DNA from: Acidimicrobiia bacterium
Lineage (GTDB): Bacteria > Actinomycetota > Acidimicrobiia > Spongiisociales > ZC4RG35
Assembly (NCBI GenBank): GCA_028284765.1
Contig: JANQRA010000003.1
Span: 144,500-208,499 of the forward strand
DNA length: 64,000 nucleotides
Direction of reading: 5' to 3'
Below, one piece after another: positions 1 to 64,000 of the stretch. Both the position numbers and the translations under genes were made by a program. How positions within the stretch are numbered: position 1 is the first letter of the stretch; every line of letters starts with the position of its first letter. Under the pieces are notes generated by a model. The model had not been told where the DNA came from and ran no database searches. It was given only the letters and a program-made list of their open reading frames with translations.

Positions 1-39
1 GCGGAGTCGAACAAGGCCTTCGCCCATTACCGGTGGTGA
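1..39 (+). CDS. rpsG: 30S ribosomal protein S7, C-terminal fragment; the gene starts upstream of the window
   Basis: Frame 1 translates to ...AESNKAFAHYRW followed by a TGA stop at 37-39. This is the canonical S7 C-terminus. Confidence 0.8.
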   Translation, partial: AESNKAFAHYRW

Positions 40-97
40 GTCTCGCTGAAGCGAGCTAACGCTCGCGAGCGAGACTTTCGAGTTGCTCCGCAACTCG
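40..97 (+). promoter_or_regulatory. Two stable hairpins in the rpsG-fusA intergenic region; possible attenuator or processing element
   Basis: Nested stem GTCTCGCT-gaa-GCGAGC-taac-GCTCGC-g-AGCGAGAC (40-75), followed by TTT. A second stem CGAGTTGC-tcc-GCAACTCG lies at 79-97. Confidence 0.35.
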
Positions 98-224
98 GAG
101 GCACCAACCGACAGATTTACAAACGAACGGTTCCCGTAGGCGGGCCCTCAAAAAACTCCCGGGCCCGAACCACAGGACGAGAACAGTTCAGAACTGAATA
201 ACGAGCCGGAGTAATAGAAAGAAA

Positions 225-2336
225 ATGAGCAACGACAACGCGCTGCATCACCTACGCGAGGTGCCCCTCAGCCGTACCCGAAACATCGGGATCATGGCCC
301 ATATCGACGCGGGCAAAACCACCCTCACCGAGCGAATCCTCTATTACACCGGCCGTAACTACAAGATCGGTGAGGTCCACGAAGGCGCCGCCACGATGGA
401 CTGGATGGAGCAGGAGCAGGAGCGTGGAATCACCATCACCTCTGCTGCCACCACTTGTATCTGGCACGAGCACGTCATCAACATCATCGACACCCCTGGT
501 CACGTTGACTTCACAGTTGAAGTCGAGCGTGCCCTTCGCATTCTCGACGGTGCAGTCGCCGTCTTCGACGGTGTCGCCGGTGTGGAGCCTCAGTCAGAGA
601 CCGTCTGGCGTCAGGCCGACCGCTACGGCGTTCCCCGAATCTGCTTCATCAACAAGCTCGACAGGACCGGAGCCGATTTCTACTTCGACGTCCAGTCGAT
701 CATCGATCGTCTTGGCGCAAAGCCTCTCGTCATGCAGCTCCCGATCGGCGCCGAAGCGGACTTCGCCGGTGTCATCGATCTGGTCGAGATGCGTGCCCAC
801 ACCTGGAAGGGTGACGACGGCAAGCAGTGGGAAACCGGTGACATTCCTGCCGATCTGGCAGACAAGGCCGCCGAGTATCGCGAGCAGTTGGTCGAGACAG
901 TCGCCGAGACGTCAGAGGAGCTTCTCGAGGCGTATCTCGAGAATGGCGATCTGACAGCCAAGGAGATTCAGGCTGGCGTGCGAGCCGGGACAATCGCTGG
1001 CGAGTTCACCCCCGTCTTCTGCGGTAGCGCATTCAAGAACAAGGGCGTGCAGCTTCTTCTCGACGCGATCGTCGCTTATCTGCCCAGTCCCGATGACCTA
1101 CCAATGACCAAGGGCTTCAAGCCGGGAGACGAAGAAGTCATCCTCGAGCGTAAGAACGACGACTCCGACCCGTTCTCAGCTCTTGCTTTCAAGATCATGT
1201 CCGATCCACACGTCGGAAAGCTCACCTACTTCAGGGTGTATTCAGGTCACCTGGCAAAGGGTGACACTGTTCTCAACACCACAACGGGCAAGAAAGAGCG
1301 CATCGGTCGTCTGCTTCGCATGCACGCCAACCACCGTGAAGACGTCGATGACATCTTCGCCGGCGACATCGTTGCCGGGATCGGATTCAAGAACACCACC
1401 ACTGGAGACACATTGGCGGCGGTCGACTCACCGATCCAACTCGAGTCGATGGAATTCCCCGCACCTGTCATCTCCGTCGCAATTGAGCCCAAGACCAAGT
1501 CGGACGAAGAGAAGCTCTCTTCGTCCTTGCACCGTCTCTCGGAGGAGGACCCCACGTTCCTGGTCCGTTCCGATGAAGAGACCGGTCAGACGATCATCTC
1601 GGGCATGGGCGAGCTCCACCTGGAGATCCTCGTCGATCGTCTACTCCGCGAGTTCAAGGTCGATGCCACGGTCGGCAAGCCACAGGTCGCATATCGCGAG
1701 ACCATCCGCAGGGGCATTGAGAAGGTCCAGTACAAGCATGTCAAGCAGTCCGGTGGTAAAGGTCAGTACGCCGACGTGGTGATCCACCTCGAGCCCACCG
1801 GCCCTGGCGGCGGTTACGAGTTCATCGACCAAATCAAAGGTGGCTCCGTCCCCCGTGAATACATCCCGTCAGTGGACGCCGGTATTGAAGAGGCCTTGGA
1901 CCAGGGCATCCTCGCCGGTTACCCACTCGTGGATGTCCGTGCGGTCCTCATCGATGGTTCTTCCCACGATGTCGACTCATCGGAGATGGCTTTCAAGATC
2001 GCCGGATCGATGGTGCTTCAGGAGGCCGCTCGCAAAGCGGGCGTGAAGCTCCTCGAGCCGGTAATGGACGTCGAGGTGACGACACCTGAGGAGTACATGG
2101 GTGATGTCATCGGCGACCTGAACTCTCGCCGGGGCAAAGTCGAGGGAATGACCCAACGTGGCAACAGCCAGGTCATCAAGGCCCAGGTGCCCATGTCGGA
2201 GATGTTCGGGTACGCCACCGACCTGCGGTCGAAGACGCAGGGACGTGCCACCTACTCAATGCAATTCAATTCATATCAGGACGTTCCTGATTCGATCGCC
2301 GAGGAAATCGTGGCGCACCGTCGCGGCGAGGCGTAA
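225..2336 (+). CDS. fusA: Elongation factor G
   Basis: 703 aa. G-domain motifs [17 protein letters not shown] and NKLD are present. The rpsG-fusA-tuf order is conserved. Confidence 0.97.
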
Positions 2337-2356
2337 GGACAACTAGGAGAAAGACA

Positions 2357-3547
2357 ATGGCCAAAGAGAAGTTCGAGCGCACCAAGCCCCACATCAACGT
2401 CGGAACCATGGGCCACATCGACCATGGCAAGACGACGCTGACCGCTGCGATCACCAAGACGCTCGCCGAGCGGGTTGGTGGGACCAACCAGTTCACCGAG
2501 TTCGAGAACATCGACAAAGCACCGGAAGAGCGCGACCGCGGAATCACGATCTCGATTTCGCACGTGGAGTACGAGACGGAGAACCGTCACTACGCACACG
2601 TCGATATGCCAGGCCACGCTGACTACATCAAGAACATGATCACCGGCGCGGCGCAGGTGGACGGTGCGATCCTCGTCGTGTCCGCAGCTGACGGCCCGAT
2701 GCCGCAGACCCGTGAGCACGTTCTCCTCGCCCGTCAGGTCGGCGTCCCCTCGATCGTTGTGTTCCTCAACAAGGTCGACATGGTCGACGACGAGGAACTC
2801 CTCGATCTCGTCGAGCTCGAGGTTCGTGACCTCCTCACCGAGTACGAGTTCCCCGGCGACGACGCCCCGGTTGTTCGTGGCTCGGCCCTCAAGGCAATGG
2901 AAGGCGATGAGAGCGCCGGCGATCAGATCCTGGAGCTGATGGAGGCTGTTGACACCTACATCCCCGATCCCGAGCGTGACAATGAGAAGCCGTTCCTGAT
3001 GTCGATCGAGGACGTGTTCTCGATCACTGGACGTGGAACCGTGGTCACCGGTCGTATCGAGCAAGGTGTCCTCAACGTCAACGAAGAGGTTGAGATCGTC
3101 GGTATCCGGGACACGCAGAAGACTGTCGCCACCGGCATCGAGATGTTCCGCAAGCTGTTGGACCAGGGTCAGGCTGGCGACAACGTCGGTGTCCTGCTCC
3201 GTGGAATCGGCAAAGATGACGTGGAGCGTGGTCAGGTTCTGGCCAAGCCCGGATCGATCACTCCGCACACCGACTTCGAAGCTCAGGTTTACGTCCTGAC
3301 CAAGGAAGAGGGCGGACGTCACAACCCGTTCTTCCCCGGCTATCGCCCCCAGTTCTACTTCCGCACAACCGACGTCACCGGTTCGGTCAACTTGCCCGAA
3401 GGCACCCAGATGGTGATGCCTGGTGACAACACGGAGATGACGGTCGAGCTGATCGCTCCGATCGCCATGGACGAGGGACTCCGGTTCGCTATCCGTGAGG
3501 GTGGCCGGACCGTCGGAGCCGGACGAGTAGTGAAGATCACCAAGTAA
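2357..3547 (+). CDS. tuf: Elongation factor Tu
   Basis: 396 aa with [22 protein letters not shown] and NKVD motifs. A GGAGA ribosome-binding site lies upstream. Confidence 0.98.
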
Positions 3548-3855
3548 TGGCAGACCAGAAGATCAGGATCCGCTTGAAGGCTTACGACCACAACGTGGTC
3601 GACGAGTCCTCAAAGAAGATCACAGAGACGGTGCTCCGCACCGAGGCCAAGATCAAGGGCCCGGTGCCGCTCCCAACGGAGATTCACCGCTACTGCGTGA
3701 TTCGCGGTCCGCACGTGCACAAGACAGGCCGTGAGCACTTCGAGATGCGGATACACAAGCGTCTCATCGACATCCTCGAGCCGACCCCGAAGACGGTCGA
3801 CTCGCTGATGCGTCTCGAGTTGCCGGCTGGTGTCGAAGTCGAGATCAAGCTCTAA
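3547..3855 (+). CDS. rpsJ: 30S ribosomal protein S10
   Basis: 102 aa, [15 protein letters not shown]... The ATG overlaps the tuf TAA stop (TAATGG). Confidence 0.95.
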
Positions 3856-3862
3856 GGGATCG

Positions 3863-4504
3863 ATGATGAAAGCAATTCTCGGACAGAAACTGGGTATGAC
3901 CCAGATCTTTGACGAAGAGGCCCGGGCCATCCCGGTGACCGTCGTCAAGGCTGGGCCTGTTCAGGTCGTCCAAATCAAGACGATGGAGCGCGACGGTTAC
4001 AACGCCGTCCAGATCTCCTATGGATCGGCCAAGCCGAAGAACGTCAATCAGCCGACCTCCGGCCACTACGCCAAGGCTGGTGTCGCTCCTGGCAGCCATC
4101 TCATCGAGGTCAAGGTCGAAGACCCCTCAGAGTTCAAGGTTGGTCAGGAGATCAAAGTCGAAGAGATGTTCGAGGCCGGCGCCAAGGCCGACGTCAGCGG
4201 TGTTTCCAAAGGTAAGGGTTTCGCCGGGGTGATGAAGCGTCACAACTTCGCCGGTCAGAACGCCAGTCACGGAAACCACAAGAAGCACCGTGCTCCAGGC
4301 TCGATTGGCGCTTGCGCCACTCCGGCCCGTGTTTTCAAGGGCATGAAGATGGCCGGTCGGATGGGTGGCGAGAAAGTCACCACGTTGAATCTCGAGATCG
4401 CCGGTGTCGATGCCGAGCGCGGACTACTGCTCCTCAACGGGTCAGTTCCCGGTCCCAAAGGCTCCGTCGTACTCGTCAGAGAGGCGGTGAAGGCTCGTGG
4501 CTGA
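3863..4504 (+). CDS. rplC: 50S ribosomal protein L3
   Basis: [16 protein letters not shown]... is a typical L3 N-terminus. The ATG is 8 nt after the rpsJ stop with AAGGGA as ribosome-binding site. The ORF-track GTG at 3830 lies inside rpsJ and was rejected. Confidence 0.93.
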
Positions 4505-5231
4505 TCTCAAAGCTCCGCTCTTCAAGGCAGATGGAAAGGCCAGCGGCGACGTCAAGCTCGACGCCGAGGTCTTTGGCATCGAGCCCAACATGGACGTTCT
4601 GCACCAGGTCGTCACAGCACAGCTGGCAGCTGCCCGCGCCGGGACCGCCAAGACCAAGACCAGGTCTGAGGTCCGCGGTGGTGGTCGCAAGCCCTGGCGC
4701 CAGAAAGGTCTGGGCCGTGCTCGTCACGGATCGATCCGTTCCCCGATCTGGGTCGGTGGTGGAGTCGCTCATGGACCCCAGCCCCGCGACTACAGCCAGC
4801 GGACACCCAAGAAGATGAAGCGTCTAGCCCTCCATTCGGCTCTTTCGGCCCGTGCTTCAGAAGAGGCGGTCAAGGTCGTCGATGAGTTCGACTGGTCGGC
4901 TCCCAAGACGAAACAGGCCGTAGGTCTGCTCGCAGCGATGGACTCACCCGGAAAGACTGTTGTGGTGCTCAGCGCCCTCGATGGCGCGGCCGCAAAGTCG
5001 TTCCGGAACCTTCCGGACGTGCGTCTGGTCGAACCCGGCCACCTCACGGCATACGACGTCCTCTGGTCAGACCAAATCGTTTTCACTTCCCACACCGTGG
5101 GTTCGGTTGGACGAGCGAGCTCCTATGAAGTCAGCGAGTCCGACTTCGTCAAAGACGACGCCTCCGCCGATGGCGGAGGTAACGACTTCGACTCCGTCGA
5201 AGATCGTGCAGACGGAGGAGAGGAAGAATGA
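4497..5231 (+). CDS. rplD: 50S ribosomal protein L4, with an acidic C-terminal tail
   Basis: GTG start, [22 protein letters not shown]... The start overlaps the rplC stop. Confidence 0.93.
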
Positions 5232-5515
5232 AAACTTCCTACGACATCATCCTCGCTCCGGTTGTCTCGGAGAAGTCCTACGACCTGATCGAGGAGCAAA
5301 ACACATACACCTTCGAAGTTGACCCCCGCTCCAACAAAGAGGAGATCAGGGATGCCGTCGAAGAAGTCTTCGGCGTCAGCGTCGTCAGGGTGAACACCAT
5401 GAACCGCAAGGGAAAGGTCAAGCGCACCGGCTACAAGCTCGGTAAGCGCAAGGACGTCAAGCGCGCCGTGGTCACTCTCGTCGAAGGCGATTCGATCGAT
5501 CTGTTCGGAGTCTGA
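5228..5515 (+). CDS. rplW: 50S ribosomal protein L23
   Basis: 95 aa with ATGA overlap onto rplD. Confidence 0.93.
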
Positions 5516-5516
5516 G

Positions 5517-6350
5517 ATGGCAGTCAAGAAACGCAAACCAACTTCACCGGGACGACGATTCCAGACGGTCTCGGATTTCGCCGAGATCACGGATTCGAAG
5601 CCCGAAAAGTCGCTGATCGCCAAGAAAGGCAAGACCGGTGGTCGGAACACCTATGGCCGTGTGACATCGCGCCACCGTGGAGGTGGGCACAAGCAGCGCT
5701 ATCGCGTCATCGACTTCAAGCGTGACAAGGACGGGATCCCCGCCCGAGTCGCTTCGATTCAGTACGACCCCAACCGAAACGCACGGATCGCACTTCTCAA
5801 CTATGTCGATGGTGAGAAGCGCTACATCATTGCTCCACTCGGTGTGAAGGTCGACGATCGTCTCGAGTCCGGCTCGAGCGCCGACATTCGTCCGGGCAAC
5901 GCACTACCTCTTCGCAACATCCCTTCGGGAACGATGGTCCATGCCATCGAGATGCGTCCTGGTGGCGGGGCCAAGATGGCCCGTTCCGCCGGCGCTGCGG
6001 TTCAGCTGATGACCAAGGAAGGCGACCTTGCCCTCCTTCGTCTCCCCTCAGGTGAGATGCGTCAGGTGCCACTCGACTGCAAGGCCACGGTTGGTCAGGT
6101 TGGGAACACCGAAGCCGAGCTCATCAAGCTGGGCAAGGCCGGCCGGAACCGCTGGAAGGGTGTCAGACCTCAAACAAGAGGCGTTGCGATGAACCCGGTC
6201 GACCACCCGCTCGGTGGTGGTGAAGGCAAGTCCTCCGGTGGACGTCACCCGGTGAGCCCTTGGGGCAAGCCCGAGGCCCGTACCCGGTCGAAAAAGAAGG
6301 CTTCCAACAAGTACATCGTCAGACGTCGATCCAAGAAAGGCAGGCGCTAG
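5517..6350 (+). CDS. rplB: 50S ribosomal protein L2
   Basis: 277 aa, conserved L2 sequence ([18 protein letters not shown]). Confidence 0.96.
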
Positions 6351-6626
6351 ATGAGTCGGTCATTGAAGAAGGGCCCCTTTGTCGACGAGCACCTCGCCAA
6401 CAAGGTCGACGCGCTCAACGACTCGGGCCAGAAGCGTGTGATCAGGACCTGGTCACGCCGCTCAACGATTATCCCGGAGATGATCGGTCACACGATCGCG
6501 GTGCACGACGGTCGCAAGCATGTGCCTGTCTACATCACCGAGTCGATGGTCGGCCACAAGCTGGGTGAGTTCGCTCCCACCCGGACCTTCCGTGGCCATG
6601 CCGAGAAGGCGGCAACCCGCACATGA
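6351..6626 (+). CDS. rpsS: 30S ribosomal protein S19
   Basis: [15 protein letters not shown]... Confidence 0.96.
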
Positions 6627-6979
6627 AAGTCAAGGCTCACTCCCGCTACATCCGGCAGTCGCCATACAAGGTGCGCCGTGTTCTCGACCTCATCCGGGGT
6701 CTCCCGGTCGAGGAGGCTGAGTACGTCCTACGACTGACCAACCGTGCAGCGGCCACACCGATCAAGAAGACGATGATGTCTGCCGTCGCCAACGCCGAAC
6801 ACAACCACGCTCTGGACGCTGAAGACTTGATCGTCGCTGAGGCGTATGCGGACGAGGGACCGACCCTTCGTCGTTTCAAGCCGCGGGCCCGAGGTCGTGC
6901 GACCCGCATCGACAAGAGAACAAGCCATATAACGATTGTCGTAGCTGACATGTCCGAAATGACTGAGGAGGTGAACTGA
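6623..6979 (+). CDS. rplV: 50S ribosomal protein L22
   Basis: 118 aa, ATGA overlap with rpsS. Confidence 0.94.
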
Positions 6980-8046
6980 TGGGTCAGAAGACACACCCCT
7001 ACTCATTCCGGCTGGGCGTCGCTACCGACTGGAAGTCCAAGTGGTTTTCGACGAAGGACTACGTCGAGTTCGTAAATGAAGATTTCAAGATCCGCGACTA
7101 CCTGCGCGGCGAACTTCAGCGTGGGGCCGTCTCGCGTATCGATATCGAGCGCACCCGCGATCGTCTCATCGTCGACATCCACACGGCCCGTCCCGGCGTC
7201 GTCATCGGCCGCAAGGGTTCAGAGGCCGAGCGTCTCCGCAACGGTCTGGAAGAGATGACCGGCGGTCGGGTGAAGCTCAACATCAACGAGGTCAAAGACC
7301 CCGACCTCGATGCTGCGCTGCTCGCCAGAGGCATCGCTGATCAACTCGAGAACCGAATCGCCTTCCGTCGCGCCATGAAGCGTGCGGTCGCCTCTGCTCT
7401 CAAAGCAGGTGCCGAAGGCGTCCGTGTCGAGTGCAAGGGTCGACTCGGTGGCGCAGATATGGGTCGCCGTGAGTGGTATCGCGAAGGTCGTGTTCCGCTC
7501 CACACCCTCCGTGCCGACATCGACTTCGGCACAGCCACCGCAAGGACCACCGTTGGCGCCATTGGCGTCAAAGTCTGGGTCTATCGCGGTGATGTGATGG
7601 AGCGAGCCTCACTCTCAGGTGAACGTATCGCAGCCGAGGCCGATCTGGCCACAGGTGGTCCGGCAAGGCGGACTCAAAAGAGCCTGAAGTCCCGCGCCGA
7701 AGAGGCAGCGGGCGTAGAGACTTCCAAGCCACGTCTCATCGAAGCCGGGGGCGGCAAGCGCCCGGTCGAGGAGATCGGCAAGGAAACCGGCGGACGGAAA
7801 CTGATCGAGGCTGGCGGGGGACGTCGTCCCACAGCTGCCGAGGCTCAGGTCCAATACGAGTCCGCCCAGGAAGACGCCTCGGCCAAGGCCGAGGTTGCGG
7901 AAGCCGATGCGTCACCTGACGGTGACGCGCCAACTACTGACGAGACCGCAGCACAGGTTGCTGCCGAGTCGGACGTAGCGGCACCTTCCGCTGAAGCGGA
8001 AGTCGATGCAGTTGTTGACACAACTGCGAAAGAAGAAGAGGAGTAA
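6979..8046 (+). CDS. rpsC: 30S ribosomal protein S3 with a ~120-aa Ala/Glu-rich C-terminal extension
   Basis: 355 aa. The N-terminal ~235 aa is canonical S3 (KH domain, [10 protein letters not shown]). The tail contains the tandem repeat [10 protein letters not shown] / [10 protein letters not shown]. Confidence 0.93.
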
Positions 8047-8052
8047 CCGGTC

Positions 8053-8466
8053 ATGTTGATGCCCAAGAGAACGAAGCACCGCAAGGTGCATCGCGGGCGC
8101 ATGTCCGGCGTCGCCAAAGGCGGCACCACCGTGAACTTCGGTGAGTATGGACTTCAGGCTCTCGAGCCTGGCTGGATCACAGCCCGCCAGATCGAGTCAG
8201 CCCGTGTTGCCATCACCCGTGCGGTCAAGCGTGGAGGAAAAGTCTGGATCACGATCTTCCCGGACAAGCCTGTCACGCAGAAGCCGGCTGAGACCCGAAT
8301 GGGCTCCGGCAAGGGAAACCCCGAGTTCTGGGTGTCCGTGGTGAAGCCTGGACGTGTCATGTTCGAGCTTGCTGGTGTGGATGAGGAGCTGGCCCGTGAG
8401 GCTATGCGCAAGGCCGGCCACAAGCTTCCGATCAAGACCCGCATCGTGAGCAGGGAGGACGCATGA
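8053..8466 (+). CDS. rplP: 50S ribosomal protein L16
   Basis: [17 protein letters not shown]... Confidence 0.96.
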
Positions 8467-8672
8467 GCGTCGCCGAACTCAGAGAGCTCACCAATGAGGA
8501 GCTGAACGAAGCGCTCATGGAGGCCAAAGAGGAGAAGTTCAATCTCCGCTTCCAGGTGGCGACAAACCAGCTCGACAACACAGCCCGTCTCACGACGGTG
8601 AAGAAAGAGATCGCTCAGATCCTCACGATTCTGAAGGAACGTGAGAACGCAGAGGAGACATCTGATGTCTGA
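8463..8672 (+). CDS. rpmC: 50S ribosomal protein L29
   Basis: 69 aa, [16 protein letters not shown]... Confidence 0.92.
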
Positions 8673-8922
8673 TAGGAACAGCCGCAAGGTCCGTGTCGGC
8701 GTCGTCATCTCCGATGCCCGTGACAAGACGGTGACTGTTGAGGTCGCCAACTCGTCCCGGCACCCGCGTTACGACAAAATCGTCCGGACCTCCAAGAAAT
8801 ATCACGCCCATGACGAGGCCAACGACGCCAACATGGGAGACACGGTCCGCATCATGGAGACCCGTCCCATCTCGAAACAGAAGAGGTGGCGCGTGGTCGA
8901 AGTCGTGGAGCGTGCTCGATGA
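8665..8922 (+). CDS. rpsQ: 30S ribosomal protein S17
   Basis: Internal ATG of the ORF at 8641. [25 protein letters not shown]... overlaps the rpmC 3' end. Confidence 0.9.
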
Positions 8923-9287
8923 TCCAGCAGGAGTCCCGTCTCAAAGTGGCGGACAACACCGGCGCGCGTGAGGTGCTTTGCATCCGCGTGCTCGGTGGCT
9001 CGTCCCGTCGCTATGCAGGCGTGGGTGATGTCATCGTCGGGTCTGTCAAGGAGGCGACTCCTGGCGGCTCGGTGAAGAAAGGCGAAGTGGTCCGTGCCGT
9101 TGTAGTGCGTACCAAGAAGGAATCCCGTCGTCAGGACGGCACCTACATTCGCTTCGACGACAACGCCTGCGTGATCATTGACACCAACCGCCAGCCACGC
9201 GGGACCCGCATCTTCGGTCCTGTGGCACGAGAGCTGCGCGACGAGCGCTTCATGCGCATCGTCTCGCTCGCACCGGAGGTGCTCTGA
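8919..9287 (+). CDS. rplN: 50S ribosomal protein L14
   Basis: [19 protein letters not shown]..., ATGA overlap with rpsQ. Confidence 0.93.
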
Positions 9288-9592
9288 TGAAACTCAAGAA
9301 GGGTGACACTGTGATGGTCATTGCCGGCAAAGACGCCGGCAGAGAGTCGACCATCTCGCGTGTTCTTCCCGCCAAGAACAAAGTACAAGTCGAAGGTGTC
9401 AATACCGCCAAGCGTCACACCAAGCCAACCGGTGCGACCATGCAGGGAGGCATCATCGACAAGGACATGCCGATCGATGCTTCGAACGTCATGATCGTCT
9501 GTAAGGACTGTGGGCCGACTCGAATCGGATACCGCTTCGATGATGACGGCAACAAGCACCGGCGCTGTGTGAAGTGTGGGACTGACCTATGA
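9287..9592 (+). CDS. rplX: 50S ribosomal protein L24
   Basis: 101 aa, [18 protein letters not shown]... Confidence 0.93.
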
Positions 9593-10152
9593 GCGATCAA
9601 CCACGTCTCAAGACGCAGTACGAGAACGAGATCGCAGCCAAGCTGAAGGATCAGCTGGGCCTGGACAACGTGATGGAGGTTCCGACCTTCGAGAAGATCG
9701 TCGTCAACATGGGCCTTGGCGAGGCCATAGCCAACAAGAAGGCAGTTGAGGAGGCAAGCGAAGAGCTTGCCTTGATCACCGGCCAGAAGCCGAAGGTCAA
9801 TCGCGCTCGTAAGTCGATTGCGAACTTCAAGCTCCGTGAAGGCATGCCTATTGGCGTGTCGGTCACTTTGCGTGGTGCACGTATGTGGGAGTTCTTCGAC
9901 CGGCTCGTGTCTGTGGCGATTCCTCGCGTCCGCGACTTCCGTGGCCTCAACCCACGGGCGTTCGACGGTCATGGCAACTACAGCGTTGGTGCCTCCGAGC
10001 AGCTCATCTTTCCCGAGATCGATTTCGACTCGGTGACCGAGACTCGTGGCATGAACATCACGATCGTCACAACCGCCAACAACGACGAGGCAGGAAAGGC
10101 CCTCCTCGACGCGTTCGGGTTCCCCTTCCGCAAGGTCGGAGCCGAGGTTTAG
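9589..10152 (+). CDS. rplE: 50S ribosomal protein L5
   Basis: 187 aa, conserved L5 sequence. Confidence 0.95.
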
Positions 10153-10160
10153 GAGGAGTT

Positions 10161-10466
10161 ATGGCCAAGAAATCAAAGATCGCAAAGAACAACAAGCGGA
10201 GGGCTCTGGTCGAGCGCTACGCAGATCGCCGTGCCGAACTGGTAGCCATCACGAAGGATCCCAACGCCTCGTTTGCTGACAAGCGTGCGGCATACCAGGA
10301 GATCGCCAAGATGCCGCGAGACGCCAGCGCAACGCGCGTGCGCAACCGCTGTGAGATAACCGGAAGGCCTCGGGCGTATCTGCGTCAGTTCGGGATGTCG
10401 AGGATTGCCGTGCGCGAGCTCGCCTCCAAAGGGGAGCTTCCGGGAGTCAGAAAGGCTTCATGGTGA
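10161..10466 (+). CDS. rpsN: 30S ribosomal protein S14, 101-aa zinc-independent type
   Basis: ATG at 10161 preceded by [26 protein letters not shown]... has only one Cys. It is embedded in an alternative-frame 193-aa ORF. Confidence 0.92.
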
Positions 10467-10864
10467 CACTCGTTACAGATCCCATCGCCGACATGCTCAC
10501 CCGCATCCGCAATGCAGTTGCGGTGGGTCATGAGCGGGTTGCGATGCCGTCATCCAAAATGAAAGTCAATATCGCCCAGATCCTGGTTGATGAAGGATTC
10601 ATCGACCGGTTTGAAGTCGCCGAAGAGGGTCATCGTCGTGAGCTGGAGCTCGTGTTGCGTTATGCCGACCGTCGTCGCTCGGTCATAGAGGGCCTGCGGC
10701 GGATCTCCCGCCCCGGTCACCGCGTCTACCGCGGCGCCCAAGAGCTCCCTCGTGTCCAAGGTGGTCTCGGTGTGGCCGTCGTCTCCACGAGCCAGGGGCT
10801 CATGGCGGACCGAGAGGCTCGCAAGCGTCGTTTGGGTGGCGAGATCATCTGCGAGGTGTGGTGA
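10460..10864 (+). CDS. rpsH: 30S ribosomal protein S8
   Basis: [19 protein letters not shown]... Confidence 0.95.
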
Positions 10865-11406
10865 TGAGCCGCATCGGTAAGAAGCCGATCGACGTGCCCA
10901 GCGGAGTCGACATCAAGATCGATGGTCAAGACGTGGTCGTGAAGGGCTCCAAAGGAGAGCTCAGCCGCACGTTCAACGAGCGGATCGGGTTCGAGATGGA
11001 AGATGGTGTTCTCACCCTCACCCGTCCTGACGATTCACGTGAGTCACGTGCTCTGCACGGTCTCAGCCGGGCCCTCCTCAACAACATGGTTGTTGGTGTG
11101 TCCGACGGATTCGTTAAGGAGCTCGAGATTCACGGCGTGGGTTACCGCGCCACCCTCAAAGGCAAGGACATCGAGCTTTTGGTCGGTTTCAGCCACCCCG
11201 TCAACGTCCAGGCCCCGGAGGGCATCACGTTCGAGGTACCCGAGCAGACCAAGATCGTCGTCTCGGGTATCGACAAGGAGTTGGTCGGCCAGGTTGCGGC
11301 CAACATCCGCAAGGTCCGTCCCCCCGAGCCCTACAAGGGCAAGGGCATCCGCTATGTGGGCGAATACGTCCGCCGCAAGGCCGGAAAGGCAGGTGCCACC
11401 GCATGA
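10864..11406 (+). CDS. rplF: 50S ribosomal protein L6
   Basis: [15 protein letters not shown]... The ATG overlaps the rpsH TGA by 1 nt. Confidence 0.94.
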
Positions 11407-11756
11407 GAGGTACCCGTTTGGACGCCCGTAGCCGGAGACACAACAGGGTTCGTAAGAGTGTGCGTGGCACACCGGAGCGCCCCCGTCTCGCGGTCTACAG
11501 GTCTAACAAGTACATCTACGCCCAGGTCATCGATGACCACGAGGGCCGAACCCTGGCAGCAGCGTCGTCACAGGAGTCAGACCTCCGTGGCGAAGGTCTC
11601 ACTTCCGAGACTGCAGCCAAGGTCGGGACACTCGTCGCCGATCGAGCGAAAGAAGCCGGAGTCAGCTCCGTCGTCTTCGACCGGGGTGGTTACAAGTATC
11701 ACGGAAGATTGAAGGCCCTCGCTGACGCCGCGCGAGAAGCCGGTTTGGAGTTTTAG
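11403..11756 (+). CDS. rplR: 50S ribosomal protein L18
   Basis: 117 aa, conserved L18. Confidence 0.93.
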
Positions 11757-11758
11757 GA

Positions 11759-12331
11759 ATGGCACGTCAAAACAGACCAGGCTCCGAGCAGAGCCAGTAC
11801 GACGAGCGCGTCATCCAGATCAACCGTGTAGCCAAGGTGGTCAAGGGTGGCCGCCGCTTCAGCTTCACTGCGCTGGTTGTCGTCGGAGACGGCAAGGGCA
11901 AGGTTGGAGTTGGTTACGGGAAGGCCAAGGAAGTGCCTGCTGCCATTCAAAAAGGAATCGAGCAGGCCCGGCGCTCCATGGAGGTCGTGCCAATGGCCGG
12001 CCAGACCATCATCCATCAGATCACCGGCACTCACGACGCTGCAAGCGTCTTGATCAAGCCGGCAGCTCCCGGTACCGGTGTCATTGCCGGTGGCGCGGTG
12101 CGTCAGATCCTCGAAGCCGCAGGCATCAAGGACGCTTTGGCCAAATCGTTGGGGTCTCCGACCCACCTCAACGTGGCCAAGGCAACGATGAATGGGCTCA
12201 TGGGCCAGCGTCGTCCTGACGAAGTCGCCAGGCTTCGTGGGAAGAAAGCCGAGGACATCACTCCTCCTGGCCTGCTCGCCGCCTACAACACGACGGAGAA
12301 CCTGCGGGCCACTCCGAGTGAGAGCAAGTGA
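11759..12331 (+). CDS. rpsE: 30S ribosomal protein S5
   Basis: 190 aa, [25 protein letters not shown]... Confidence 0.95.
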
Positions 12332-12531
12332 CCATGGCCAAGACGAAATCCCAGACCGTGAAAGTGACTCTCCGTCGCAGTGTCATCGGCGAAAAGCCGA
12401 AGACCAGGGCGACGGTTGAGGGGCTCGGTCTGCGCAAGATCAATCAGACAGTCGAACACACCGACTCCGAATCGCTTCGAGGCATGCTGGCAAGGGTCAG
12501 ACACCTCGTAGAGGTAGAGGACAACTCATGA
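12328..12531 (+). CDS. rpmD: 50S ribosomal protein L30
   Basis: 67 aa, [10 protein letters not shown]... Confidence 0.9.
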
Positions 12532-12983
12532 GTGACAAGAAAGAACAGCTGAAGCTGCACCACCTGTCGCCCGCCCCCGGATCGAAGAAGAAGAAGATCC
12601 GTGTGGGACGTGGTGAGGGTGGTCGTCGTGGCAAGACAGCCGGTCGTGGCACCAAGGGTCTCAAGGCCCGCAACACGCTTCGTCCGGGGTTCGAGGGTGG
12701 TCAGACGCCACTCGCGATGCGGCTCCCGAAGCTCAAAGGCTTCAACAATCCCAACAAAGAGACCTTCGCCATCATCAATGTCGAGACCTTGAATACCTTC
12801 CGGGCCGGGTCCGAAGTGACCCCTGAGAAACTGCGTGAGCAGGGTCTCATCAGGCATCGGGGGCGTGTGAAGGTTCTCGCCGAGGGTGATCTCGAGAAGA
12901 AGCTCACGGTCAAGGCGCATGCATTTAGCGCGTCGGCCCGTGAGAAGATAGAGGCTGCCGGCGGGACCGCCGAAGTCATCTAG
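12528..12983 (+). CDS. rplO: 50S ribosomal protein L15
   Basis: 151 aa, [34 protein letters not shown]... Confidence 0.94.
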
Positions 12984-13006
12984 CTCAACACGACCAGAAA
13001 CTTCTG

Positions 13007-14320
13007 ATGCTTTCCATCTATCGCAACATGTTCAAGATCCCGGACCTCCGGGGGAAGATCCTCTTCACCCTGGCCATGTTCGGGGTCTACCGACTCGGTG
13101 CCACCATTCCGGTGCCCGGAATCGACCTCGACGCCGTCGAGCTGTTCCAGGCACAGCAAACGGCCGGTGGCATCTACGGCTTGCTCAACCTGTTCTCAGG
13201 TGGGGCCTTGGAAGGTTTCTCGGTGTTCGCACTGGGGATCATTCCCTACATCACCGCCTCCATCATCATGCAGCTGTTGACTGTGGTCATTCCACGTCTT
13301 CAGGCTTTGCAGGAGGAGGGTGAATCGGGACGCAAGGTGATCACTCAGTGGACCAGATACATGACGGTCATCCTGGCGTTGATCCAGTCGACCGGTTTCA
13401 CGTTCCTCTTCCATTCAGGACAGTTCACCGGTGGGATCGACCTCATCCCCAATTACACGCCCGGTCGCGTGATCCTGATCGTTCTGACGATGACCGCCGG
13501 TACCGCCATGGTCATGTGGCTCGGTGAGCTCATCACCCAGCGAGGTGTCGGGAACGGAATGTCACTGATCATCTTCATCTCGATCATCAGCCAGTTCCCG
13601 TTCGTGTTCGGTCAGATCTACGGCCAGACCTGGGCGACCGGTTTCGCCATCAGGTTCATCATCATGATGGCTGTGTTCCTCCTGATGGTCGTTGCGATCA
13701 TCTACGTGGACCAGGGTCAGCGGAGGATCCCGATCCAGTTCGCCAAACGTGTCCGTGGCCGTCGAGTGATGGGTGGTCAGTCCACCTACATCCCTCTGAA
13801 GGTCAACACGGCAGGTGTCATCCCGGTGATCTTCGCCACTTCCGTTCTGCTGATTCCGTCGCTACTCGTCACGGCCATTCCGTCTGACGCCGACTGGATT
13901 CAGATCGCCCGGCGTTGGATTGACGAGAATCTCGGTGGAGGTGGCCACTCCGTCAGCTGGTGGTACATCGGCATCCTGTTCGCACTGATCGTGTTCTTCA
14001 CTTACTTCTACACGGCCATCCAGTTCGATCCCGATCAGCAGTCTGAGATGATTCAGCGTCAGGGTGGGTTCATCCCTGGCGTCCGTCCCGGACGTCAGAC
14101 TGCAGCACATCTGCGCCACATCCTCAACCGGATCACCCTGCCCGGATCGATATTCCTGGCCACGATCTCTGTGTTGCCGGCGATTGCCGGAGCCATATGG
14201 AATCTCCAGATCGCATTCTCTGGAGTCTCGATTCTGATCGTGGTTGGCGTGGGCCTGGAGACGATGAAGCAGATCGAATCCCAGCTCACGATGCGTAACT
14301 ACGAAGGAATACTGACCTAG
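13007..14320 (+). CDS. secY: Preprotein translocase subunit SecY
   Basis: 437 aa, 10 transmembrane helices, conserved SecY. Confidence 0.96.
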   Translation: MLSIYRNMFKIPDLRGKILFTLAMFGVYRLGATIPVPGIDLDAVELFQAQQTAGGIYGLLNLFSGGALEGFSVFALGIIPYITASIIMQLLTVVIPRLQALQEEGESGRKVITQWTRYMTVILALIQSTGFTFLFHSGQFTGGIDLIPNYTPGRVILIVLTMTAGTAMVMWLGELITQRGVGNGMSLIIFISIISQFPFVFGQIYGQTWATGFAIRFIIMMAVFLLMVVAIIYVDQGQRRIPIQFAKRVRGRRVMGGQSTYIPLKVNTAGVIPVIFATSVLLIPSLLVTAIPSDADWIQIARRWIDENLGGGGHSVSWWYIGILFALIVFFTYFYTAIQFDPDQQSEMIQRQGGFIPGVRPGRQTAAHLRHILNRITLPGSIFLATISVLPAIAGAIWNLQIAFSGVSILIVVGVGLETMKQIESQLTMRNYEGILT

Positions 14321-14862
14321 TGCGTCTTTTGTTCATCGGCCCTCCGGGGGCAGGCAAAGGCACACAGGCCGGCAAGGTCGCCGCACGACTTGGCATTCCT
14401 CACGTGTCGACCGGTGAGATGTTTCGGGACCACGTTGCCAGAGACACGGATCTCGGCAAGCAGGTGAAGGCAATCATGGAGGCCGGCGATTACGTGCCGG
14501 ACGAAGTCACTGTCGCCATGCTCTCAGAGCGGATCTCTCAGCCCGACGCCGAGGGCGGATACATCCTCGACGGGTTCCCCCGCACCGAGGCCCAGGTTGC
14601 GGCCCTCGACGATCTCCTGGGTGATCAAGGGCTGGACAGGGTTGTCGTGTTCGATGTCGATGAAGATGAGCTCGTCGATCGTCTCCTCGCTAGGGGACGC
14701 GCCGACGACACCGAGGAGACGATCCGCGCACGCTTCGGTATCTACCAGGAGCAAACCCAACCCCTCTTGGACATTTACGGCGAGCGAGGCTTGAACGTCT
14801 TCGTCAATGGTCTTGGTGAAGTTGAAGAGGTCAGCGACCGAATACTCTTGGTCTTGACATGA
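14320..14862 (+). CDS. adk: Adenylate kinase, short form without zinc-binding lid
   Basis: GTG start overlapping the secY stop. P-loop GPPGAGKGTQA. Confidence 0.93.
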   Translation: MRLLFIGPPGAGKGTQAGKVAARLGIPHVSTGEMFRDHVARDTDLGKQVKAIMEAGDYVPDEVTVAMLSERISQPDAEGGYILDGFPRTEAQVAALDDLLGDQGLDRVVVFDVDEDELVDRLLARGRADDTEETIRARFGIYQEQTQPLLDIYGERGLNVFVNGLGEVEEVSDRILLVLT

Positions 14863-15647
14863 TCAGCATCAAGAGCCGCCGCGAGTTCGCCAAGATGCAG
14901 AAGGCGGGGGCGTGTGTTGCGGATGTCCATCGTCGGGTCCGTGAGGCAGCGGCGCCTGGTGTCTCTCTCCTGGAACTGGAAGAGATTGGTGCCTCCACTA
15001 TCGCCGAGCACGGCTGCACGTCGTCCTTCCTCAACTATTTGGGCACCTATCCGGCGACACTCTGTCTCTCACCCAACGATGTGATCGTCCACGGAATCCC
15101 CAATGAGTACCGGCTCCAGGAAGGCGACATCCTGTCGGTGGATGCGGGTGCGATCTTCGAAGGCTTTCATGGCGACGCTGCGTTCACCATGCCCATTGGA
15201 GAGGTGTCCGCTGAGGCGCAGCACCTCATCGACACCACTGAGGCCGGCATGTGGGCCGGTATCCGCGAGGTTCGCAAAGGAAATCGGCTCGGCGACATCG
15301 GCGCTGCCGTCGCCGCCATCGGTGATGCCCACGGGTATGGGGTTGTCGAGGAGTATGTCGGTCACGGCATCGGCAGGGAGATGCATGAAGAGCCGCAGGT
15401 CCCCAACTATGGAGAGCCGGGCAAAGGTCTCAAGCTGAAGACCGGGATGGCGCTCTGCATCGAGCCGATGTTCAACATCGGACAGCGTTTTACCAAGGTG
15501 GACGCTGACGGCTGGACGGTTCGGACCAACGACGGTTCACTCTCTGCCCACTGGGAACACATGGTGGCCATTACGCCCGACGGACCGATGGTGTTCACAG
15601 CAGCTCAGGATCCAGTGCCCGTCGACGAGGTTCACGCGACGCAATGA
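14859..15647 (+). CDS. map: Methionine aminopeptidase type I
   Basis: 262 aa, metal-binding residues conserved. ATGA overlap with adk. Confidence 0.93.
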   Translation: MISIKSRREFAKMQKAGACVADVHRRVREAAAPGVSLLELEEIGASTIAEHGCTSSFLNYLGTYPATLCLSPNDVIVHGIPNEYRLQEGDILSVDAGAIFEGFHGDAAFTMPIGEVSAEAQHLIDTTEAGMWAGIREVRKGNRLGDIGAAVAAIGDAHGYGVVEEYVGHGIGREMHEEPQVPNYGEPGKGLKLKTGMALCIEPMFNIGQRFTKVDADGWTVRTNDGSLSAHWEHMVAITPDGPMVFTAAQDPVPVDEVHATQ

Positions 15648-16003
15648 GCTCTGGGTCTCTCTACGAGATCCGTGACTACCACTATCGACGCGACCTCATG
15701 GATGAGTACCGCTCCTGGACGGTCAAGGCACTCAAAGTGCTGGAACCGAAGATGGACCTGGTCGGCTGGTGGCTCGATTCAGGTGAGGAGCCCAGAGTGA
15801 TGGGTTCAGATCCGATGGAGATGCCCCACGGTTCGGCCAACGTCACGTGGATCATCCGTTGGGACAGCCTCGACCAACGTGAGAAGCGATGGGACGCGCT
15901 CTGGACCGAGCAAGACTGGCTCGACGTCTGGGAAGAGCACCCCGGGTTCGAGGGCTACCACCAGTTGCTGGTTCGCTTCATGGAGAAGATCGAACCGGTC
16001 TAG
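15644..16003 (+). CDS. NIPSNAP family protein
   Basis: 119 aa. LYEIRDYHY... and W(I)IRWDSLDQREKRWDAL... match the NIPSNAP fold signature. The start overlaps the map stop (ATGA). Confidence 0.75.
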   Translation: MSSGSLYEIRDYHYRRDLMDEYRSWTVKALKVLEPKMDLVGWWLDSGEEPRVMGSDPMEMPHGSANVTWIIRWDSLDQREKRWDALWTEQDWLDVWEEHPGFEGYHQLLVRFMEKIEPV

Positions 16004-17202
16004 GCAGGAAGGGCACTCTCGGGATCGTCGAGGTGCATCCACCGATAGGCCGCGGTGAACCATGTGCCGGCCAAAACAACCAGCAATGCCAAAAGCATCA
16101 GCCACGGTGCCGGTTGCCACCAACCGATGAAGAGAACTAGCGCTGCCGCGGCAGTCAGAGTCCCGGCGATCGGGCCGTACAGCTCTGGTACACGTTCGTA
16201 ATCCTGCAGGGTGCGGGCGACCAGTACGAGCCAGAGCAGACCGGCGGCGATTGCTCCACTCATCAACCAGGCCGTGCCGGCAGGCACGTGATCGTCCGTG
16301 GCGTGTTCGACCATGCTCACCATGGCCGCTCCGGCTGCAGCGATCGCAAGCGTGACTGGGAGGTGGCCAAAGATCCAGCGTGTTCGGTCGAGCGAGTTGG
16401 CTCTTGGGTGGCGCCGCCCGACGAAGTCAAAGTACGACCACCAGAAGGCGAAGCCGATCATCAAACCGAGCATCCCGGTCACCACGACGATTGGTGTCAG
16501 GTCGGTAGAGCCCAGACCGTCGACCACCCCAACCACAACCTCGCCGAGCACGATGATCGTGAACAGTCCGAACCTCTCGACGAGGCTGTCCGTGGTGTCG
16601 AAGTCGATGCCCGAGATTGTCTCTTCACGCCGAACGATCACCATTCCGGAGACGATGTACAGCAGGACGAAACCGCCCCACACCCAGACCCGGGCTCCCT
16701 GAGGAACCCAGATAGTGCCAAACATGACAGCCGTGAACACAACGGAGGCACCGATGTATTGGGCGGTGATCCGGTTGTACTCGTCTGAGTCCTGCCTCCG
16801 AACGCCGTACCAGAGCAGAGTCAGCAACCCCATGAAGATGCCGTAGACCAGAGCGAATTCCTCACCGGTCTCCGTCGGTGCGCCCTCGGTGTAGACAGCC
16901 AGCCAAGCGAGCAGGAGCATCTGGGCAAAGACCATGGTTCGAGTTCGCCCGTCTTCGCGTCCATGTAGGTCGTAGTAGAGCGTGCCGTTCAGCCACCCGA
17001 GCCAGATGAGCCCAAAGATCGCTGCGAAGTCGACGACACCTTGCCAGCTGATGTTGTGGGCCAAGCCGTGCGCCGCCTGGGCAACCACGACCACATATAC
17101 GAGGTCGTAGAACAGCTCGAGGAAACTGACCGACCGGTCTTCGATTACTTCGCCATGTGCCCTGGGTGGTAACCAGAATCGCCTTCGGAACTCACTCGGC
17201 AT
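16000..17202 (-). CDS. Low-temperature-requirement A (LtrA)-like polytopic membrane protein
   Basis: 400 aa with about 10 transmembrane helices. The N-terminal VSFLELFYDLVYVVVV motif is characteristic of the LtrA family. Confidence 0.6.
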   Translation of the reverse strand: MPSEFRRRFWLPPRAHGEVIEDRSVSFLELFYDLVYVVVVAQAAHGLAHNISWQGVVDFAAIFGLIWLGWLNGTLYYDLHGREDGRTRTMVFAQMLLLAWLAVYTEGAPTETGEEFALVYGIFMGLLTLLWYGVRRQDSDEYNRITAQYIGASVVFTAVMFGTIWVPQGARVWVWGGFVLLYIVSGMVIVRREETISGIDFDTTDSLVERFGLFTIIVLGEVVVGVVDGLGSTDLTPIVVVTGMLGLMIGFAFWWSYFDFVGRRHPRANSLDRTRWIFGHLPVTLAIAAAGAAMVSMVEHATDDHVPAGTAWLMSGAIAAGLLWLVLVARTLQDYERVPELYGPIAGTLTAAAALVLFIGWWQPAPWLMLLALLVVLAGTWFTAAYRWMHLDDPESALPA

Positions 17203-17220
17203 GGAGCGAGATTGTAAGGC

Positions 17221-17682
17221 CTATTGGTGGGAAGCAACCTGCTCTTCTGCAGCTTTGGCCAGATCATTGACGAGCCCGTTCAGAGCCTTGGGCAGCCCCT
17301 TCTCCAGGCGCTTCGAAACTGTGCCCTTGAGGATTCCACCCTTGGGTTCCGCGGTGGTCTCCATGGTTATCTCGGTCTTGTCGCCATCCAGCGCCTTGAC
17401 GGTGAACGTTGTATGCGAGCTCTTCACCGGCATCCCCTTGGGAACGACATCGAGAGTGATCGACTCACCTTCTTCCCATCCAGTGACGGTCTCAATCGTC
17501 GAGCCGAAGGGGGCCAGTTCGCAGGTGCGAACCGTTCCGAGACCGGTTGCTTGATCTCCTTGGATTTCGCTGGTCTTCACCTGGTCGGTCCAGGAGGCGA
17601 TGTTGCCGAAATCGGCGAGTATGTCCCAGACGACCTCTTTTGGTGCGCTGGCGACGGTGGTTCCCTTGAGTTGGACAGTCAT
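17221..17682 (-). CDS. SRPBCC (polyketide-cyclase/START-like) ligand-binding protein
   Basis: Called from the internal ATG (MTVQLKGTTVASAPKEVVWDILADFGNIASW...). Typical Polyketide_cyc2 pattern. Confidence 0.7.
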   Translation of the reverse strand: MTVQLKGTTVASAPKEVVWDILADFGNIASWTDQVKTSEIQGDQATGLGTVRTCELAPFGSTIETVTGWEEGESITLDVVPKGMPVKSSHTTFTVKALDGDKTEITMETTAEPKGGILKGTVSKRLEKGLPKALNGLVNDLAKAAEEQVASHQ

Positions 17683-17703
17683 TGATCTTCCTTTCTTGAC
17701 TGG

Positions 17704-17752
17704 TCGGTCTAATATAGACACAACAAGAACGATCAGTCAAGAATGTTCTAGG
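17704..17752. promoter_or_regulatory. Candidate TetR operator: imperfect 12-nt inverted repeat in the divergent promoter region
   Basis: TCTTGACTGGTC at 17704-17715 and GATCAGTCAAGA at 17741-17752 are reverse complements with 1 mismatch. They sit between the SRPBCC and TetR genes. Confidence 0.35.
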
Positions 17753-17760
17753 ATCAGCAA

Positions 17761-18348
17761 ATGGCACGCACCAGAGAATTCGACACGGAAGACGCCGTAG
17801 CCCAAATGGCACAGGCGTTTTGGCGTAATGGCTACGACGCAACGGGTGTTGCCGAATTGGTTGACGCCACCGGTGTGGGCCGGGCGAGCCTCTATGGAGC
17901 GTTCGGTTCGAAGCGCGACATGCTGGAGCGCTCGCTTGACTGGTACCTCGACGAGACCATCGAACCCCTGGTCGTATCTCTCGAGTCGGGTCTCGATGCG
18001 ATCGAGCAGCGATTCCTCATGTTCGGGAAAGTCCTAGAGGCCATGCCGGAGCGTGCCCGGCTCGGTTGCATGATGGTCAACGTTGGGAGTGAGGTGGGGA
18101 GTGTCGACGAGCAGTTGGGGGTGAAGGCCGGCTCCTATCGCGATCGCTTTCGACTTGCCTTTGAGCGTGGGCTGACCGCCGCAGTGGAGGCTGGCGATAT
18201 CGAGGGACCTGTCGAAGGCCGTGCTCAACTCTTGACGTTGCTGATGATGGGCATGTTTGTTGCCATACGCAGTGGAGGAACTGTCGAGGAGATCACGGAG
18301 TTGGGAGCTGCAGCCCAGGCTGAAGTGCGATCCTGGAGAGTCAGCTAG
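17761..18348 (+). CDS. TetR family transcriptional regulator
   Basis: N-terminal HTH GYDATGVAELVDATGVGRASLYGAFGSKRDML. Transcribed divergently from the SRPBCC gene. Confidence 0.9.
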   Translation: MARTREFDTEDAVAQMAQAFWRNGYDATGVAELVDATGVGRASLYGAFGSKRDMLERSLDWYLDETIEPLVVSLESGLDAIEQRFLMFGKVLEAMPERARLGCMMVNVGSEVGSVDEQLGVKAGSYRDRFRLAFERGLTAAVEAGDIEGPVEGRAQLLTLLMMGMFVAIRSGGTVEEITELGAAAQAEVRSWRVS

Positions 18349-18728
18349 CTATCGAGCAGGTAGTCGACGAGAGCGTCGACTTCTTCCATTGTCAGCCGGA
18401 GAGTGGGCATCTCGACCTGCGCTCCAAAGTCGGGGACGATGAACGCTTGCGGGACTAGCAGTGACTGCCGAACATATCCGTCAGCCGAGAGACCGGATAC
18501 GCGCTCTCCCGCCAAAGCAGCGAGATCGGTCAGGTTGGGGCCAACGTTTGTCTGACTCACCTGGCGAGGCCCGGCGTGGCAGCCGACGCAGCCTTTCGTT
18601 CGGAAGATGCTCTCTCCATCGGCAACCGTGAGCTCAGTTGAAGGGGGCTCGTCGTCTGTGAGCACGACCACGGATGCGACAGTCAGGCCGATGGTGAGAA
18701 TCAGCCCGATTGCCAACCTAGGGGTCAC
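18345..18728 (-). CDS. Membrane-anchored class I c-type cytochrome
   Basis: 127 aa. N-terminal transmembrane helix, CVGCHAG heme motif, and a distal Met (EMPTL). Confidence 0.85.
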   Translation of the reverse strand: MTPRLAIGLILTIGLTVASVVVLTDDEPPSTELTVADGESIFRTKGCVGCHAGPRQVSQTNVGPNLTDLAALAGERVSGLSADGYVRQSLLVPQAFIVPDFGAQVEMPTLRLTMEEVDALVDYLLDS

Positions 18729-19222
18729 GCTGTTGCCTGGTGTCCGCTTTCTCTTCTGATGCGGATCAGTTCGGCGACCGTGAACATGGCGGTGAGCACA
18801 GCTGCGATGGGGAGTATGAGCTCGAGTGGCTCGATACCGGTGCCTTGTGGCGCAGCGATCGCCGCATCCGAGACTTCTACGGTGCCCATCTTCTGGATTT
18901 CCCAGCTGTCGCTGTTCACGCCCCAGGTCCAGCTGCCCTCACTCAAAGTCACCTCCACGGAGTACCGGCCCTCGCCCAGATTGGTGGCCTCGAAGCGCTG
19001 TACCTCTCCACCTTTGCCGCGGAACACCGCTTGGGTGTCGCCGGCATCAATCGGTGTTTGCCCGTGTGCGAGATAGGTGTATTCGAGGGTGTAAGTGGTG
19101 TCAGGCTCAAATGTGCCCGGAACAGAGTCCATCGAGATGATTCCCCATCCACCCGCGCTTGCGGCGAGCGGTAGGAGCGTCAAGGCAGCTACTAGGCCGA
19201 TAGCGGTCAGGGTCTTTCTCAT
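18725..19222 (-). CDS. Exported protein with signal peptide and C-terminal transmembrane anchor, function unknown
   Basis: Start from the internal ATG at 19222-19220 (MRKTLTAIGLVAALTLLPLAASA...). The C-terminal helix is LILPIAAVLTAMFTVAELI. The 398-aa ORF-track extension upstream has no coding character and overlaps the next gene. Confidence 0.6.
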   Translation of the reverse strand: MRKTLTAIGLVAALTLLPLAASAGGWGIISMDSVPGTFEPDTTYTLEYTYLAHGQTPIDAGDTQAVFRGKGGEVQRFEATNLGEGRYSVEVTLSEGSWTWGVNSDSWEIQKMGTVEVSDAAIAAPQGTGIEPLELILPIAAVLTAMFTVAELIRIRRESGHQATA

Positions 19223-19803
19223 CTGAGCTCTCCAATCTCTAGAGCAACGTGTCTTGTTCTTGGCTGGTTCCTGAAGATGAGATATGTGATCGAGGCTACG
19301 CCGATGATTGCAAGGAGACCGAAGGGAAGGTTCCATTCGGGTTTCGGCTGGGTGCTGGAGTATGAGAACCCGAGTGCCTCGAGCGTGCCTTCGAGATCTC
19401 CTTCGACCCGGTGCCAGCCGATCGCATCGCCTCCCCACCCGTCGAGACCGGGTTGTTTCGGCGTGTGGATCACCGGGCCATCTTTGGCGCCGAAGTAGAT
19501 GTGTTGTTCGATGCTGTACGGCTCGCCCCAGGTAAGAGTGATCGGTTCTCCCAGGTCGGATGGCTGGTCGATCTTGACTGCGAGGTGCGAGGCGAACCAG
19601 ATGCCGCTCATCTCCATCAGCTTGTTGAGGTTCTCTTGGGCTTCGCTGGTGTATGGCTGTCGGCTGAATAGCTCGATTGGTTCTTCGATCCCAGGGCCCG
19701 AGATGGTCGCTTTCGCCGGTCCCTTCGCAAAGGCCGGTATAGCTAGAAACCATGTCATGGCGACGATCGTTGCAATCAGAGTGATCCGTCTCATCACCAC
19801 CAA
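19219..19803 (-). CDS. Exported protein with signal peptide and C-terminal transmembrane anchor, function unknown
   Basis: 194 aa. Signal peptide MRRITLIATIVAMTWFLAIPAFA, C-terminal helix LLAIIGVASITYLIF. The stop overlaps the start of the downstream gene. Confidence 0.6.
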   Translation of the reverse strand: MVVMRRITLIATIVAMTWFLAIPAFAKGPAKATISGPGIEEPIELFSRQPYTSEAQENLNKLMEMSGIWFASHLAVKIDQPSDLGEPITLTWGEPYSIEQHIYFGAKDGPVIHTPKQPGLDGWGGDAIGWHRVEGDLEGTLEALGFSYSSTQPKPEWNLPFGLLAIIGVASITYLIFRNQPRTRHVALEIGELR

Positions 19804-19859
19804 TACACCGCCGATGACTGCAAGGTTCCCGGAACCTTCTCAACCTGGGCGGTGTAGTT

Positions 19860-20429
19860 GTGGGTGAAGTATCGGTGGAGGGCCGTCCGCTGAATGAGTC
19901 GGAGCTTGTTGCCAATGCCAAGAACGGAGATCTGGCCTCATATGAGCAGCTGGTCAGAGAGCACCAGACGATCGCCTTTCGCGTCGCCTACGTCGTCGTT
20001 CGGGACCACTCGGAGGCAGAAGACGTGACCCAGGATGCTTTGGTCAAGGCACATCACAATCTCAATCGTTTCAAAGATGGCTCTCCTTTTCGGCCTTGGC
20101 TTCTGAAGATCGTGCGCAACGAAGCCCTGAACCGTCGACGTGGTCTCGGCAGACGGGAGGCGATGACTCTCCGCCATGCGGTGGATCCGTCCTCGGGAGG
20201 TGCGGCCCCATCTCCCGAGACGGCTGTGGTCGATGCCGAAGATCAACGGGCCGTTCTCGAAGCACTCGATCGTCTCCCCGAGAGGTATCGAAGTGTCCTC
20301 GCAGCTCGGTTCTTGCTCGATCTGAGCGAAGAGGAAACGGCAACGATGCTCGGGGTGGCAAAGGGGACCGTGAAGTCACGCACCTCCCGTGGCCTGGAGA
20401 AGATGCGATCGATGTTGGGAGAGTCATGA
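19860..20429 (+). CDS. ECF (group 4) RNA polymerase sigma factor
   Basis: 189 aa. Sigma region 2 (DVTQDALVKAHHNLNRF...FRPWLLKIVRNEALN) and region 4 (GTVKSRTSRGLEKMR) are present. Confidence 0.9.
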   Translation: MGEVSVEGRPLNESELVANAKNGDLASYEQLVREHQTIAFRVAYVVVRDHSEAEDVTQDALVKAHHNLNRFKDGSPFRPWLLKIVRNEALNRRRGLGRREAMTLRHAVDPSSGGAAPSPETAVVDAEDQRAVLEALDRLPERYRSVLAARFLLDLSEEETATMLGVAKGTVKSRTSRGLEKMRSMLGES

Positions 20430-21097
20430 TCGACATCGAGCGCGCACTCAGGACGACAGAACTGGAATGGCCGGAAGCGGATGTCGCGGATCGTGTCATG
20501 CGCCGGGTTCGTGAACCTCGGTCGATGGATTTGCGCTGGCTGCGACCTGCCCTGGCCGTAGCTGTTGCGATGATCTTGCTTGTGGCGACTCCGCCCGGTC
20601 GTCAGGTTGTCGCCAACGTCCTGGAAGTCGCTGGCATCGAGATCGGTTGGGGAGATGTGGCGGCTGGCGTTGACTTGGAACTAGGTGAGGAAGTGGGGCT
20701 AGCCGATGTCGAGGGTCTGATTCCGGCGGACGCACCTGATGCCGTCTATGAGATGGACGGATATGTTCACATTGTTTGGTTCGGGGGTGGTGATCTTCCG
20801 GCGGCGGGAGACTTCGGCGTCGCCGTTCTCTACACCCAGAGCCAGGGGACCATTTTCACCAATGCGCTGAAGACTCTCGGCCCCGACACGGACATCCAGC
20901 CGGTGTGGGTGAGAGGTGTCGAAGGTGTGTGGATCGAAGGTGCTGAGCACAACGTCGAACTGGCAGGTCAGGAGGTTCGCCTGGCAGCAAACGTCCTGCT
21001 TTGGCAGGAGGGTTCTACCGCACATCGAATAGAGACCACGGGCGCCTTAGAAGAGGCTTTGGAGTTGGCCGAATCCCTCAGCCAACCAGCCCCGTAG
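20426..21097 (+). CDS. Putative anti-sigma factor: single-pass membrane protein with an extracytoplasmic domain
   Basis: ATG at 20426 overlaps the sigma-factor stop (ATGA). Short cytoplasmic N-terminus, transmembrane helix ALAVAVAMILLVA, then a ~170-aa extracytoplasmic domain. No ZAS HxxxCxxC motif. Confidence 0.6.
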   Translation: MIDIERALRTTELEWPEADVADRVMRRVREPRSMDLRWLRPALAVAVAMILLVATPPGRQVVANVLEVAGIEIGWGDVAAGVDLELGEEVGLADVEGLIPADAPDAVYEMDGYVHIVWFGGGDLPAAGDFGVAVLYTQSQGTIFTNALKTLGPDTDIQPVWVRGVEGVWIEGAEHNVELAGQEVRLAANVLLWQEGSTAHRIETTGALEEALELAESLSQPAP

Positions 21098-21170
21098 AAC
21101 CCCTCGAACCTGCATGGCGTTGCGCCTGGCGCGACGCTGTGCAGGCTCGACGAATGAGGCTCGATCAGAT

Positions 21171-21198
21171 TTGCCCACCACCGAGGCACAAGTACAAT
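21171..21198 (+). promoter_or_regulatory. Sigma-70-like promoter candidate for the rpmJ-rpsM-rpsK-rpsD-rpoA-rplQ operon
   Basis: TTGCCC at 21171-21176, a 16-nt spacer, then TACAAT at 21193-21198. A ~145-nt 5'UTR precedes rpmJ. Confidence 0.4.
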
Positions 21199-21347
21199 GA
21201 CCTGGTCTTTGCCGCTTTTTCTTGGCCGAAGAGCGGTTACTAGCCAGGGCACCGTCGCCCGCAACCACCTAAACGCTCCGGTTGCACCTGACTGTGGCCT
21301 GGCGTCGCACGCGTCCGTGTGCGATCACTGAAACAGGAGTAAACACG

Positions 21348-21461
21348 ATGAAGGTAAGACCTTCCACAAAGAAAATGTGTGAGAAGTGTCGGATCATCCG
21401 GCGTCGTGGCCGCGTCTGGGTGATCTGCGAGAACCCACGTCACAAGCAGCGACAAGGTTGA
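21348..21461 (+). CDS. rpmJ: 50S ribosomal protein L36, zinc-ribbon type
   Basis: 37 aa, [37 protein letters not shown], with a C-x2-C...C-x4-H motif. Absent from the ORF track because it is under 60 aa. Confidence 0.92.
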
Positions 21462-21466
21462 ACTGA

Positions 21467-21844
21467 ATGGCACGAATTGCAGGAGTGGATATCCCAAGGG
21501 ACAAGCGTCTCGAGATCTCACTCACATACATATACGGAATCGGGTTGACGACGTCGCAGGCCATCTGTGATGCGACCGACATCGACCCCTCAACGAGAGT
21601 CCGGTCACTGACCGACGATGAGGTGGCCCGCATCCGGCGCTACATCGAGTCGGAGTACAAGGTCGAAGGTGACCTGCGCCGTGAGGTTCAGCAGAACATC
21701 AAGCGCAAGATCGAGATCGGCAGCTACCAGGGCATCCGCCACCGCCGTGGCCTCCCGGTGCGTGGCCAACGCACCCACACCAACGCCCGTGGCCGCAAGG
21801 GTCGTCGTGTCGCCATCGCCGGCAAGAAGAAGGTGACCAAGTGA
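21467..21844 (+). CDS. rpsM: 30S ribosomal protein S13
   Basis: [26 protein letters not shown]... Confidence 0.95.
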
Positions 21845-22236
21845 CGTCGAATCAGGGCGCCAAGAGGGTCCGTCGTCGCGAGCGTAAGAACATCTCGCAC
21901 GGCCAGGCTCACATCAAGGCCAGCTTCAACAACACGATTATCAACATCACCGACCTCAACGGGAACAGCGTCGCCTGGACCTCCGGAGGCTCGGTTGGAT
22001 TCAAGGGATCCAGGAAGTCCACCCCCTACGCCGCACAAGTCGCAGCCGAAGAGGCAGCCCGTCGTGCCGGCGAGCACGGGATCCGCAAGCTCGACGTCAT
22101 CGTCGCCGGCACAGGTTCCGGTCGTGACACCGCAGTGCGCACCCTCCAGAACATGGGCATGGAAGTGACCTGGGTCAAAGACGTGACGCCGATGCCGCAC
22201 AACGGTGTGCGTCCCAAGAAGCGGAGACGTGGCTGA
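21841..22236 (+). CDS. rpsK: 30S ribosomal protein S11
   Basis: GTG start, [20 protein letters not shown]... Confidence 0.94.
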
Positions 22237-22841
22237 TGGCTCGGAACACAGGGCCCAAGTGCAAGGCGTGCCGTCGGGCACGCACCCAACTCTGCCAGTC
22301 GAAGACTTGCGCCGTCGACCGTCGTCCGTACCCCCCGGGTGAGCACGGTCGTGGACGGATTCGTGAGTCCGACTACCAAATCCAGCTCCGTGAGAAGCAG
22401 AAGCTTCGCACCATGTACGGCGTGCTCGAGAAGCAGTTCCGCCGTTACTACAAGGAGTCGGCACGTCGTCCGGGAATCACCGGCGACAACCTTCTCCAGA
22501 TGCTCGAGCAGCGTCTCGACAATGTGGTGTGGCGCTCAGGCATGGCGGCCACAAGGCCCCAGGCCCGTCAGCTGGTCAACCACGGTCACTTCACCGTGAA
22601 CGGCAAGAAGGTCGATATTCCGTCCTATCAGGTTCGTCCTGGTGACACCGTCAAGGTGAAGGACAAGTCCAAAGACATCATCGTCATCCAGCATTCGGTC
22701 GACACCCAAGATCGGGTTGTCCCCGCCTGGATGTCGGTCAACACCGACGACCGCCAGATATCCGTAAACGATCATCCCCGCCGGGATCAGATCGACACCG
22801 ACATCAACGAGCAGTTGATCGTCGAGCTCTACTCGAAGTGA
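22236..22841 (+). CDS. rpsD: 30S ribosomal protein S4
   Basis: 201 aa with N-terminal zinc ribbon CKACRR...C. Confidence 0.94.
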   Translation: MARNTGPKCKACRRARTQLCQSKTCAVDRRPYPPGEHGRGRIRESDYQIQLREKQKLRTMYGVLEKQFRRYYKESARRPGITGDNLLQMLEQRLDNVVWRSGMAATRPQARQLVNHGHFTVNGKKVDIPSYQVRPGDTVKVKDKSKDIIVIQHSVDTQDRVVPAWMSVNTDDRQISVNDHPRRDQIDTDINEQLIVELYSK

Positions 22842-22851
22842 GGTAATCGAG

Positions 22852-23802
22852 TTGCTGATTGTTCAACGTCCCCAAATCGAAATCGAGGAAGCCCACAACA
22901 ACAGGGCAAGGTTCGTCGTAGAACCGCTGGAGCCCGGGTTCGGCTACACCCTCGGCAACACGATGCGTCGCACGCTGTTGAGCCGGATCCCCGGCGCAGC
23001 CATCACGTCCATCCAGATCGAAGGTGTCGAGCACGAGTTCTCGACCATCTCCGGTGTGGTTGAAGACGTCGTCGACATGATTCTCAACATCAAGAGGATC
23101 GTTGTCACCCTGGAAGGCGTCGACGAGCAGGTGCTCTATCTGTCGGCCAAGGGTGCCGGCGATGTGAAGGCCAAAGACCTCAAGCTCCCGGCTGGTGTCG
23201 AGGTCGTCAACCCCGATGCTCACATCGCAAGGCTCAGTGCCTCGGGCCGTCTCGAGATGGAGCTCACCGTGGCTCCCGGAGTCGGATACCGCACGGCAGA
23301 CGGAAACAAGGGTGGCTCCAGCGCCATCGGTGTGATTCCTGTCGACTCGATCTTCTCGCCAGTGCGCAAGGTCGCCTACCGCGTCGAGAACACACAGGTC
23401 GGTCAGATGACCAACTACGACAAGCTGGTCATCGATGTCGAGACCAACGGTGCGATTGAGCCGAAGGACGCCGTGTCGTCCGCCGGCAAGACACTTGGTG
23501 AGCTGATGGACATCTTCGCCGAGGTCGGACAGGGTGAAGGTCTGGAACTGGTCGACGTGGTCCCCGAGGCCACCGGCTCCCCGGACCTCGAACTGCCAAT
23601 CGAGGCACTCGATCTTTCCGAGCGTCCCCGCAACTGCCTGCGTCGTGCTCAGGTCAAGACTGTTGGTGAGCTCGTGGAGCGCACCTCCGATGACCTGCTC
23701 AACATCACGAACTTCGGTCAGAAGAGTCTCGACGAGGTCATCGCCAAGCTCGACGAGCTGGGCCTGAGCCTCGCTGACTCGCCGGCAGGAAGCACCGTCT
23801 GA
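22852..23802 (+). CDS. rpoA: DNA-directed RNA polymerase subunit alpha
   Basis: TTG start, 316 aa, conserved alpha N-terminal and C-terminal domains. Confidence 0.95.
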
Positions 23803-24152
23803 TGCCACGCCCTCGTAAGGGCCCGCGGTTTGGCGGCTCTCCGGCGCATGACAGGCTGATCATGGCCAACCTGGCCACGGATCTGTTCATGCACGAGAAG
23901 CTGACCACGACCGAGGCCAAAGCCAAGGCTCTGCGTCCCTATGCGGAGAAGCTGATCACCAAGGCCCGCCAAGGTGATTTACACGCACGTCGCACCGTGA
24001 TGAAGACCATCACTAACAAGGAAGCCGTGCACAAGCTCTTTGAGGATGTCGCCCCTCGTTACGAGGACCGGCCGGGTGGCTACACCCGTATCACCAAGCT
24101 CGGTCCCCGGCGTGGGGACGGTACCGAAGAGGCGATCATCGAGCTCGTCTAG
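23802..24152 (+). CDS. rplQ: 50S ribosomal protein L17
   Basis: 116 aa, [25 protein letters not shown]... Confidence 0.94.
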
Positions 24153-24176
24153 GTCCACAGATTCATATCCACGAAC

Positions 24177-24203
24177 GCCGCCCTCCGGGGCGGCTTTTTG
24201 TTT
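24177..24203 (+). terminator. Rho-independent terminator after rplQ
   Basis: GCCGCCC-tccg-GGGCGGC stem followed by TTTTTGTTT. Confidence 0.7.
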
Positions 24204-24232
24204 GGGCGACGGGAGTAGGGTCCTCACTGTCC

Positions 24233-27200
24233 GTGACTATCAGGAGACCCATGTTTCGTCGTTCCGTGTCCGTCCTGTCCGTAATGGCGATGGTCTTCGC
24301 TCTGGTGGTGGCACCGTTCCCAGTCGAAGTTGATGCCGCGGCCTGTACGCCGACCGGAACCGCGGTGACAACTGAACCTGAACTTCAGGCCGAGATGGTG
24401 CTGGCTAATGCTGCGGGTGCGGACTACACGATCTGTGTCGACCCCGGTACATATCTGATCACAGCGACCCTGGACTACACCGGCACCGACACCCTGACCA
24501 TCATCGGAACCGGACCAACAGCAGACCTCCACATCCTCGACGGACAAGACACCAGACAGATACTTACCACCACAACAGGATCGCTCACTCTCAACACCCT
24601 CCAATTCCAGAATGGGGTCTCCACTGAACATGGAGGTGCGGTCAGCGCGAGCGACGCGTCAGGCACCGGGTTGAACTTCAACGTGATCGACTTGTCCTTC
24701 GTCGATAACGATGCGCCGGAATTCGGTGGTGGCGCCTTTCTCGATTCAGACTTTGCGAGTGGTGGTGTTGTTTCCGTGATTGACTCCACATTCACTGGGA
24801 ACACGGGCGGCAACGGCGGGGGTCTCTACGTTGACGGTGGCGCCGGTCAGGACATCGTGTCTGGTAATACGTTCACGGGAAACGCTGCTGACGACACGGC
24901 CGGACCTTCGTTTGGTAACGGTGGGGGTCTCCACGTCGACCGGTCACGAGCACTGCTGATTAGCGACAACTCGTTCACGATGAATACTGCAGTTGAGGGC
25001 GGCGGTGCGTTCGTGCGGCGCTCCAGCGAGGCATCTATTGCAGACAACTCGTTCACGCAGAATTCGGCCACAGGAGACGACGGCGGGGGAGGCCTGTTTG
25101 TCGACAACACCGAACCCGCGACCATCGACTCGACCTTCACCAACAACACTTCCACAGTTGAAGGCGGAGGTCTTTCGATCGACCGGAGCGGTGACGACGG
25201 CGCCGTGCAGATTCTCGGAGCGTTCAATGGGAACAGCGGCTCCTCAGGGGGAGCGATATTCATCGATCGAAGCGAAAGCACCACGATCACTGCCAGCTTC
25301 GACGGCAACACCGCAACCGGGCCACTCGGCGACACGGTCGGTGGCGGAGCGCTGCATATCAATGCCAATGCTGACAATGAGTTTCTGATCGATGGCAGCA
25401 CGTTCACCGGCAACTCGTCTACGAATTCGCACGGGGGAGCGATTCTCGTGACTGCTTCGTCGGAGCCCGTGTCCATAGTCGACTCGACGTTCACCTCGAA
25501 CAACGCAGCCGAAAACGGCGGTGCGATTGGGGCCACGACGTTGACGGCGACACTTTCTGTCACCGGCTCTGATTTTGATTCCAATGGAGCTGGGCAATAC
25601 GGCGGTGCGATTGACACCTGCTGCGTGGCTGACCTCGGAGATGTGACGATCAGCGACTCCACTTTCGATCAGAACACAGCCGGGCAGTCAGGAGGCGCTG
25701 TTCGCCAATGCTGTGGTGAGCCTGGCACCACAGCATCCTTGACGGTTAGCGACTCGACATTCACCAACAACGAGGCAGGATTGACGTCGGGCGGGGCCAG
25801 GGGTGGCGCGATCTACCAATGCTGCGAGGTCGGGGACACAACTATTGCTGATTCCACGTTCATCGGGAACAAGGCCCTCGACGCTTCTCTTAACGACTTC
25901 AACGCCGGAGGCGCTGTAGCCACGTCCAGCGAAGCTGGTGACGTGACCATCACGGGTTCGATGTTCCACGAAAACGAAGCGACGTTCGATGGAGGTGCGG
26001 TGCGGATCTGCTGCGGCGAATCCATCGAGCTCACCGTCGCGGATAGCACCTTCACATCGAATGAGAGCGGGGCCTTGGGTGGTGCCATCAGCCTCGACTC
26101 TGTTGCCGCGGGCAACGGCGAGATGTCCGTCACCAACTCGTACTTCGAGGACAACTCCGCCGAGGAAGGTGGAGGCGCCATCGGGGTTAGCTCGTTGCCA
26201 GACTCCGTGCTGAGCCTTGCCGATTCGACATTCGTCGGCAACTCGTCACCAGGGTTCGGGTCCGCAGTAAGCATCAACAGCAGTGCGGGGGCGACAGTTG
26301 ATGCAGTTCGTGTCGTCTTCGACGGCAATACGGCCACCGAGGACGACGGCGGCGCATTGTTCCTGAGAAGCATTGGGTCGGCTGTAGTCGAATACTCCCT
26401 GTTCAGTGAGAACACGGCCGTGGGTGATGCCGGCGGAATGAAAGTCAACGACGTGGACGACATCACGATCCGCGGCACGACCTTTGTCGGCAACTCGGCC
26501 GGTGACGCTGGCGGTGCCTTCGCACAGATCCGGTCTAACGCGCTCATCGAGAACTCGACGTTCGTCGGAAACTCTGCTGGCGAGGACGGCAACCTATATC
26601 AGGCAAACAACGACGCCGGATACGACGGGGAGGTCGCGCTGATCCATGTCACAGCGGGCGCCGACCAGGACATCTTCTTGGAGTCAAGTGGTGGCGGCTC
26701 GTCGACCCTCAACGTGACCTCCTCCGTTCTCGCTGGTTGCAGCGGTGGGACGACGGTTTCGGGTGGTCACAACTTTGATACGGACGGCGCTTGTGGTTTG
26801 GGCGGTCCGGGTGATATTGCGGGTGCGGATCCGTTGTTGGGTCCGTTGGCTGATAACGAAGGGAAGACTGCTGGTGCTCCTGGCATGGAGCGGGTGATTC
26901 AGACGATGTTGCCTGGGTTGTTGTCTCCGTTGGTAAATGCTGGTGCTTCGTTGCCTACTGATCAGCGTGGGGTGGCTCGTCCGTACGGGTCGGCTCCTGA
27001 TATCGGGGCGGTGGAGTTCGTGTTCGACCCGCCTGCTAACTACGACCCGTTCACTGATGATGACGGCAGCATTTTCGAGAATGACATTGAGTGGATTGCT
27101 TGGCATGGGATCACCCGTGGGTGTAATCCGCCGGCGAACACTCTGTTCTGTCCGGGTAATGATGTGAGCCGTGAGGCGTTTGCGGCGTTGATGAGCCGGG

Positions 27201-27598
27201 CGTTGGGGTTGACTGAGATCGACCCTGGCATCGACTTCACCGATGTTGCTGATTCGAACATCTTCGAGAATGACATTCTCAGGTTGGCGACTGCTGGGAT
27301 CACGAAGGGTTGTAACCCTCCGACGAACGACGAGTTTTGTCCTAAGGACGTGTTGTCGAGGGAGGCTTTGGCTGCGTTCTTTGTCCGAGGCTTCGGCTAT
27401 ACGGACATCGACGCGGGGATTGATTTCGTGGATGTTCCTAATAGCAACATTTTCCAGGCTGACATTCTGAAGTTGGCGACGGCGAAGGTGACTCGGGGTT
27501 GTAACCCTCCGACGAACGACTTGTTCTGTCCTAAGGATGATGTGAAACGGGACACGTTTGCTGCGTTCATGAAACGGGCCTTACGACCCGACGGCTAA
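24233..27598 (+). CDS. Secreted right-handed parallel beta-helix surface protein: CSLREA-like N-terminal domain, about 17 PMP-type (GGA[IFLV]...FxxN) repeats, a DQRG...DIGAxE module, and three SLH-like cell-wall-anchoring repeats
   Basis: 1121 aa. Signal peptide MFRRSVSVLSVMAMVFALVVA. N-terminus ACTPTG...ELQAEMVLAN. Repeats such as SDNSFTMNTAVEGGGAFV, VDSTFTSNNAAENGGAIGA and ADSTFTSNESGALGGAISL. Then PTDQRGVARPYGSAPDIGAVEF. Finally three repeats of FTDV..IFENDI..AGITKGCNPPTNDxFCPKDVLSREA. Confidence 0.8.
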   Translation: MTIRRPMFRRSVSVLSVMAMVFALVVAPFPVEVDAAACTPTGTAVTTEPELQAEMVLANAAGADYTICVDPGTYLITATLDYTGTDTLTIIGTGPTADLHILDGQDTRQILTTTTGSLTLNTLQFQNGVSTEHGGAVSASDASGTGLNFNVIDLSFVDNDAPEFGGGAFLDSDFASGGVVSVIDSTFTGNTGGNGGGLYVDGGAGQDIVSGNTFTGNAADDTAGPSFGNGGGLHVDRSRALLISDNSFTMNTAVEGGGAFVRRSSEASIADNSFTQNSATGDDGGGGLFVDNTEPATIDSTFTNNTSTVEGGGLSIDRSGDDGAVQILGAFNGNSGSSGGAIFIDRSESTTITASFDGNTATGPLGDTVGGGALHINANADNEFLIDGSTFTGNSSTNSHGGAILVTASSEPVSIVDSTFTSNNAAENGGAIGATTLTATLSVTGSDFDSNGAGQYGGAIDTCCVADLGDVTISDSTFDQNTAGQSGGAVRQCCGEPGTTASLTVSDSTFTNNEAGLTSGGARGGAIYQCCEVGDTTIADSTFIGNKALDASLNDFNAGGAVATSSEAGDVTITGSMFHENEATFDGGAVRICCGESIELTVADSTFTSNESGALGGAISLDSVAAGNGEMSVTNSYFEDNSAEEGGGAIGVSSLPDSVLSLADSTFVGNSSPGFGSAVSINSSAGATVDAVRVVFDGNTATEDDGGALFLRSIGSAVVEYSLFSENTAVGDAGGMKVNDVDDITIRGTTFVGNSAGDAGGAFAQIRSNALIENSTFVGNSAGEDGNLYQANNDAGYDGEVALIHVTAGADQDIFLESSGGGSSTLNVTSSVLAGCSGGTTVSGGHNFDTDGACGLGGPGDIAGADPLLGPLADNEGKTAGAPGMERVIQTMLPGLLSPLVNAGASLPTDQRGVARPYGSAPDIGAVEFVFDPPANYDPFTDDDGSIFENDIEWIAWHGITRGCNPPANTLFCPGNDVSREAFAALMSRALGLTEIDPGIDFTDVADSNIFENDILRLATAGITKGCNPPTNDEFCPKDVLSREALAAFFVRGFGYTDIDAGIDFVDVPNSNIFQADILKLATAKVTRGCNPPTNDLFCPKDDVKRDTFAAFMKRALRPDG
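27049..27585 (+). repeat. Three tandem ~186-nt repeats encoding the SLH-like modules (roughly 80% nucleotide identity)
   Basis: Shared nucleotide blocks, for example GGTTGTAACCCTCCGACGAACGAC is identical in repeats 2 and 3. Confidence 0.7.
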
Positions 27599-28380
27599 CC
27601 GGCAATAACGCCGAGCAGCACTCCGAGCATGAGGATCGCGACTCCGAAGAGGAGTACGTGAGTCGGAGTCGTGCGACCCGGTAGCCAGCGAGAGGCGAGC
27701 ATCGGATCGGAGTAGATAACCGCGCCGAACACGATCACGAGGGCTCCGGCGATCAGCATGAACGCTGACACGTAGCCCGGAAGAAGCAGGGCCAGAATGA
27801 CCGCACCAAACGCGACACCGAACATCAAGCGGGTGAATACCCACTCCGGCAGATAGGGCCCGAGCCGGTCGCTGGCCCGATCGATAGTCGAGTCAACCCA
27901 GGCAAGAACCTTGCCGCCAAACGACTGTGGAGCAGCGTCCGAGGTCGTCTTCGCTGCTGGTTTCTTCGTACGCCCCTTCTTGGGCGCGGGTTCTTCGCGT
28001 GGCTCGAGACGCACGGGAGCTTCGACGACGGGTGCCGGCTCCGGTCTTGGCTCATCTACCGGTGCGGGCGCGACAGCCTTCGCCTCGGCCTTGTCTTTCA
28101 CACCCTTCTTTTTGCGCTTGAACCGTGACCGCTTGGCAGTCAGCTCTTCGTTGAAGCGCTCCAGCTCTTGAAGCTCGAGAAGGATTTGATCACCCTCGGC
28201 GGCAATGCGATAGCCCTTTGGGGTCGGCTCCATCCGAATATCGGACAAGGGCCATTCGCCGATCGGCACGTCACCCGCGGCAATAGAAAGCACACCGTCT
28301 TCCAATTCGACGGTCGCATCGAGGCCTTTGACGTCGCCAATGGCTTTGAGAGAGGCTGCAAATGTCCCCATTGAGGACAT
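27595..28380 (-). CDS. Hypothetical membrane protein: cytoplasmic N-terminal domain, Lys/Pro-rich linker, C-terminal transmembrane helices
   Basis: 261 aa. Linker KRSRFKRKKKGVKDKAEAKAVAPAPVDEPRPEPAP... and 3-4 C-terminal transmembrane segments. The stop overlaps the convergent beta-helix gene stop. Confidence 0.5.
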   Translation of the reverse strand: MSSMGTFAASLKAIGDVKGLDATVELEDGVLSIAAGDVPIGEWPLSDIRMEPTPKGYRIAAEGDQILLELQELERFNEELTAKRSRFKRKKKGVKDKAEAKAVAPAPVDEPRPEPAPVVEAPVRLEPREEPAPKKGRTKKPAAKTTSDAAPQSFGGKVLAWVDSTIDRASDRLGPYLPEWVFTRLMFGVAFGAVILALLLPGYVSAFMLIAGALVIVFGAVIYSDPMLASRWLPGRTTPTHVLLFGVAILMLGVLLGVIAG

Positions 28381-28410
28381 TATCGGCTGGTTGTGTTCGA
28401 CCTTTTGGGT

Positions 28411-28710
28411 TTAGTTGGCGACGTCCAAGACGAATACGCCACCAATGAAGAGGACGAAGAGGACCAGCCCGATACCCAGCAGGACCGTTCCGATGATCCC
28501 GAGGATTCGACCGGCGTTTGCGGTCCCGCGGTTTGAAGGATCGCGCCGTCCCGCATCGATGGCGGCCAGCTCTTTGTTGCCGATATTCCAGGCGAATGGG
28601 GCGAGAACGCCACAAATCACAATGCCGAGAATTCCAAGAACCAGCGCCGTTGTGGCCTGGCTCGACTCCGGATATGCGCCGCCTTCAGTTGGGAATTGGG
28701 GTGTCGACAT
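28411..28710 (-). CDS. DUF4190-like small membrane protein
   Basis: Internal ATG of the 281-aa ORF. 99 aa, TALVLGILGIVICGVLAPFAWNIGNKEL plus a second transmembrane helix. Confidence 0.55.
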   Translation of the reverse strand: MSTPQFPTEGGAYPESSQATTALVLGILGIVICGVLAPFAWNIGNKELAAIDAGRRDPSNRGTANAGRILGIIGTVLLGIGLVLFVLFIGGVFVLDVAN

Positions 28711-28767
28711 GTGACTGAGTATCGCACATCCGACACAGGCTTGTCTCGGATGTAGCCTGACCGGGCG

Positions 28768-29682
28768 GTGACCAAGCCTCAATACCTCGACTTCAACAGG
28801 GAAGACTGGGCAAGCCTTCGTGGGCGAACCCCACTCAGCCTGACTGAGGCGGAAGTCGAGAAGCTCCGGGGTATGAATGTGAATCTCGACCTGGACATGG
28901 TCGAAGACACCTTCCTTCCATTGTCCAGGCTTCTCAACCTGTACGTACAGGGAGCGCAACTGCTCTCGTCTGTGACTGACACCTTCCTGGGGACACCGCC
29001 CGTGCCACGGCCCTTCCTCTTGGGGGTTGCCGGTTCGGTGGCAGTCGGTAAGTCGACCATCGCCCGTGTGCTTGAGTCGCTTCTGGCCCGATGGCCCCAT
29101 CACCCATCGGTCGAGCTGGTGACAACTGACGGGTTCCTCTATCCCAACGAAGAGTTGGAGCGGAGAGGTCTGATGGACCGCAAGGGTTTCCCGGAGAGCT
29201 ACAACCGCGCGGCACTCCTTGACTTCGTCACACGTGCTGACGCCGGCGAGGATCACCTCGAGATCCCGGTCTACTCACACATTCAGTACGACATCGTGGA
29301 AGGGGAGACCCGGGTTGTTGCCCGACCTGACATCCTCATTGTCGAGGGCCTCAACGTGCTCCAGGCCGGAGACAGCGGAGCCTTTGTCTCAGACCACTTC
29401 GACTTCTCGATATACGTCGACGCTGATATCGAGGACATTCGCCGCTGGTACATCGAACGGTTCATGACCCTGAAGGACACTGCATTCACTCAGGAGAACG
29501 CTTACTTCCGGCGCTACGCGGAGCTTGATGAACCGGCAGCGATCAAGATCGCCGAAGGCATCTGGGAGGAAATCAACGAAGTGAACCTCGTAGAGAACAT
29601 CCGACCCACACGCGACCGAGCTTCGTTGATACTCGAGAAGGCGTCGGATCACACCGTCAGAAAGGTGCGTCTCCGTCGCTAG
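28768..29682 (+). CDS. coaA: Type I pantothenate kinase
   Basis: 304 aa. P-loop [20 protein letters not shown] and a conserved CoaA core. Confidence 0.88.
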
Positions 29683-31025
29683 CCGGGAAAGGAGACCTCG
29701 AATAGGTCCCATTCGTCCGGTACACCTTTGAGCTCGAACCGACCACAGGCCTCGAACTCCAAAGCCGAGCCGGCAACCAGGTCTTTCACCGTTCGACTCA
29801 CCATGATTCCGCCGGACTCTGCAACGTCCATGACACGGCTGGCGATGTGGACAGCCAGGCCAGCAACGTCACCGTCCCTGAGCTCGACTTCGCCCGTGTG
29901 CAACCCGGCCCGGATCGGAACCCCCATGTTCTGGAGCCCTTCGAGTAGTTCGATCGCACAGAGGATCGCCCGTTGTGGGCCGTCGAAGATGGCGAGGATC
30001 CCATCGCCGGTGCTCTTGATGAGTCGTCCACGATGCTGTTCGACGATCGAAGTGACAGTGTCCTTGTGGGCTGCCAGGAGGTCGAGCCATCGATCCTCAC
30101 CCACGTCGGCGGCCATGGCCGTGGAGCCGACGATGTCTGTGAACAGGACGGTGGCCAGCATCCGGTCTGAGTCGATCTGTTGGCGGTCGCCCGTCAGGAA
30201 CTCCTGGATCTCGTCGAGGATCGGCCCGAAGTCACCGGCGTAGAAGGGGAGTGTGTCGGCACCCGTCATCTCTACGTAGGTGGCATCGAGTCTCTCGGCG
30301 ATGAACTGCCCATAGGCAGCACGGTGGAACCGTGCATCTTTCCGGTTTAGGACCAAGGTTCTCGCCTGGACTGACGGCAAGACACCGCGAACGTCGGTGT
30401 TGGCAATCCAGGTGAGGGCTTCGCCACCAGTCCCTGGTGGCATGGAGAGGCGATTCTGCCGTAGCCAGGACTCGCCAAACCGACGGTCTTCGGCCATGGA
30501 TGGCGCCACCAATCGCAGGGGCGCAGTGGAGTGCCCGTAGTTGTCCTTCCACTGCTTGGCGAGGGATTCCAAGACTTCGTCAGGCGCGCCAATCGGATAG
30601 TCGTCGTCCCTGCGAATACGAGTAAAGCTATTGATCAGGATCAGGTCGGTGAACCGGTCCGGGTGGAGGGCGGCCAAGACGAGTGCCAGAGTCCCTCCTT
30701 CGACATCCCCGATCAAGACTGCTTCTTCAAACTCGACCTTGTCGAGGACGGCCATGACGTCGTCGAGGTGTTCCTCGACCGGGAGCGCTCGCCCGGTTCC
30801 ATGGTGATCGGACACACCGGTGCCCCGTTTGTCGATGAAGACGACCCGACCGAAGGTCCCAAGTCGTTCCAGGTAGCGCCGAGCGGCAGGTTCTTCCCAG
30901 ATGACTTCCACATTGGTCAGCCAGTTGGTGATGAAAACGATGCTGCGAGACCCGTTTCCGAACACCTGATATCCCACGAACCCTCCGGGTGTCTCGCAGT
31001 ACTGGGTCTTTGGGGCTGCCATCAC
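29679..31025 (-). CDS. Alpha/beta-hydrolase fused to a class III adenylate/guanylate cyclase (LipJ-like architecture)
   Basis: 448 aa. The C-terminal catalytic domain [12 protein letters not shown]...[11 protein letters not shown]...GLHTGEV is a class III cyclase. The N-terminal half has an alpha/beta-hydrolase fold. Confidence 0.8.
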
Positions 31026-31072
31026 CAGGCACCTTATTGGCTGCCCGGTCGGTACCCTGCGCCACCGTGAGG

Positions 31073-31588
31073 ATGTTCACCAAAGCCGGTAGGGCGGCAA
31101 TATTCGACCGCGGTGTCTATACCGAGGCCTTCTTTGACGACGACACGATGGCTGACGGCGCGCTGGTTGTGGCTGCCGTTGGCGCCCTGACGTATGTCGG
31201 CATCCTGGTCCGCTTTGGCCGACTCGACGCGTTCAGCGTCACCGACCTATTCGCCCTGCTGATCGGGTCGGTGGCCTCTTGGTTGATACTGGGTTTCGCC
31301 ACATGGTTTGCAGCGACCCGTCTGTTCAATGCAAGCGCACGCCCCCAGACTCTCATTGGGCTCCAGGGTCTCGCCGCTCTTCCACTCCTCCTGGACATCC
31401 TTGGATCGCCCTTCTCCTGGATTGGGTTCCTCTGGTATCTGGCGGTCCTGGTCCTGGCTACGAAGGAAGGGGCAGACCTCGACTTTCGGACTGCGAGTGT
31501 GTCGGTGCTTATCGGGGCGGCAGCAGCCGCTCTAGTCAGAGCCTTGCTCAATGTGCCTTTTGGTCTGTTGAGCGGTGTGTTCGCCTGA
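31073..31588 (+). CDS. Yip1-like polytopic membrane protein
   Basis: Internal ATG (MFTKAGRAAIFDRGVYTEAFFDDD...) with 4-5 transmembrane helices. The longer ORF-track start at 30989 would overlap the cyclase gene. Confidence 0.45.
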   Translation: MFTKAGRAAIFDRGVYTEAFFDDDTMADGALVVAAVGALTYVGILVRFGRLDAFSVTDLFALLIGSVASWLILGFATWFAATRLFNASARPQTLIGLQGLAALPLLLDILGSPFSWIGFLWYLAVLVLATKEGADLDFRTASVSVLIGAAAAALVRALLNVPFGLLSGVFA

Positions 31589-31591
31589 GAG

Positions 31592-32323
31592 ATGGCGATC
31601 TATCGTCTCGACCTTGCCTATGACGGCTCCGGGTTCCGGGGCTATGCACGTCAGGAAGGCCAGCGAACGGTTCAGGGGGAGTTGGAGCAGGCGTTAGCGA
31701 CTCTGCTCAAAGGGAGTGTCCCAACATCGGTCGCCGGTCGCACCGACGCCGGAGTCCACGCGCTCGGCCAGGTCGTGTCGTTCCCGTACGACGAGACGAT
31801 CGACGCTTTCAGATTCAAGCGGAGCCTGAACGGTCTGATCGGCCCAGAGGTTTCAGTCAGTCGTGTTTCAGAGGTGCCTGACGGCTTCAGCGCGAGGTTC
31901 TCGGCCAAATGGCGACGCTACCGCTACTTGATCGACCAATCCGAGGCGATCAACCCCCTGAGCAGGGGTTACGTGTGGCATGTCAAACAGGAGTTAGACA
32001 GCGATGCCATGGGGCAGGTCGGGGTGGGGTTCATCGGCGAGCACGACTTCACCTCCTTCTGCAAGTCGGTCGAAGGCAAGAGCAATGTCAGACGGGTGAC
32101 GGAGCTGACGCTCACGACGACGGGCCCGGAGATCGAGTTGACCATCGAGGCCAATGCCTTCTGTCATCAAATGGTGCGGTCAGTGGTCGGCTATCTGTAC
32201 GACGTGGGCCGAGGCTTCAGCAAGGCATCTGCCAGCGAAGTCATCGAAGCTCGTGATCGGGCGGCGGTTGCCACGGTTGCGCCACCTCACGGGCTGACTC
32301 TCATGGCTGTCGGATACGACTGA
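31592..32323 (+). CDS. truA: tRNA pseudouridine(38-40) synthase
   Basis: 243 aa, [14 protein letters not shown]...[15 protein letters not shown]. Confidence 0.9.
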
Positions 32324-32429
32324 ACGCGATTGGCCTAGTCAGCAGCTTGCGAATATCATTGTGTCCGCTTCGTTCGAAGCCGTTTCCCCAAACGCTCCCC
32401 GTGCTTTCAGCATGCGAGGAATCTCAAAT

Positions 32430-32888
32430 ATGACAATGAACAAGACCTATTCGCCCAAACCGGGCGATATCGAACGTGCCTGGCACGTCGTGGACGCGAC
32501 CGACCTCCCATTGGGCAGGCTGGCGTCCGAGATCGCACAGGTTCTACGTGGCAAGCACAAGCCCACCTACGCACCGCACATGGACACCGGTGACTTCGTG
32601 GTTGTCGTGAACGCCGACAAAGTCGTCGTTACCAGCGACAAGACACAGTCGAAGATCTATTACCGCCACTCCGGCTACCCCGGAGGCATCAAGGCGGAGA
32701 CATTCGCATCCCTCAAGGAGCGGCGTCCGGAAGCGATCATGGAACGTGCCGTCAAGGGCATGCTCCCCAAGAACAAGCTTGGCCGGAAGATGGCCACCAA
32801 GCTGAAGGTCTACGCCGGCCCGGATCATCCGCACACCGCGCAGAGCCCTCAGCCCCTCGAATTCAACATCCGAAAGGTGGAAGCCTGA
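32430..32888 (+). CDS. rplM: 50S ribosomal protein L13
   Basis: Internal ATG with a GAGGAA ribosome-binding site 9 nt upstream. [23 protein letters not shown]... Confidence 0.9.
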
Positions 32889-33280
32889 TGGCAAAGCCCC
32901 TAGTTCAGACGACCGGTCGCCGTAAGGAGTCGGTGGCTCGTGTTCGGTTCCACAACGGATCCGGTCAGGTCACGCTCAACGGCAAGCCGCTCGAGGCCTA
33001 CTTCCCAACGATGGCAACTCGGATGCGCGTCATGGAGCCGCTGAGCATGACTCAGACCCAGGGTCGGTACGACATCGACGCAACGCTCGACGGTGGTGGG
33101 ACAACCGGACAGGCGGATGCTCTTCGTCTCGGGATCTCCCGTGGCTTGGTTGAGCTCGAGCCAGAACTGCGTGATCAACTGAAGAAGGCCGGAATGCTCA
33201 CCCGTGACTCCAGGATCGTGGAGAGCAAGAAGTACGGCCTCCGCAAAGCACGACGCGCTCCTCAGTACACCAAGCGCTAA
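32888..33280 (+). CDS. rpsI: 30S ribosomal protein S9
   Basis: 130 aa ending ...KARRAPQYTKR. Confidence 0.95.
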   Translation: MAKPLVQTTGRRKESVARVRFHNGSGQVTLNGKPLEAYFPTMATRMRVMEPLSMTQTQGRYDIDATLDGGGTTGQADALRLGISRGLVELEPELRDQLKKAGMLTRDSRIVESKKYGLRKARRAPQYTKR

Positions 33281-34627
33281 GTGGATCTCCGTCGTCTTCT
33301 CGACGATGGCAAGCCCATCTTCGGCACCGACGGAGTCCGTGGGGTTGCCGGATCTGAGCTGACCTCCGAACTCGCCATGGAGATCGGCCGCGCCGCCGGC
33401 TCCTGGCTGAACGGTGGCCCGGTCCTGATCGGCCGTGACACCCGCCGATCGGGTTCGATGCTCTCGTCGGCGATCCAAGCTGGGTTCCACTCTGTGGGAA
33501 TCGACACCATCGATGTTGGCGTCATGCCAACTGGCGGTATTGCCTTCCTCACCGCATCGAGTGGCGCCACGATGGGCGTGATTGTCTCGGCATCGCACAA
33601 TCCGGCGGACGACAACGGCATCAAGCTTCTCTCCGCACGCGGCACCAAGCTCCCGGACGAGGTGGAGCGTGAGCTTGAAGATCGGATGCGTTCCCATGGG
33701 CGGGAGATTGCAGTCGGCTCATCGATCGGATACCGGCAGGAAGATCACGAGGCCTACGACCGGTATCTCGACCACCTGGTTTCGACGTCCAAATACTCCT
33801 TCAACGGTCTCAGGGTTGCCCTGGACTGCGCTAATGGCTCGGCCTACAAGGCCGCCCCCGACCTCTTTGCCCGCTTCAACTCAGATGTCGAGGTCTACTT
33901 CGCCGAGCCGGACGGAACCAACATCAACCGGGGGTGCGGCGCTACTCATCCTGAGTCTCTCGCTGGCCATGCCGACGGCCGTATCGGCCTCTCCTTCGAC
34001 GGTGACGCTGATCGTTTGATGGCAGTGGACGAAGACGGCGTCGTGGCCAACGGCGATGTGATCATGGCGATCATCGCCCGACACATGAAGGGTCAGGGGA
34101 AGCTCCGCAGAGACATGGTTGTGGCCACCGTGATGTCGAACTTCGGGTTCCGCAAGGCCATGGCCGAGTCGGAAGTGGAAGTGGTGGAGACCCCGGTAGG
34201 GGACCGGTACGTGATGGAGGCGATCACCGAGACTGGGGCCATCTTGGGCGGAGAGCAGTCGGGTCACATCATTTTCGCTGAGCACGCCAAGACCGGTGAC
34301 GGCCTACTCACCGCCGTGCAGCTGCTCAACGTGGTCGCGGGTACGGGGAAGGAGCTCCGGGAGCTCCGTGCCGAGACGATCACCGAGTACCCACAGGTGC
34401 TCGTCAACGTCGAGATGCCACGGTCGGTTGACGTCGAGGAGGTCACCGAACTGTGGGACGAGGTCGCTCTGGTCCAAGAGGAACTCGGCGAGGATGGACG
34501 GGTCCTGGTCCGGCCCTCGGGAACGGAGCCGTTGGTCAGGATCATGGTTGAAGCTGCTTCCCAATCGGAGGCAAGCGGGTACGCTGACCGTCTGGCGAAA
34601 GTCGCCAAAGAAGCAATAGGGAGTTGA
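33281..34627 (+). CDS. glmM: Phosphoglucosamine mutase
   Basis: GTG start, FGTDGVRGVAG, active-site serine loop SASHNPADDNGIK. Confidence 0.93.
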   Translation: MDLRRLLDDGKPIFGTDGVRGVAGSELTSELAMEIGRAAGSWLNGGPVLIGRDTRRSGSMLSSAIQAGFHSVGIDTIDVGVMPTGGIAFLTASSGATMGVIVSASHNPADDNGIKLLSARGTKLPDEVERELEDRMRSHGREIAVGSSIGYRQEDHEAYDRYLDHLVSTSKYSFNGLRVALDCANGSAYKAAPDLFARFNSDVEVYFAEPDGTNINRGCGATHPESLAGHADGRIGLSFDGDADRLMAVDEDGVVANGDVIMAIIARHMKGQGKLRRDMVVATVMSNFGFRKAMAESEVEVVETPVGDRYVMEAITETGAILGGEQSGHIIFAEHAKTGDGLLTAVQLLNVVAGTGKELRELRAETITEYPQVLVNVEMPRSVDVEEVTELWDEVALVQEELGEDGRVLVRPSGTEPLVRIMVEAASQSEASGYADRLAKVAKEAIGS

Positions 34628-34653
34628 TGGGTCAACTGAAGTGACATAAGAGA

Positions 34654-34840
34654 AGCGCCTGGCCTCGGTTGGATCTTTGATCGAATTCGAGGTGACGAGG
34701 AGGAAGGTCATCGAAACACTCGGCGGATGCCTTCCCGGCCAGCCACGGTCGATATGGGTGAGAAGAAAACCCGGGAGCGATTCCGGAACAGAGGCTCACT
34801 CAACGGGTAGCCGGACATCGGCTAGTCACACAGTCCCCCT
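34654..34840 (+). ncRNA. glmS ribozyme: glmS ribozyme (GlcN6P-responsive self-cleaving riboswitch) in the glmS 5'UTR
   Basis: Cleavage-site context A|GCGCC at 34654-34659. The core GACGAGGAGGAAGGUCAUCGAAACACUCGGCGGAUGCCUUCCCGGCC aligns almost position-for-position with the conserved Bacillus core GACGAGGAUGGAGGUUAUCGAAUUUUCGGCGGAUGCCUCCCGGCUG. Confidence 0.8.
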
Positions 34841-34860
34841 GACTCCAGGAAGGAATACTC

Positions 34861-36687
34861 ATGTGTGGAATCGTTGGCTATGTAGGCCCGCGTCCGGTGA
34901 CCGATGTCCTCGTGCCCGGTCTGGCCCATCTCGAATACCGGGGGTACGACTCGGCCGGGGTGGCCCTCAACACAGGCACCTCTTTCGATCTGATCAAGAC
35001 TGCGGGTCGCATTGCGGACCTCGAAGCACTAGTTGACGCCGAAGACCATTCCAATGCTCTGTCTGGCATTGGTCACACCAGGTGGGCTACGCACGGCGCT
35101 CCCAATACCGTCAATGCACACCCGCATACGGATGAGGCAGGAGACGTGGTCGTCGTTCACAACGGGATCATCGAGAACTGGGCCGACTTGAAGAAGAAGC
35201 TCGTTGAGTCGGGTCATGAGTTCATCTCCGACACTGACACCGAGGTTGTGGCCCACATGGTTGCCGACCGAGCGGACATGACACTTCGCGATGCAGTCAC
35301 CGACATCATGAATCAGGCAGAGGGTGCGCTCGCTCTCGCCGTCATGCGAAAGAGCGAGCCAGACTTGATCATCGGAGCCAGACGAGGGTCCCCTTTGGTC
35401 GTGGGCCGCGGTGACGGGGAGAACTTCCTGGCGTCCGACATCCCCGCCTTTCTCGAACACACCCGGGAGATGGTGATCATCGAAGATGACCGGGTGGTCG
35501 AGGTGCGTCCCGAATCGGTACGACTCTTCGATCTCGAGGGCAACGAGCTCGAGCCAGAGCACCGGAAGATCGATTGGGACTTCGAGGCCGCCGAGAAGGG
35601 TGGCTATCCCACGTTCATGCTCAAAGAGATTCATGAGCAACCCCATGCGATCGCGGACACGCTTGCCGGAAGACTCTCTGAAACAGGTCGCGTCGTGCTC
35701 AATGACTTGGATCTCGACCCGGTGCTGCTCCGGTCGATCGACAAGGTCTTCGTAATCGCGTGCGGCACTTCGTACCACGCGGCGATGATGGCCAAATACG
35801 CAATCGAGCGCTGGACCCGGCTGCCCGTCGAGATCGACATTGCATCCGAGTTTCGATACCGGGACCCGGTTCTCGACGACCGTTCTCTGGTGATTGGCAT
35901 CAGCCAGTCGGGGGAGACGATCGACACTCTGGCGGCGGTCCGCTACGCGAAGGCACAGGGCGCCAAGCTGATCGGTGTTTCGAACGTCATCGACTCTGCC
36001 TTGGCCAGAGAGTCGCATGCAGTGCTGTACACGAGGGCCGGGCTGGAGATCGGGGTCGCTGCGACCAAGACGTTCACTACCCAGTTGGTTGCAATGCAGC
36101 TTCTCGGGCTCTACCTGGCACAGGTCAGAGGAACACTCGACCCGGGCGCGATCGAGCTATTGGTTAGGGAACTCGAGCAGCTACCCGAGCAGGTAGCGAC
36201 AGCCTTGGAGTCGTCGGCTGCGATAGAAGAGCTGACGCGAGGATGGGCAGACGTCCGCGACTACTTCTTCCTGGGCCGATCGGGCGATTTCCCGGTGGCC
36301 ATGGAGGGGGCGCTGAAGCTCAAGGAGATCGCTTACGTCCGAGCCGAGGGATACGCCGCCGGTGAGATGAAACACGGCCCAATCGCCCTCATCGAGGAGG
36401 GGGTTGTAGTGGTCGGTGTGGCGACTGACACTCACGTCCAGGCCAAGACCCTGTCCAATATGGAGGAGATGAAGGCCCGGGGCGGCACCATCGTCCTGGT
36501 GGCTGAAGAGGACGACGACGTGGGTGAGGTTGCCGATCATGTCATCCGCGTTCCGTCAGCATCTGACTTGATCTGCACGGTCACCGCCGTGATCCCGCTG
36601 CAGCTGTTGTCATATCACGTAGCGACGGCCCGCGGCCTCGACGTCGACAAGCCGCGGAATCTCGCCAAGACGGTCACGGTGGAGTGA
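34861..36687 (+). CDS. glmS: Glutamine--fructose-6-phosphate aminotransferase
   Basis: 608 aa. N-terminal MCGIVGYVG (Cys nucleophile) and two SIS domains. Confidence 0.96.
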   Translation: MCGIVGYVGPRPVTDVLVPGLAHLEYRGYDSAGVALNTGTSFDLIKTAGRIADLEALVDAEDHSNALSGIGHTRWATHGAPNTVNAHPHTDEAGDVVVVHNGIIENWADLKKKLVESGHEFISDTDTEVVAHMVADRADMTLRDAVTDIMNQAEGALALAVMRKSEPDLIIGARRGSPLVVGRGDGENFLASDIPAFLEHTREMVIIEDDRVVEVRPESVRLFDLEGNELEPEHRKIDWDFEAAEKGGYPTFMLKEIHEQPHAIADTLAGRLSETGRVVLNDLDLDPVLLRSIDKVFVIACGTSYHAAMMAKYAIERWTRLPVEIDIASEFRYRDPVLDDRSLVIGISQSGETIDTLAAVRYAKAQGAKLIGVSNVIDSALARESHAVLYTRAGLEIGVAATKTFTTQLVAMQLLGLYLAQVRGTLDPGAIELLVRELEQLPEQVATALESSAAIEELTRGWADVRDYFFLGRSGDFPVAMEGALKLKEIAYVRAEGYAAGEMKHGPIALIEEGVVVVGVATDTHVQAKTLSNMEEMKARGGTIVLVAEEDDDVGEVADHVIRVPSASDLICTVTAVIPLQLLSYHVATARGLDVDKPRNLAKTVTVE

Positions 36688-36730
36688 GCACCAGTTGCGG
36701 TTGATCCGAACCTGACAAGACTGTCAGGCC

Positions 36731-38185
36731 ATGGGCGGTGGGGAATACAGGTTTCGGGTGACCCTCTGGGTCAGCGCCGGGGTAGCGGCGTTGACCGCTT
36801 TGCTGGTCGTCCCTTTTCCGTTTGGCGGAGACCAGGCTCTCTTTGCGGTGTTTGCCCGGATGATGGGGGACGGATCGCTCCTGTATGTGGAAATCTGGGA
36901 CGTCAAGCAGCCAGGAGTCTTTTGGTTCTTCGGGCTGGCAGGGGCCTGGAACGGATATTCCGAGATCGGGATTCACCTGGTTGAAGCTCTGCTTTGGATC
37001 GGCGGTTCGATCGGGCTCACATTCATGTCGAAACCTCGTCTGCGGCGAGAGTGGATCGCAGCCCTCTTTCCTGTGGCAGCTGCCGGGATCTTTTTCGCTA
37101 CCGCGGCCGTGGGCAACTTGACCCAGGTCGAGTCGCTGATGGCTCTTCCGCTGGCGTCGGTCGTCCTTCTTCTGGCGGATGAGGGCAACAGCCGTCGGAA
37201 GGCGTTTGCTGCCGGGTTGGTGACCGGTGTCATCGCGTTGTTCAAGTTCTTAACTGTCCTCGCTCCAATTGCAGTCCTCGCCGTCGCGGCGATCGTGAGA
37301 AGGGGCGAGGTGAGCTTCAGGGATCTGTTCAGCAGACTCCTAGCTCCCTTTGCGGTGGGATCACTCCTGCCACTGCTGGCCTTGGCAGTCTGGGTTGCCA
37401 TGTCCGGTGTCGTGGACGAGGTGTTATTCACTTGGTTTGAGTATCCGCCCCAGGTTCTCGGCATCGAACCCCGACCGCTCTCCCGCTTGCTGGACTCCTT
37501 CGTGTGGTTCGGGATCGCCTTCGGCTCAGTCGGCTTGCTGGCCCTCTTTCGCCTGATCGCGAGGCCCGCGTACCAGCGGCGTTTGACTTATCTGGCTTTT
37601 GCCGGAGTCGCCGGGGCGGTACTGGTTGCCCTCCTCCAGATCTGGTGGGCGTATCTCTTTCTCCTTGCGGTGGGGCCTCTGACGATCCTTGCCCTCCAAG
37701 GCCTGGACGACCTTTGGGAGCACCGGTGGCGCAAGGTCGGTCTTCCTGTCGTGGTACTCGCGTTGGTTCCGGCTTTGCTGCTCGCTGGAGAAAAGGCGAT
37801 CGATCTGGCAGGCCTGATAGGAGGGGAATCGCTCGAGGAATACAGGGAGTTCAGCGTGAGCTACCGGGGTGCCACGGAAGCAGTCGAGTTGGGCGGAATC
37901 GGTGAAGGCGACAACGTTTACGTCTTGGGTGATCCTCTTGTGCTTCAGATCTCTGGGGCCGATCAGTCGATCCCGGTCAATGGCTGGTCGCCGGAATTTT
38001 GGACGGCGGACGTTTGGCGGTGGGTCGGCGACGACCTCCAACGTCCAGGTACTGAGCTTTTGCTCATCGAGAACTGGGCGGCTCGGCTGGCCGAGGAGCG
38101 AGCACCGTGGTTGCTCGACGAGATCGACTTGCGATACGTCGAGCTGGCGTCGGATGATGGAGGAACCTGGTACGTCCCTCGCTGA
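36731..38185 (+). CDS. GT-C superfamily (ArnT/PMT-like) polytopic membrane glycosyltransferase
   Basis: 484 aa, about 11 transmembrane helices, acidic/aromatic first-loop motif GGDQALF...YVEIWDVKQPGVFWFFG. Confidence 0.5.
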   Translation: MGGGEYRFRVTLWVSAGVAALTALLVVPFPFGGDQALFAVFARMMGDGSLLYVEIWDVKQPGVFWFFGLAGAWNGYSEIGIHLVEALLWIGGSIGLTFMSKPRLRREWIAALFPVAAAGIFFATAAVGNLTQVESLMALPLASVVLLLADEGNSRRKAFAAGLVTGVIALFKFLTVLAPIAVLAVAAIVRRGEVSFRDLFSRLLAPFAVGSLLPLLALAVWVAMSGVVDEVLFTWFEYPPQVLGIEPRPLSRLLDSFVWFGIAFGSVGLLALFRLIARPAYQRRLTYLAFAGVAGAVLVALLQIWWAYLFLLAVGPLTILALQGLDDLWEHRWRKVGLPVVVLALVPALLLAGEKAIDLAGLIGGESLEEYREFSVSYRGATEAVELGGIGEGDNVYVLGDPLVLQISGADQSIPVNGWSPEFWTADVWRWVGDDLQRPGTELLLIENWAARLAEERAPWLLDEIDLRYVELASDDGGTWYVPR

Positions 38186-38187
38186 CG

Positions 38188-39030
38188 TCAAGACGGTTTC
38201 GTGGCAGTGGCCGAGATGAGGTCGTCGAATCGGTAGGGGATGGCCAGACGGTCGGCGCGAGTCGCCTGCATCGTCTTGATCAGTGCGTTGCCCAGCGAGT
38301 CGGGCAGTTTCGTGGCCACTACACCGGCGTATCCGCCGACCCCCACCTGTTTGGCCCACTTCTCGATCCGGACGTCTTGGAATCGGATGCGTTTCAGAGC
38401 GTCTTGGAGGCCACGTTCCGTAAAGAGGTGCAGAACACTTGGCGGAGAGAGCTGTTGCCATCTGGATCCAAAGCGGGTGGCCGTTTTGGACTCCAGGTCC
38501 CATGTCTCGATGAAGAGTCTGCCTCCTGGCTTCAGAATTCGAAAGGCCTCTTCCAGGTGCGTGCCGGGGTCCGGCATGTGCTCGAGAACCTGACCAAACA
38601 CGATCCCGTCGGCGAGTTCGCTGTCGATCGCAGCCAGATCAGGCACCACTACGTGGCCCTTCCGTTCAGCAAGGCCGGTGGCATGCGTCGAGATCTCAAC
38701 ACCAACGGCCTCCCACCCTCTGTGCCTGGCGCGGTCGAGCGTGTATCCGAAGGCTGATCCGACGTCGACCACTGACGGCGCATCGCGAGTGTTGATGTCA
38801 AGAGCGTCCAGCCGCCGATCCGAGGTCTTCAAGTGAATCTTTTCATCGGATGAATAGGCCTGATACCCACCCGCTTTGCGTCCGGCGAAATAGTCGGCCT
38901 CGTAGTAGTCATCGGGGGTTATCCCGGATAGAGATGCGGAGCCGCAACTGCTGCAGCGTGCGTAGGTGTAGTCGGCTACCCGTATGGGAGGGCCATTCAT
39001 GCCCCCGTCGCACAGTGTGCAGTTGCTCAT
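38188..39030 (-). CDS. Class I SAM-dependent methyltransferase with an N-terminal Cys4 zinc ribbon
   Basis: C-x2-C...C-x2-C at the N-terminus and a LKPGGRLFIETWD methyltransferase fold. Confidence 0.75.
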   Translation of the reverse strand: MSNCTLCDGGMNGPPIRVADYTYARCSSCGSASLSGITPDDYYEADYFAGRKAGGYQAYSSDEKIHLKTSDRRLDALDINTRDAPSVVDVGSAFGYTLDRARHRGWEAVGVEISTHATGLAERKGHVVVPDLAAIDSELADGIVFGQVLEHMPDPGTHLEEAFRILKPGGRLFIETWDLESKTATRFGSRWQQLSPPSVLHLFTERGLQDALKRIRFQDVRIEKWAKQVGVGGYAGVVATKLPDSLGNALIKTMQATRADRLAIPYRFDDLISATATKPS

Positions 39031-39090
39031 CCGGTCAAGATAGAAGGGACAGGGTCGACAACTGAACCCCTGTTCTTAGGCTGTGTCGAG

Positions 39091-40155
39091 ATGTCCGATG
39101 AACTCAAGCCCACCAGGGGGCGGGTGATGGTGGTCACGGCGAGCAATCGCCGACGTGGTGCTGAAGTCTTTGCCTCCCAACTCGGCCCGGGACTCAGTGA
39201 TTGCGGGTGGGAGGTAGACCTTGTCAGCCTGGAAGGCTCCGAAGACAGGGTTGCTATCGACTCAGAAGTGTTGGCAGACGACCTCAAGGGCAGATTCGAT
39301 CTGCGAACGGCCGGTGCGCTTCGGAAACGTGTTGCGGATCGTGCCCCCGATGTGATTCTCGCCATGGGTGGCTCGACCCTCAGATACTGCGTGTTCGCCA
39401 AAGGCGGAACACCGCTCGTCTATTTCGCTATCGGCGAGCCCCACTATTGGATCAGGTCGTCCAGGGCGCTGCGTATCAACAGGTTCCTCTTGCGACGCAC
39501 TGATTGGATCTTGGCGGTATCTCACATGACCGCCTCTCAACTCGAGGAGATGGAACCGAACGTGAAGGGGTCGGTTTCGGTGGCGTACACCGGTGTGTCG
39601 TTGACCGGCGGCGATCCGACGCCACCAAGCCAGGTCGGGCTGCGAGTGCTGATGGTGGGCAGCCTGTCTGATGAGAAGGATCCATTGTTGGGAATCGAGT
39701 CGGTCCTCGAAGTTGAAGGAGCCGTGCTGAGGCTGGTGGGTACAGGCCCGCTCGAGCCCGCAATCCGAGAGAAGGTCGCCGCCCTCGAGATCGGTGATCG
39801 TGTCGAACTGGTTGGTGCGGTCGAAGAAGTCGAAGAGCACTACCAATGGGCAGATGTCTTGCTTCTGACGTCTCGAACTGAAGGGCTGCCTGGGGTGATC
39901 ATCGAGGCAGCTGCACACGGGGTTCCGGCCGTCGGTGTCCAGGTCGGAGGTGTTGCCGAGGCGATTGCCGACGGCGGCATCGTCGTGGACCGGGAGCGTG
40001 CGTCCATCGCTCGGGCTCTGTACCAGCTCGAACAGGACCCCGCACTCGTCGCGCGTTTGGGTTCTAGTGCTAGGGAGCGGGTGCGACGAGAATTCAGCCT
40101 CGAGAAAGCGATCGACACGTTCGATCGTGCCCTGAGAGAGCAGAGTTCGTTGTGA
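39091..40155 (+). CDS. Glycosyltransferase family 4
   Basis: 354 aa, EGLPGVIIEAAAHGVPAV (E-x7-E region). Confidence 0.8.
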   Translation: MSDELKPTRGRVMVVTASNRRRGAEVFASQLGPGLSDCGWEVDLVSLEGSEDRVAIDSEVLADDLKGRFDLRTAGALRKRVADRAPDVILAMGGSTLRYCVFAKGGTPLVYFAIGEPHYWIRSSRALRINRFLLRRTDWILAVSHMTASQLEEMEPNVKGSVSVAYTGVSLTGGDPTPPSQVGLRVLMVGSLSDEKDPLLGIESVLEVEGAVLRLVGTGPLEPAIREKVAALEIGDRVELVGAVEEVEEHYQWADVLLLTSRTEGLPGVIIEAAAHGVPAVGVQVGGVAEAIADGGIVVDRERASIARALYQLEQDPALVARLGSSARERVRREFSLEKAIDTFDRALREQSSL

Positions 40156-41897
40156 AGATCGCCCATCTGACAACAGTGGACATGAGCCTTCGCTACCTCG
40201 TGCTGCCCCAACTGGAGGCGGCGGCGGAAGCTGGTGAGGCGATTGCCATCTCTGCTCCAGGCCCCTATGTCGCTGAGATCGAACAACGTGGCATCACTCA
40301 CTTCCCGCTCAGCCACTCGACGCGGGGGATGAACCCGCTATCCGATCTCGGAGCCGCTTATCAACTCTGGAAGATTCTGCGGCGAGAGGGCGTCGACATC
40401 CTCCACACCCACAACCCCAAACCAGGCGTATACGGACGCATAGTTGGTCGTCTGGCTGGGGTTCCGATCGTGGTGAACACTGTGCATGGTCTCTATGCGA
40501 CCGAAACCTCGTCACGCCTCAAACGTTGGATCGTGTACGGCCTCGAGTGGTTTGCGGCGAAGTTCTCAGATTCTGAACTGATCCAGAACCCCGAGGACCT
40601 CGACCTACTAGCCGGCAAAAGGATTGTCCCGAGATCAAAGCTTCGGCTCCTGGGCAACGGCGTCGATCTGACACGTTTCAGCCCGGAATCAGCCGACTCG
40701 CACCGAGATGAGACGAGACGAGAATTGGGTCTCGGCCCGGACGACATCGTGGTGGGGATGATCGGGAGATTGGTGGAGGAGAAGGGGGTGCCTGAGCTGT
40801 TGGACGCCTTTGCCAAGATGCCTGAGAACTATCGACTCGTCATTGCCGGGCCCGACGATCCCGAGAAGTCGGATGCCCTGCCGCGGGAGATGATCCGTGG
40901 CGCAGAGGAGAGGGGTGTCCAGTTTCTCGGCATGAGATCGGATGTTGAGCGCCTCTACGGAGCCTTCGACATGTTTGTCCTCCCGAGCCACCGTGAAGGC
41001 TTTCCTCGGGCTGCCATGGAAGCTGCGGCCAGCGGGCTACCACTTATCGCCACTAATATCCGCGGCTGCCGTCAGGTCGTGTCCGACGGTGTCAACGGGC
41101 GCTTGGTGCCGGTGTCTGACGCCGTGGCCTTAGAGGCCGCGATTTTGGAGCTGGGCAGCAGTGAATCCCTGCGTGCGACGATGGCCGCGAAGTCTCTTGA
41201 GATAGCCCGCTCCGACTTCGACGAGCGGGATGTGGTTCGGATCGTGATGGATACCTACGAGTCGGTGGCGAGTGACAAAGGGCTTCGATGGGCGCTTCCG
41301 GTCGGATCCAGTGATGTGTCGGTTCGCATTGCAGACGTCTCGGACGTGGCTGCGGTTGCCGAAATGCACACGAGGCTGATCAACACCGGGTTTCTAGCCA
41401 CCTTGGGGTCGGGATTCCTGAAGGTCCTATACGAAGAGCTGATCAACGACGAGGACTCGGTCGTTTATGTGGCGGTCGGTGGTGACGGACGGCTGGGTTT
41501 CATAGCCGGGACCAAGGACACCGGAGCCCTGTACAAGCGGTTCCTGCGAAGTCGGGCCTTCTCCGCCGGTCTCCGTGTGGTTCCGGCCCTTGGGAGGAGG
41601 GGAACAATCAAGCGGATTGTCGAGACGCTGCGATACGGCGATGAGGCGCCAAGGGCCAAGGCTGAGCTTCTGTCCATGGGAGTCACTCCCCAGTCACAGG
41701 GCAAAGGAGTCGGGTCGCTGCTGATCAACCAGCTTCTCCGATGGAGTGAATCTGAATCGGTCCCGACGATGAAGGTGGTAGTCGGTTCGGAAAACGACAG
41801 GGCCATCCGGCTCTACAACCGAAATGGCTTCGTCGACGGGCGAACCATTGAGGTTCACGAGGGAGATAGTTCGGAGGAGTTCATCTGGTCGGCCTAG
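40152..41897 (+). CDS. Fusion of a family 4 glycosyltransferase with a C-terminal GNAT N-acetyltransferase
   Basis: 581 aa. The first ~380 aa are GT4 (EGFPRAAMEAAASGLPLIATN). The last ~190 aa are GNAT (LLSMGVTPQSQGKGVGSLLINQLL). Confidence 0.7.
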   Translation: MKIAHLTTVDMSLRYLVLPQLEAAAEAGEAIAISAPGPYVAEIEQRGITHFPLSHSTRGMNPLSDLGAAYQLWKILRREGVDILHTHNPKPGVYGRIVGRLAGVPIVVNTVHGLYATETSSRLKRWIVYGLEWFAAKFSDSELIQNPEDLDLLAGKRIVPRSKLRLLGNGVDLTRFSPESADSHRDETRRELGLGPDDIVVGMIGRLVEEKGVPELLDAFAKMPENYRLVIAGPDDPEKSDALPREMIRGAEERGVQFLGMRSDVERLYGAFDMFVLPSHREGFPRAAMEAAASGLPLIATNIRGCRQVVSDGVNGRLVPVSDAVALEAAILELGSSESLRATMAAKSLEIARSDFDERDVVRIVMDTYESVASDKGLRWALPVGSSDVSVRIADVSDVAAVAEMHTRLINTGFLATLGSGFLKVLYEELINDEDSVVYVAVGGDGRLGFIAGTKDTGALYKRFLRSRAFSAGLRVVPALGRRGTIKRIVETLRYGDEAPRAKAELLSMGVTPQSQGKGVGSLLINQLLRWSESESVPTMKVVVGSENDRAIRLYNRNGFVDGRTIEVHEGDSSEEFIWSA

Positions 41898-41947
41898 CAA
41901 TTCTCCTGGCCGCCGGGCTCACGGCCCTGCTCGGCAGGGCCCTCATC

Positions 41948-42826
41948 GTGTTTGGCCTCAGGTCTGGATTCGTCGATGTTCCCGACGATGAGCTGAAGAC
42001 GCACAGTGGGAGACCTGTCCCCTTGGGAGGTGTCGCCGTCTATGTCGCCCTGCACTCGGGACTTGCGGTCATGGGAGAGTTCGACATCGGCTTGTTGGCC
42101 GGGTCAACAGTCGTGCTGATCTTGGGTCTCGCAGACGATCGTCTCTCCTTGTCGCCGATCATCAGGCTGGTGGTTGTATCGGGAGCCGCGCTAGCGACCG
42201 CCCTTCTCCGCCCGGACCCATCGCTGGCGGGAGCCATTGGCTTCACGGTGGCAGTGCTCATCGTCGTCAACGCCATAAACCTGTTCGACGGTCTCGATGG
42301 CTTGGTAGCGATATCCGCCACGTTGACCTCACTCGGCCTTGCTGCTGTGTTCTGGTCATGGCCTCCACTCGTGCTCGGCGCCGCTCTTCTTGGGTTCTAC
42401 CTTTGGAATCGGCCGCCAGCGAGGCTCTACCTGGGTGACAACGGTGCCTACCTGATCGGTCTCTCGCTGGTGTGGCTGGCATACGCAGGCGCGGAATCCG
42501 GATGGGAGATCCTTGTGGGCCTTGCGTTGGTAGGTGTCCCGTTGATCGACATGGCGGCGACGATTTTCCGGCGATACCGCTCCTCCGATCCACTGTTTGA
42601 AGGAGACCGCGATCACAGTTACGACCGATTGCACCAGTCGGGTCGATCGGTGGCCCAAGTCGGACTTTGGGTGGGGTTGATTCAGGCCGCCTGGGTGGTT
42701 GCAGTCTTGGGAATAGCCGCCGTATTTGCCCCTGCCGTGGCGGCTACTGGCTCTGCTGTGCTTGGTGTCGGGCTGGCAGTTCTGGTGGGTTTGCGGGGAG
42801 CTGGGTCAGAGGCGGCAGCTTCTTGA
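41948..42826 (+). CDS. WecA/TagO-like polyprenyl-phosphate HexNAc-1-phosphate transferase (initiating glycosyltransferase); the N-terminus is probably longer than called
   Basis: Conserved NAINLFDGLDGL and YLGDNGAYLIG motifs and multiple transmembrane helices. A transmembrane-like in-frame stretch AILLAAGLTALLGRALIVFG lies upstream of the first canonical start (GTG at 41948). Confidence 0.7.
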   Translation: MFGLRSGFVDVPDDELKTHSGRPVPLGGVAVYVALHSGLAVMGEFDIGLLAGSTVVLILGLADDRLSLSPIIRLVVVSGAALATALLRPDPSLAGAIGFTVAVLIVVNAINLFDGLDGLVAISATLTSLGLAAVFWSWPPLVLGAALLGFYLWNRPPARLYLGDNGAYLIGLSLVWLAYAGAESGWEILVGLALVGVPLIDMAATIFRRYRSSDPLFEGDRDHSYDRLHQSGRSVAQVGLWVGLIQAAWVVAVLGIAAVFAPAVAATGSAVLGVGLAVLVGLRGAGSEAAAS

Positions 42827-44147
42827 CCTCGTATCGGCTCGTCGAGCGTGCCTCCCAGCCAAGTCCGATGATCAGCACGAGGAAGAATGCAATCACCTGA
42901 CCACGCTGGCGGGCGATGATTCCAATGTTGCGGACGACGCTGAACGCCACGGCAAACCCGAGCAGGTAAAACGTCGAGAAGACGACGTAGGGTCGCGATC
43001 GCCAGTACTTCAGATTGCGCCAAACGGCCGGGAGCCGCCACAGAGTGAAACCTGCCAGCAAGGCTGTCTCTCCTGCTGCGAGCAGATGCTGAAGTTCGGT
43101 GGCCTCCCAGGGGAAAGGCCGGTAGAGCACGTGCGCCAACGCCATCGGGACGTCGAGTGGTGTGGTGACGACTCCTCCTGATCCGACCGAGCCTGAAGAT
43201 GTTCGCCGGACGACGTCGGCGGCGAATTCATCCACAGCCTGGCTGCTGAGAACATCGACCCCAAAGATGTCAGGGAAGACAGCCACCACGGCGGCAGAGG
43301 CGGCTAGCCCTCCTGCGAGGAGCATCAACCGTCGAAATGCCGCCCCCTGGTCGAGAGCTTTGGGCTTGGCAACCAGGGCCGTCAGCACCAGCGCACCGAC
43401 CACCAACGCGGCGATGTGGACCCGTACCAGACCGAGGGCAACCAGCGACACGCCCAGTCCTGTTAGCCAGCGGACTTCGAAGGCTTCGAGAGATCGACTG
43501 ATGAAGTAGGCCGATAGCCCAAGGGCCAGAACGACGAGAGCGTCTTTGCCGATCGACGACGGCCAGAAGGCGTAGGTCGGCAGGAGGAATATGAGGATTG
43601 CGTAGGGCTTGAGTTGATGGGGCTGTGCGTGTCGGCGGAATGCTGCGTAGAAGAGGATCTGACCGAGAAACGCCAGGATGGCGAAGAGCACGAAGCCGCC
43701 AAGAAGATCGGGTGTGATTATTGCGAAGAGACCCCCGGTGAAGGCTTCCACGACTTGGGTTCCGAAAGAACCTCTCCCGGTGAGCTCGGGGATGCTTCCG
43801 GACCGCCACTCTGAGGCAAGGTCGACACCAACGCGGTAGTACCGGAACGAGTCACCCGATCCGTACAGCACCGTGACCATGTAGTAGCGCCCAAGGACGC
43901 CTACCAACTTTGCTGCGAATCCGATTGCGATCCACTTCGGCAGCCATGCCTTGTCGTGCTCGCGTCGAATGGACCATCCGATGGCTGTCACCAGAAGCCC
44001 GCCCATTAGGGCAATGACTATCACCGCGGCGCCGGAGGCACCGACGCCGAGGAGAATCCCGAGCATGACCGTGGCGACTGCCGCAAGGGCGAGAATCGGG
44101 CCGTCAGATTTCACAGGAGCTCCAGGTCGGACATGGCGAAGTCCCAC
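42744..44147 (-). CDS. O-antigen polymerase/ligase-like (Wzy_C-type) polytopic membrane protein
   Basis: 467 aa, more than 10 transmembrane helices. No soluble catalytic motif. Sits in a Wzx/Wzy-type locus. Confidence 0.45.
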   Translation of the reverse strand: MGLRHVRPGAPVKSDGPILALAAVATVMLGILLGVGASGAAVIVIALMGGLLVTAIGWSIRREHDKAWLPKWIAIGFAAKLVGVLGRYYMVTVLYGSGDSFRYYRVGVDLASEWRSGSIPELTGRGSFGTQVVEAFTGGLFAIITPDLLGGFVLFAILAFLGQILFYAAFRRHAQPHQLKPYAILIFLLPTYAFWPSSIGKDALVVLALGLSAYFISRSLEAFEVRWLTGLGVSLVALGLVRVHIAALVVGALVLTALVAKPKALDQGAAFRRLMLLAGGLAASAAVVAVFPDIFGVDVLSSQAVDEFAADVVRRTSSGSVGSGGVVTTPLDVPMALAHVLYRPFPWEATELQHLLAAGETALLAGFTLWRLPAVWRNLKYWRSRPYVVFSTFYLLGFAVAFSVVRNIGIIARQRGQVIAFFLVLIIGLGWEARSTSRYEVKKLPPLTQLPANPPELPARHQAQQSQ

Positions 44148-45061
44148 GAGCCTAGGTCAAACACGTCAACTGAGATTGGGGCGAGCTCACGTGCGACCAA
44201 TCGAAGGGTCTTGACACCGGGGAGGCGCCGAAGCCCGGCGCGTCGGATGTACTTCTCTTCGGGTGATCCTGCGCTGAACCAACTGGTCACAAATCGGGAG
44301 CGGTTGGCTCGAACAATCGCCTTCACCGTTGTGGCATCGGCGTCGCCAAGGACGTCAGCAATGCGTGTCTCGGACTTGAGCCCACGACGCGAAGCCCTGG
44401 CGACAACTCCGCCGGCGCGGGTCGGGACCAAGCCGTAGTGAGCTGTCGGATGCTCATTGAACCTCCAATGCAGGTACGCCGGGTCTCGCTTGGTCCGAAG
44501 GCCGCGTGCTGGACGGTCGGTCATGGCCGGGACGACGAAAGGGCTTATTCCCGGAAGCGAGTCTCCCAACGCCGGATAACGCTCCTTGTCGACCTTGAGC
44601 GAAGGTCCGAGGCGAGGTCTGAGGTAGGCGCCGAGGTATCCGACCTCTTTCCAACCCATCTTCAGATACCCGGGTCCCGATTGCTCATTCGGAGTGTTGA
44701 AGACGAGCCTGACTCCGCTGTCTCGGGCCACCTCGATCGCACTTTCGGTCAGAGTGCGGAACACTCCCTGTCGTCCGAACTCGGGATGGGTGGCCGTGTC
44801 GACGGCTCGTACGCACTGGATCGTCTCGCCCTCGCTGGTTAGGAGCTCCCATCTCATCAGAGCTCGGACTCCGGCCAGCCGATCGCCAGCCTGGGCGACC
44901 ATCACGACTGACTTCCCAAACGGGTTCTCATAGTGCTTCCAGCGGAAAAGGGCGTCAGTGCGCTGCAGCAGTGGCGTCTCGCCAAGCGCTGCCTTGAGGA
45001 TCTCGAGGATCTCCGGGATATCCGACTCGGTGGCAATGCGAGCCTTGATGGACTCAGCCAT
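44111..45061 (-). CDS. GNAT-fold acyltransferase with a ~170-aa C-terminal extension (FemAB-like?)
   Basis: 316 aa. N-terminal GNAT motif A (THPEFGRQGVFRTL). Confidence 0.5.
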   Translation of the reverse strand: MAESIKARIATESDIPEILEILKAALGETPLLQRTDALFRWKHYENPFGKSVVMVAQAGDRLAGVRALMRWELLTSEGETIQCVRAVDTATHPEFGRQGVFRTLTESAIEVARDSGVRLVFNTPNEQSGPGYLKMGWKEVGYLGAYLRPRLGPSLKVDKERYPALGDSLPGISPFVVPAMTDRPARGLRTKRDPAYLHWRFNEHPTAHYGLVPTRAGGVVARASRRGLKSETRIADVLGDADATTVKAIVRANRSRFVTSWFSAGSPEEKYIRRAGLRRLPGVKTLRLVARELAPISVDVFDLGSWDFAMSDLELL

Positions 45062-46154
45062 TGAGAGCCTCTCGGTAGATGGTCTCGTAGCGACGGATCA
45101 TGCGTGAGATCGAGTGATGCTCGAACACGTGCCTGGCTCCGTTAGATCCCCACTCGGCCGCATCAGGGTCGGTGAGTGATCGGTCGAGTCCGGCAGCGAG
45201 GGCTTGCGGATCACTCGGGGGTACCAGCAATCCGCTCACCTCGTGTCTGACCACCGATGGCACTCCACCCACCGCGGTCGCTACGACTGGTTTGGCAGAG
45301 GCGAGAGCCTCGAGAATCGAGACGGGTAGACCTTCTACGTCGGCCGGGTTGACGATGACATCTGCTGCGTCGATGAACGTACGCGCGTCGGGCCTGCGGC
45401 CCAGGAAGCGAATCCTCGACCCAACTCCAGCCTCCTCGGCCTCGCCGATAACTCTCACGAGGTCGCCTTCGTGCTTCTCACCTCCTATAGAGACGACGAG
45501 GAAGTCATCGTTGTGCATAAGGGCGGTCGCCTGGATCAGGTTGGTGTGGCCCTTGTGAGGTCTGATGTTGCCTACGTGGACGATGAGCTTGGTTGTCTCG
45601 GCGATCCCGAGTTCGGCCCTCGCTTCGCCGCCAGGCTCGCGCATCGGAGCCACACCATTGGGTATCACCACGGGTTCGGGTCCGGGATAGCCGGAGAGGC
45701 TCTCGGCTACTGGTTCGGAGACTGCTATCACCGCTCGATTTCGACCATACGTGGCTTTGTTGAGGGTCTTTGTTGGCTCCCGATACGAGCTGGCGATGTT
45801 GTGTTCCGTGTAGACAACCGGCACGCCGCCAGCGACACGGGCGAGAATTCCCGACGACGGCAGATGTGCATGGATCAGGTCGGGCGCGGTCTCCTTGACC
45901 AAAGTCCGAAACCTGGCGAAGGTCGCTGGTGTCAGTCCCTTCTCTCCGCCGACACAGGTGACTTCGATGCCCAGATCGGTGATGGGCTCGACCAACTGAT
46001 CCTTCCAAGGAAGCACGTAGGCCACCGAATAGTCGAACCGATCCAGGTCCCAGTGCCGGGCACCTTCTGAGATCAAGACCTCGGCACCCCCGATGCCAAG
46101 ACCCTTGATGAGTACGAGGACCTTCGTCCTGTTGTCAGTCCTCGGCGACGACAC
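45054..46154 (-). CDS. Glycosyltransferase family 4
   Basis: 366 aa, EGLPVSILEALASAKPVVATAVGGVPSVV. Confidence 0.8.
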   Translation of the reverse strand: MSSPRTDNRTKVLVLIKGLGIGGAEVLISEGARHWDLDRFDYSVAYVLPWKDQLVEPITDLGIEVTCVGGEKGLTPATFARFRTLVKETAPDLIHAHLPSSGILARVAGGVPVVYTEHNIASSYREPTKTLNKATYGRNRAVIAVSEPVAESLSGYPGPEPVVIPNGVAPMREPGGEARAELGIAETTKLIVHVGNIRPHKGHTNLIQATALMHNDDFLVVSIGGEKHEGDLVRVIGEAEEAGVGSRIRFLGRRPDARTFIDAADVIVNPADVEGLPVSILEALASAKPVVATAVGGVPSVVRHEVSGLLVPPSDPQALAAGLDRSLTDPDAAEWGSNGARHVFEHHSISRMIRRYETIYREALNG

Positions 46155-47031
46155 TGGCGATCAGTTCGTCCATTCCCCGGGAGAAGCTCACCTCTGAACG
46201 CCAGCCGAGGACTCTGGCCGCCTTCTCGGCGGAAACGGTCGCTGGGGGGACGTCACCAGGTCTGGGCTCTCCGAAGGAAACTTCGGTGGGGAATCGTTCG
46301 TTGACGATGTCGGCCAGTTCTTTGATCGAGGTCGACTCCGGGGCGACGATATTGAAGACTTCGCCGGTGATGTCTGACTTCGCAGCAAGCTCGAAAGCTC
46401 TTGCGATGTCTCCAGCGTTCGTGAACTGTCGCCCTTGTGAGCCATCACCCTGAATCGTGATTGGCTCCCCGGCACGCGCCCGATCGATGAAAATGCGGAA
46501 CACAGAGTTGGGTCTGAGTCCGGAGCCGTATGCAGTCCCCAGCCGCAGGGCGACAGCTGGTGCCCCTCCGAGACTCGCAGCGGAGAGGACCATCGCTTCG
46601 CCTGCGAGTTTCGTTATCGAGTAAGGATGGTCGGGGTTCGTCGGATGTGTCTCATCGAGCGGCTGATACTCAGGCTCTCCGTAGACCTCCCAGGTCGATG
46701 CATAGACCAGTCGTGCGCCTACCTCAGCGGCAGCCTCAGCGATGATGGCCGACCCCGTGACATTCACGTGGGATGCAAGGTCCGGCTTCTCGCCTGCGAG
46801 ATAGACATCACCAATGGCTCCGATATGGACGATCACATCCATGCCATCGGCGGCCTGCAGGGTGGTGGCCCGGTCGGTGAAGTCTCCTACTACTGACTCG
46901 ACACCGTCGATGTCTGTCGGGTCGCGGTCGAAGCCACGCACAGACCAGCCATCCTGATGGAAGTGACGCGCCACGTGTCTTCCGAGAAAGCCCGCTGCGC
47001 CCGTAACCAAAACTCGCATTGATCGCCCCAT
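46135..47031 (-). CDS. NAD-dependent sugar epimerase/dehydratase (GalE-like SDR)
   Basis: MRVLVTGAAGFLGRHV (Rossmann fold) and YSITKLAGE (YxxxK). Confidence 0.8.
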   Translation of the reverse strand: MGRSMRVLVTGAAGFLGRHVARHFHQDGWSVRGFDRDPTDIDGVESVVGDFTDRATTLQAADGMDVIVHIGAIGDVYLAGEKPDLASHVNVTGSAIIAEAAAEVGARLVYASTWEVYGEPEYQPLDETHPTNPDHPYSITKLAGEAMVLSAASLGGAPAVALRLGTAYGSGLRPNSVFRIFIDRARAGEPITIQGDGSQGRQFTNAGDIARAFELAAKSDITGEVFNIVAPESTSIKELADIVNERFPTEVSFGEPRPGDVPPATVSAEKAARVLGWRSEVSFSRGMDELIASVVAED

Positions 47032-47216
47032 TCGCTTGTCGCTAGTCGTGAATCGTATCTGGTGTTACAGACAACACAGTGGGCCTACGAGGGGATGAGG
47101 TGTCAATGGGTCGACCAGCCCATTCCCACTCTACGTGTCAAGAAACCACTTTCTGTGTCGGCCGAATGCTGATAGAGTCAGACCTGGTCCCGGTGGGTTA
47201 GCAATGGGAGGCGACC

Positions 47217-49121
47217 TTGGGCGGCGCAAGCAATGGGGATAGTCCGAAAGCCCGTGAAATAGTTTCGGCAACGGCTTCTCGATTCAGAGCAGATATCGCG
47301 TTTGCAGTTCTCGACGTGATGATCGTCATCGCCGCCTACACGTTTGGTCTCGCGCTCCGCATGCTCGATCCGTTGGTCGACGACCAGGTGAACTTCTGGC
47401 GCAACCTCGCGATCGCTCTTCCGGTCATCGTTTTGGTTCACATCGTCGCCAACACGATTGCCGGTGCATACGGCCACGTTTGGGAGTACGCCAGCACTTC
47501 CGAGGCTGTGCGTCTGGTGTTCGCCAATGCGGCGGCAGCTGCGGTGATCCTCGGCATGGGTCTGGCTGCCCGGGAGCTTTGGGATTTCGTCATTCCGATT
47601 CTCACACTCGTTGTGGGCGCCCTTGTCTCGTTCCTGATGATGGGAATGGTCCGGTTCCGATCTCGTCTCTTCTCGTATCGCAAGCACTCGGATGGCCCGC
47701 GCTCGCTCGTCGTCGGCGTTGATGCAGATGCTGCTCGATTCGCGCGTGAGGCGCCCGAGGTCGAGGGTGGAGGTCGAGTGATCGGCTTCCTCAACGGCGA
47801 GGCCTCCAAAGGCGGTTCAGATCGGCGCATCGCCGACCTGCCTGTTCTCGGCTCCATCGACGAGGTTGCAGACATCGTCGAAGAGCACGAGATCGATCAG
47901 GTGGTCATCACCGGCAACGATTCTGACATTGTGCGGACCGTCGTGGATGCCTGTCTGGACACTGAAGTCAGGCTGCGAATTCTCCCCGGAACTCAGGATG
48001 TCGTGAGAGACCAGAGGGCCCCGGTCGATGCACGTGACATCAAGGTCGAGGACCTTCTGATTCGGACACCCGTTGAGAGCGACATGACCGCTGTCTGCGA
48101 CCTTCTGAGGGGGAAGACCGTTCTGGTCACCGGAGCTGGAGGCTCGATTGGATCTGAGGTAGTGGCCCAGGTCTTGGAGTACGAGCCGGGTGCGGTCTGG
48201 GCACTGGATCGAGACGAGACACTGCTGCACGACGCCACCGTCCGTTGGCCGGGCCCGGTGTCCGTTTATCTCGGCAACGTCCGAGACGGGGACGCGATGA
48301 TCCGTGCATTCGAGAAGATAAGGCCCGACGTAGTCTTTCACGCTGCTGCCCTCAAGCATGTGCCCATGCTGGAAGAGCATCCCGACGAAGCAGTCCTAAC
48401 CAACGTCGTAGGTACCAGGAACGTCATCGAGGCAGGGTCACGGGTGGGAGTCGAGAACTTCGTCCTGATCTCCACCGACAAGGCGGTGGACCCAACAAGT
48501 GTGATGGGTGCCAGCAAGCGGGTGGCTGAGTTGATGGTCAAGCTCGGCGACGCCCGACAAGACGGTTGCACCTACTCCGCTGTCAGGTTCGGGAATGTGC
48601 TCGGCAGCCGGGGAAGCGTCATCCCCACATTCGTATCCCAGATAAGGAAGGGTGGGCCGGTCACGGTCACCGATCCTGATATGACCCGCTATTTCATGAC
48701 TGTCGACGAAGCGGTTCAGCTCGTGTTGCAGGCGTCGGCTCTCGCCGACAAGGCCGATCTGTTCCTCCTCGATATGGGTGACCCGATCAGGATCGAAGAC
48801 CTCGCACGGCGGTTGATCCGGCTGTCGGGTCTGATCCCAGACGTCGACATCGATATCAAGTACACCGGAATCCGACCTGGGGAGAAGAGGCATGAGCAGC
48901 TTGCGAATGGACCGCTTGAGCCAACATCGAATCCCAAGATCCTCGAGGTCCCGGTCGAGCTTCCCACCGCTGGACTCCTGGCGGAGGCAATCCTGAAGCT
49001 CGAGGAGGCTGCGCTCCAAGGCCGGACTAACGATGTCGTGCGTATCCTTAATAGTCTTGCGGACGGGAGTCTCTGGGCAGACCGCCCAGCAGACGATCGA
49101 CTCAAGACTGGATCTGGATAG
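47217..49121 (+). CDS. Membrane-anchored UDP-GlcNAc 4,6-dehydratase (CapD/WbpM/PglF family)
   Basis: 634 aa. Four N-terminal transmembrane helices, then LVTGAGGSIGSEV ... FVLISTDKAVDPTSVMGASKRVAE. Confidence 0.88.
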   Translation: MGGASNGDSPKAREIVSATASRFRADIAFAVLDVMIVIAAYTFGLALRMLDPLVDDQVNFWRNLAIALPVIVLVHIVANTIAGAYGHVWEYASTSEAVRLVFANAAAAAVILGMGLAARELWDFVIPILTLVVGALVSFLMMGMVRFRSRLFSYRKHSDGPRSLVVGVDADAARFAREAPEVEGGGRVIGFLNGEASKGGSDRRIADLPVLGSIDEVADIVEEHEIDQVVITGNDSDIVRTVVDACLDTEVRLRILPGTQDVVRDQRAPVDARDIKVEDLLIRTPVESDMTAVCDLLRGKTVLVTGAGGSIGSEVVAQVLEYEPGAVWALDRDETLLHDATVRWPGPVSVYLGNVRDGDAMIRAFEKIRPDVVFHAAALKHVPMLEEHPDEAVLTNVVGTRNVIEAGSRVGVENFVLISTDKAVDPTSVMGASKRVAELMVKLGDARQDGCTYSAVRFGNVLGSRGSVIPTFVSQIRKGGPVTVTDPDMTRYFMTVDEAVQLVLQASALADKADLFLLDMGDPIRIEDLARRLIRLSGLIPDVDIDIKYTGIRPGEKRHEQLANGPLEPTSNPKILEVPVELPTAGLLAEAILKLEEAALQGRTNDVVRILNSLADGSLWADRPADDRLKTGSG

Positions 49122-51791
49122 ATGGAACTCCGACGGCTAAGCAGGGCCCTGAGCGGCCGATGGGCGACCGTGATCGCAATCGGGCTCGTTGGCGTTATTG
49201 CGGCACTCGCGTTCACATCCATATCCAACCGGACCCCTGGTGACACGGTCATTGCGACGGCCGCAATTCGGTTTGAGCCCGATGAGGGTCAGACGATCGC
49301 TGACCTCGCGCCTGAGATCGAGGCAGCTCGCGGCTTTGCGATCATCGCAGCGGAAGAACAGATCCTGGCTGATCCCGACATCGTGATCGAGGCCGATCTC
49401 GGTGGTGGCCGGCTGGTGTTCACGACCCAAGCTCCGAGTCAGGCCGAAGCGGCCCGCAAGGCCGCCGAACTAGTCGACGCCTTCAACCAGATCGATCCAA
49501 CGCTGGGTGGTCAGGTCGATGACGAGATGGAGAGCTTGCGATTGGAAGCTGCGTCGATCGCCGACCAGCTTCAGGCGCTAGAAGATCAGCTGTCACAGCC
49601 GGACCCCCAGGACGTCCTACTGGCAGAAAGGCTTGACTCACAGATCAACGGGATAAACCAGCGGTTGGGCGAACTGGACATCCTCGAAGCCGGTGCCGAC
49701 GCTGAGACCAGAGCTGCGATCATCCTCGAGCGCGCGAACCTCAACAACCTCTTGGCCGAGACGCTTGCGGAACGAGAAGCGCTTGGTGATGTCGAGCCAG
49801 CGCAGCTGTCGCCGGGAGACCTGCTGCTGCAGCAAACCCTTCAGAATCGGCTGACCAGCATCGCATCGGAATTCGAGCGCCTGTACCTGCGGCAGCAGGG
49901 TGTTGAGGGTATTGGTGTCCTCGAGCCCACAACCTTCTCCGACTTGAACTCTGCACCGGCCAACGCATGGGTGAATGCGGCCGTTGGATTCCTGGGTGGA
50001 GTCCTCATTGCCGTGTTTGCGCTCATGTTCTTGGCGAGGACACGGCGGACCGTTCTCCTTCCGGAAGACGTTGCGGTGCCGGTACTCGGCTCCATCCCGT
50101 CACGGGAGGTTGGCTTCTCGCTGCCTGACCGGTGGTACGACGAGGCCGAAGGAGGGCCACGCAAGACTGCCATCCAGGCACTGCGCTCCTCGGTCGAAGC
50201 TTTGGTCCCGATGTCCGGCGAAACGATCGCCATCTCACGTCATGCGGCGCCCGGTCGTGACGTCCAGGGCCTCGCCGTAGACCTCGCGTCCTCCCTAGCT
50301 ACGGCGGGAACCAGTGTTTTGGTGATCGATGCCGACTGGCATGTTCAATCTCAAATCGGCGCATCACGGGTGGGTGGCGAGACACTGGCCAGTGTTCTAG
50401 CTCTCGATCCGGCCGCACCGGAGTACCCGGCCCGGGTTGACCATGCGGCAGAGAGCGCACACCTGATTCGGAACGGGCTCTCGGTCCTGCCCTCGGGAAC
50501 TCCGCCCGCTTCTGCGGCAGACGCCCTGGCTGGTCGCCAGTTCCGGGCCCTCCTCTCAGCAGCCCAGGACCGTTACGACGTGGTGATTGTTGTGGTTGAT
50601 GCCATCGAGTCGCCAGCCGCCCAAGTGGCGATGCAGCGTGTGAATCACGCACTCGTCGTGGTCACGCCCGGTTCCACCACGATGCCAGACCTCAACGGCC
50701 ACCTCGAAGACCTGCACCGTCTCCGGGTGTCCGTCCTGGGTGCGGTGTTCCTCAGCAAGCACGACCGGGTCCAGTCCTTCTTCAGAAGTCGGTCTGCGGG
50801 CAAGAGCACAGAAAGCTCATCAGTAGCGGAGGCACCGTCGGCTGCCCCGCCGAAGAAGCCGAAGTCAAGTCGACGCAAGAAGGAGGAAGAAGGGCCGCCA
50901 CCTCCGTCACCCATCAGCCGCCTGCAGAACTACCCCATCCCCGATGAGCGCAGGACTGGCCTGTTGCCGCAGAACACCTTGCGTGATCTGGCTGACGAGA
51001 TCAGCCCGATGGACATGGTGGTCGACGAAGGCAGCCTGGGAGATGAGTTGCTTGCTGTGCTGTCCACGTCTGCCAATCCACAGGCCTATCCCGCAGTTGC
51101 CGAGTATCTGGTGGCTCGGATCGAAGACATGGTCACCGCCCAGCACGGTCTTGGCGACCTCTCGCCCGAATTGGTCGATCAAGTCGCAGAAGATGGATTC
51201 GTCTCGTTGCGAGCGCTGCGTGGCCACCGGACGGCAGGGTCTTGGTTGCGTCAGGAGATCGAGCGGGAGGCGGGAGAGTTCACCGCCGACAACATCATCT
51301 CGCAGATGGAGCGCATCCTGGGCGGAGGTATCGATGAAGAGGTCTCGATCGATGAGTGGCTCATAAAAGAGTTCTTCAAGAGACATCTGGCAAAGACTGA
51401 GGGTCAACCCTCGATCTGGCATCTAACAGGCCCGGGTCAAGCGGTCGACATCCTCGTTCCAGCCCGGAGGCTCAACTCCGAGCGGCTTTCTGACATCCTG
51501 CGAAACGTCGTGTCTAACGGTCGGGACGAGATGGTTCGTTTCCGACACTCGGCGATGGCTCATGGCGATCATGAGCAAGCGGGACTGTTCGACACGCGTA
51601 TTGCGGAGTTCGATCGGTTCGAGTCTGCTCTCCAGTCTGTGGCCACTGGCAAGTACGGAAAGACGGAAGCGTGGGAGCCGGACTGGACGAAAGGTACCCG
51701 CTCCAATCTCGCCGTCTTCCAAGATGCGGGCCTGATCCCGTTCCCGGTCCTGTCACAACAGGAGATGGACGCCACTTTGGTGTCTGCCTGA
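49122..51791 (+). CDS. Wzz/PCP-like chain-length determinant fused to a BY-kinase-like domain with degenerate Walker A, plus a ~330-aa C-terminal domain with no recognisable motif
   Basis: 889 aa. Transmembrane helix 1 is WATVIAIGLVGVIAALAF, followed by a coiled-coil region and transmembrane helix 2 VGFLGGVLIAVFALMFL. Then PVLGSIP...AISRHAAPGRDVQGLAVDLASSLATAGTSVLVIDAD; a CpsD/Wzc would have GEGKST here. YDVVIVVVD is Walker-B-like. There is no C-terminal Tyr cluster. Confidence 0.65.
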   Translation: MELRRLSRALSGRWATVIAIGLVGVIAALAFTSISNRTPGDTVIATAAIRFEPDEGQTIADLAPEIEAARGFAIIAAEEQILADPDIVIEADLGGGRLVFTTQAPSQAEAARKAAELVDAFNQIDPTLGGQVDDEMESLRLEAASIADQLQALEDQLSQPDPQDVLLAERLDSQINGINQRLGELDILEAGADAETRAAIILERANLNNLLAETLAEREALGDVEPAQLSPGDLLLQQTLQNRLTSIASEFERLYLRQQGVEGIGVLEPTTFSDLNSAPANAWVNAAVGFLGGVLIAVFALMFLARTRRTVLLPEDVAVPVLGSIPSREVGFSLPDRWYDEAEGGPRKTAIQALRSSVEALVPMSGETIAISRHAAPGRDVQGLAVDLASSLATAGTSVLVIDADWHVQSQIGASRVGGETLASVLALDPAAPEYPARVDHAAESAHLIRNGLSVLPSGTPPASAADALAGRQFRALLSAAQDRYDVVIVVVDAIESPAAQVAMQRVNHALVVVTPGSTTMPDLNGHLEDLHRLRVSVLGAVFLSKHDRVQSFFRSRSAGKSTESSSVAEAPSAAPPKKPKSSRRKKEEEGPPPPSPISRLQNYPIPDERRTGLLPQNTLRDLADEISPMDMVVDEGSLGDELLAVLSTSANPQAYPAVAEYLVARIEDMVTAQHGLGDLSPELVDQVAEDGFVSLRALRGHRTAGSWLRQEIEREAGEFTADNIISQMERILGGGIDEEVSIDEWLIKEFFKRHLAKTEGQPSIWHLTGPGQAVDILVPARRLNSERLSDILRNVVSNGRDEMVRFRHSAMAHGDHEQAGLFDTRIAEFDRFESALQSVATGKYGKTEAWEPDWTKGTRSNLAVFQDAGLIPFPVLSQQEMDATLVSA

Positions 51792-51795
51792 ATCG

Positions 51796-52587
51796 GTGTC
51801 GGTCGTCAGACGGCTGGCCAAGAGTGCCTTCACAGCCTCCGATCGGTTGCAGCCTGCCCCAAAAGGACCGCGGGTTCTGATATACCACCGCGTAGGCCGC
51901 TTTCTGGGCCAGCAGATGGAGGTCACCGAAGACGACTTCGCTTGGCAGTCGGATTGGCTGGCGTCCAACAGGGAAGTCGTTCCGCTCGATGAGGCTCTGA
52001 AGAGGTGGACGGACGAGGACTCCAGTGGTCTGGTTGCGATAACAATCGATGACGGATATGAGGACACATTCACCGAGGCATTTCCGATCCTCATGGAAAG
52101 GCGCCTGCCGTTCACGCTCTACGTCTCCACCGAGCACGTCGAGACCGGTGTGCCGCTGAATGCAGAGACTGGGGCGCCACCGCTGACATGGGATCAGATA
52201 CGTGAAATGCTCGATTCCGGTCTGATGACCTTGGGAGCGCACACGCACTCACATCCCGATCTCCGCAACATCGATCCCGATGACATCGAGACCGAGCTGA
52301 GAACTTCGGATGAGCTGATTGAGCAGCGCACAGGAGTCAAACCGATCCACTTTGCGTACCCGTGGGGCTACTGGTCTGGCGCAGCAGAGCAGCTGGTGGC
52401 TGAGAGGTATCAGTCGGCCGTTCTCGGATCCCCTTTCAGCGCCAAACATGAGTTTCATCCGCTACTGGTTCACCGATATCCCGTTCAATTGAGCGATGGA
52501 CGGCGGTTCTTCGAGGCGCGGCTCCGTGGTGGGATGTTGCTGGAGGAGCGGATTCGTCGCAGGCTCAGAGGCTACGAAGGGCCTTGA
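51796..52587 (+). CDS. Polysaccharide deacetylase (CE4/NodB family)
   Basis: 263 aa, TIDDGYEDTF...HTHSHPDL motifs. Confidence 0.8.
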   Translation: MSVVRRLAKSAFTASDRLQPAPKGPRVLIYHRVGRFLGQQMEVTEDDFAWQSDWLASNREVVPLDEALKRWTDEDSSGLVAITIDDGYEDTFTEAFPILMERRLPFTLYVSTEHVETGVPLNAETGAPPLTWDQIREMLDSGLMTLGAHTHSHPDLRNIDPDDIETELRTSDELIEQRTGVKPIHFAYPWGYWSGAAEQLVAERYQSAVLGSPFSAKHEFHPLLVHRYPVQLSDGRRFFEARLRGGMLLEERIRRRLRGYEGP

Positions 52588-54389
52588 TTCCGAGTTGCAG
52601 TCAGTTCGCTGAATCGCCGATTCCAGGCCTCGATTGTCACCAGCTTCATGAGTAACCACTGGTGGTTTCTCTCTCCTGACATGTGTTCGTCGAGGTGTCG
52701 TCTCACCACTCCGTGATCGATGAGGGCAGTCTGGTTTTCGAGGTTTGCCAATCGGTCATGGACGAGTTCACGAAGCGGGCCACGGAACCATGAGGCAAGT
52801 GGCAAGGACTGCCCGATCTTCCGGTTGAAGGCAAGGTTTTCGGGTAGTGACTTTCGTGCAAGCTCCCTGAGCTCACACCGGTCGGGCCCCTTGTTCGCGA
52901 GCCGGGCCAGGATTCTTGGGAACTCCGGATTGGTGTAGGGAAGAGCGGAGCGCATCCCATACGCCTCGGGCCACCGTGTCATCCAGTGGGTCCCCCGCTC
53001 CGGGTAGGTGAAGTAGTTCCACCCAAAGGACTCGACAGCGGATAGGTCGTTTAAGGGCTGGTCCCCGAAGAACGCAGCGACGCTCTCTTTGGCCGTCAAC
53101 CAAGCAGCGTCCACCAGCCCGGGCTCGGTGATGAACTGATGGATTTCGGAGTGGGGGACAGCCGGACCTAGACCATCGAGCACTGCTTCGAGCGGTCCTC
53201 GTGCGTATCGATCGAGCGAGTCTGACAGGCCTTTGATGCCTCTGATGTTGTTGAGTGGTCGCATTGCCTTAGTGGCCGCGCCAGCCACCGGCCTCGGGAT
53301 GAAACCCTGGATGAACTTCCAGCGTTCGTCGCTGCCTGTGAGGTACCAGGTGTCTGGGCCGGTGCCTCCGAATACGAGCTCGTGGCCAGCCTGGGCTACG
53401 GGGGCCAGGTTGGCCGTGTGGGCTGCGTAGCCGAATGGTGACTCGTAGTGAGCGACCATCCAATCGATGTGCTGTTCGATGAACTCAGGTCCATAGACAA
53501 TCGGCACGTGCTCGACCCCGAGATGGTTCGCAACCAGGGCTGCCTCGGAGAACTCATCGATGATCCCCACTTCGCCTGAGAACGTGAGCGTGTATGTAGT
53601 GAATTCCATTCCGAGACGGTGCATTGCTGCCGCGAGGCCGACCGAGTCGATTCCTCCTGACATGAGGAGCGCTGGCTCCATGGCTGTGGTCGAATGCCAG
53701 CTCGATATGGAGTCGCTGAGAAGTGCATCCAACTCCTCAACCGTCTCTGCTGTCGGCCTTGTCTCGTTGCGCGGTTCCCACGCTGGACGCCAGATGCGTT
53801 TGTGTTCCACGCCTCTCTCCGAGACCTGAAGAGCATGCCCGGGGATGAGACTCCTTATGGCCGCGTACATCGTTTGTCCGGGGATCAGCGAACCGAATCG
53901 AAGGCTGTTGGTGACCGCAGCGGGATCCACTTCGTCGCCGGGCCTTGCAAGCTGATCCACCCTGGTGGACCACCAGACAGAACCGCCATCGATGCGATAG
54001 GCAAGCCTCGGAGCTCCACCCGGGTGGCGTATGAGGCTGAGTGTCTGGCTCTGAGCGTCCCAGAAGGCGATCGCTGCCAACCCGAGAAGGTCTCCGAGGA
54101 CGTCCAGACCTCGCTGCTGGACCAGGCTTAGAAGCTCTTGCAGGTCGGTCCCCCAAGGCGGCCCAACAATCGTCCCCTTGACGAAGATCGCGGAACCGTC
54201 TTCAACTCTCGCGTGCGCAGTCTTGTTGCTGACGGCCACAGCCACCGTTTCGGTAAGCGTCAGTACTTGATGTGCTGGCGCTTCGGATCTGAATACCTCC
54301 ACAGCACCGTCCACCCCGGCCGGGGAGAAGACGCCAAAGAGGTCTGCGATTGGGGGCCAGGATTGTTCGGCCAGTCGGGGAGTTTTCAT
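52572..54389 (-). CDS. Asparagine-synthetase-family (AsnB-like) amidotransferase lacking the N-terminal Cys nucleophile
   Basis: 605 aa. PP-loop LLMSGGIDSVGLAAAM is present. The N-terminal Ntn-type domain starts MKTPRLAEQSWPPIADLFGVFS..., and no Cys is available to act as the glutaminase nucleophile. Confidence 0.7.
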   Translation of the reverse strand: MKTPRLAEQSWPPIADLFGVFSPAGVDGAVEVFRSEAPAHQVLTLTETVAVAVSNKTAHARVEDGSAIFVKGTIVGPPWGTDLQELLSLVQQRGLDVLGDLLGLAAIAFWDAQSQTLSLIRHPGGAPRLAYRIDGGSVWWSTRVDQLARPGDEVDPAAVTNSLRFGSLIPGQTMYAAIRSLIPGHALQVSERGVEHKRIWRPAWEPRNETRPTAETVEELDALLSDSISSWHSTTAMEPALLMSGGIDSVGLAAAMHRLGMEFTTYTLTFSGEVGIIDEFSEAALVANHLGVEHVPIVYGPEFIEQHIDWMVAHYESPFGYAAHTANLAPVAQAGHELVFGGTGPDTWYLTGSDERWKFIQGFIPRPVAGAATKAMRPLNNIRGIKGLSDSLDRYARGPLEAVLDGLGPAVPHSEIHQFITEPGLVDAAWLTAKESVAAFFGDQPLNDLSAVESFGWNYFTYPERGTHWMTRWPEAYGMRSALPYTNPEFPRILARLANKGPDRCELRELARKSLPENLAFNRKIGQSLPLASWFRGPLRELVHDRLANLENQTALIDHGVVRRHLDEHMSGERNHQWLLMKLVTIEAWNRRFSELTATRNQGPS

Positions 54390-54476
54390 GTTGATGCAGT
54401 CGGCAGAGCGCTCATCGGTTGTCGCTGATCCAGATGGGGTACAGAGGCATTATCGGTCTATCTTGTTGTCCACCGA

Positions 54477-55964
54477 ATGGCTGATGCGAGCCGGGACTCC
54501 CGGTCTTTTCGAACGGATGCCTTGTCCGGCGGTAGGTGGGGTGCGATCAGAAGTGTCGCTCTCCAGGTCTCGACCATCCTCACAACCGCAGTCCTGGCGA
54601 GATTGCTATCTGACACCGACTTCGGACTGGTGGCGATCACGGTGGTGGTGCTCACGATGTTCGACCTCATCACGAGGGTCGGGTTGGGTGCCTCCGTCGT
54701 CAGACGGGAACCGCTTACCAAGGAATTCTCCTCGACCTTCTTCTGGGCTTCTCTGATTCTCGGTCTGGTTGCTGGCGGCTTGGCCGCCTTGATCGCCGTT
54801 CCCGGCGCCAGGCTGGCGGGCAATGTAGACGCTGCGCCATTGGTCGTGCTGTCTGCAGCCACACTTCCCTTCAATCTCATGGCGCGAGTGCCGTCCGGCC
54901 TTCTCTCACGAGAGTTTCGCTTCCGCACCCTTGCGATGATCGATATCTCGGGTGCATTCGTCCACGGCATCGTCGCTATCTCATTGGCCTTTGCTGGATT
55001 CGGCGCATGGTCGGTCGTCATAGGCCAGGTGGTTCGAAGCCTCGTGATGCTGGTGGCGTCTGTGTTGGCGACCCGGTTCCGGCCCGACTTCACCATGAAC
55101 TTCGGCTTTCTTCGTGAGGAGTTGTCATTCAACGCCAGCTGGTTGAGCGCTGACTTGATCAGCTACGCCAACAAGAACGCTGACTACTGGTTCGTGGGTA
55201 ATCGCCTCGGTACTGGTGCCCTGGGCGTCTACTACGTGGCATATGTGATCCCGAACCTGCTGAGACGTCGCATCACGCAGGTCGGCCACGACGTGATCTA
55301 TCCAGTCGTCTCCAGAATCGCGGAGGACACGAAACGCATCCGATCTGTTTACCGCGAGGTGCTGTGCCTCGTCTCATTCCTGGCAGTACCGATGATGCTG
55401 GGTCTGGCGGCCGTTGCTGATCTGACGATTCTGATCGGCTTTGGCCCCGACTGGACCGAGGCAATCGACCCACTTCGTATCGTCGCCGTGTCCGCTGCAA
55501 TCACGGCCGTCACTGTCGTAGGGCAGCCCATCTTCGCAGCCATGGGCCATCCTCAGGTTCTGATACCCATCGGGATCATTCAGCTTGTGATCCTTGGCGT
55601 TGGTCTTTCCTTCTCGTTCAACGACGGCAGTCTGGTGGCAGTGTCCCTCGCTGTTTTGCTGGCGACCTCTGTCCGGTTTTTCCTGGTGGTGAGGAAACTC
55701 AAGCAGATGATCGGTGTGAGCTACCGAGCCTTCGTAGTGGCTGTCATGCCATACGTCGTTGCCTCGCTGATCATGGTCTCGGCAGTTTGGGCTCTCCGCT
55801 CAACGGTCTTCGAACCGCTCTCCGTGGTACCGGAGGCAATAGTCGCGGTTGGCGTCGGTGCCCTTCTTTACCTCGGTTCTGGGTTCTTGTTCTTTCGGAG
55901 GAGCTTCTCGGAGCAGATAGTTGCCGTTAGAGCCCTGCTGATTCCTAGTCGGAAGAAGGCTTGA
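54477..55964 (+). CDS. Wzx-type oligosaccharide flippase (MOP superfamily)
   Basis: 495 aa, about 12-14 transmembrane helices, typical polysaccharide-biosynthesis membrane protein pattern. Confidence 0.75.
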   Translation: MADASRDSRSFRTDALSGGRWGAIRSVALQVSTILTTAVLARLLSDTDFGLVAITVVVLTMFDLITRVGLGASVVRREPLTKEFSSTFFWASLILGLVAGGLAALIAVPGARLAGNVDAAPLVVLSAATLPFNLMARVPSGLLSREFRFRTLAMIDISGAFVHGIVAISLAFAGFGAWSVVIGQVVRSLVMLVASVLATRFRPDFTMNFGFLREELSFNASWLSADLISYANKNADYWFVGNRLGTGALGVYYVAYVIPNLLRRRITQVGHDVIYPVVSRIAEDTKRIRSVYREVLCLVSFLAVPMMLGLAAVADLTILIGFGPDWTEAIDPLRIVAVSAAITAVTVVGQPIFAAMGHPQVLIPIGIIQLVILGVGLSFSFNDGSLVAVSLAVLLATSVRFFLVVRKLKQMIGVSYRAFVVAVMPYVVASLIMVSAVWALRSTVFEPLSVVPEAIVAVGVGALLYLGSGFLFFRRSFSEQIVAVRALLIPSRKKA

Positions 55965-56862
55965 GCGGCGGCGGGAATCGATGAGCCGTAAGGCTTCCAC
56001 CATCGGATAGAACCTTGGGAAGGTGGTACTTGAGGCGTAGCGGCTGATGGTGCCTGCCGATTGCCCTTCGAAGGTTGATCATCATGCGGGTTGGCTTGCG
56101 ATACCAGAGCCGATAGAAGATGTCCCGGGCGTCGGCCCGTCTCCGAATGCGGACCTCGTCGGTGAAGGCTGCTGTGGTCGACACGCTCCCGGTATGAACA
56201 CAGGTGGCGTCGGGCACTGTCACCACTCGATACCCGAGGTGTTTGACCCGCTTGGCCAGGTCTATGTCCTCTCCGTATAGGAAGAACTGTGGGTTGAACC
56301 CACCAATCTCGCGAAGAAGGTCGGTGGGTCCCGCGACGCAGGCGCCGACCACCCACGCGACATCCACGAGTCCCTGTGATGTTGGGTAGCGAGCATTGTC
56401 ACGCCCCGGCCCTGAGAGGTTGGAGATCAGCCGCCACTCTTCTGCCAGCCCCGGGAAGTCCTCCCGCGCTGCAGGCATCGGTTGCCCAGATTCGTCAACG
56501 ATCCTGGGACCAATCAGACCTATCCGCATGTCAGTGTCGAGGGCGGCAAGGAGTTTGTCGACCATCTCGGATCCGAACTCAACGTCGTCATTGAGGATCA
56601 TCGTCACCCGACCTTCGGCGTCGGCGAGTGCCAGATTCGCAGCGTGGCCGTAGCCAGAGTTCTCAGGGTTGGCGATGACCTTGCCGTTCTGGATTGTTTG
56701 CCTGGCGATTTCGACCGATTTATCTGCTGAAGCGTTGTCCACCACGATCACCTCGTAGTCGAGGTGTTCCAGGGCGCGTTCATGGCTCTCGATGGCGTCC
56801 TTGATGCGGTCTTCGGAGTTGTAAGAGATGATCACAGCGGAGACGTCTAGTGAGTTAGGCAC
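55945..56862 (-). CDS. Glycosyltransferase family 2
   Basis: 305 aa. VSAVIISYNSEDRI..., DNASAD (DxD) and LNDDVEF motifs. Confidence 0.82.
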   Translation of the reverse strand: MPNSLDVSAVIISYNSEDRIKDAIESHERALEHLDYEVIVVDNASADKSVEIARQTIQNGKVIANPENSGYGHAANLALADAEGRVTMILNDDVEFGSEMVDKLLAALDTDMRIGLIGPRIVDESGQPMPAAREDFPGLAEEWRLISNLSGPGRDNARYPTSQGLVDVAWVVGACVAGPTDLLREIGGFNPQFFLYGEDIDLAKRVKHLGYRVVTVPDATCVHTGSVSTTAAFTDEVRIRRRADARDIFYRLWYRKPTRMMINLRRAIGRHHQPLRLKYHLPKVLSDGGSLTAHRFPPPLKPSSD

Positions 56863-58162
56863 TATTGAAAGCCCTCCTCATGGAGTCGAGGTCGGCTCCG
56901 GTCCCGGCCTCGAAGTGTTGAGTTTGATGGCTCAAGAGCGTCCAGAGGGCACTGTTTGGTACGTCAACGTCATTGAGAGTGATGGGTTCATCCTTCGCCA
57001 GTTTCCTCGTCACCGTGACACCCGGGGCCAGCCCGATTGGCAGCCACGTCGAGTCGGAAACCTTGTCGATCTCGCCATACACGTCGTACCCGCCGATGCC
57101 ATCGATCACGGTTCCGACATCCAGGTCTCGTTTGGCCAACGACACGACCTCTGCCACCGGAGCGCCGATTGGAGCGATCGTGGGCTCGTTGTCCAGGGCG
57201 GCCTCCGCGATCGAGATGGGCGTTTCGAACTGGACGAGGTGCCATGGTCGGAAGAAGAGGTACCAAGGTCCATCGCCCATCTTCAGGTATTGGAGATAGG
57301 GGGCCGCCAACTCCTCATGCGCACCGGTCGCGATCACGAAGACTCCACTTCCGAAGTCACCGCCGAGGGTGTAGTCGACCACGCCTGTACCGGACAGGGC
57401 TGATCTGAAATCTGTCAAGGCATCGGCCATGGTGGTTTCCACGCCGTGCATGCCTCTCACTTCTGGGAGGAGGCCCGTTGCATTGGCAACAGACACGTTC
57501 TCGACGTTCATCTTCGTGCCGTCGGTAAAGGCAGTCGTCATGTGCAAGCTTGTCTTCTGCTTCTCGGCCCAGGGGCGGATGGAGTCAGGTGTGGCGTGTC
57601 TGTCGAGGAAACCCTTGCAATTGATCGCGGCAACGGTTTCCAGGCCGATTCCCTCTACGTACTCGACCAGCCTCTGCATGACACCTGGCTGATCGCCGTC
57701 ACTGCCTGTGTACACCACTCCCGATTGATCAGCGAGCACCTTGAGGATCGGTCCGACTGTGGCGTCTGTCTCGTAGTTGAGAGAGACAACATGGCATCCA
57801 GCAGCGAAAGCCTCCAGCGCTACCTTGGCCCCGAAGCTGGTGTCTCCCGTCGCCTCCACGACCACGTCGATAGAGCTCAACTCGCTGAGAATCGATGGCT
57901 CGCTGACGAGGGCGGTTTTCCCTTCGCGGACCATGTCATCCAACTGTTGGCTGCCGACTTCCTCGTCCACCGCCTCTATCCCGTTGGTCTGAAGCATCAT
58001 GTTCGCCCGCTCCGCAGACCGTGCGATCACCAGGGATGGTGTCATTCCAGGGGTCAGTTTCAACTGGTGGATGAGACCTCGAGCGACGAACCCCGAACCC
58101 ACGACAGCCACCCTGATGTGACGCCCGGACTGTTCGGCTTCTTGGAGTCTTCTGAAGATCAT
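56855..58162 (-). CDS. NAD-binding (homoserine-dehydrogenase-like Rossmann) oxidoreductase with a C-terminal SAF domain (COG4091-like)
   Basis: Internal ATG at 58162 preceded by GGAGG. N-terminal VAVVGSGFVARG. C-terminal SAF-like VVSLAKRDLDVGTVIDGIGGYDVYGEI...DEPITLNDV. The 97-aa upstream extension in the ORF track has no coding character. Confidence 0.55.
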   Translation of the reverse strand: MIFRRLQEAEQSGRHIRVAVVGSGFVARGLIHQLKLTPGMTPSLVIARSAERANMMLQTNGIEAVDEEVGSQQLDDMVREGKTALVSEPSILSELSSIDVVVEATGDTSFGAKVALEAFAAGCHVVSLNYETDATVGPILKVLADQSGVVYTGSDGDQPGVMQRLVEYVEGIGLETVAAINCKGFLDRHATPDSIRPWAEKQKTSLHMTTAFTDGTKMNVENVSVANATGLLPEVRGMHGVETTMADALTDFRSALSGTGVVDYTLGGDFGSGVFVIATGAHEELAAPYLQYLKMGDGPWYLFFRPWHLVQFETPISIAEAALDNEPTIAPIGAPVAEVVSLAKRDLDVGTVIDGIGGYDVYGEIDKVSDSTWLPIGLAPGVTVTRKLAKDEPITLNDVDVPNSALWTLLSHQTQHFEAGTGADLDSMRRAFNSA

Positions 58163-58185
58163 CGGGTGTAGCCTCCACGAACGTT

Positions 58186-59262
58186 TTGAAAGCCGTAATT
58201 CTCGCCGGGGGTCAGGGCACACGACTCCGCCCGCTGACCTATTCCGTTCCGAAGCAGTTGGTTCCGATTGCCGGGCGTCCTGTGCTGGCCCATATCGTTG
58301 CCAACCTCGAAGAGTGTGGAGTCGAGGACATCGCGATCGTGACCAGTCCCGAGGCCGAGGCTGCCGTTCGGCAGATGATCTCGGACGAGGGTCTTGAGCG
58401 GCTGGGCATCGAGGTCTTGATACAGAACTCGCCTGACGGCCTTGCGGCTGCATACGAAGTGGCGCTCGATTGGGTTGCGGACGAGCCGTGTGTGCTCTAC
58501 CTGGGCGACTGTCTCCTCACAGGCGGCATAGGTCATGTGATTTCCGAACATGTCGCTGGCGATTTCGACGCAACGATACTCGTGGCCGAAGTCGACGATC
58601 CCAGCAGATACGGCATCGTCGAGGTGGCGGATTCCGGGCTGATCGAGCGACTCGTCGAGAAGCCCACGGAGCCCAAGAGCAACTTGGCGATTGTGGGCGT
58701 GTATGTGTTCGGTTCGGGGACCTCCGATATCGTCCGAGCGGTCGAGCCCGGCTTCCGCGGCGAGCGGGAGATCACGGATGCGCTTCAGGCCATTGTCGAC
58801 GGTGGCGGTCGGGTCGCTGAGAGCAGATTGGCCGGCTGGTGGATCGACACGGGAACCCCGCCGGACGTGCTCAACGCCCAGGCTCTGCTGCTCGAAGGTC
58901 TGGAGACATCTCAGGACGGCACGCTCGAAGGCAGCGATGTGACGGGCTCGGTGTTCGTTGCGGAAGGCGCATCGGTCGAAGGCGCAGTGCTCGTGGGACC
59001 CGTGGTCCTTGCGGAAGGCGCCGTTGTCAGAGGCGGGACGGTCGGCCCCAACGTCTCCGTTGGACGTGGCTGTGTTGTCGAATCGTCGACCATCCACAAC
59101 TCGATCGTCATGAGCGGCAGCATCGTGTCGACCTCCCATCTCTCGGATTCGATCGTTGGCCCTGATAGCGAGATAAGAGGGGTTCAGGGTCAGCCGGACG
59201 TTCGGCTGATCGTTGGGGCCGAGTCGGCGATTGTCTCAGGGGAATCCAGCCACTCGGGGTGA
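58186..59262 (+). CDS. Sugar-1-phosphate nucleotidyltransferase (RmlA-like long form with a C-terminal left-handed beta-helix)
   Basis: MKAVILAGGQGTRLRPLTYSVPKQLVPIAGRPVL, then C-terminal hexapeptide repeats. Confidence 0.8.
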   Translation: MKAVILAGGQGTRLRPLTYSVPKQLVPIAGRPVLAHIVANLEECGVEDIAIVTSPEAEAAVRQMISDEGLERLGIEVLIQNSPDGLAAAYEVALDWVADEPCVLYLGDCLLTGGIGHVISEHVAGDFDATILVAEVDDPSRYGIVEVADSGLIERLVEKPTEPKSNLAIVGVYVFGSGTSDIVRAVEPGFRGEREITDALQAIVDGGGRVAESRLAGWWIDTGTPPDVLNAQALLLEGLETSQDGTLEGSDVTGSVFVAEGASVEGAVLVGPVVLAEGAVVRGGTVGPNVSVGRGCVVESSTIHNSIVMSGSIVSTSHLSDSIVGPDSEIRGVQGQPDVRLIVGAESAIVSGESSHSG

Positions 59263-60203
59263 CGGCGCGCCCATTCGACCGTGTGTGCTACCCCGTCCTC
59301 CAACGATGTGGTGGCTCTCCACTCGAGTAAGTCGGCGGCCTTGGAAACTGCGGGCACACGTCGGTCGATGTCCTCGTACTTCTCGCCGAATTCTTCTGAG
59401 GTAGAGAAATCGTCCCACCCAATGTCCGATTCACAGGCATCTAGAACCGCTTTGGTGACATCGAGGATCGTCGATTCTCTTGAACTCCCCAGGTTGAACG
59501 TCTCTCCGATGGCTGACTCCTGAGTTCCGGCTCGGACGGTCCCCTCTACGACGTCTGTCACAAACGTGAAGCAACGAGTCTGTTGCCCACCGTCATAGAC
59601 GAGTGGCCGTTTTCCGTTCAGAACCCGGTGAACTGCCCGGGAGACTGCATAGTTAGGGACCTGTCTCGGTCCGTATGCGTTGAAGAATCTGACGACACTC
59701 ACCGGAATAGCAGCCTGCCGATAAACCGCCCACGCGAGATGCTCTCCAGCGGCCTTCGATGTGGAGTAGCTCCATCGATCAACTGAGGGAGGTCCGAGGA
59801 CTCTGTCGTCTTCCTCACCCCATGGCACGACCGGATTTCGACCGAAGACCTCGGACGTTGAGCTGAATAGGAATCTGGCTCCGGTGTCCCGGCTGGCGAG
59901 GAGGGCGTTTCTGGTACCGATGACGTTGACGTCGACGACATCGAAGGGATTGCTCATGTAGTTGGAGACGCCCACGACGGCAGCGAGGTGAAACACGACG
60001 TTGGCTCCTCGAATCGCCTCTTTCATGAAGTCGACATCTCGCACATCCCCGGCCATGAATCCGTACCCCGGCATCGAGGAGGCCTTCTTCAGCCATTGGG
60101 TCTCGACGCGGTCCAACGCCCGGACGTCAACACCATCTTCGAGCAACCTCTCGGTGAGGTGGCTTCCAACGAAGCCACCAGCACCGGTGACCACGGCCTT
60201 CAA
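59190..60203 (-). CDS. NAD-dependent nucleotide-sugar epimerase/dehydratase (UDP-glucuronate decarboxylase or 4-epimerase-like)
   Basis: 337 aa. MKAVVTGAGGFVGSHL and YSTSKAAGE. Adjacent to a Ugd-family gene. Confidence 0.75.
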   Translation of the reverse strand: MKAVVTGAGGFVGSHLTERLLEDGVDVRALDRVETQWLKKASSMPGYGFMAGDVRDVDFMKEAIRGANVVFHLAAVVGVSNYMSNPFDVVDVNVIGTRNALLASRDTGARFLFSSTSEVFGRNPVVPWGEEDDRVLGPPSVDRWSYSTSKAAGEHLAWAVYRQAAIPVSVVRFFNAYGPRQVPNYAVSRAVHRVLNGKRPLVYDGGQQTRCFTFVTDVVEGTVRAGTQESAIGETFNLGSSRESTILDVTKAVLDACESDIGWDDFSTSEEFGEKYEDIDRRVPAVSKAADLLEWRATTSLEDGVAHTVEWARRHPEWLDSPETIADSAPTISRTSG

Positions 60204-61531
60204 CGACCGATCCCCCGGTATCTCAGGCCCAGCTGTTCCATCTCCTCGATCTGGGCGCGGGAGAAGTACATCCGCCCATCAACGATCAAGCATCCGGGAG
60301 CCGTGAGTTCCGCCAGCTCGGCGATTTCGAGCCTCTTGAAGTCGTCATGACCTGTCAGGAATGCCACGCAGTCGGCATCCTCGATGGCCTCGGCGAGATT
60401 GTCGCATGGCTCGACGGATGTCACGTAGCTGAACTCGCTTGGGTCGACCCACGGGTCGAACACACTGAGATGTGCCCCCGAGCCTTCGAGAAGTGCAATC
60501 AAGTCGCGAGTCGGGGTGAGCCTGACGTCTCCGGTGTTGTTCTTGAACGCGACACCCAACACTGAGACCTTCGCGGTTTCGATCGGCTTGTCGGCCTTGG
60601 CCAGGCCATCGGAGATGAGGCTGTAGGTGTAGCCAGGCATTTCGTCATTGATGGCTCTGCCGGCTGACGGGAGCCGTAAAGACAGTCCGTGCTCTTCAGC
60701 CATGTGATGCACGAACCACGGGTCTTTGGTCAGGCAGGAGCCACCCACTCCCATCGACGGTGTGAGGATGTTGACGTGGTGGCGGCCTTTGGGCAGGCTG
60801 TTGGCAGCTTCAATCACCTCCAACACGTCGACGTTGAGCTTGTCGCTGAGCTGAGCGAGTTCGTTGCCCATCGCGATACTGAGATCAATCCACCAGTTGT
60901 CCGCGAGTTTCGAGAGCTCAGCCGTTCGGGCGTCGGACACCCGTACGGTCGGAAGACCAAGCGCCTCTTCCCAAAAATCACCGGCTCGTGTGGTGCTTTC
61001 TTGGTCGACGCCACCGACGACAACCGGAAGGACCTGAAGCTCGTGAAGCGCACGGCCTTCTGCGAGACGCTCCGGGCAGAAGGCGAGAAAGAAGTCCTTG
61101 CCTGCCTGGAGTCCTGACTCCTCGAGAATCGGCTGAGCGATCCCCTCAGTCGTCCCTGGTGGAACGGTGCTTTTGAGCACCACGAGCTGACCGGGTTGGA
61201 GGTTCTGCGCGACTTGACGGCAAGCCTGGCTCACCTGGGTGGTGTCAGGCTCCCCGGCATCGTCCATCGGCGTGCCGACAGTCACGATCACAACGTCGGC
61301 TTCCTTCACCGGATCGAACGAGGACGTAGCCGTGAGGTGTCCGTCGGCCACTGCCTGCGCAACCAGATCACCCAGTCCGGGCTCGTTGATTGCAGCCGTT
61401 CCTGAGTTGATCGAGCTGACCACCTTCTCAGATGGATCGATCCCCGTGACCTGGTACTTCTTCGATGCCAGGACTGCCCCCACGCAGCTCCCTACATACC
61501 CGAATCCAACAACTGCTACCTGCGCACTCAA
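60200..61531 (-). CDS. UDP-glucose/GDP-mannose dehydrogenase family protein (Ugd-like)
   Basis: VAVVGFGYVGSCVGAVLA is the N-terminal Rossmann fold and CLTKDPWF is the catalytic Cys region. The start is placed at TTG 61531 with a GGGGTGA ribosome-binding site. The ORF-track start at 61633 adds an atypical 34-aa leader. Confidence 0.8.
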   Translation of the reverse strand: MSAQVAVVGFGYVGSCVGAVLASKKYQVTGIDPSEKVVSSINSGTAAINEPGLGDLVAQAVADGHLTATSSFDPVKEADVVIVTVGTPMDDAGEPDTTQVSQACRQVAQNLQPGQLVVLKSTVPPGTTEGIAQPILEESGLQAGKDFFLAFCPERLAEGRALHELQVLPVVVGGVDQESTTRAGDFWEEALGLPTVRVSDARTAELSKLADNWWIDLSIAMGNELAQLSDKLNVDVLEVIEAANSLPKGRHHVNILTPSMGVGGSCLTKDPWFVHHMAEEHGLSLRLPSAGRAINDEMPGYTYSLISDGLAKADKPIETAKVSVLGVAFKNNTGDVRLTPTRDLIALLEGSGAHLSVFDPWVDPSEFSYVTSVEPCDNLAEAIEDADCVAFLTGHDDFKRLEIAELAELTAPGCLIVDGRMYFSRAQIEEMEQLGLRYRGIGR

Positions 61532-61638
61532 TGGCTCACCCCTTCTGCTTCGCCCTTGACCCTCCATTCTGCCACCACTGACGACAACCTCAACCTGACG
61601 CTGGACTGTCCGGCTTTTCCGCGTAGTGTTCACTCACC

Positions 61639-63195
61639 GTGATCATCACCGCTGCATCGGTTCCTGCGGGGGAGACCATCGACGCAGATGTCTGCATCAT
61701 CGGTGCCGGTCCTGCCGGGTTGTCTCTCGCCCGCAAACTGGATGGCACGCGCCATCGCGTCTACATCATCGAGACCGGCGGTGAGCACCCGGATGACTTC
61801 TCAGCTCGTATGTCCGAAGGAGATTCAGTGGGTCATCACTACTTCGACATCAAGACGTCTCGCGAGCGGGTGCTTGGCGGCAGTTCTTACATCTGGGAGG
61901 AGTGGATGCGTGCCCGTCCGCTTGATCCGATCGACTTCGAGCGGCGCTCATGGGTCGAACACTCTGGGTGGCCATTTGGCCGAGAAGAGTTGCAGCCGTT
62001 CTACAAAGAAGCTCAGGACCTCCTAGGTCTCGGTCCGTTCGACTACGAGGTCGAAGGTGCCTACGAAGGGGATGTGCGACAAGTCAGGTTTCGCTATTCG
62101 GCGACCGCTGACTTCACCACCAGTCGATCGTGGTTGGAGAAATCGTCGAACATCTGTGTGGTCCTGGGCGGAACTGCGCTACAGCTTGTCCCAAGCGACG
62201 ATCAACCAGAACGGGTTGAGTCAGTTGAGGTGGGGGCTGTCGGCGGTCACGTGTTTTCGGTTGGATCCGACGTTGTTGTGCTTGCGGGCGGAGGCATCGA
62301 GGTGCCGCGCCTGCTTCTCCTGTCGAGGAAACGGATGGCCTCGGGCTTCGGCAATCACCATGACCTGGTCGGCAGGTATTTCATGGAACACCCCAGGGTC
62401 TCTAGAGGTCGCGTCGATTGGACCGGAGGGAAATCGGCCGAGACGTTCGCGATCGTGAGGCATGCCGATCATGCAACCCGCCTGGCCTTCGCTGCGACGC
62501 CTGAGCTCATGGAACGAGAAGGCCTTCTCAACGGGATGATCCTTCTCACCCCGGCGTCCGAACGTGAGGTTTCGGAGTCGGTGCGTTCGCTGGCGATGGT
62601 CCGGGATCGCATCTTCCGTGGCAAGGAGAGTGGGGAGCGAACGCCGGGGCATGTGCGATCACTCGTCAGGAATCTGATGAAGACATGGCAGGAAACCCAT
62701 GTCGATAGTGAAACCAAAGCGGGCTTGTTACGTGTCTCCGCAACGGTGGAACAAGAGCCCAACCCTCAGTCGAGAATCACGCTGGGTGAGCAGTTGGATC
62801 CTCTCGGTCAGCCGCTCCCCGAACTCGACTGGCAGCTGGGAGCAAAAGAGAAGCGGACAATCAGAGAGATGCAGGTGGCCCTGAGTGCGTGGCTGCAAAA
62901 CCAGGGCGCAGGCGAGTTCTCAGGCTTGCTGGGTGATGAGGAGCCCGACCGTGCCCTTCGCGGTGAATGGCATCAGCTGGGAACGGCTCGTATGTCCACA
63001 TCGGAGAGGAGCGGAGTTGTCGATCCGGATCTCAGGGTCCATGGGTCGGCCAACGTTTACGTTGCCGGGGGAGCGGTGTTTCCGACGGTCGGATACGCCA
63101 ATCCGACTCTGACGATCGTTGCTTTGTCACTGCGGCTGGCCAGCCATCTCGAACCACGGTTGGCATCGCGGCCTTCCCTTGGCGCCTTTTGGTGA
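61639..63195 (+). CDS. GMC-family FAD-dependent oxidoreductase
   Basis: 518 aa. N-terminal DADVCIIGAGPAGLSLA. C-terminal GTARM...DPDLRVHGSANVYVAGGAVFPT. Confidence 0.8.
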   Translation: MIITAASVPAGETIDADVCIIGAGPAGLSLARKLDGTRHRVYIIETGGEHPDDFSARMSEGDSVGHHYFDIKTSRERVLGGSSYIWEEWMRARPLDPIDFERRSWVEHSGWPFGREELQPFYKEAQDLLGLGPFDYEVEGAYEGDVRQVRFRYSATADFTTSRSWLEKSSNICVVLGGTALQLVPSDDQPERVESVEVGAVGGHVFSVGSDVVVLAGGGIEVPRLLLLSRKRMASGFGNHHDLVGRYFMEHPRVSRGRVDWTGGKSAETFAIVRHADHATRLAFAATPELMEREGLLNGMILLTPASEREVSESVRSLAMVRDRIFRGKESGERTPGHVRSLVRNLMKTWQETHVDSETKAGLLRVSATVEQEPNPQSRITLGEQLDPLGQPLPELDWQLGAKEKRTIREMQVALSAWLQNQGAGEFSGLLGDEEPDRALRGEWHQLGTARMSTSERSGVVDPDLRVHGSANVYVAGGAVFPTVGYANPTLTIVALSLRLASHLEPRLASRPSLGAFW

Positions 63196-63196
63196 G

Positions 63197-64000
63197 TTAG
63201 CGATTCGACAGCCGGCGCTTCAGGCGACGCAGCCCGCCGTTCAAGATCCTTCTGTCGAGAGCTGCCAGACGGTCCCCAACTGAGAGAGTGCGGGCCTCGT
63301 CGGACAGGACCTCGTCGAAGACGATCCCAGCCAATTCATCCTCACCCACCTGTTGGAGCCCCTCGTGGATCTGGGGGTAGACCGATGGAATGGATGGGCT
63401 GCGAGCGAGGGAGTTGCGCACGAGCGAGGGGTCGAGTGACGGGTTGACGAAGATCGGCATCGCTTCGAGTCGGTCCAGGGCCCGCAAGGTGAGTTTGGTG
63501 CGGATGCATTTCTCGCACTCGCCACAATTGAATTCCCCCTCTGCCAAACGGTTCGCAACAAAACAGATCTTGATTCTCTCGTGAGCCGGCTCCCAGTCGG
63601 CAAGCCGTGAGGTCTTCTCGTAGCGCGAGACACCATCCATTTGGTGCTTGACCTCCACGGCGCCGCTCGAATAGTTGGGATCTAGAAATGGGTGTGAGCC
63701 CTCGTGAACGGTCTCCGGATTTGATTCCACGCCCGAGGCGATCGACAGGGTCTTGACGCCTTTGCCCAAGGCATGCCCGGTGCTGGCGATGAGTGCCCCG
63801 TATAGCTCGTGGCCGAAGAAGTGGTTGGCAGGCTCAAGTTCTCTCACGTTGGTGGCGATCGGAACCAACTCGAGGTCGGTGTCACGCGCGAGATTCTCGA
63901 GTTGGCCCCAGTACGGGTCGCCTGGGCCGAACTCAAACGGATCGAAGCCTTTGGAGATGACAACGCCCAAGTCGAACCATGCCGCATCGTCTTCGCTGGA
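63197..64000 (-). CDS. Hypothetical protein, C-terminal part only (gene continues beyond the window); has a C-x2-C-x2-C cluster
   Basis: Open minus-strand frame to the window end. C-terminal CFVANRLAEGEFNCGECEKCIRTK. Confidence 0.4.
   Translation of the reverse strand, partial: SSEDDAAWFDLGVVISKGFDPFEFGPGDPYWGQLENLARDTDLELVPIATNVRELEPANHFFGHELYGALIASTGHALGKGVKTLSIASGVESNPETVHEGSHPFLDPNYSSGAVEVKHQMDGVSRYEKTSRLADWEPAHERIKICFVANRLAEGEFNCGECEKCIRTKLTLRALDRLEAMPIFVNPSLDPSLVRNSLARSPSIPSVYPQIHEGLQQVGEDELAGIVFDEVLSDEARTLSVGDRLAALDRRILNGGLRRLKRRLSNR

What the first reader, a model, noticed from the sequence alone, without database searches (positions are those of the whole stretch)
49122..51791. Wzz-like copolymerase fused to a BY-kinase-like pseudo-ATPase and an unrecognisable 330-aa C-terminal domain
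Seen in sequence. The N-terminal two-thirds reproduces PCP2a/Wzc topology: transmembrane helix, long helical periplasmic region, second transmembrane helix, then a CpsD/CapB-like cytoplasmic domain with motifs in the right order (PVLGSIP, Walker-B-like YDVVIVVVD, GLSVLPSG). Where every BY-kinase has the Walker A motif G-E-G-K-S-T, this protein reads A-P-G-R-D-V-Q. The catalytic lysine is replaced by aspartate, and the usual C-terminal tyrosine cluster is absent. Instead a Lys/Pro-rich linker (PPKKPKSSRRKKEEEGPPPPSP) leads into about 300 residues (LVARIEDMVTAQHGLGDLSPELVDQ ... SQQEMDATLVSA) with no motif I can assign. A catalytically dead kinase module kept as a scaffold and wired to a new output domain would be a new regulatory layer for chain-length control or export.
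Basis: partly seen in the sequence, partly recalled or inferred. Interest (0 to 1): 0.72.

Follow-up and report, generated by a model that had tools for sequence, protein, structure and literature searches.

The report
Dead-kinase co-polymerase carrying a BREX-methylase tail
This gene encodes a membrane protein that helps build a cell-surface polysaccharide; its kinase part has lost all catalytic motifs, and its "unrecognisable" tail is a copy of the poorly understood end-piece of a phage-defence DNA methylase (BREX PglX), a module previously reported only in BREX systems.

Summary
The 889-aa ORF (49122-51791, +) is real and conserved. At least 65 full-length homologs exist, all apparently from uncultured Acidimicrobiia.

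Residues 1-547 have a Wzc/PCP-2a architecture. The BY-kinase-fold domain lacks the Walker A Lys/Ser, the Walker B Asp and a Tyr tail in every member. It is therefore a BY-pseudokinase, a concept already published (EcpK/EpsV, HfsB/HfsA).

A sister clade in the same CapD-PCP-deacetylase operon has the same dead kinase but no tail.

Best reading: a phosphorylation-independent co-polymerase whose captured PglX module acts as a protein-binding adaptor. That function is inferred, not shown. I rate it a new variant of a known kind, of moderate interest.

The parts
49122..51791 (+). Whole gene: 889-aa PCP-2a-like protein with a BY-pseudokinase domain and a PglX-CTD-like tail
   Evidence: ORF. Identical protein P0001 and 28 full-length homologs. 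Family alignment A1.
49161..49226 (+). Transmembrane helix 1 (aa 14-35)
   Evidence: Helix 14-35 in the AF2 model. Hydropathy peak at 16-34.
49227..49964 (+). Extracytoplasmic PCP-type domain (aa 36-281): alpha/beta base plus four long helices
   Evidence: Secondary structure. Full-length Wzc chains are the best Foldseek hits, with ~700 aligned columns. No Pfam Wzz hit.
49965..50042 (+). Transmembrane helix 2 (aa 282-307), preceded by the PCP Pro/Gly motif (P279, G289, G293)
   Evidence: hhalign to the canonical PCP-2a P0033 covers residues 259-548 (probability 97.6%).
50073..50762 (+). Cytoplasmic BY-kinase-fold domain (aa 318-547), catalytically degenerate (pseudokinase)
   Evidence: NCBIfam EpsG/eps_fam hits at E ~1e-11, far below the cut-offs. 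PDB sequence hits to Etk, BceF, CapAB and Wzc. Foldseek TM 0.7-0.8 to CapAB, Wzc and Etk kinase domains.
50241..50270 (+). Degenerate P-loop (aa 374-383, HAAPGRDVQG); V381 occupies the Walker A Lys position and Q382 the Ser/Thr position
   Evidence: Alignments to Etk, BceF and CapB. 0 of 65 family members have GK[ST] here.
50574..50600 (+). Degenerate Walker B region (aa 485-493, YDVVIVVVD); the canonical Asp position is hydrophobic
   Evidence: compare P0032/P0033, which read VVIVDTPP / VVLVDAPP.
50763..50906 (+). Disordered tether of variable sequence (aa 548-595; Lys/Pro-rich in this protein only)
   Evidence: pLDDT below 50 for residues 548-592. Columns are variable in A1.
50907..50951 (+). 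Conserved short linear motif S-P-x-x-R-L-x-x-Y-P-x-P (aa 596-610)
   Evidence: S596, P597, R600 and L601 are invariant; Y604 and P607 are at least 90% conserved. The motif is absent from PglX and from the CTD-less sister clade.
50970..51788 (+). PglX/BrxX C-terminal-domain-like module (aa 617-889): helical part, winged-helix-like core (W746..F751 F752..H755..P763..W766), two long helices, and a PDW..G.R.NL..Q..GL tail
47217..49121 (+). Upstream operon partner: membrane-anchored UDP-GlcNAc 4,6-dehydratase-like protein (CapD/PglF type); its TAG stop abuts the ATG of the target gene
   Evidence: Pfam Polysacc_synt_2 at 1e-101. NCBIfam PseB/FnlA-like. The TAGATG junction. Present immediately upstream in every locus with flank.
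51796..52587 (+). Downstream operon partner: NodB-type polysaccharide deacetylase, starting 4 nt after the target's stop
   Evidence: Pfam Polysacc_deac_1. Conserved 4-70 nt downstream in all loci with flank.
42744..44147 (-). Conserved multi-TM protein (467 aa, at least 6 TM segments, no family hit); candidate Wzy-type polymerase (inference only)
   Evidence: No Pfam or NCBIfam hit. Hydropathy. Syntenic in most loci.
54477..55964 (+). Wzx-type flippase
   Evidence: Pfam Polysacc_synt_3 at 7e-68. Not conserved within 6 kb in other loci.

Best explanation
The gene encodes a phosphorylation-independent polysaccharide co-polymerase of the PCP-2a (Wzc-like) type. It belongs to a conserved amino-sugar polysaccharide cluster of Acidimicrobiia.

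Shown: two TM helices flank a helical extracytoplasmic domain. A cytoplasmic BY-kinase-fold domain follows, and it has lost the Walker A Lys/Ser, the Walker B Asp and the Tyr-rich tail in every family member. In one clade, a 50-75-residue disordered tether carries a conserved S-P-x-x-R-L-x-x-Y-P-x-P motif and leads into a ~270-aa module. That module is homologous to the winged-helix plus coiled-coil C-terminal region of BREX-1 PglX/BrxX. It keeps the fold core (F693, H755, P763, W766, G858, N862). It has lost the BrxX metal ligands and the conserved DNA-contact lysines, and it has become acidic.

Inferred: the dead kinase domain forms the cytoplasmic ring or scaffold of a Wzc-like oligomer, as proposed for EcpK and HfsB. 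The tethered PglX-derived module, no longer suited to DNA binding, acts as a protein-binding adaptor. It would dock onto a neighbouring protomer or a cytoplasmic partner, and so take over the regulatory place that the phosphorylatable Tyr tail has in canonical Wzc. Because an orthologous clade lacks the module, it modulates the machine rather than being required for it.
For: Architecture.

BY-kinase-fold homology with dead motifs.

No other BY-kinase-like ORF in the window, and no phosphatase family among the scanned neighbours.

Published pseudokinase-scaffold precedent: PMC12004946.

Functional shift in the module: D997 is acidic in 9 of 10 PglX homologs and in 0 of 12 family members. Y1113 is Tyr in 9 of 10 against 0 of 12. 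K1076 is Lys in 10 of 10 against 1 of 12 basic. K1077 becomes an invariant Gly. The shared core has net charge -6 to -17 in the family against -5 to +7 in PglX.

Operon and clade comparison.
Against: No experiment exists for any member, and all members come from uncultured MAGs.

Oligomerisation is inferred from homology only. The EX2RX2R ring-contact motif is only partly kept (T349..Q352..R355).

The full-length model gives no confident placement of the tail relative to the pseudokinase (pTM 0.37), and the conserved linker motif has low pLDDT.

The module is described as winged-helix-like (PMC12839542), and it keeps R754, H755 and a basic residue at position 758 on the helix equivalent to the DNA-facing one. 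Nucleic-acid binding is therefore not excluded.

No binding partner has been identified.

The Wzy assignment of the multi-TM neighbour is unsupported by any family model. The Wzx gene is not conserved near other family members.
Confidence: 0.55

Rival explanations
1. The PglX-derived winged-helix module still binds nucleic acid. The protein would then be a membrane-tethered DNA- or RNA-binding factor that couples envelope polysaccharide assembly to gene regulation, to the nucleoid, or to incoming phage DNA.
For: The homologous BrxX region contacts DNA non-specifically and is needed for defence (PMC11842806, PMC11341690). [quoted passage not shown] R754, H755 and a basic residue at 758 are conserved on the corresponding helix.
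Against: K1076 is Lys in 10 of 10 PglX homologs but is replaced by E/D/N/Q/S/G in 11 of 12 family members. K1077 becomes an invariant Gly. The R1145 and K1152 equivalents are not basic. The whole shared core is acidic, with pI 4.7-5.9 and net charge -6 to -17. No DNA-related genes are in the conserved neighbourhood.
Confidence: 0.15
2. The tail is mainly a structural or stability element, for example shielding or stabilising the dead kinase ring, with no specific ligand. It is a neutral capture that became fixed in one clade.
For: The orthologous sister clade in the same operon lacks it altogether. No partner gene co-varies visibly with its presence in the neighbourhoods examined.
Against: There is strong purifying selection. 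About 30 columns are invariant and mean column identity is 50% over sequences that are only 36-45% identical overall. A separately conserved linear motif lies in an otherwise variable disordered tether. That pattern is typical of a binding function.
Confidence: 0.15
3. The kinase-fold domain is still an active ATPase or kinase that uses a non-canonical nucleotide-binding loop.
For: The overall fold is preserved, as is the Walker A' region (D403-A404-D/N405). P0002 has a Lys two positions upstream (SGKDVQ).
Against: The P-loop segment varies in sequence across the family, with no conserved Lys/Arg or Ser/Thr. The canonical Walker B Asp position is hydrophobic in all 65 members. There is no Tyr tail. 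The sister clade has even lost DAD, which reads DTR.
Confidence: 0.04
4. The fusion is an artefact, caused by a frameshift, a mis-assembly or a read-through of two genes.
For: One apparent 'short' homolog (P0030) is followed by a separate ORF that encodes the tail.
Against: That contig is riddled with frameshifts in many genes, and the next ORF is the tail (E = 2e-66). The single-ORF architecture recurs in at least 65 independent assemblies from different samples and sources.
Confidence: 0.01

Closest known systems
Wzc / PCP-2a polysaccharide co-polymerases (E. coli Wzc, PDB 7NHR; Etk; BceF)
   Same: The order of parts on one polypeptide is the same: TMH, helical extracytoplasmic domain, Pro/Gly motif plus TMH, then a cytoplasmic BY-kinase-fold domain. 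Both sit in a polysaccharide gene cluster. Wzc chains are the best structural match to the full-length model.
   Different: There is no Walker A Lys/Ser, no Walker B Asp, no C-terminal Tyr cluster and no nearby phosphatase. The extracytoplasmic domain is shorter (~245 aa), and no OPX/Wza partner was seen. An extra ~340 aa follow the kinase fold (tether, motif and PglX-like module).
BY-pseudokinases acting with PCP-2 proteins: EcpK/EpsV (Myxococcus xanthus) and HfsB/HfsA (Caulobacter crescentus) (PMC12004946)
   Same: The BY-kinase fold lacks catalytic residues and the Tyr tail. The proposed role is a phosphorylation-independent scaffold for the co-polymerase.
   Different: Those are stand-alone cytoplasmic proteins that bind a separate PCP. 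Here the pseudokinase is fused to the PCP (PCP-2a style) and carries an additional large C-terminal module. The taxon is different (Actinomycetota, class Acidimicrobiia). Function here is inferred, not tested.
C-terminal region of BREX type-1 methyltransferase PglX/BrxX (PDB 8C45, 8Q56, 9EWZ, 8ZEK)
   Different: It is not attached to a methyltransferase or TRD and is not in a BREX operon. The metal ligands (D997, D999, Y1113 equivalents) and the conserved basic DNA-contact loop (K1076/K1077) are lost. The charge is acidic. Family-specific motifs are gained (Y[LV]V.R.EDM, WL..E). Sequence identity is about 15%.
CTD-less Acidimicrobiia sister clade (P0031, P0191-P0214; 547-623 aa)
   Same: It occupies the same CapD-PCP-deacetylase operon and divergent GT/GNAT/multi-TM block. 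The PCP topology is the same and so is the degenerate P-loop (for example AAPGRDV in P0031).
   Different: It ends about 40 residues after the kinase fold, in a basic tail with a conserved ARHLGG end. It has no SPxxRL motif and no PglX-like module. Walker A' reads DTR instead of DAD. Its clusters carry sulfotransferases and an ABC-2 transporter.

Membership tests
PCP-2a (Wzc-like polysaccharide co-polymerase) | Two transmembrane helices flanking a largely alpha-helical extracytoplasmic domain | tested here: met
   The AF2 model has TMH 14-35 and TMH 282-307 with long helices at 132-258. Hydropathy agrees. Full-length Wzc chains are the best Foldseek hits.
PCP-2a (Wzc-like polysaccharide co-polymerase) | Pro/Gly-rich motif at the start of TMH2 | tested here: met
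   P279, G289 and G293 are conserved. The region aligns to the SPK...G...G region of the canonical P0033 by hhalign, probability 97.6%.
PCP-2a (Wzc-like polysaccharide co-polymerase) | Cytoplasmic BY-kinase-fold domain fused C-terminal to TMH2 | tested here: met
PCP-2a (Wzc-like polysaccharide co-polymerase) | Sequence match to the Pfam Wzz (PF02706) or GNVR (PF13807) models | tested here: not met
   No hit at E <= 1. The extracytoplasmic domain is recognised only by fold.
PCP-2a (Wzc-like polysaccharide co-polymerase) | Encoded in a Wzx/Wzy-type polysaccharide cluster | tested here: inconclusive
   In the window, a Wzx flippase, a PGT (Glycos_transf_4), several GTs and sugar-modifying enzymes surround the gene. 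The candidate Wzy has no family hit. Wzx is not conserved near other members.
Active BY-kinase | Walker A GxxGxGK[ST] | tested here: not met
   V381 and Q382 occupy the Lys and Ser/Thr positions. 0 of 65 members have GK[ST].
Active BY-kinase | Walker B hhhhD | tested here: not met
   The canonical Asp position is V/A/G/S/M in all members.
Active BY-kinase | Walker A' (DxD) | tested here: inconclusive
   D403 and A404 are invariant, and position 405 is D or N. The sister clade reads DTR.
Active BY-kinase | C-terminal tyrosine cluster | tested here: not met
   0-2 Tyr in the 52-74-residue linker and 0-1 in the last 25 residues, against 6 in the control P0033.
Active BY-kinase | EX2RX2R oligomerisation motif | tested here: inconclusive
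   It aligns as T349-x2-Q352-x2-R355. Q352 and R355 are invariant, but the Glu and the first Arg are lost.
Active BY-kinase | ATP binding and autophosphorylation | not testable with these tools
   This needs a biochemical assay.
BY-pseudokinase / phosphorylation-independent PCP-2 (EcpK-EpsV, HfsB-HfsA type) | BY-kinase fold lacking catalytic residues and the Tyr tail | tested here: met
   The family definition is taken from PMC12004946.
BY-pseudokinase / phosphorylation-independent PCP-2 (EcpK-EpsV, HfsB-HfsA type) | Physical association with a PCP-2 protein | tested here: met
   They are covalently fused in one ORF. In the described systems the association is non-covalent.
BY-pseudokinase / phosphorylation-independent PCP-2 (EcpK-EpsV, HfsB-HfsA type) | Required for polysaccharide synthesis without kinase activity | not testable with these tools
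   This needs genetics and biochemistry. All members are from uncultured MAGs.
PglX/BrxX C-terminal module (BREX type 1) | Fold: helical part, three-stranded sheet (wHTH-like), two long helices | tested here: met
PglX/BrxX C-terminal module (BREX type 1) | Conserved sequence core (DG[IF]..L; FF..H; P..W; G.[RK].N) | tested here: met
   Multiple alignment with 10 PglX homologs and BrxX. Profile hits at E down to 1e-26.
PglX/BrxX C-terminal module (BREX type 1) | Metal-binding site (BrxX D997, D999, D1012, Y1113) | tested here: not met
   The equivalents are A689, D691, R703 and V796 by the programmatic mapping. Across the family, the D997 position is acidic in 0 of 12 and the Y1113 position is Tyr in 0 of 12. 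In PglX homologs both figures are 9 of 10.
PglX/BrxX C-terminal module (BREX type 1) | Basic DNA-contact residues (K1076/K1077, R1145, K1152) | tested here: not met
   The equivalents are E760, G761 (invariant Gly), H817 and T825. Net charge is acidic.
PglX/BrxX C-terminal module (BREX type 1) | Attached to an N6-adenine methyltransferase plus TRD within a BREX operon | tested here: not met
   No MTase domain is present. No BREX genes occur in the window or in 25 related loci.

The most novel reading that the evidence does not exclude
The captured PglX module still does what it does in BREX: it senses or holds nucleic acid, or engages a BREX-like P-loop partner. In that case an envelope-polysaccharide assembly machine in Acidimicrobiia would be directly wired to phage or foreign-DNA sensing. 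This would be a physical link between capsule production and a BREX-derived defence component.
Probability: 0.07. Interest if true: 0.85.

Novelty: new variant of a known kind. Interest (0 to 1): 0.55.

Why it matters
Two fields meet here.

For polysaccharide assembly, this is a class-wide, naturally fused PCP-2a pseudokinase. It extends the recently proposed phosphorylation-independent PCP-2 subfamily to Actinomycetota. It also comes as a natural pair: orthologous clades with and without an extra output module. That pair allows a direct test of what replaces tyrosine phosphorylation as the regulatory input.

For BREX, the C-terminal region of PglX/BrxX has no assigned function and was reported to have no homologs outside type I BREX (PMC11842806). 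Finding it in an unrelated membrane machine, with the fold core kept but the metal and DNA-contact residues stripped, separates what is structurally essential from what is BREX-specific. It also gives an independent context for working out what the module binds.

Tried and rejected
- **Pfam and PDB sequence searches on the tail.** A Pfam scan of the tail in all 18 aligned members gave only chance-level hits. A family profile against PDB sequences gave only GyrB at E = 0.27. Direct sequence methods do not reach PglX; fold search and an intermediate sequence were needed.

- **Other fusion partners for the module.** The 300-720-aa representatives carrying the module have no Pfam hits. On inspection they are PglX fragments or variants, or short contig-end ORFs. 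I found no third architecture. P0156 (520 aa) has an unexplained N-terminal region that I did not follow up.

- **P0030 as a natural tail-less member.** Rejected. Its contig has many frameshifts, and the tail is the next ORF.

- **A second, active BY-kinase in the window.** None found.

- **Taxonomy of the closest PglX donors.** No names or accessions are held for them.

- **AFDB fold search for further architectures.** The library was not available.

- **Literature.** No paper in the searchable library mentions Wzc together with PglX. A broader term set gave nothing relevant. The Wozniak 2023 paper on PglX C-terminal mutations is not held.

- **Wzy assignment.** The conserved multi-TM neighbours have no NCBIfam or Pfam hit.

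- **Docking of the linker motif or tail on the pseudokinase.** The monomer model gives no confident inter-domain geometry (pTM 0.37).
Full report
**1.
The window contains one uninterrupted ORF at 49122-51791 on the + strand, encoding 889 aa. G+C content is flat across the region at 0.59-0.62.

A database search returned the identical protein plus 27 further full-length homologs. They are 868-916 aa long and 36-73% identical, and most come from metagenome-assembled Acidimicrobiia. A scan of one genome per GTDB species found 23 loci. All are Acidimicrobiia-type MAGs, although a few carry an 'Acidobacteriota' label from the submitter. An exhaustive profile search found 52 representatives (50%-identity clusters) with the same architecture.

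The three-part architecture is therefore a conserved gene product. It is not a frameshift, a read-through or a sequencing error at 50200-50260.

**2. N-terminal two-thirds: a Wzc-like co-polymerase with a dead kinase.**
The AlphaFold2 model of the whole protein has mean pLDDT 79.6. Its pTM of 0.37 is expected for domains joined by a floppy linker. The model shows:
- TMH1 at residues 14-35
- an alpha/beta base and four long helices at 43-258
- TMH2 at 282-307
- a Rossmann-like domain at 321-545

Its best PDB matches are the complete Wzc cryo-EM chains (7NHR_A, E = 2e-18, ~700 aligned columns). The isolated kinase domains of CapAB, Wzc, Etk and BceF follow, with TM 0.7-0.8. A profile-profile comparison with a canonical PCP-2a (P0033) aligns residues 259-548 at 97.6% probability, including the Pro/Gly motif at TMH2.

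Sequence models see the kinase fold only weakly. NCBIfam EpsG and eps_fam score E ~1e-11, far below their cut-offs. Pfam AAA_31 is sub-threshold, and there is no Wzz hit.

HMMER alignments to Etk, BceF and CapB agree on the register. The Walker A Lys pairs with V381 and the Ser/Thr with Q382; D380 pairs with the last Gly.

In an alignment of 65 full-length members, none has GK[ST] at this position, and the segment itself varies in sequence. The canonical Walker B Asp position is hydrophobic in all of them. Controls in the same alignments show canonical motifs: EGKSS, VDAPP and a GYGYGYGYGYGSKYG tail in P0033, and DKST and VDTPP in P0032. The family has no Tyr cluster.

The window holds no second BY-kinase-like ORF. 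None of the neighbours I scanned is a phosphatase.

This is a BY-pseudokinase fused to its PCP.

**3. The pseudokinase idea is already published.**
Blocher et al. 2025 (PMC12004946) characterise EcpK of Myxococcus xanthus as a BY pseudokinase that binds the PCP EpsV and acts as a scaffold. They point to HfsB/HfsA of Caulobacter and to earlier sequence surveys that listed non-canonical PCP-2a proteins without catalytic residues. [quoted passage not shown] This part of the finding is a new member of a known kind. Its fused form and its taxon are new.

**4. The 'unrecognisable' tail is a PglX/BrxX C-terminal module.**
I modelled the last 298 residues with an 18-sequence alignment and obtained a confident model (pLDDT 81.6, pTM 0.79). 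It is mostly helical, with a small beta-sheet and two long helices.

- Foldseek finds six hits with E < 1e-3. All are BrxX/PglX chains with TMq 0.47-0.57. The seventh hit is at E = 0.07.
- The family profile of the tail found 508 proteins at E <= 1e-3 in 1.84 billion representatives.
- Beyond the PCP family, the listed hits are the extreme C-termini of 1,100-1,700-aa Eco57I/MmeI-type methyltransferases. These pass NCBIfam's cut-off for BREX-1 PglX.
- The shorter hits are PglX fragments.
- A PglX-homolog C-terminus bridges to the solved E. coli BrxX and Salmonella PglX at E = 5e-7 to 3e-11.

A multiple alignment shows shared motifs throughout: DG(I/F)xxL; W/Y...FF..H......P..W; and PD...G.(R/K).N...Q..GL.

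**5. What is known about that module.**
- Went et al. [quoted passage not shown] They show that charged residues there bind DNA and the phage inhibitor Ocr (PMC11341690).
- Drobiazko et al. 2025 describe the BrxX CTD as a helical part, a three-stranded sheet and a two-helix bundle. It has a metal site formed by D997, D999, D1012, Y1113 and the I1001 carbonyl. DNA contacts come from R1145 and K1152, and K1076E/K1077E abolishes defence.
- Drobiazko et al. also state that they found no structural homologs outside type I BREX, and suggest the domain serves interactions within BREX complexes (PMC11842806).
- A 2026 comparative study calls the region a three-stranded wHTH plus a coiled-coil-like extension (PMC12839542).
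- I found no paper that links Wzc-type proteins and PglX.

**6. The module has changed function here.**
I obtained a BrxX-identical pglX from a Klebsiella plasmid and mapped residues onto 12 family members and 10 PglX homologs.

| BrxX residue | Role | PglX homologs | This family | P0001 equivalent |
|---|---|---|---|---|
| D997 | metal ligand | acidic in 9 of 10 | acidic in 0 of 12 | A689 |
| D999 | metal ligand | Asp in 10 of 10 | Asp in 3 of 12 | D691 |
| Y1113 | metal ligand | Tyr in 9 of 10 | Tyr in 0 of 12 | V796 |
| K1076 | DNA contact | Lys in 10 of 10 | basic in 1 of 12 | E760 |
| K1077 | DNA contact | basic in 5 of 10 | invariant Gly | G761 |
| R1145 / K1152 | DNA contact | variable | not basic in 23 of 24 family cells | H817 / T825 |

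The fold core is invariant in both groups: F/I693, H755, P763, W766, G858 and N862.

The shared ~200-residue core carries a net charge of -6 to -17 (pI 4.7-5.9) in the family. In PglX homologs the range is -5 to +7.

The family has also gained motifs of its own, Y[LV]V.R.EDM and WL..E. In the otherwise variable, disordered tether it has an invariant S-P-x-x-R-L-x-x-Y-P-x-P motif.

**7. Genomic context.**
The gene is the middle of a three-gene unit. The stop codon of a membrane-anchored UDP-GlcNAc 4,6-dehydratase-like gene (CapD/PglF type) abuts its ATG, reading TAGATG. A NodB-type deacetylase starts 4 nt after its stop. In 25 related loci, every one with enough flank has the same two neighbours on the same strand. 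Most also have a divergent block of epimerase, GT4, GNAT and an unannotated multi-TM protein.

Elsewhere in the window cluster there are a Wzx flippase, a phosphoglycosyltransferase, several GTs, an AsnB-like amidotransferase, UDP-glucose dehydrogenase and further sugar-modifying enzymes. The cluster follows glmM-glmS in a housekeeping region. No BREX gene is near any member.

**8. A natural control.**
A sister clade of about 25 proteins (547-623 aa, also Acidimicrobiia) lies in the same orthologous locus. It has the same degenerate P-loop, for example AAPGRDV in P0031, and no Tyr tail. It ends about 40 residues after the kinase fold, with no SPxxRL motif and no PglX-like module.

The kinase was therefore already dead in the common ancestor of both clades, or died in parallel. 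The PglX module is a clade-specific accessory. An apparent tail-less member of the long clade (P0030) is an artefact of a frameshift-ridden contig.

**9. Most likely mechanism.**
*Shown:* the architecture, the homologies, the loss of catalytic motifs, the loss of BrxX functional residues, and operon conservation.

*Inferred:* the protein oligomerises like Wzc. Its dead kinase domains form a cytoplasmic scaffold ring, as proposed for EcpK and HfsB. The tethered, acidified PglX-derived module, together with the conserved linear motif, is a protein-binding adaptor. It would dock on a neighbouring protomer or a cytoplasmic partner and tune assembly or activity, filling the regulatory role of the missing Tyr tail.

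I give the overall picture 0.55. The architectural part is near certain; the adaptor role is perhaps 0.4.

*Rivals:* residual nucleic-acid binding by the wHTH (0.15); a mainly structural, ligand-less domain (0.15); a cryptically active kinase (0.04); an artefact (0.01).

**10. Verdict.**
The dead-kinase scaffold is plausible but already a published concept. The tail is not an orphan: it is a repurposed BREX PglX C-terminal module, and finding it outside BREX appears to be new.

This is a new variant of a known kind. It is of moderate interest to both the polysaccharide-export and BREX fields, mainly because the with-tail and without-tail clades and the stripped functional residues make the module's function testable.

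Noticed in passing
window 1-36700: The polysaccharide cluster (about 36.7-63 kb) lies directly after a housekeeping stretch: fusA 225-2336, tuf 2357-3547, secY 13007-14320, truA 31592-32323, glmM 33281-34627 and glmS 34861-36687. In L002 the cluster is followed by alr, tsaE, tsaB, rimI and tsaD. A core-genome position like this suggests a conserved envelope glycopolymer rather than a mobile capsule island.
   Followed up: partly
window 24233-27598 (+): A 1121-aa ORF with Chlamydia polymorphic-membrane-protein (Chlam_PMP) repeats, probably a large surface or adhesin-like protein.
   Followed up: no
window 40152-41897 (+): A 581-aa fusion of a GT4 glycosyltransferase with a C-terminal GNAT acetyltransferase. 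The same fusion is conserved in the related clusters L001 and L029.
   Followed up: no
window 29679-31025 (-): A 448-aa fusion of an alpha/beta-hydrolase domain with an adenylate/guanylate cyclase catalytic domain.
   Followed up: no
window 42744-44147 (-), 36731-38185 (+), 58159-59139 (-): Three cluster ORFs have no Pfam or NCBIfam hit. Two are multi-TM (467 aa with at least 6 TM segments; 484 aa with at least 8). The 467-aa one is syntenic across the family and is the obvious Wzy-polymerase candidate, but nothing confirms that.
   Followed up: partly
L028 385-2118; L029 9852-11678; L030 2710-4443 (proteins P0031, P0191-P0214): The CTD-less sister clade of the co-polymerase ends in a basic Ser/Arg/Lys-rich tail with a conserved ARHLGG C-terminus. 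Walker A' reads DTR instead of DAD. Its clusters carry sulfotransferases and an ABC-2 transporter that are absent from the window.
   Followed up: partly
L027 (JGI 3300076001 contig Ga0645781_05329): This contig is riddled with frameshifts: the epimerase, the deacetylase, an ABC transporter and the co-polymerase are each split into pieces. The 583-aa 'short homolog' P0030 is an artefact of this.
   Followed up: yes
L009, L010, L013, L017, L020, L022, L023: Seven GTDB representative loci with this Acidimicrobiia-type locus are titled 'uncultured Acidobacteriota bacterium', probably a submitter mislabel. One MAG (MFD02242.bin.2.214) carries two copies of the gene on different contigs (L009 and L023).
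   Followed up: no
window 51796-52587 (+): Among its weak NCBIfam hits, the downstream NodB-type deacetylase matches HfsH (E = 1.5e-6, far below the cut-off). HfsH is the holdfast oligosaccharide deacetylase of Caulobacter, whose pathway also uses a PCP plus BY-pseudokinase pair (HfsA/HfsB). This may be no more than general NodB similarity.
   Followed up: no
protein P0102 (1728 aa) and P0156 (520 aa): P0102 is a PglX homolog with an extra N-terminal AAA_16 ATPase-like region. P0156 starts with Met and has about 300 unexplained N-terminal residues before a PglX-type C-terminal module. Either could be a further architecture carrying this module.
   Followed up: no
window 54477-55964 (+) versus L001-L026: The Wzx flippase of the window has no detectable homolog within the 6-10 kb flanks of the other family loci. 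L001 has an ABC exporter there instead. The export route may differ between members.
   Followed up: partly
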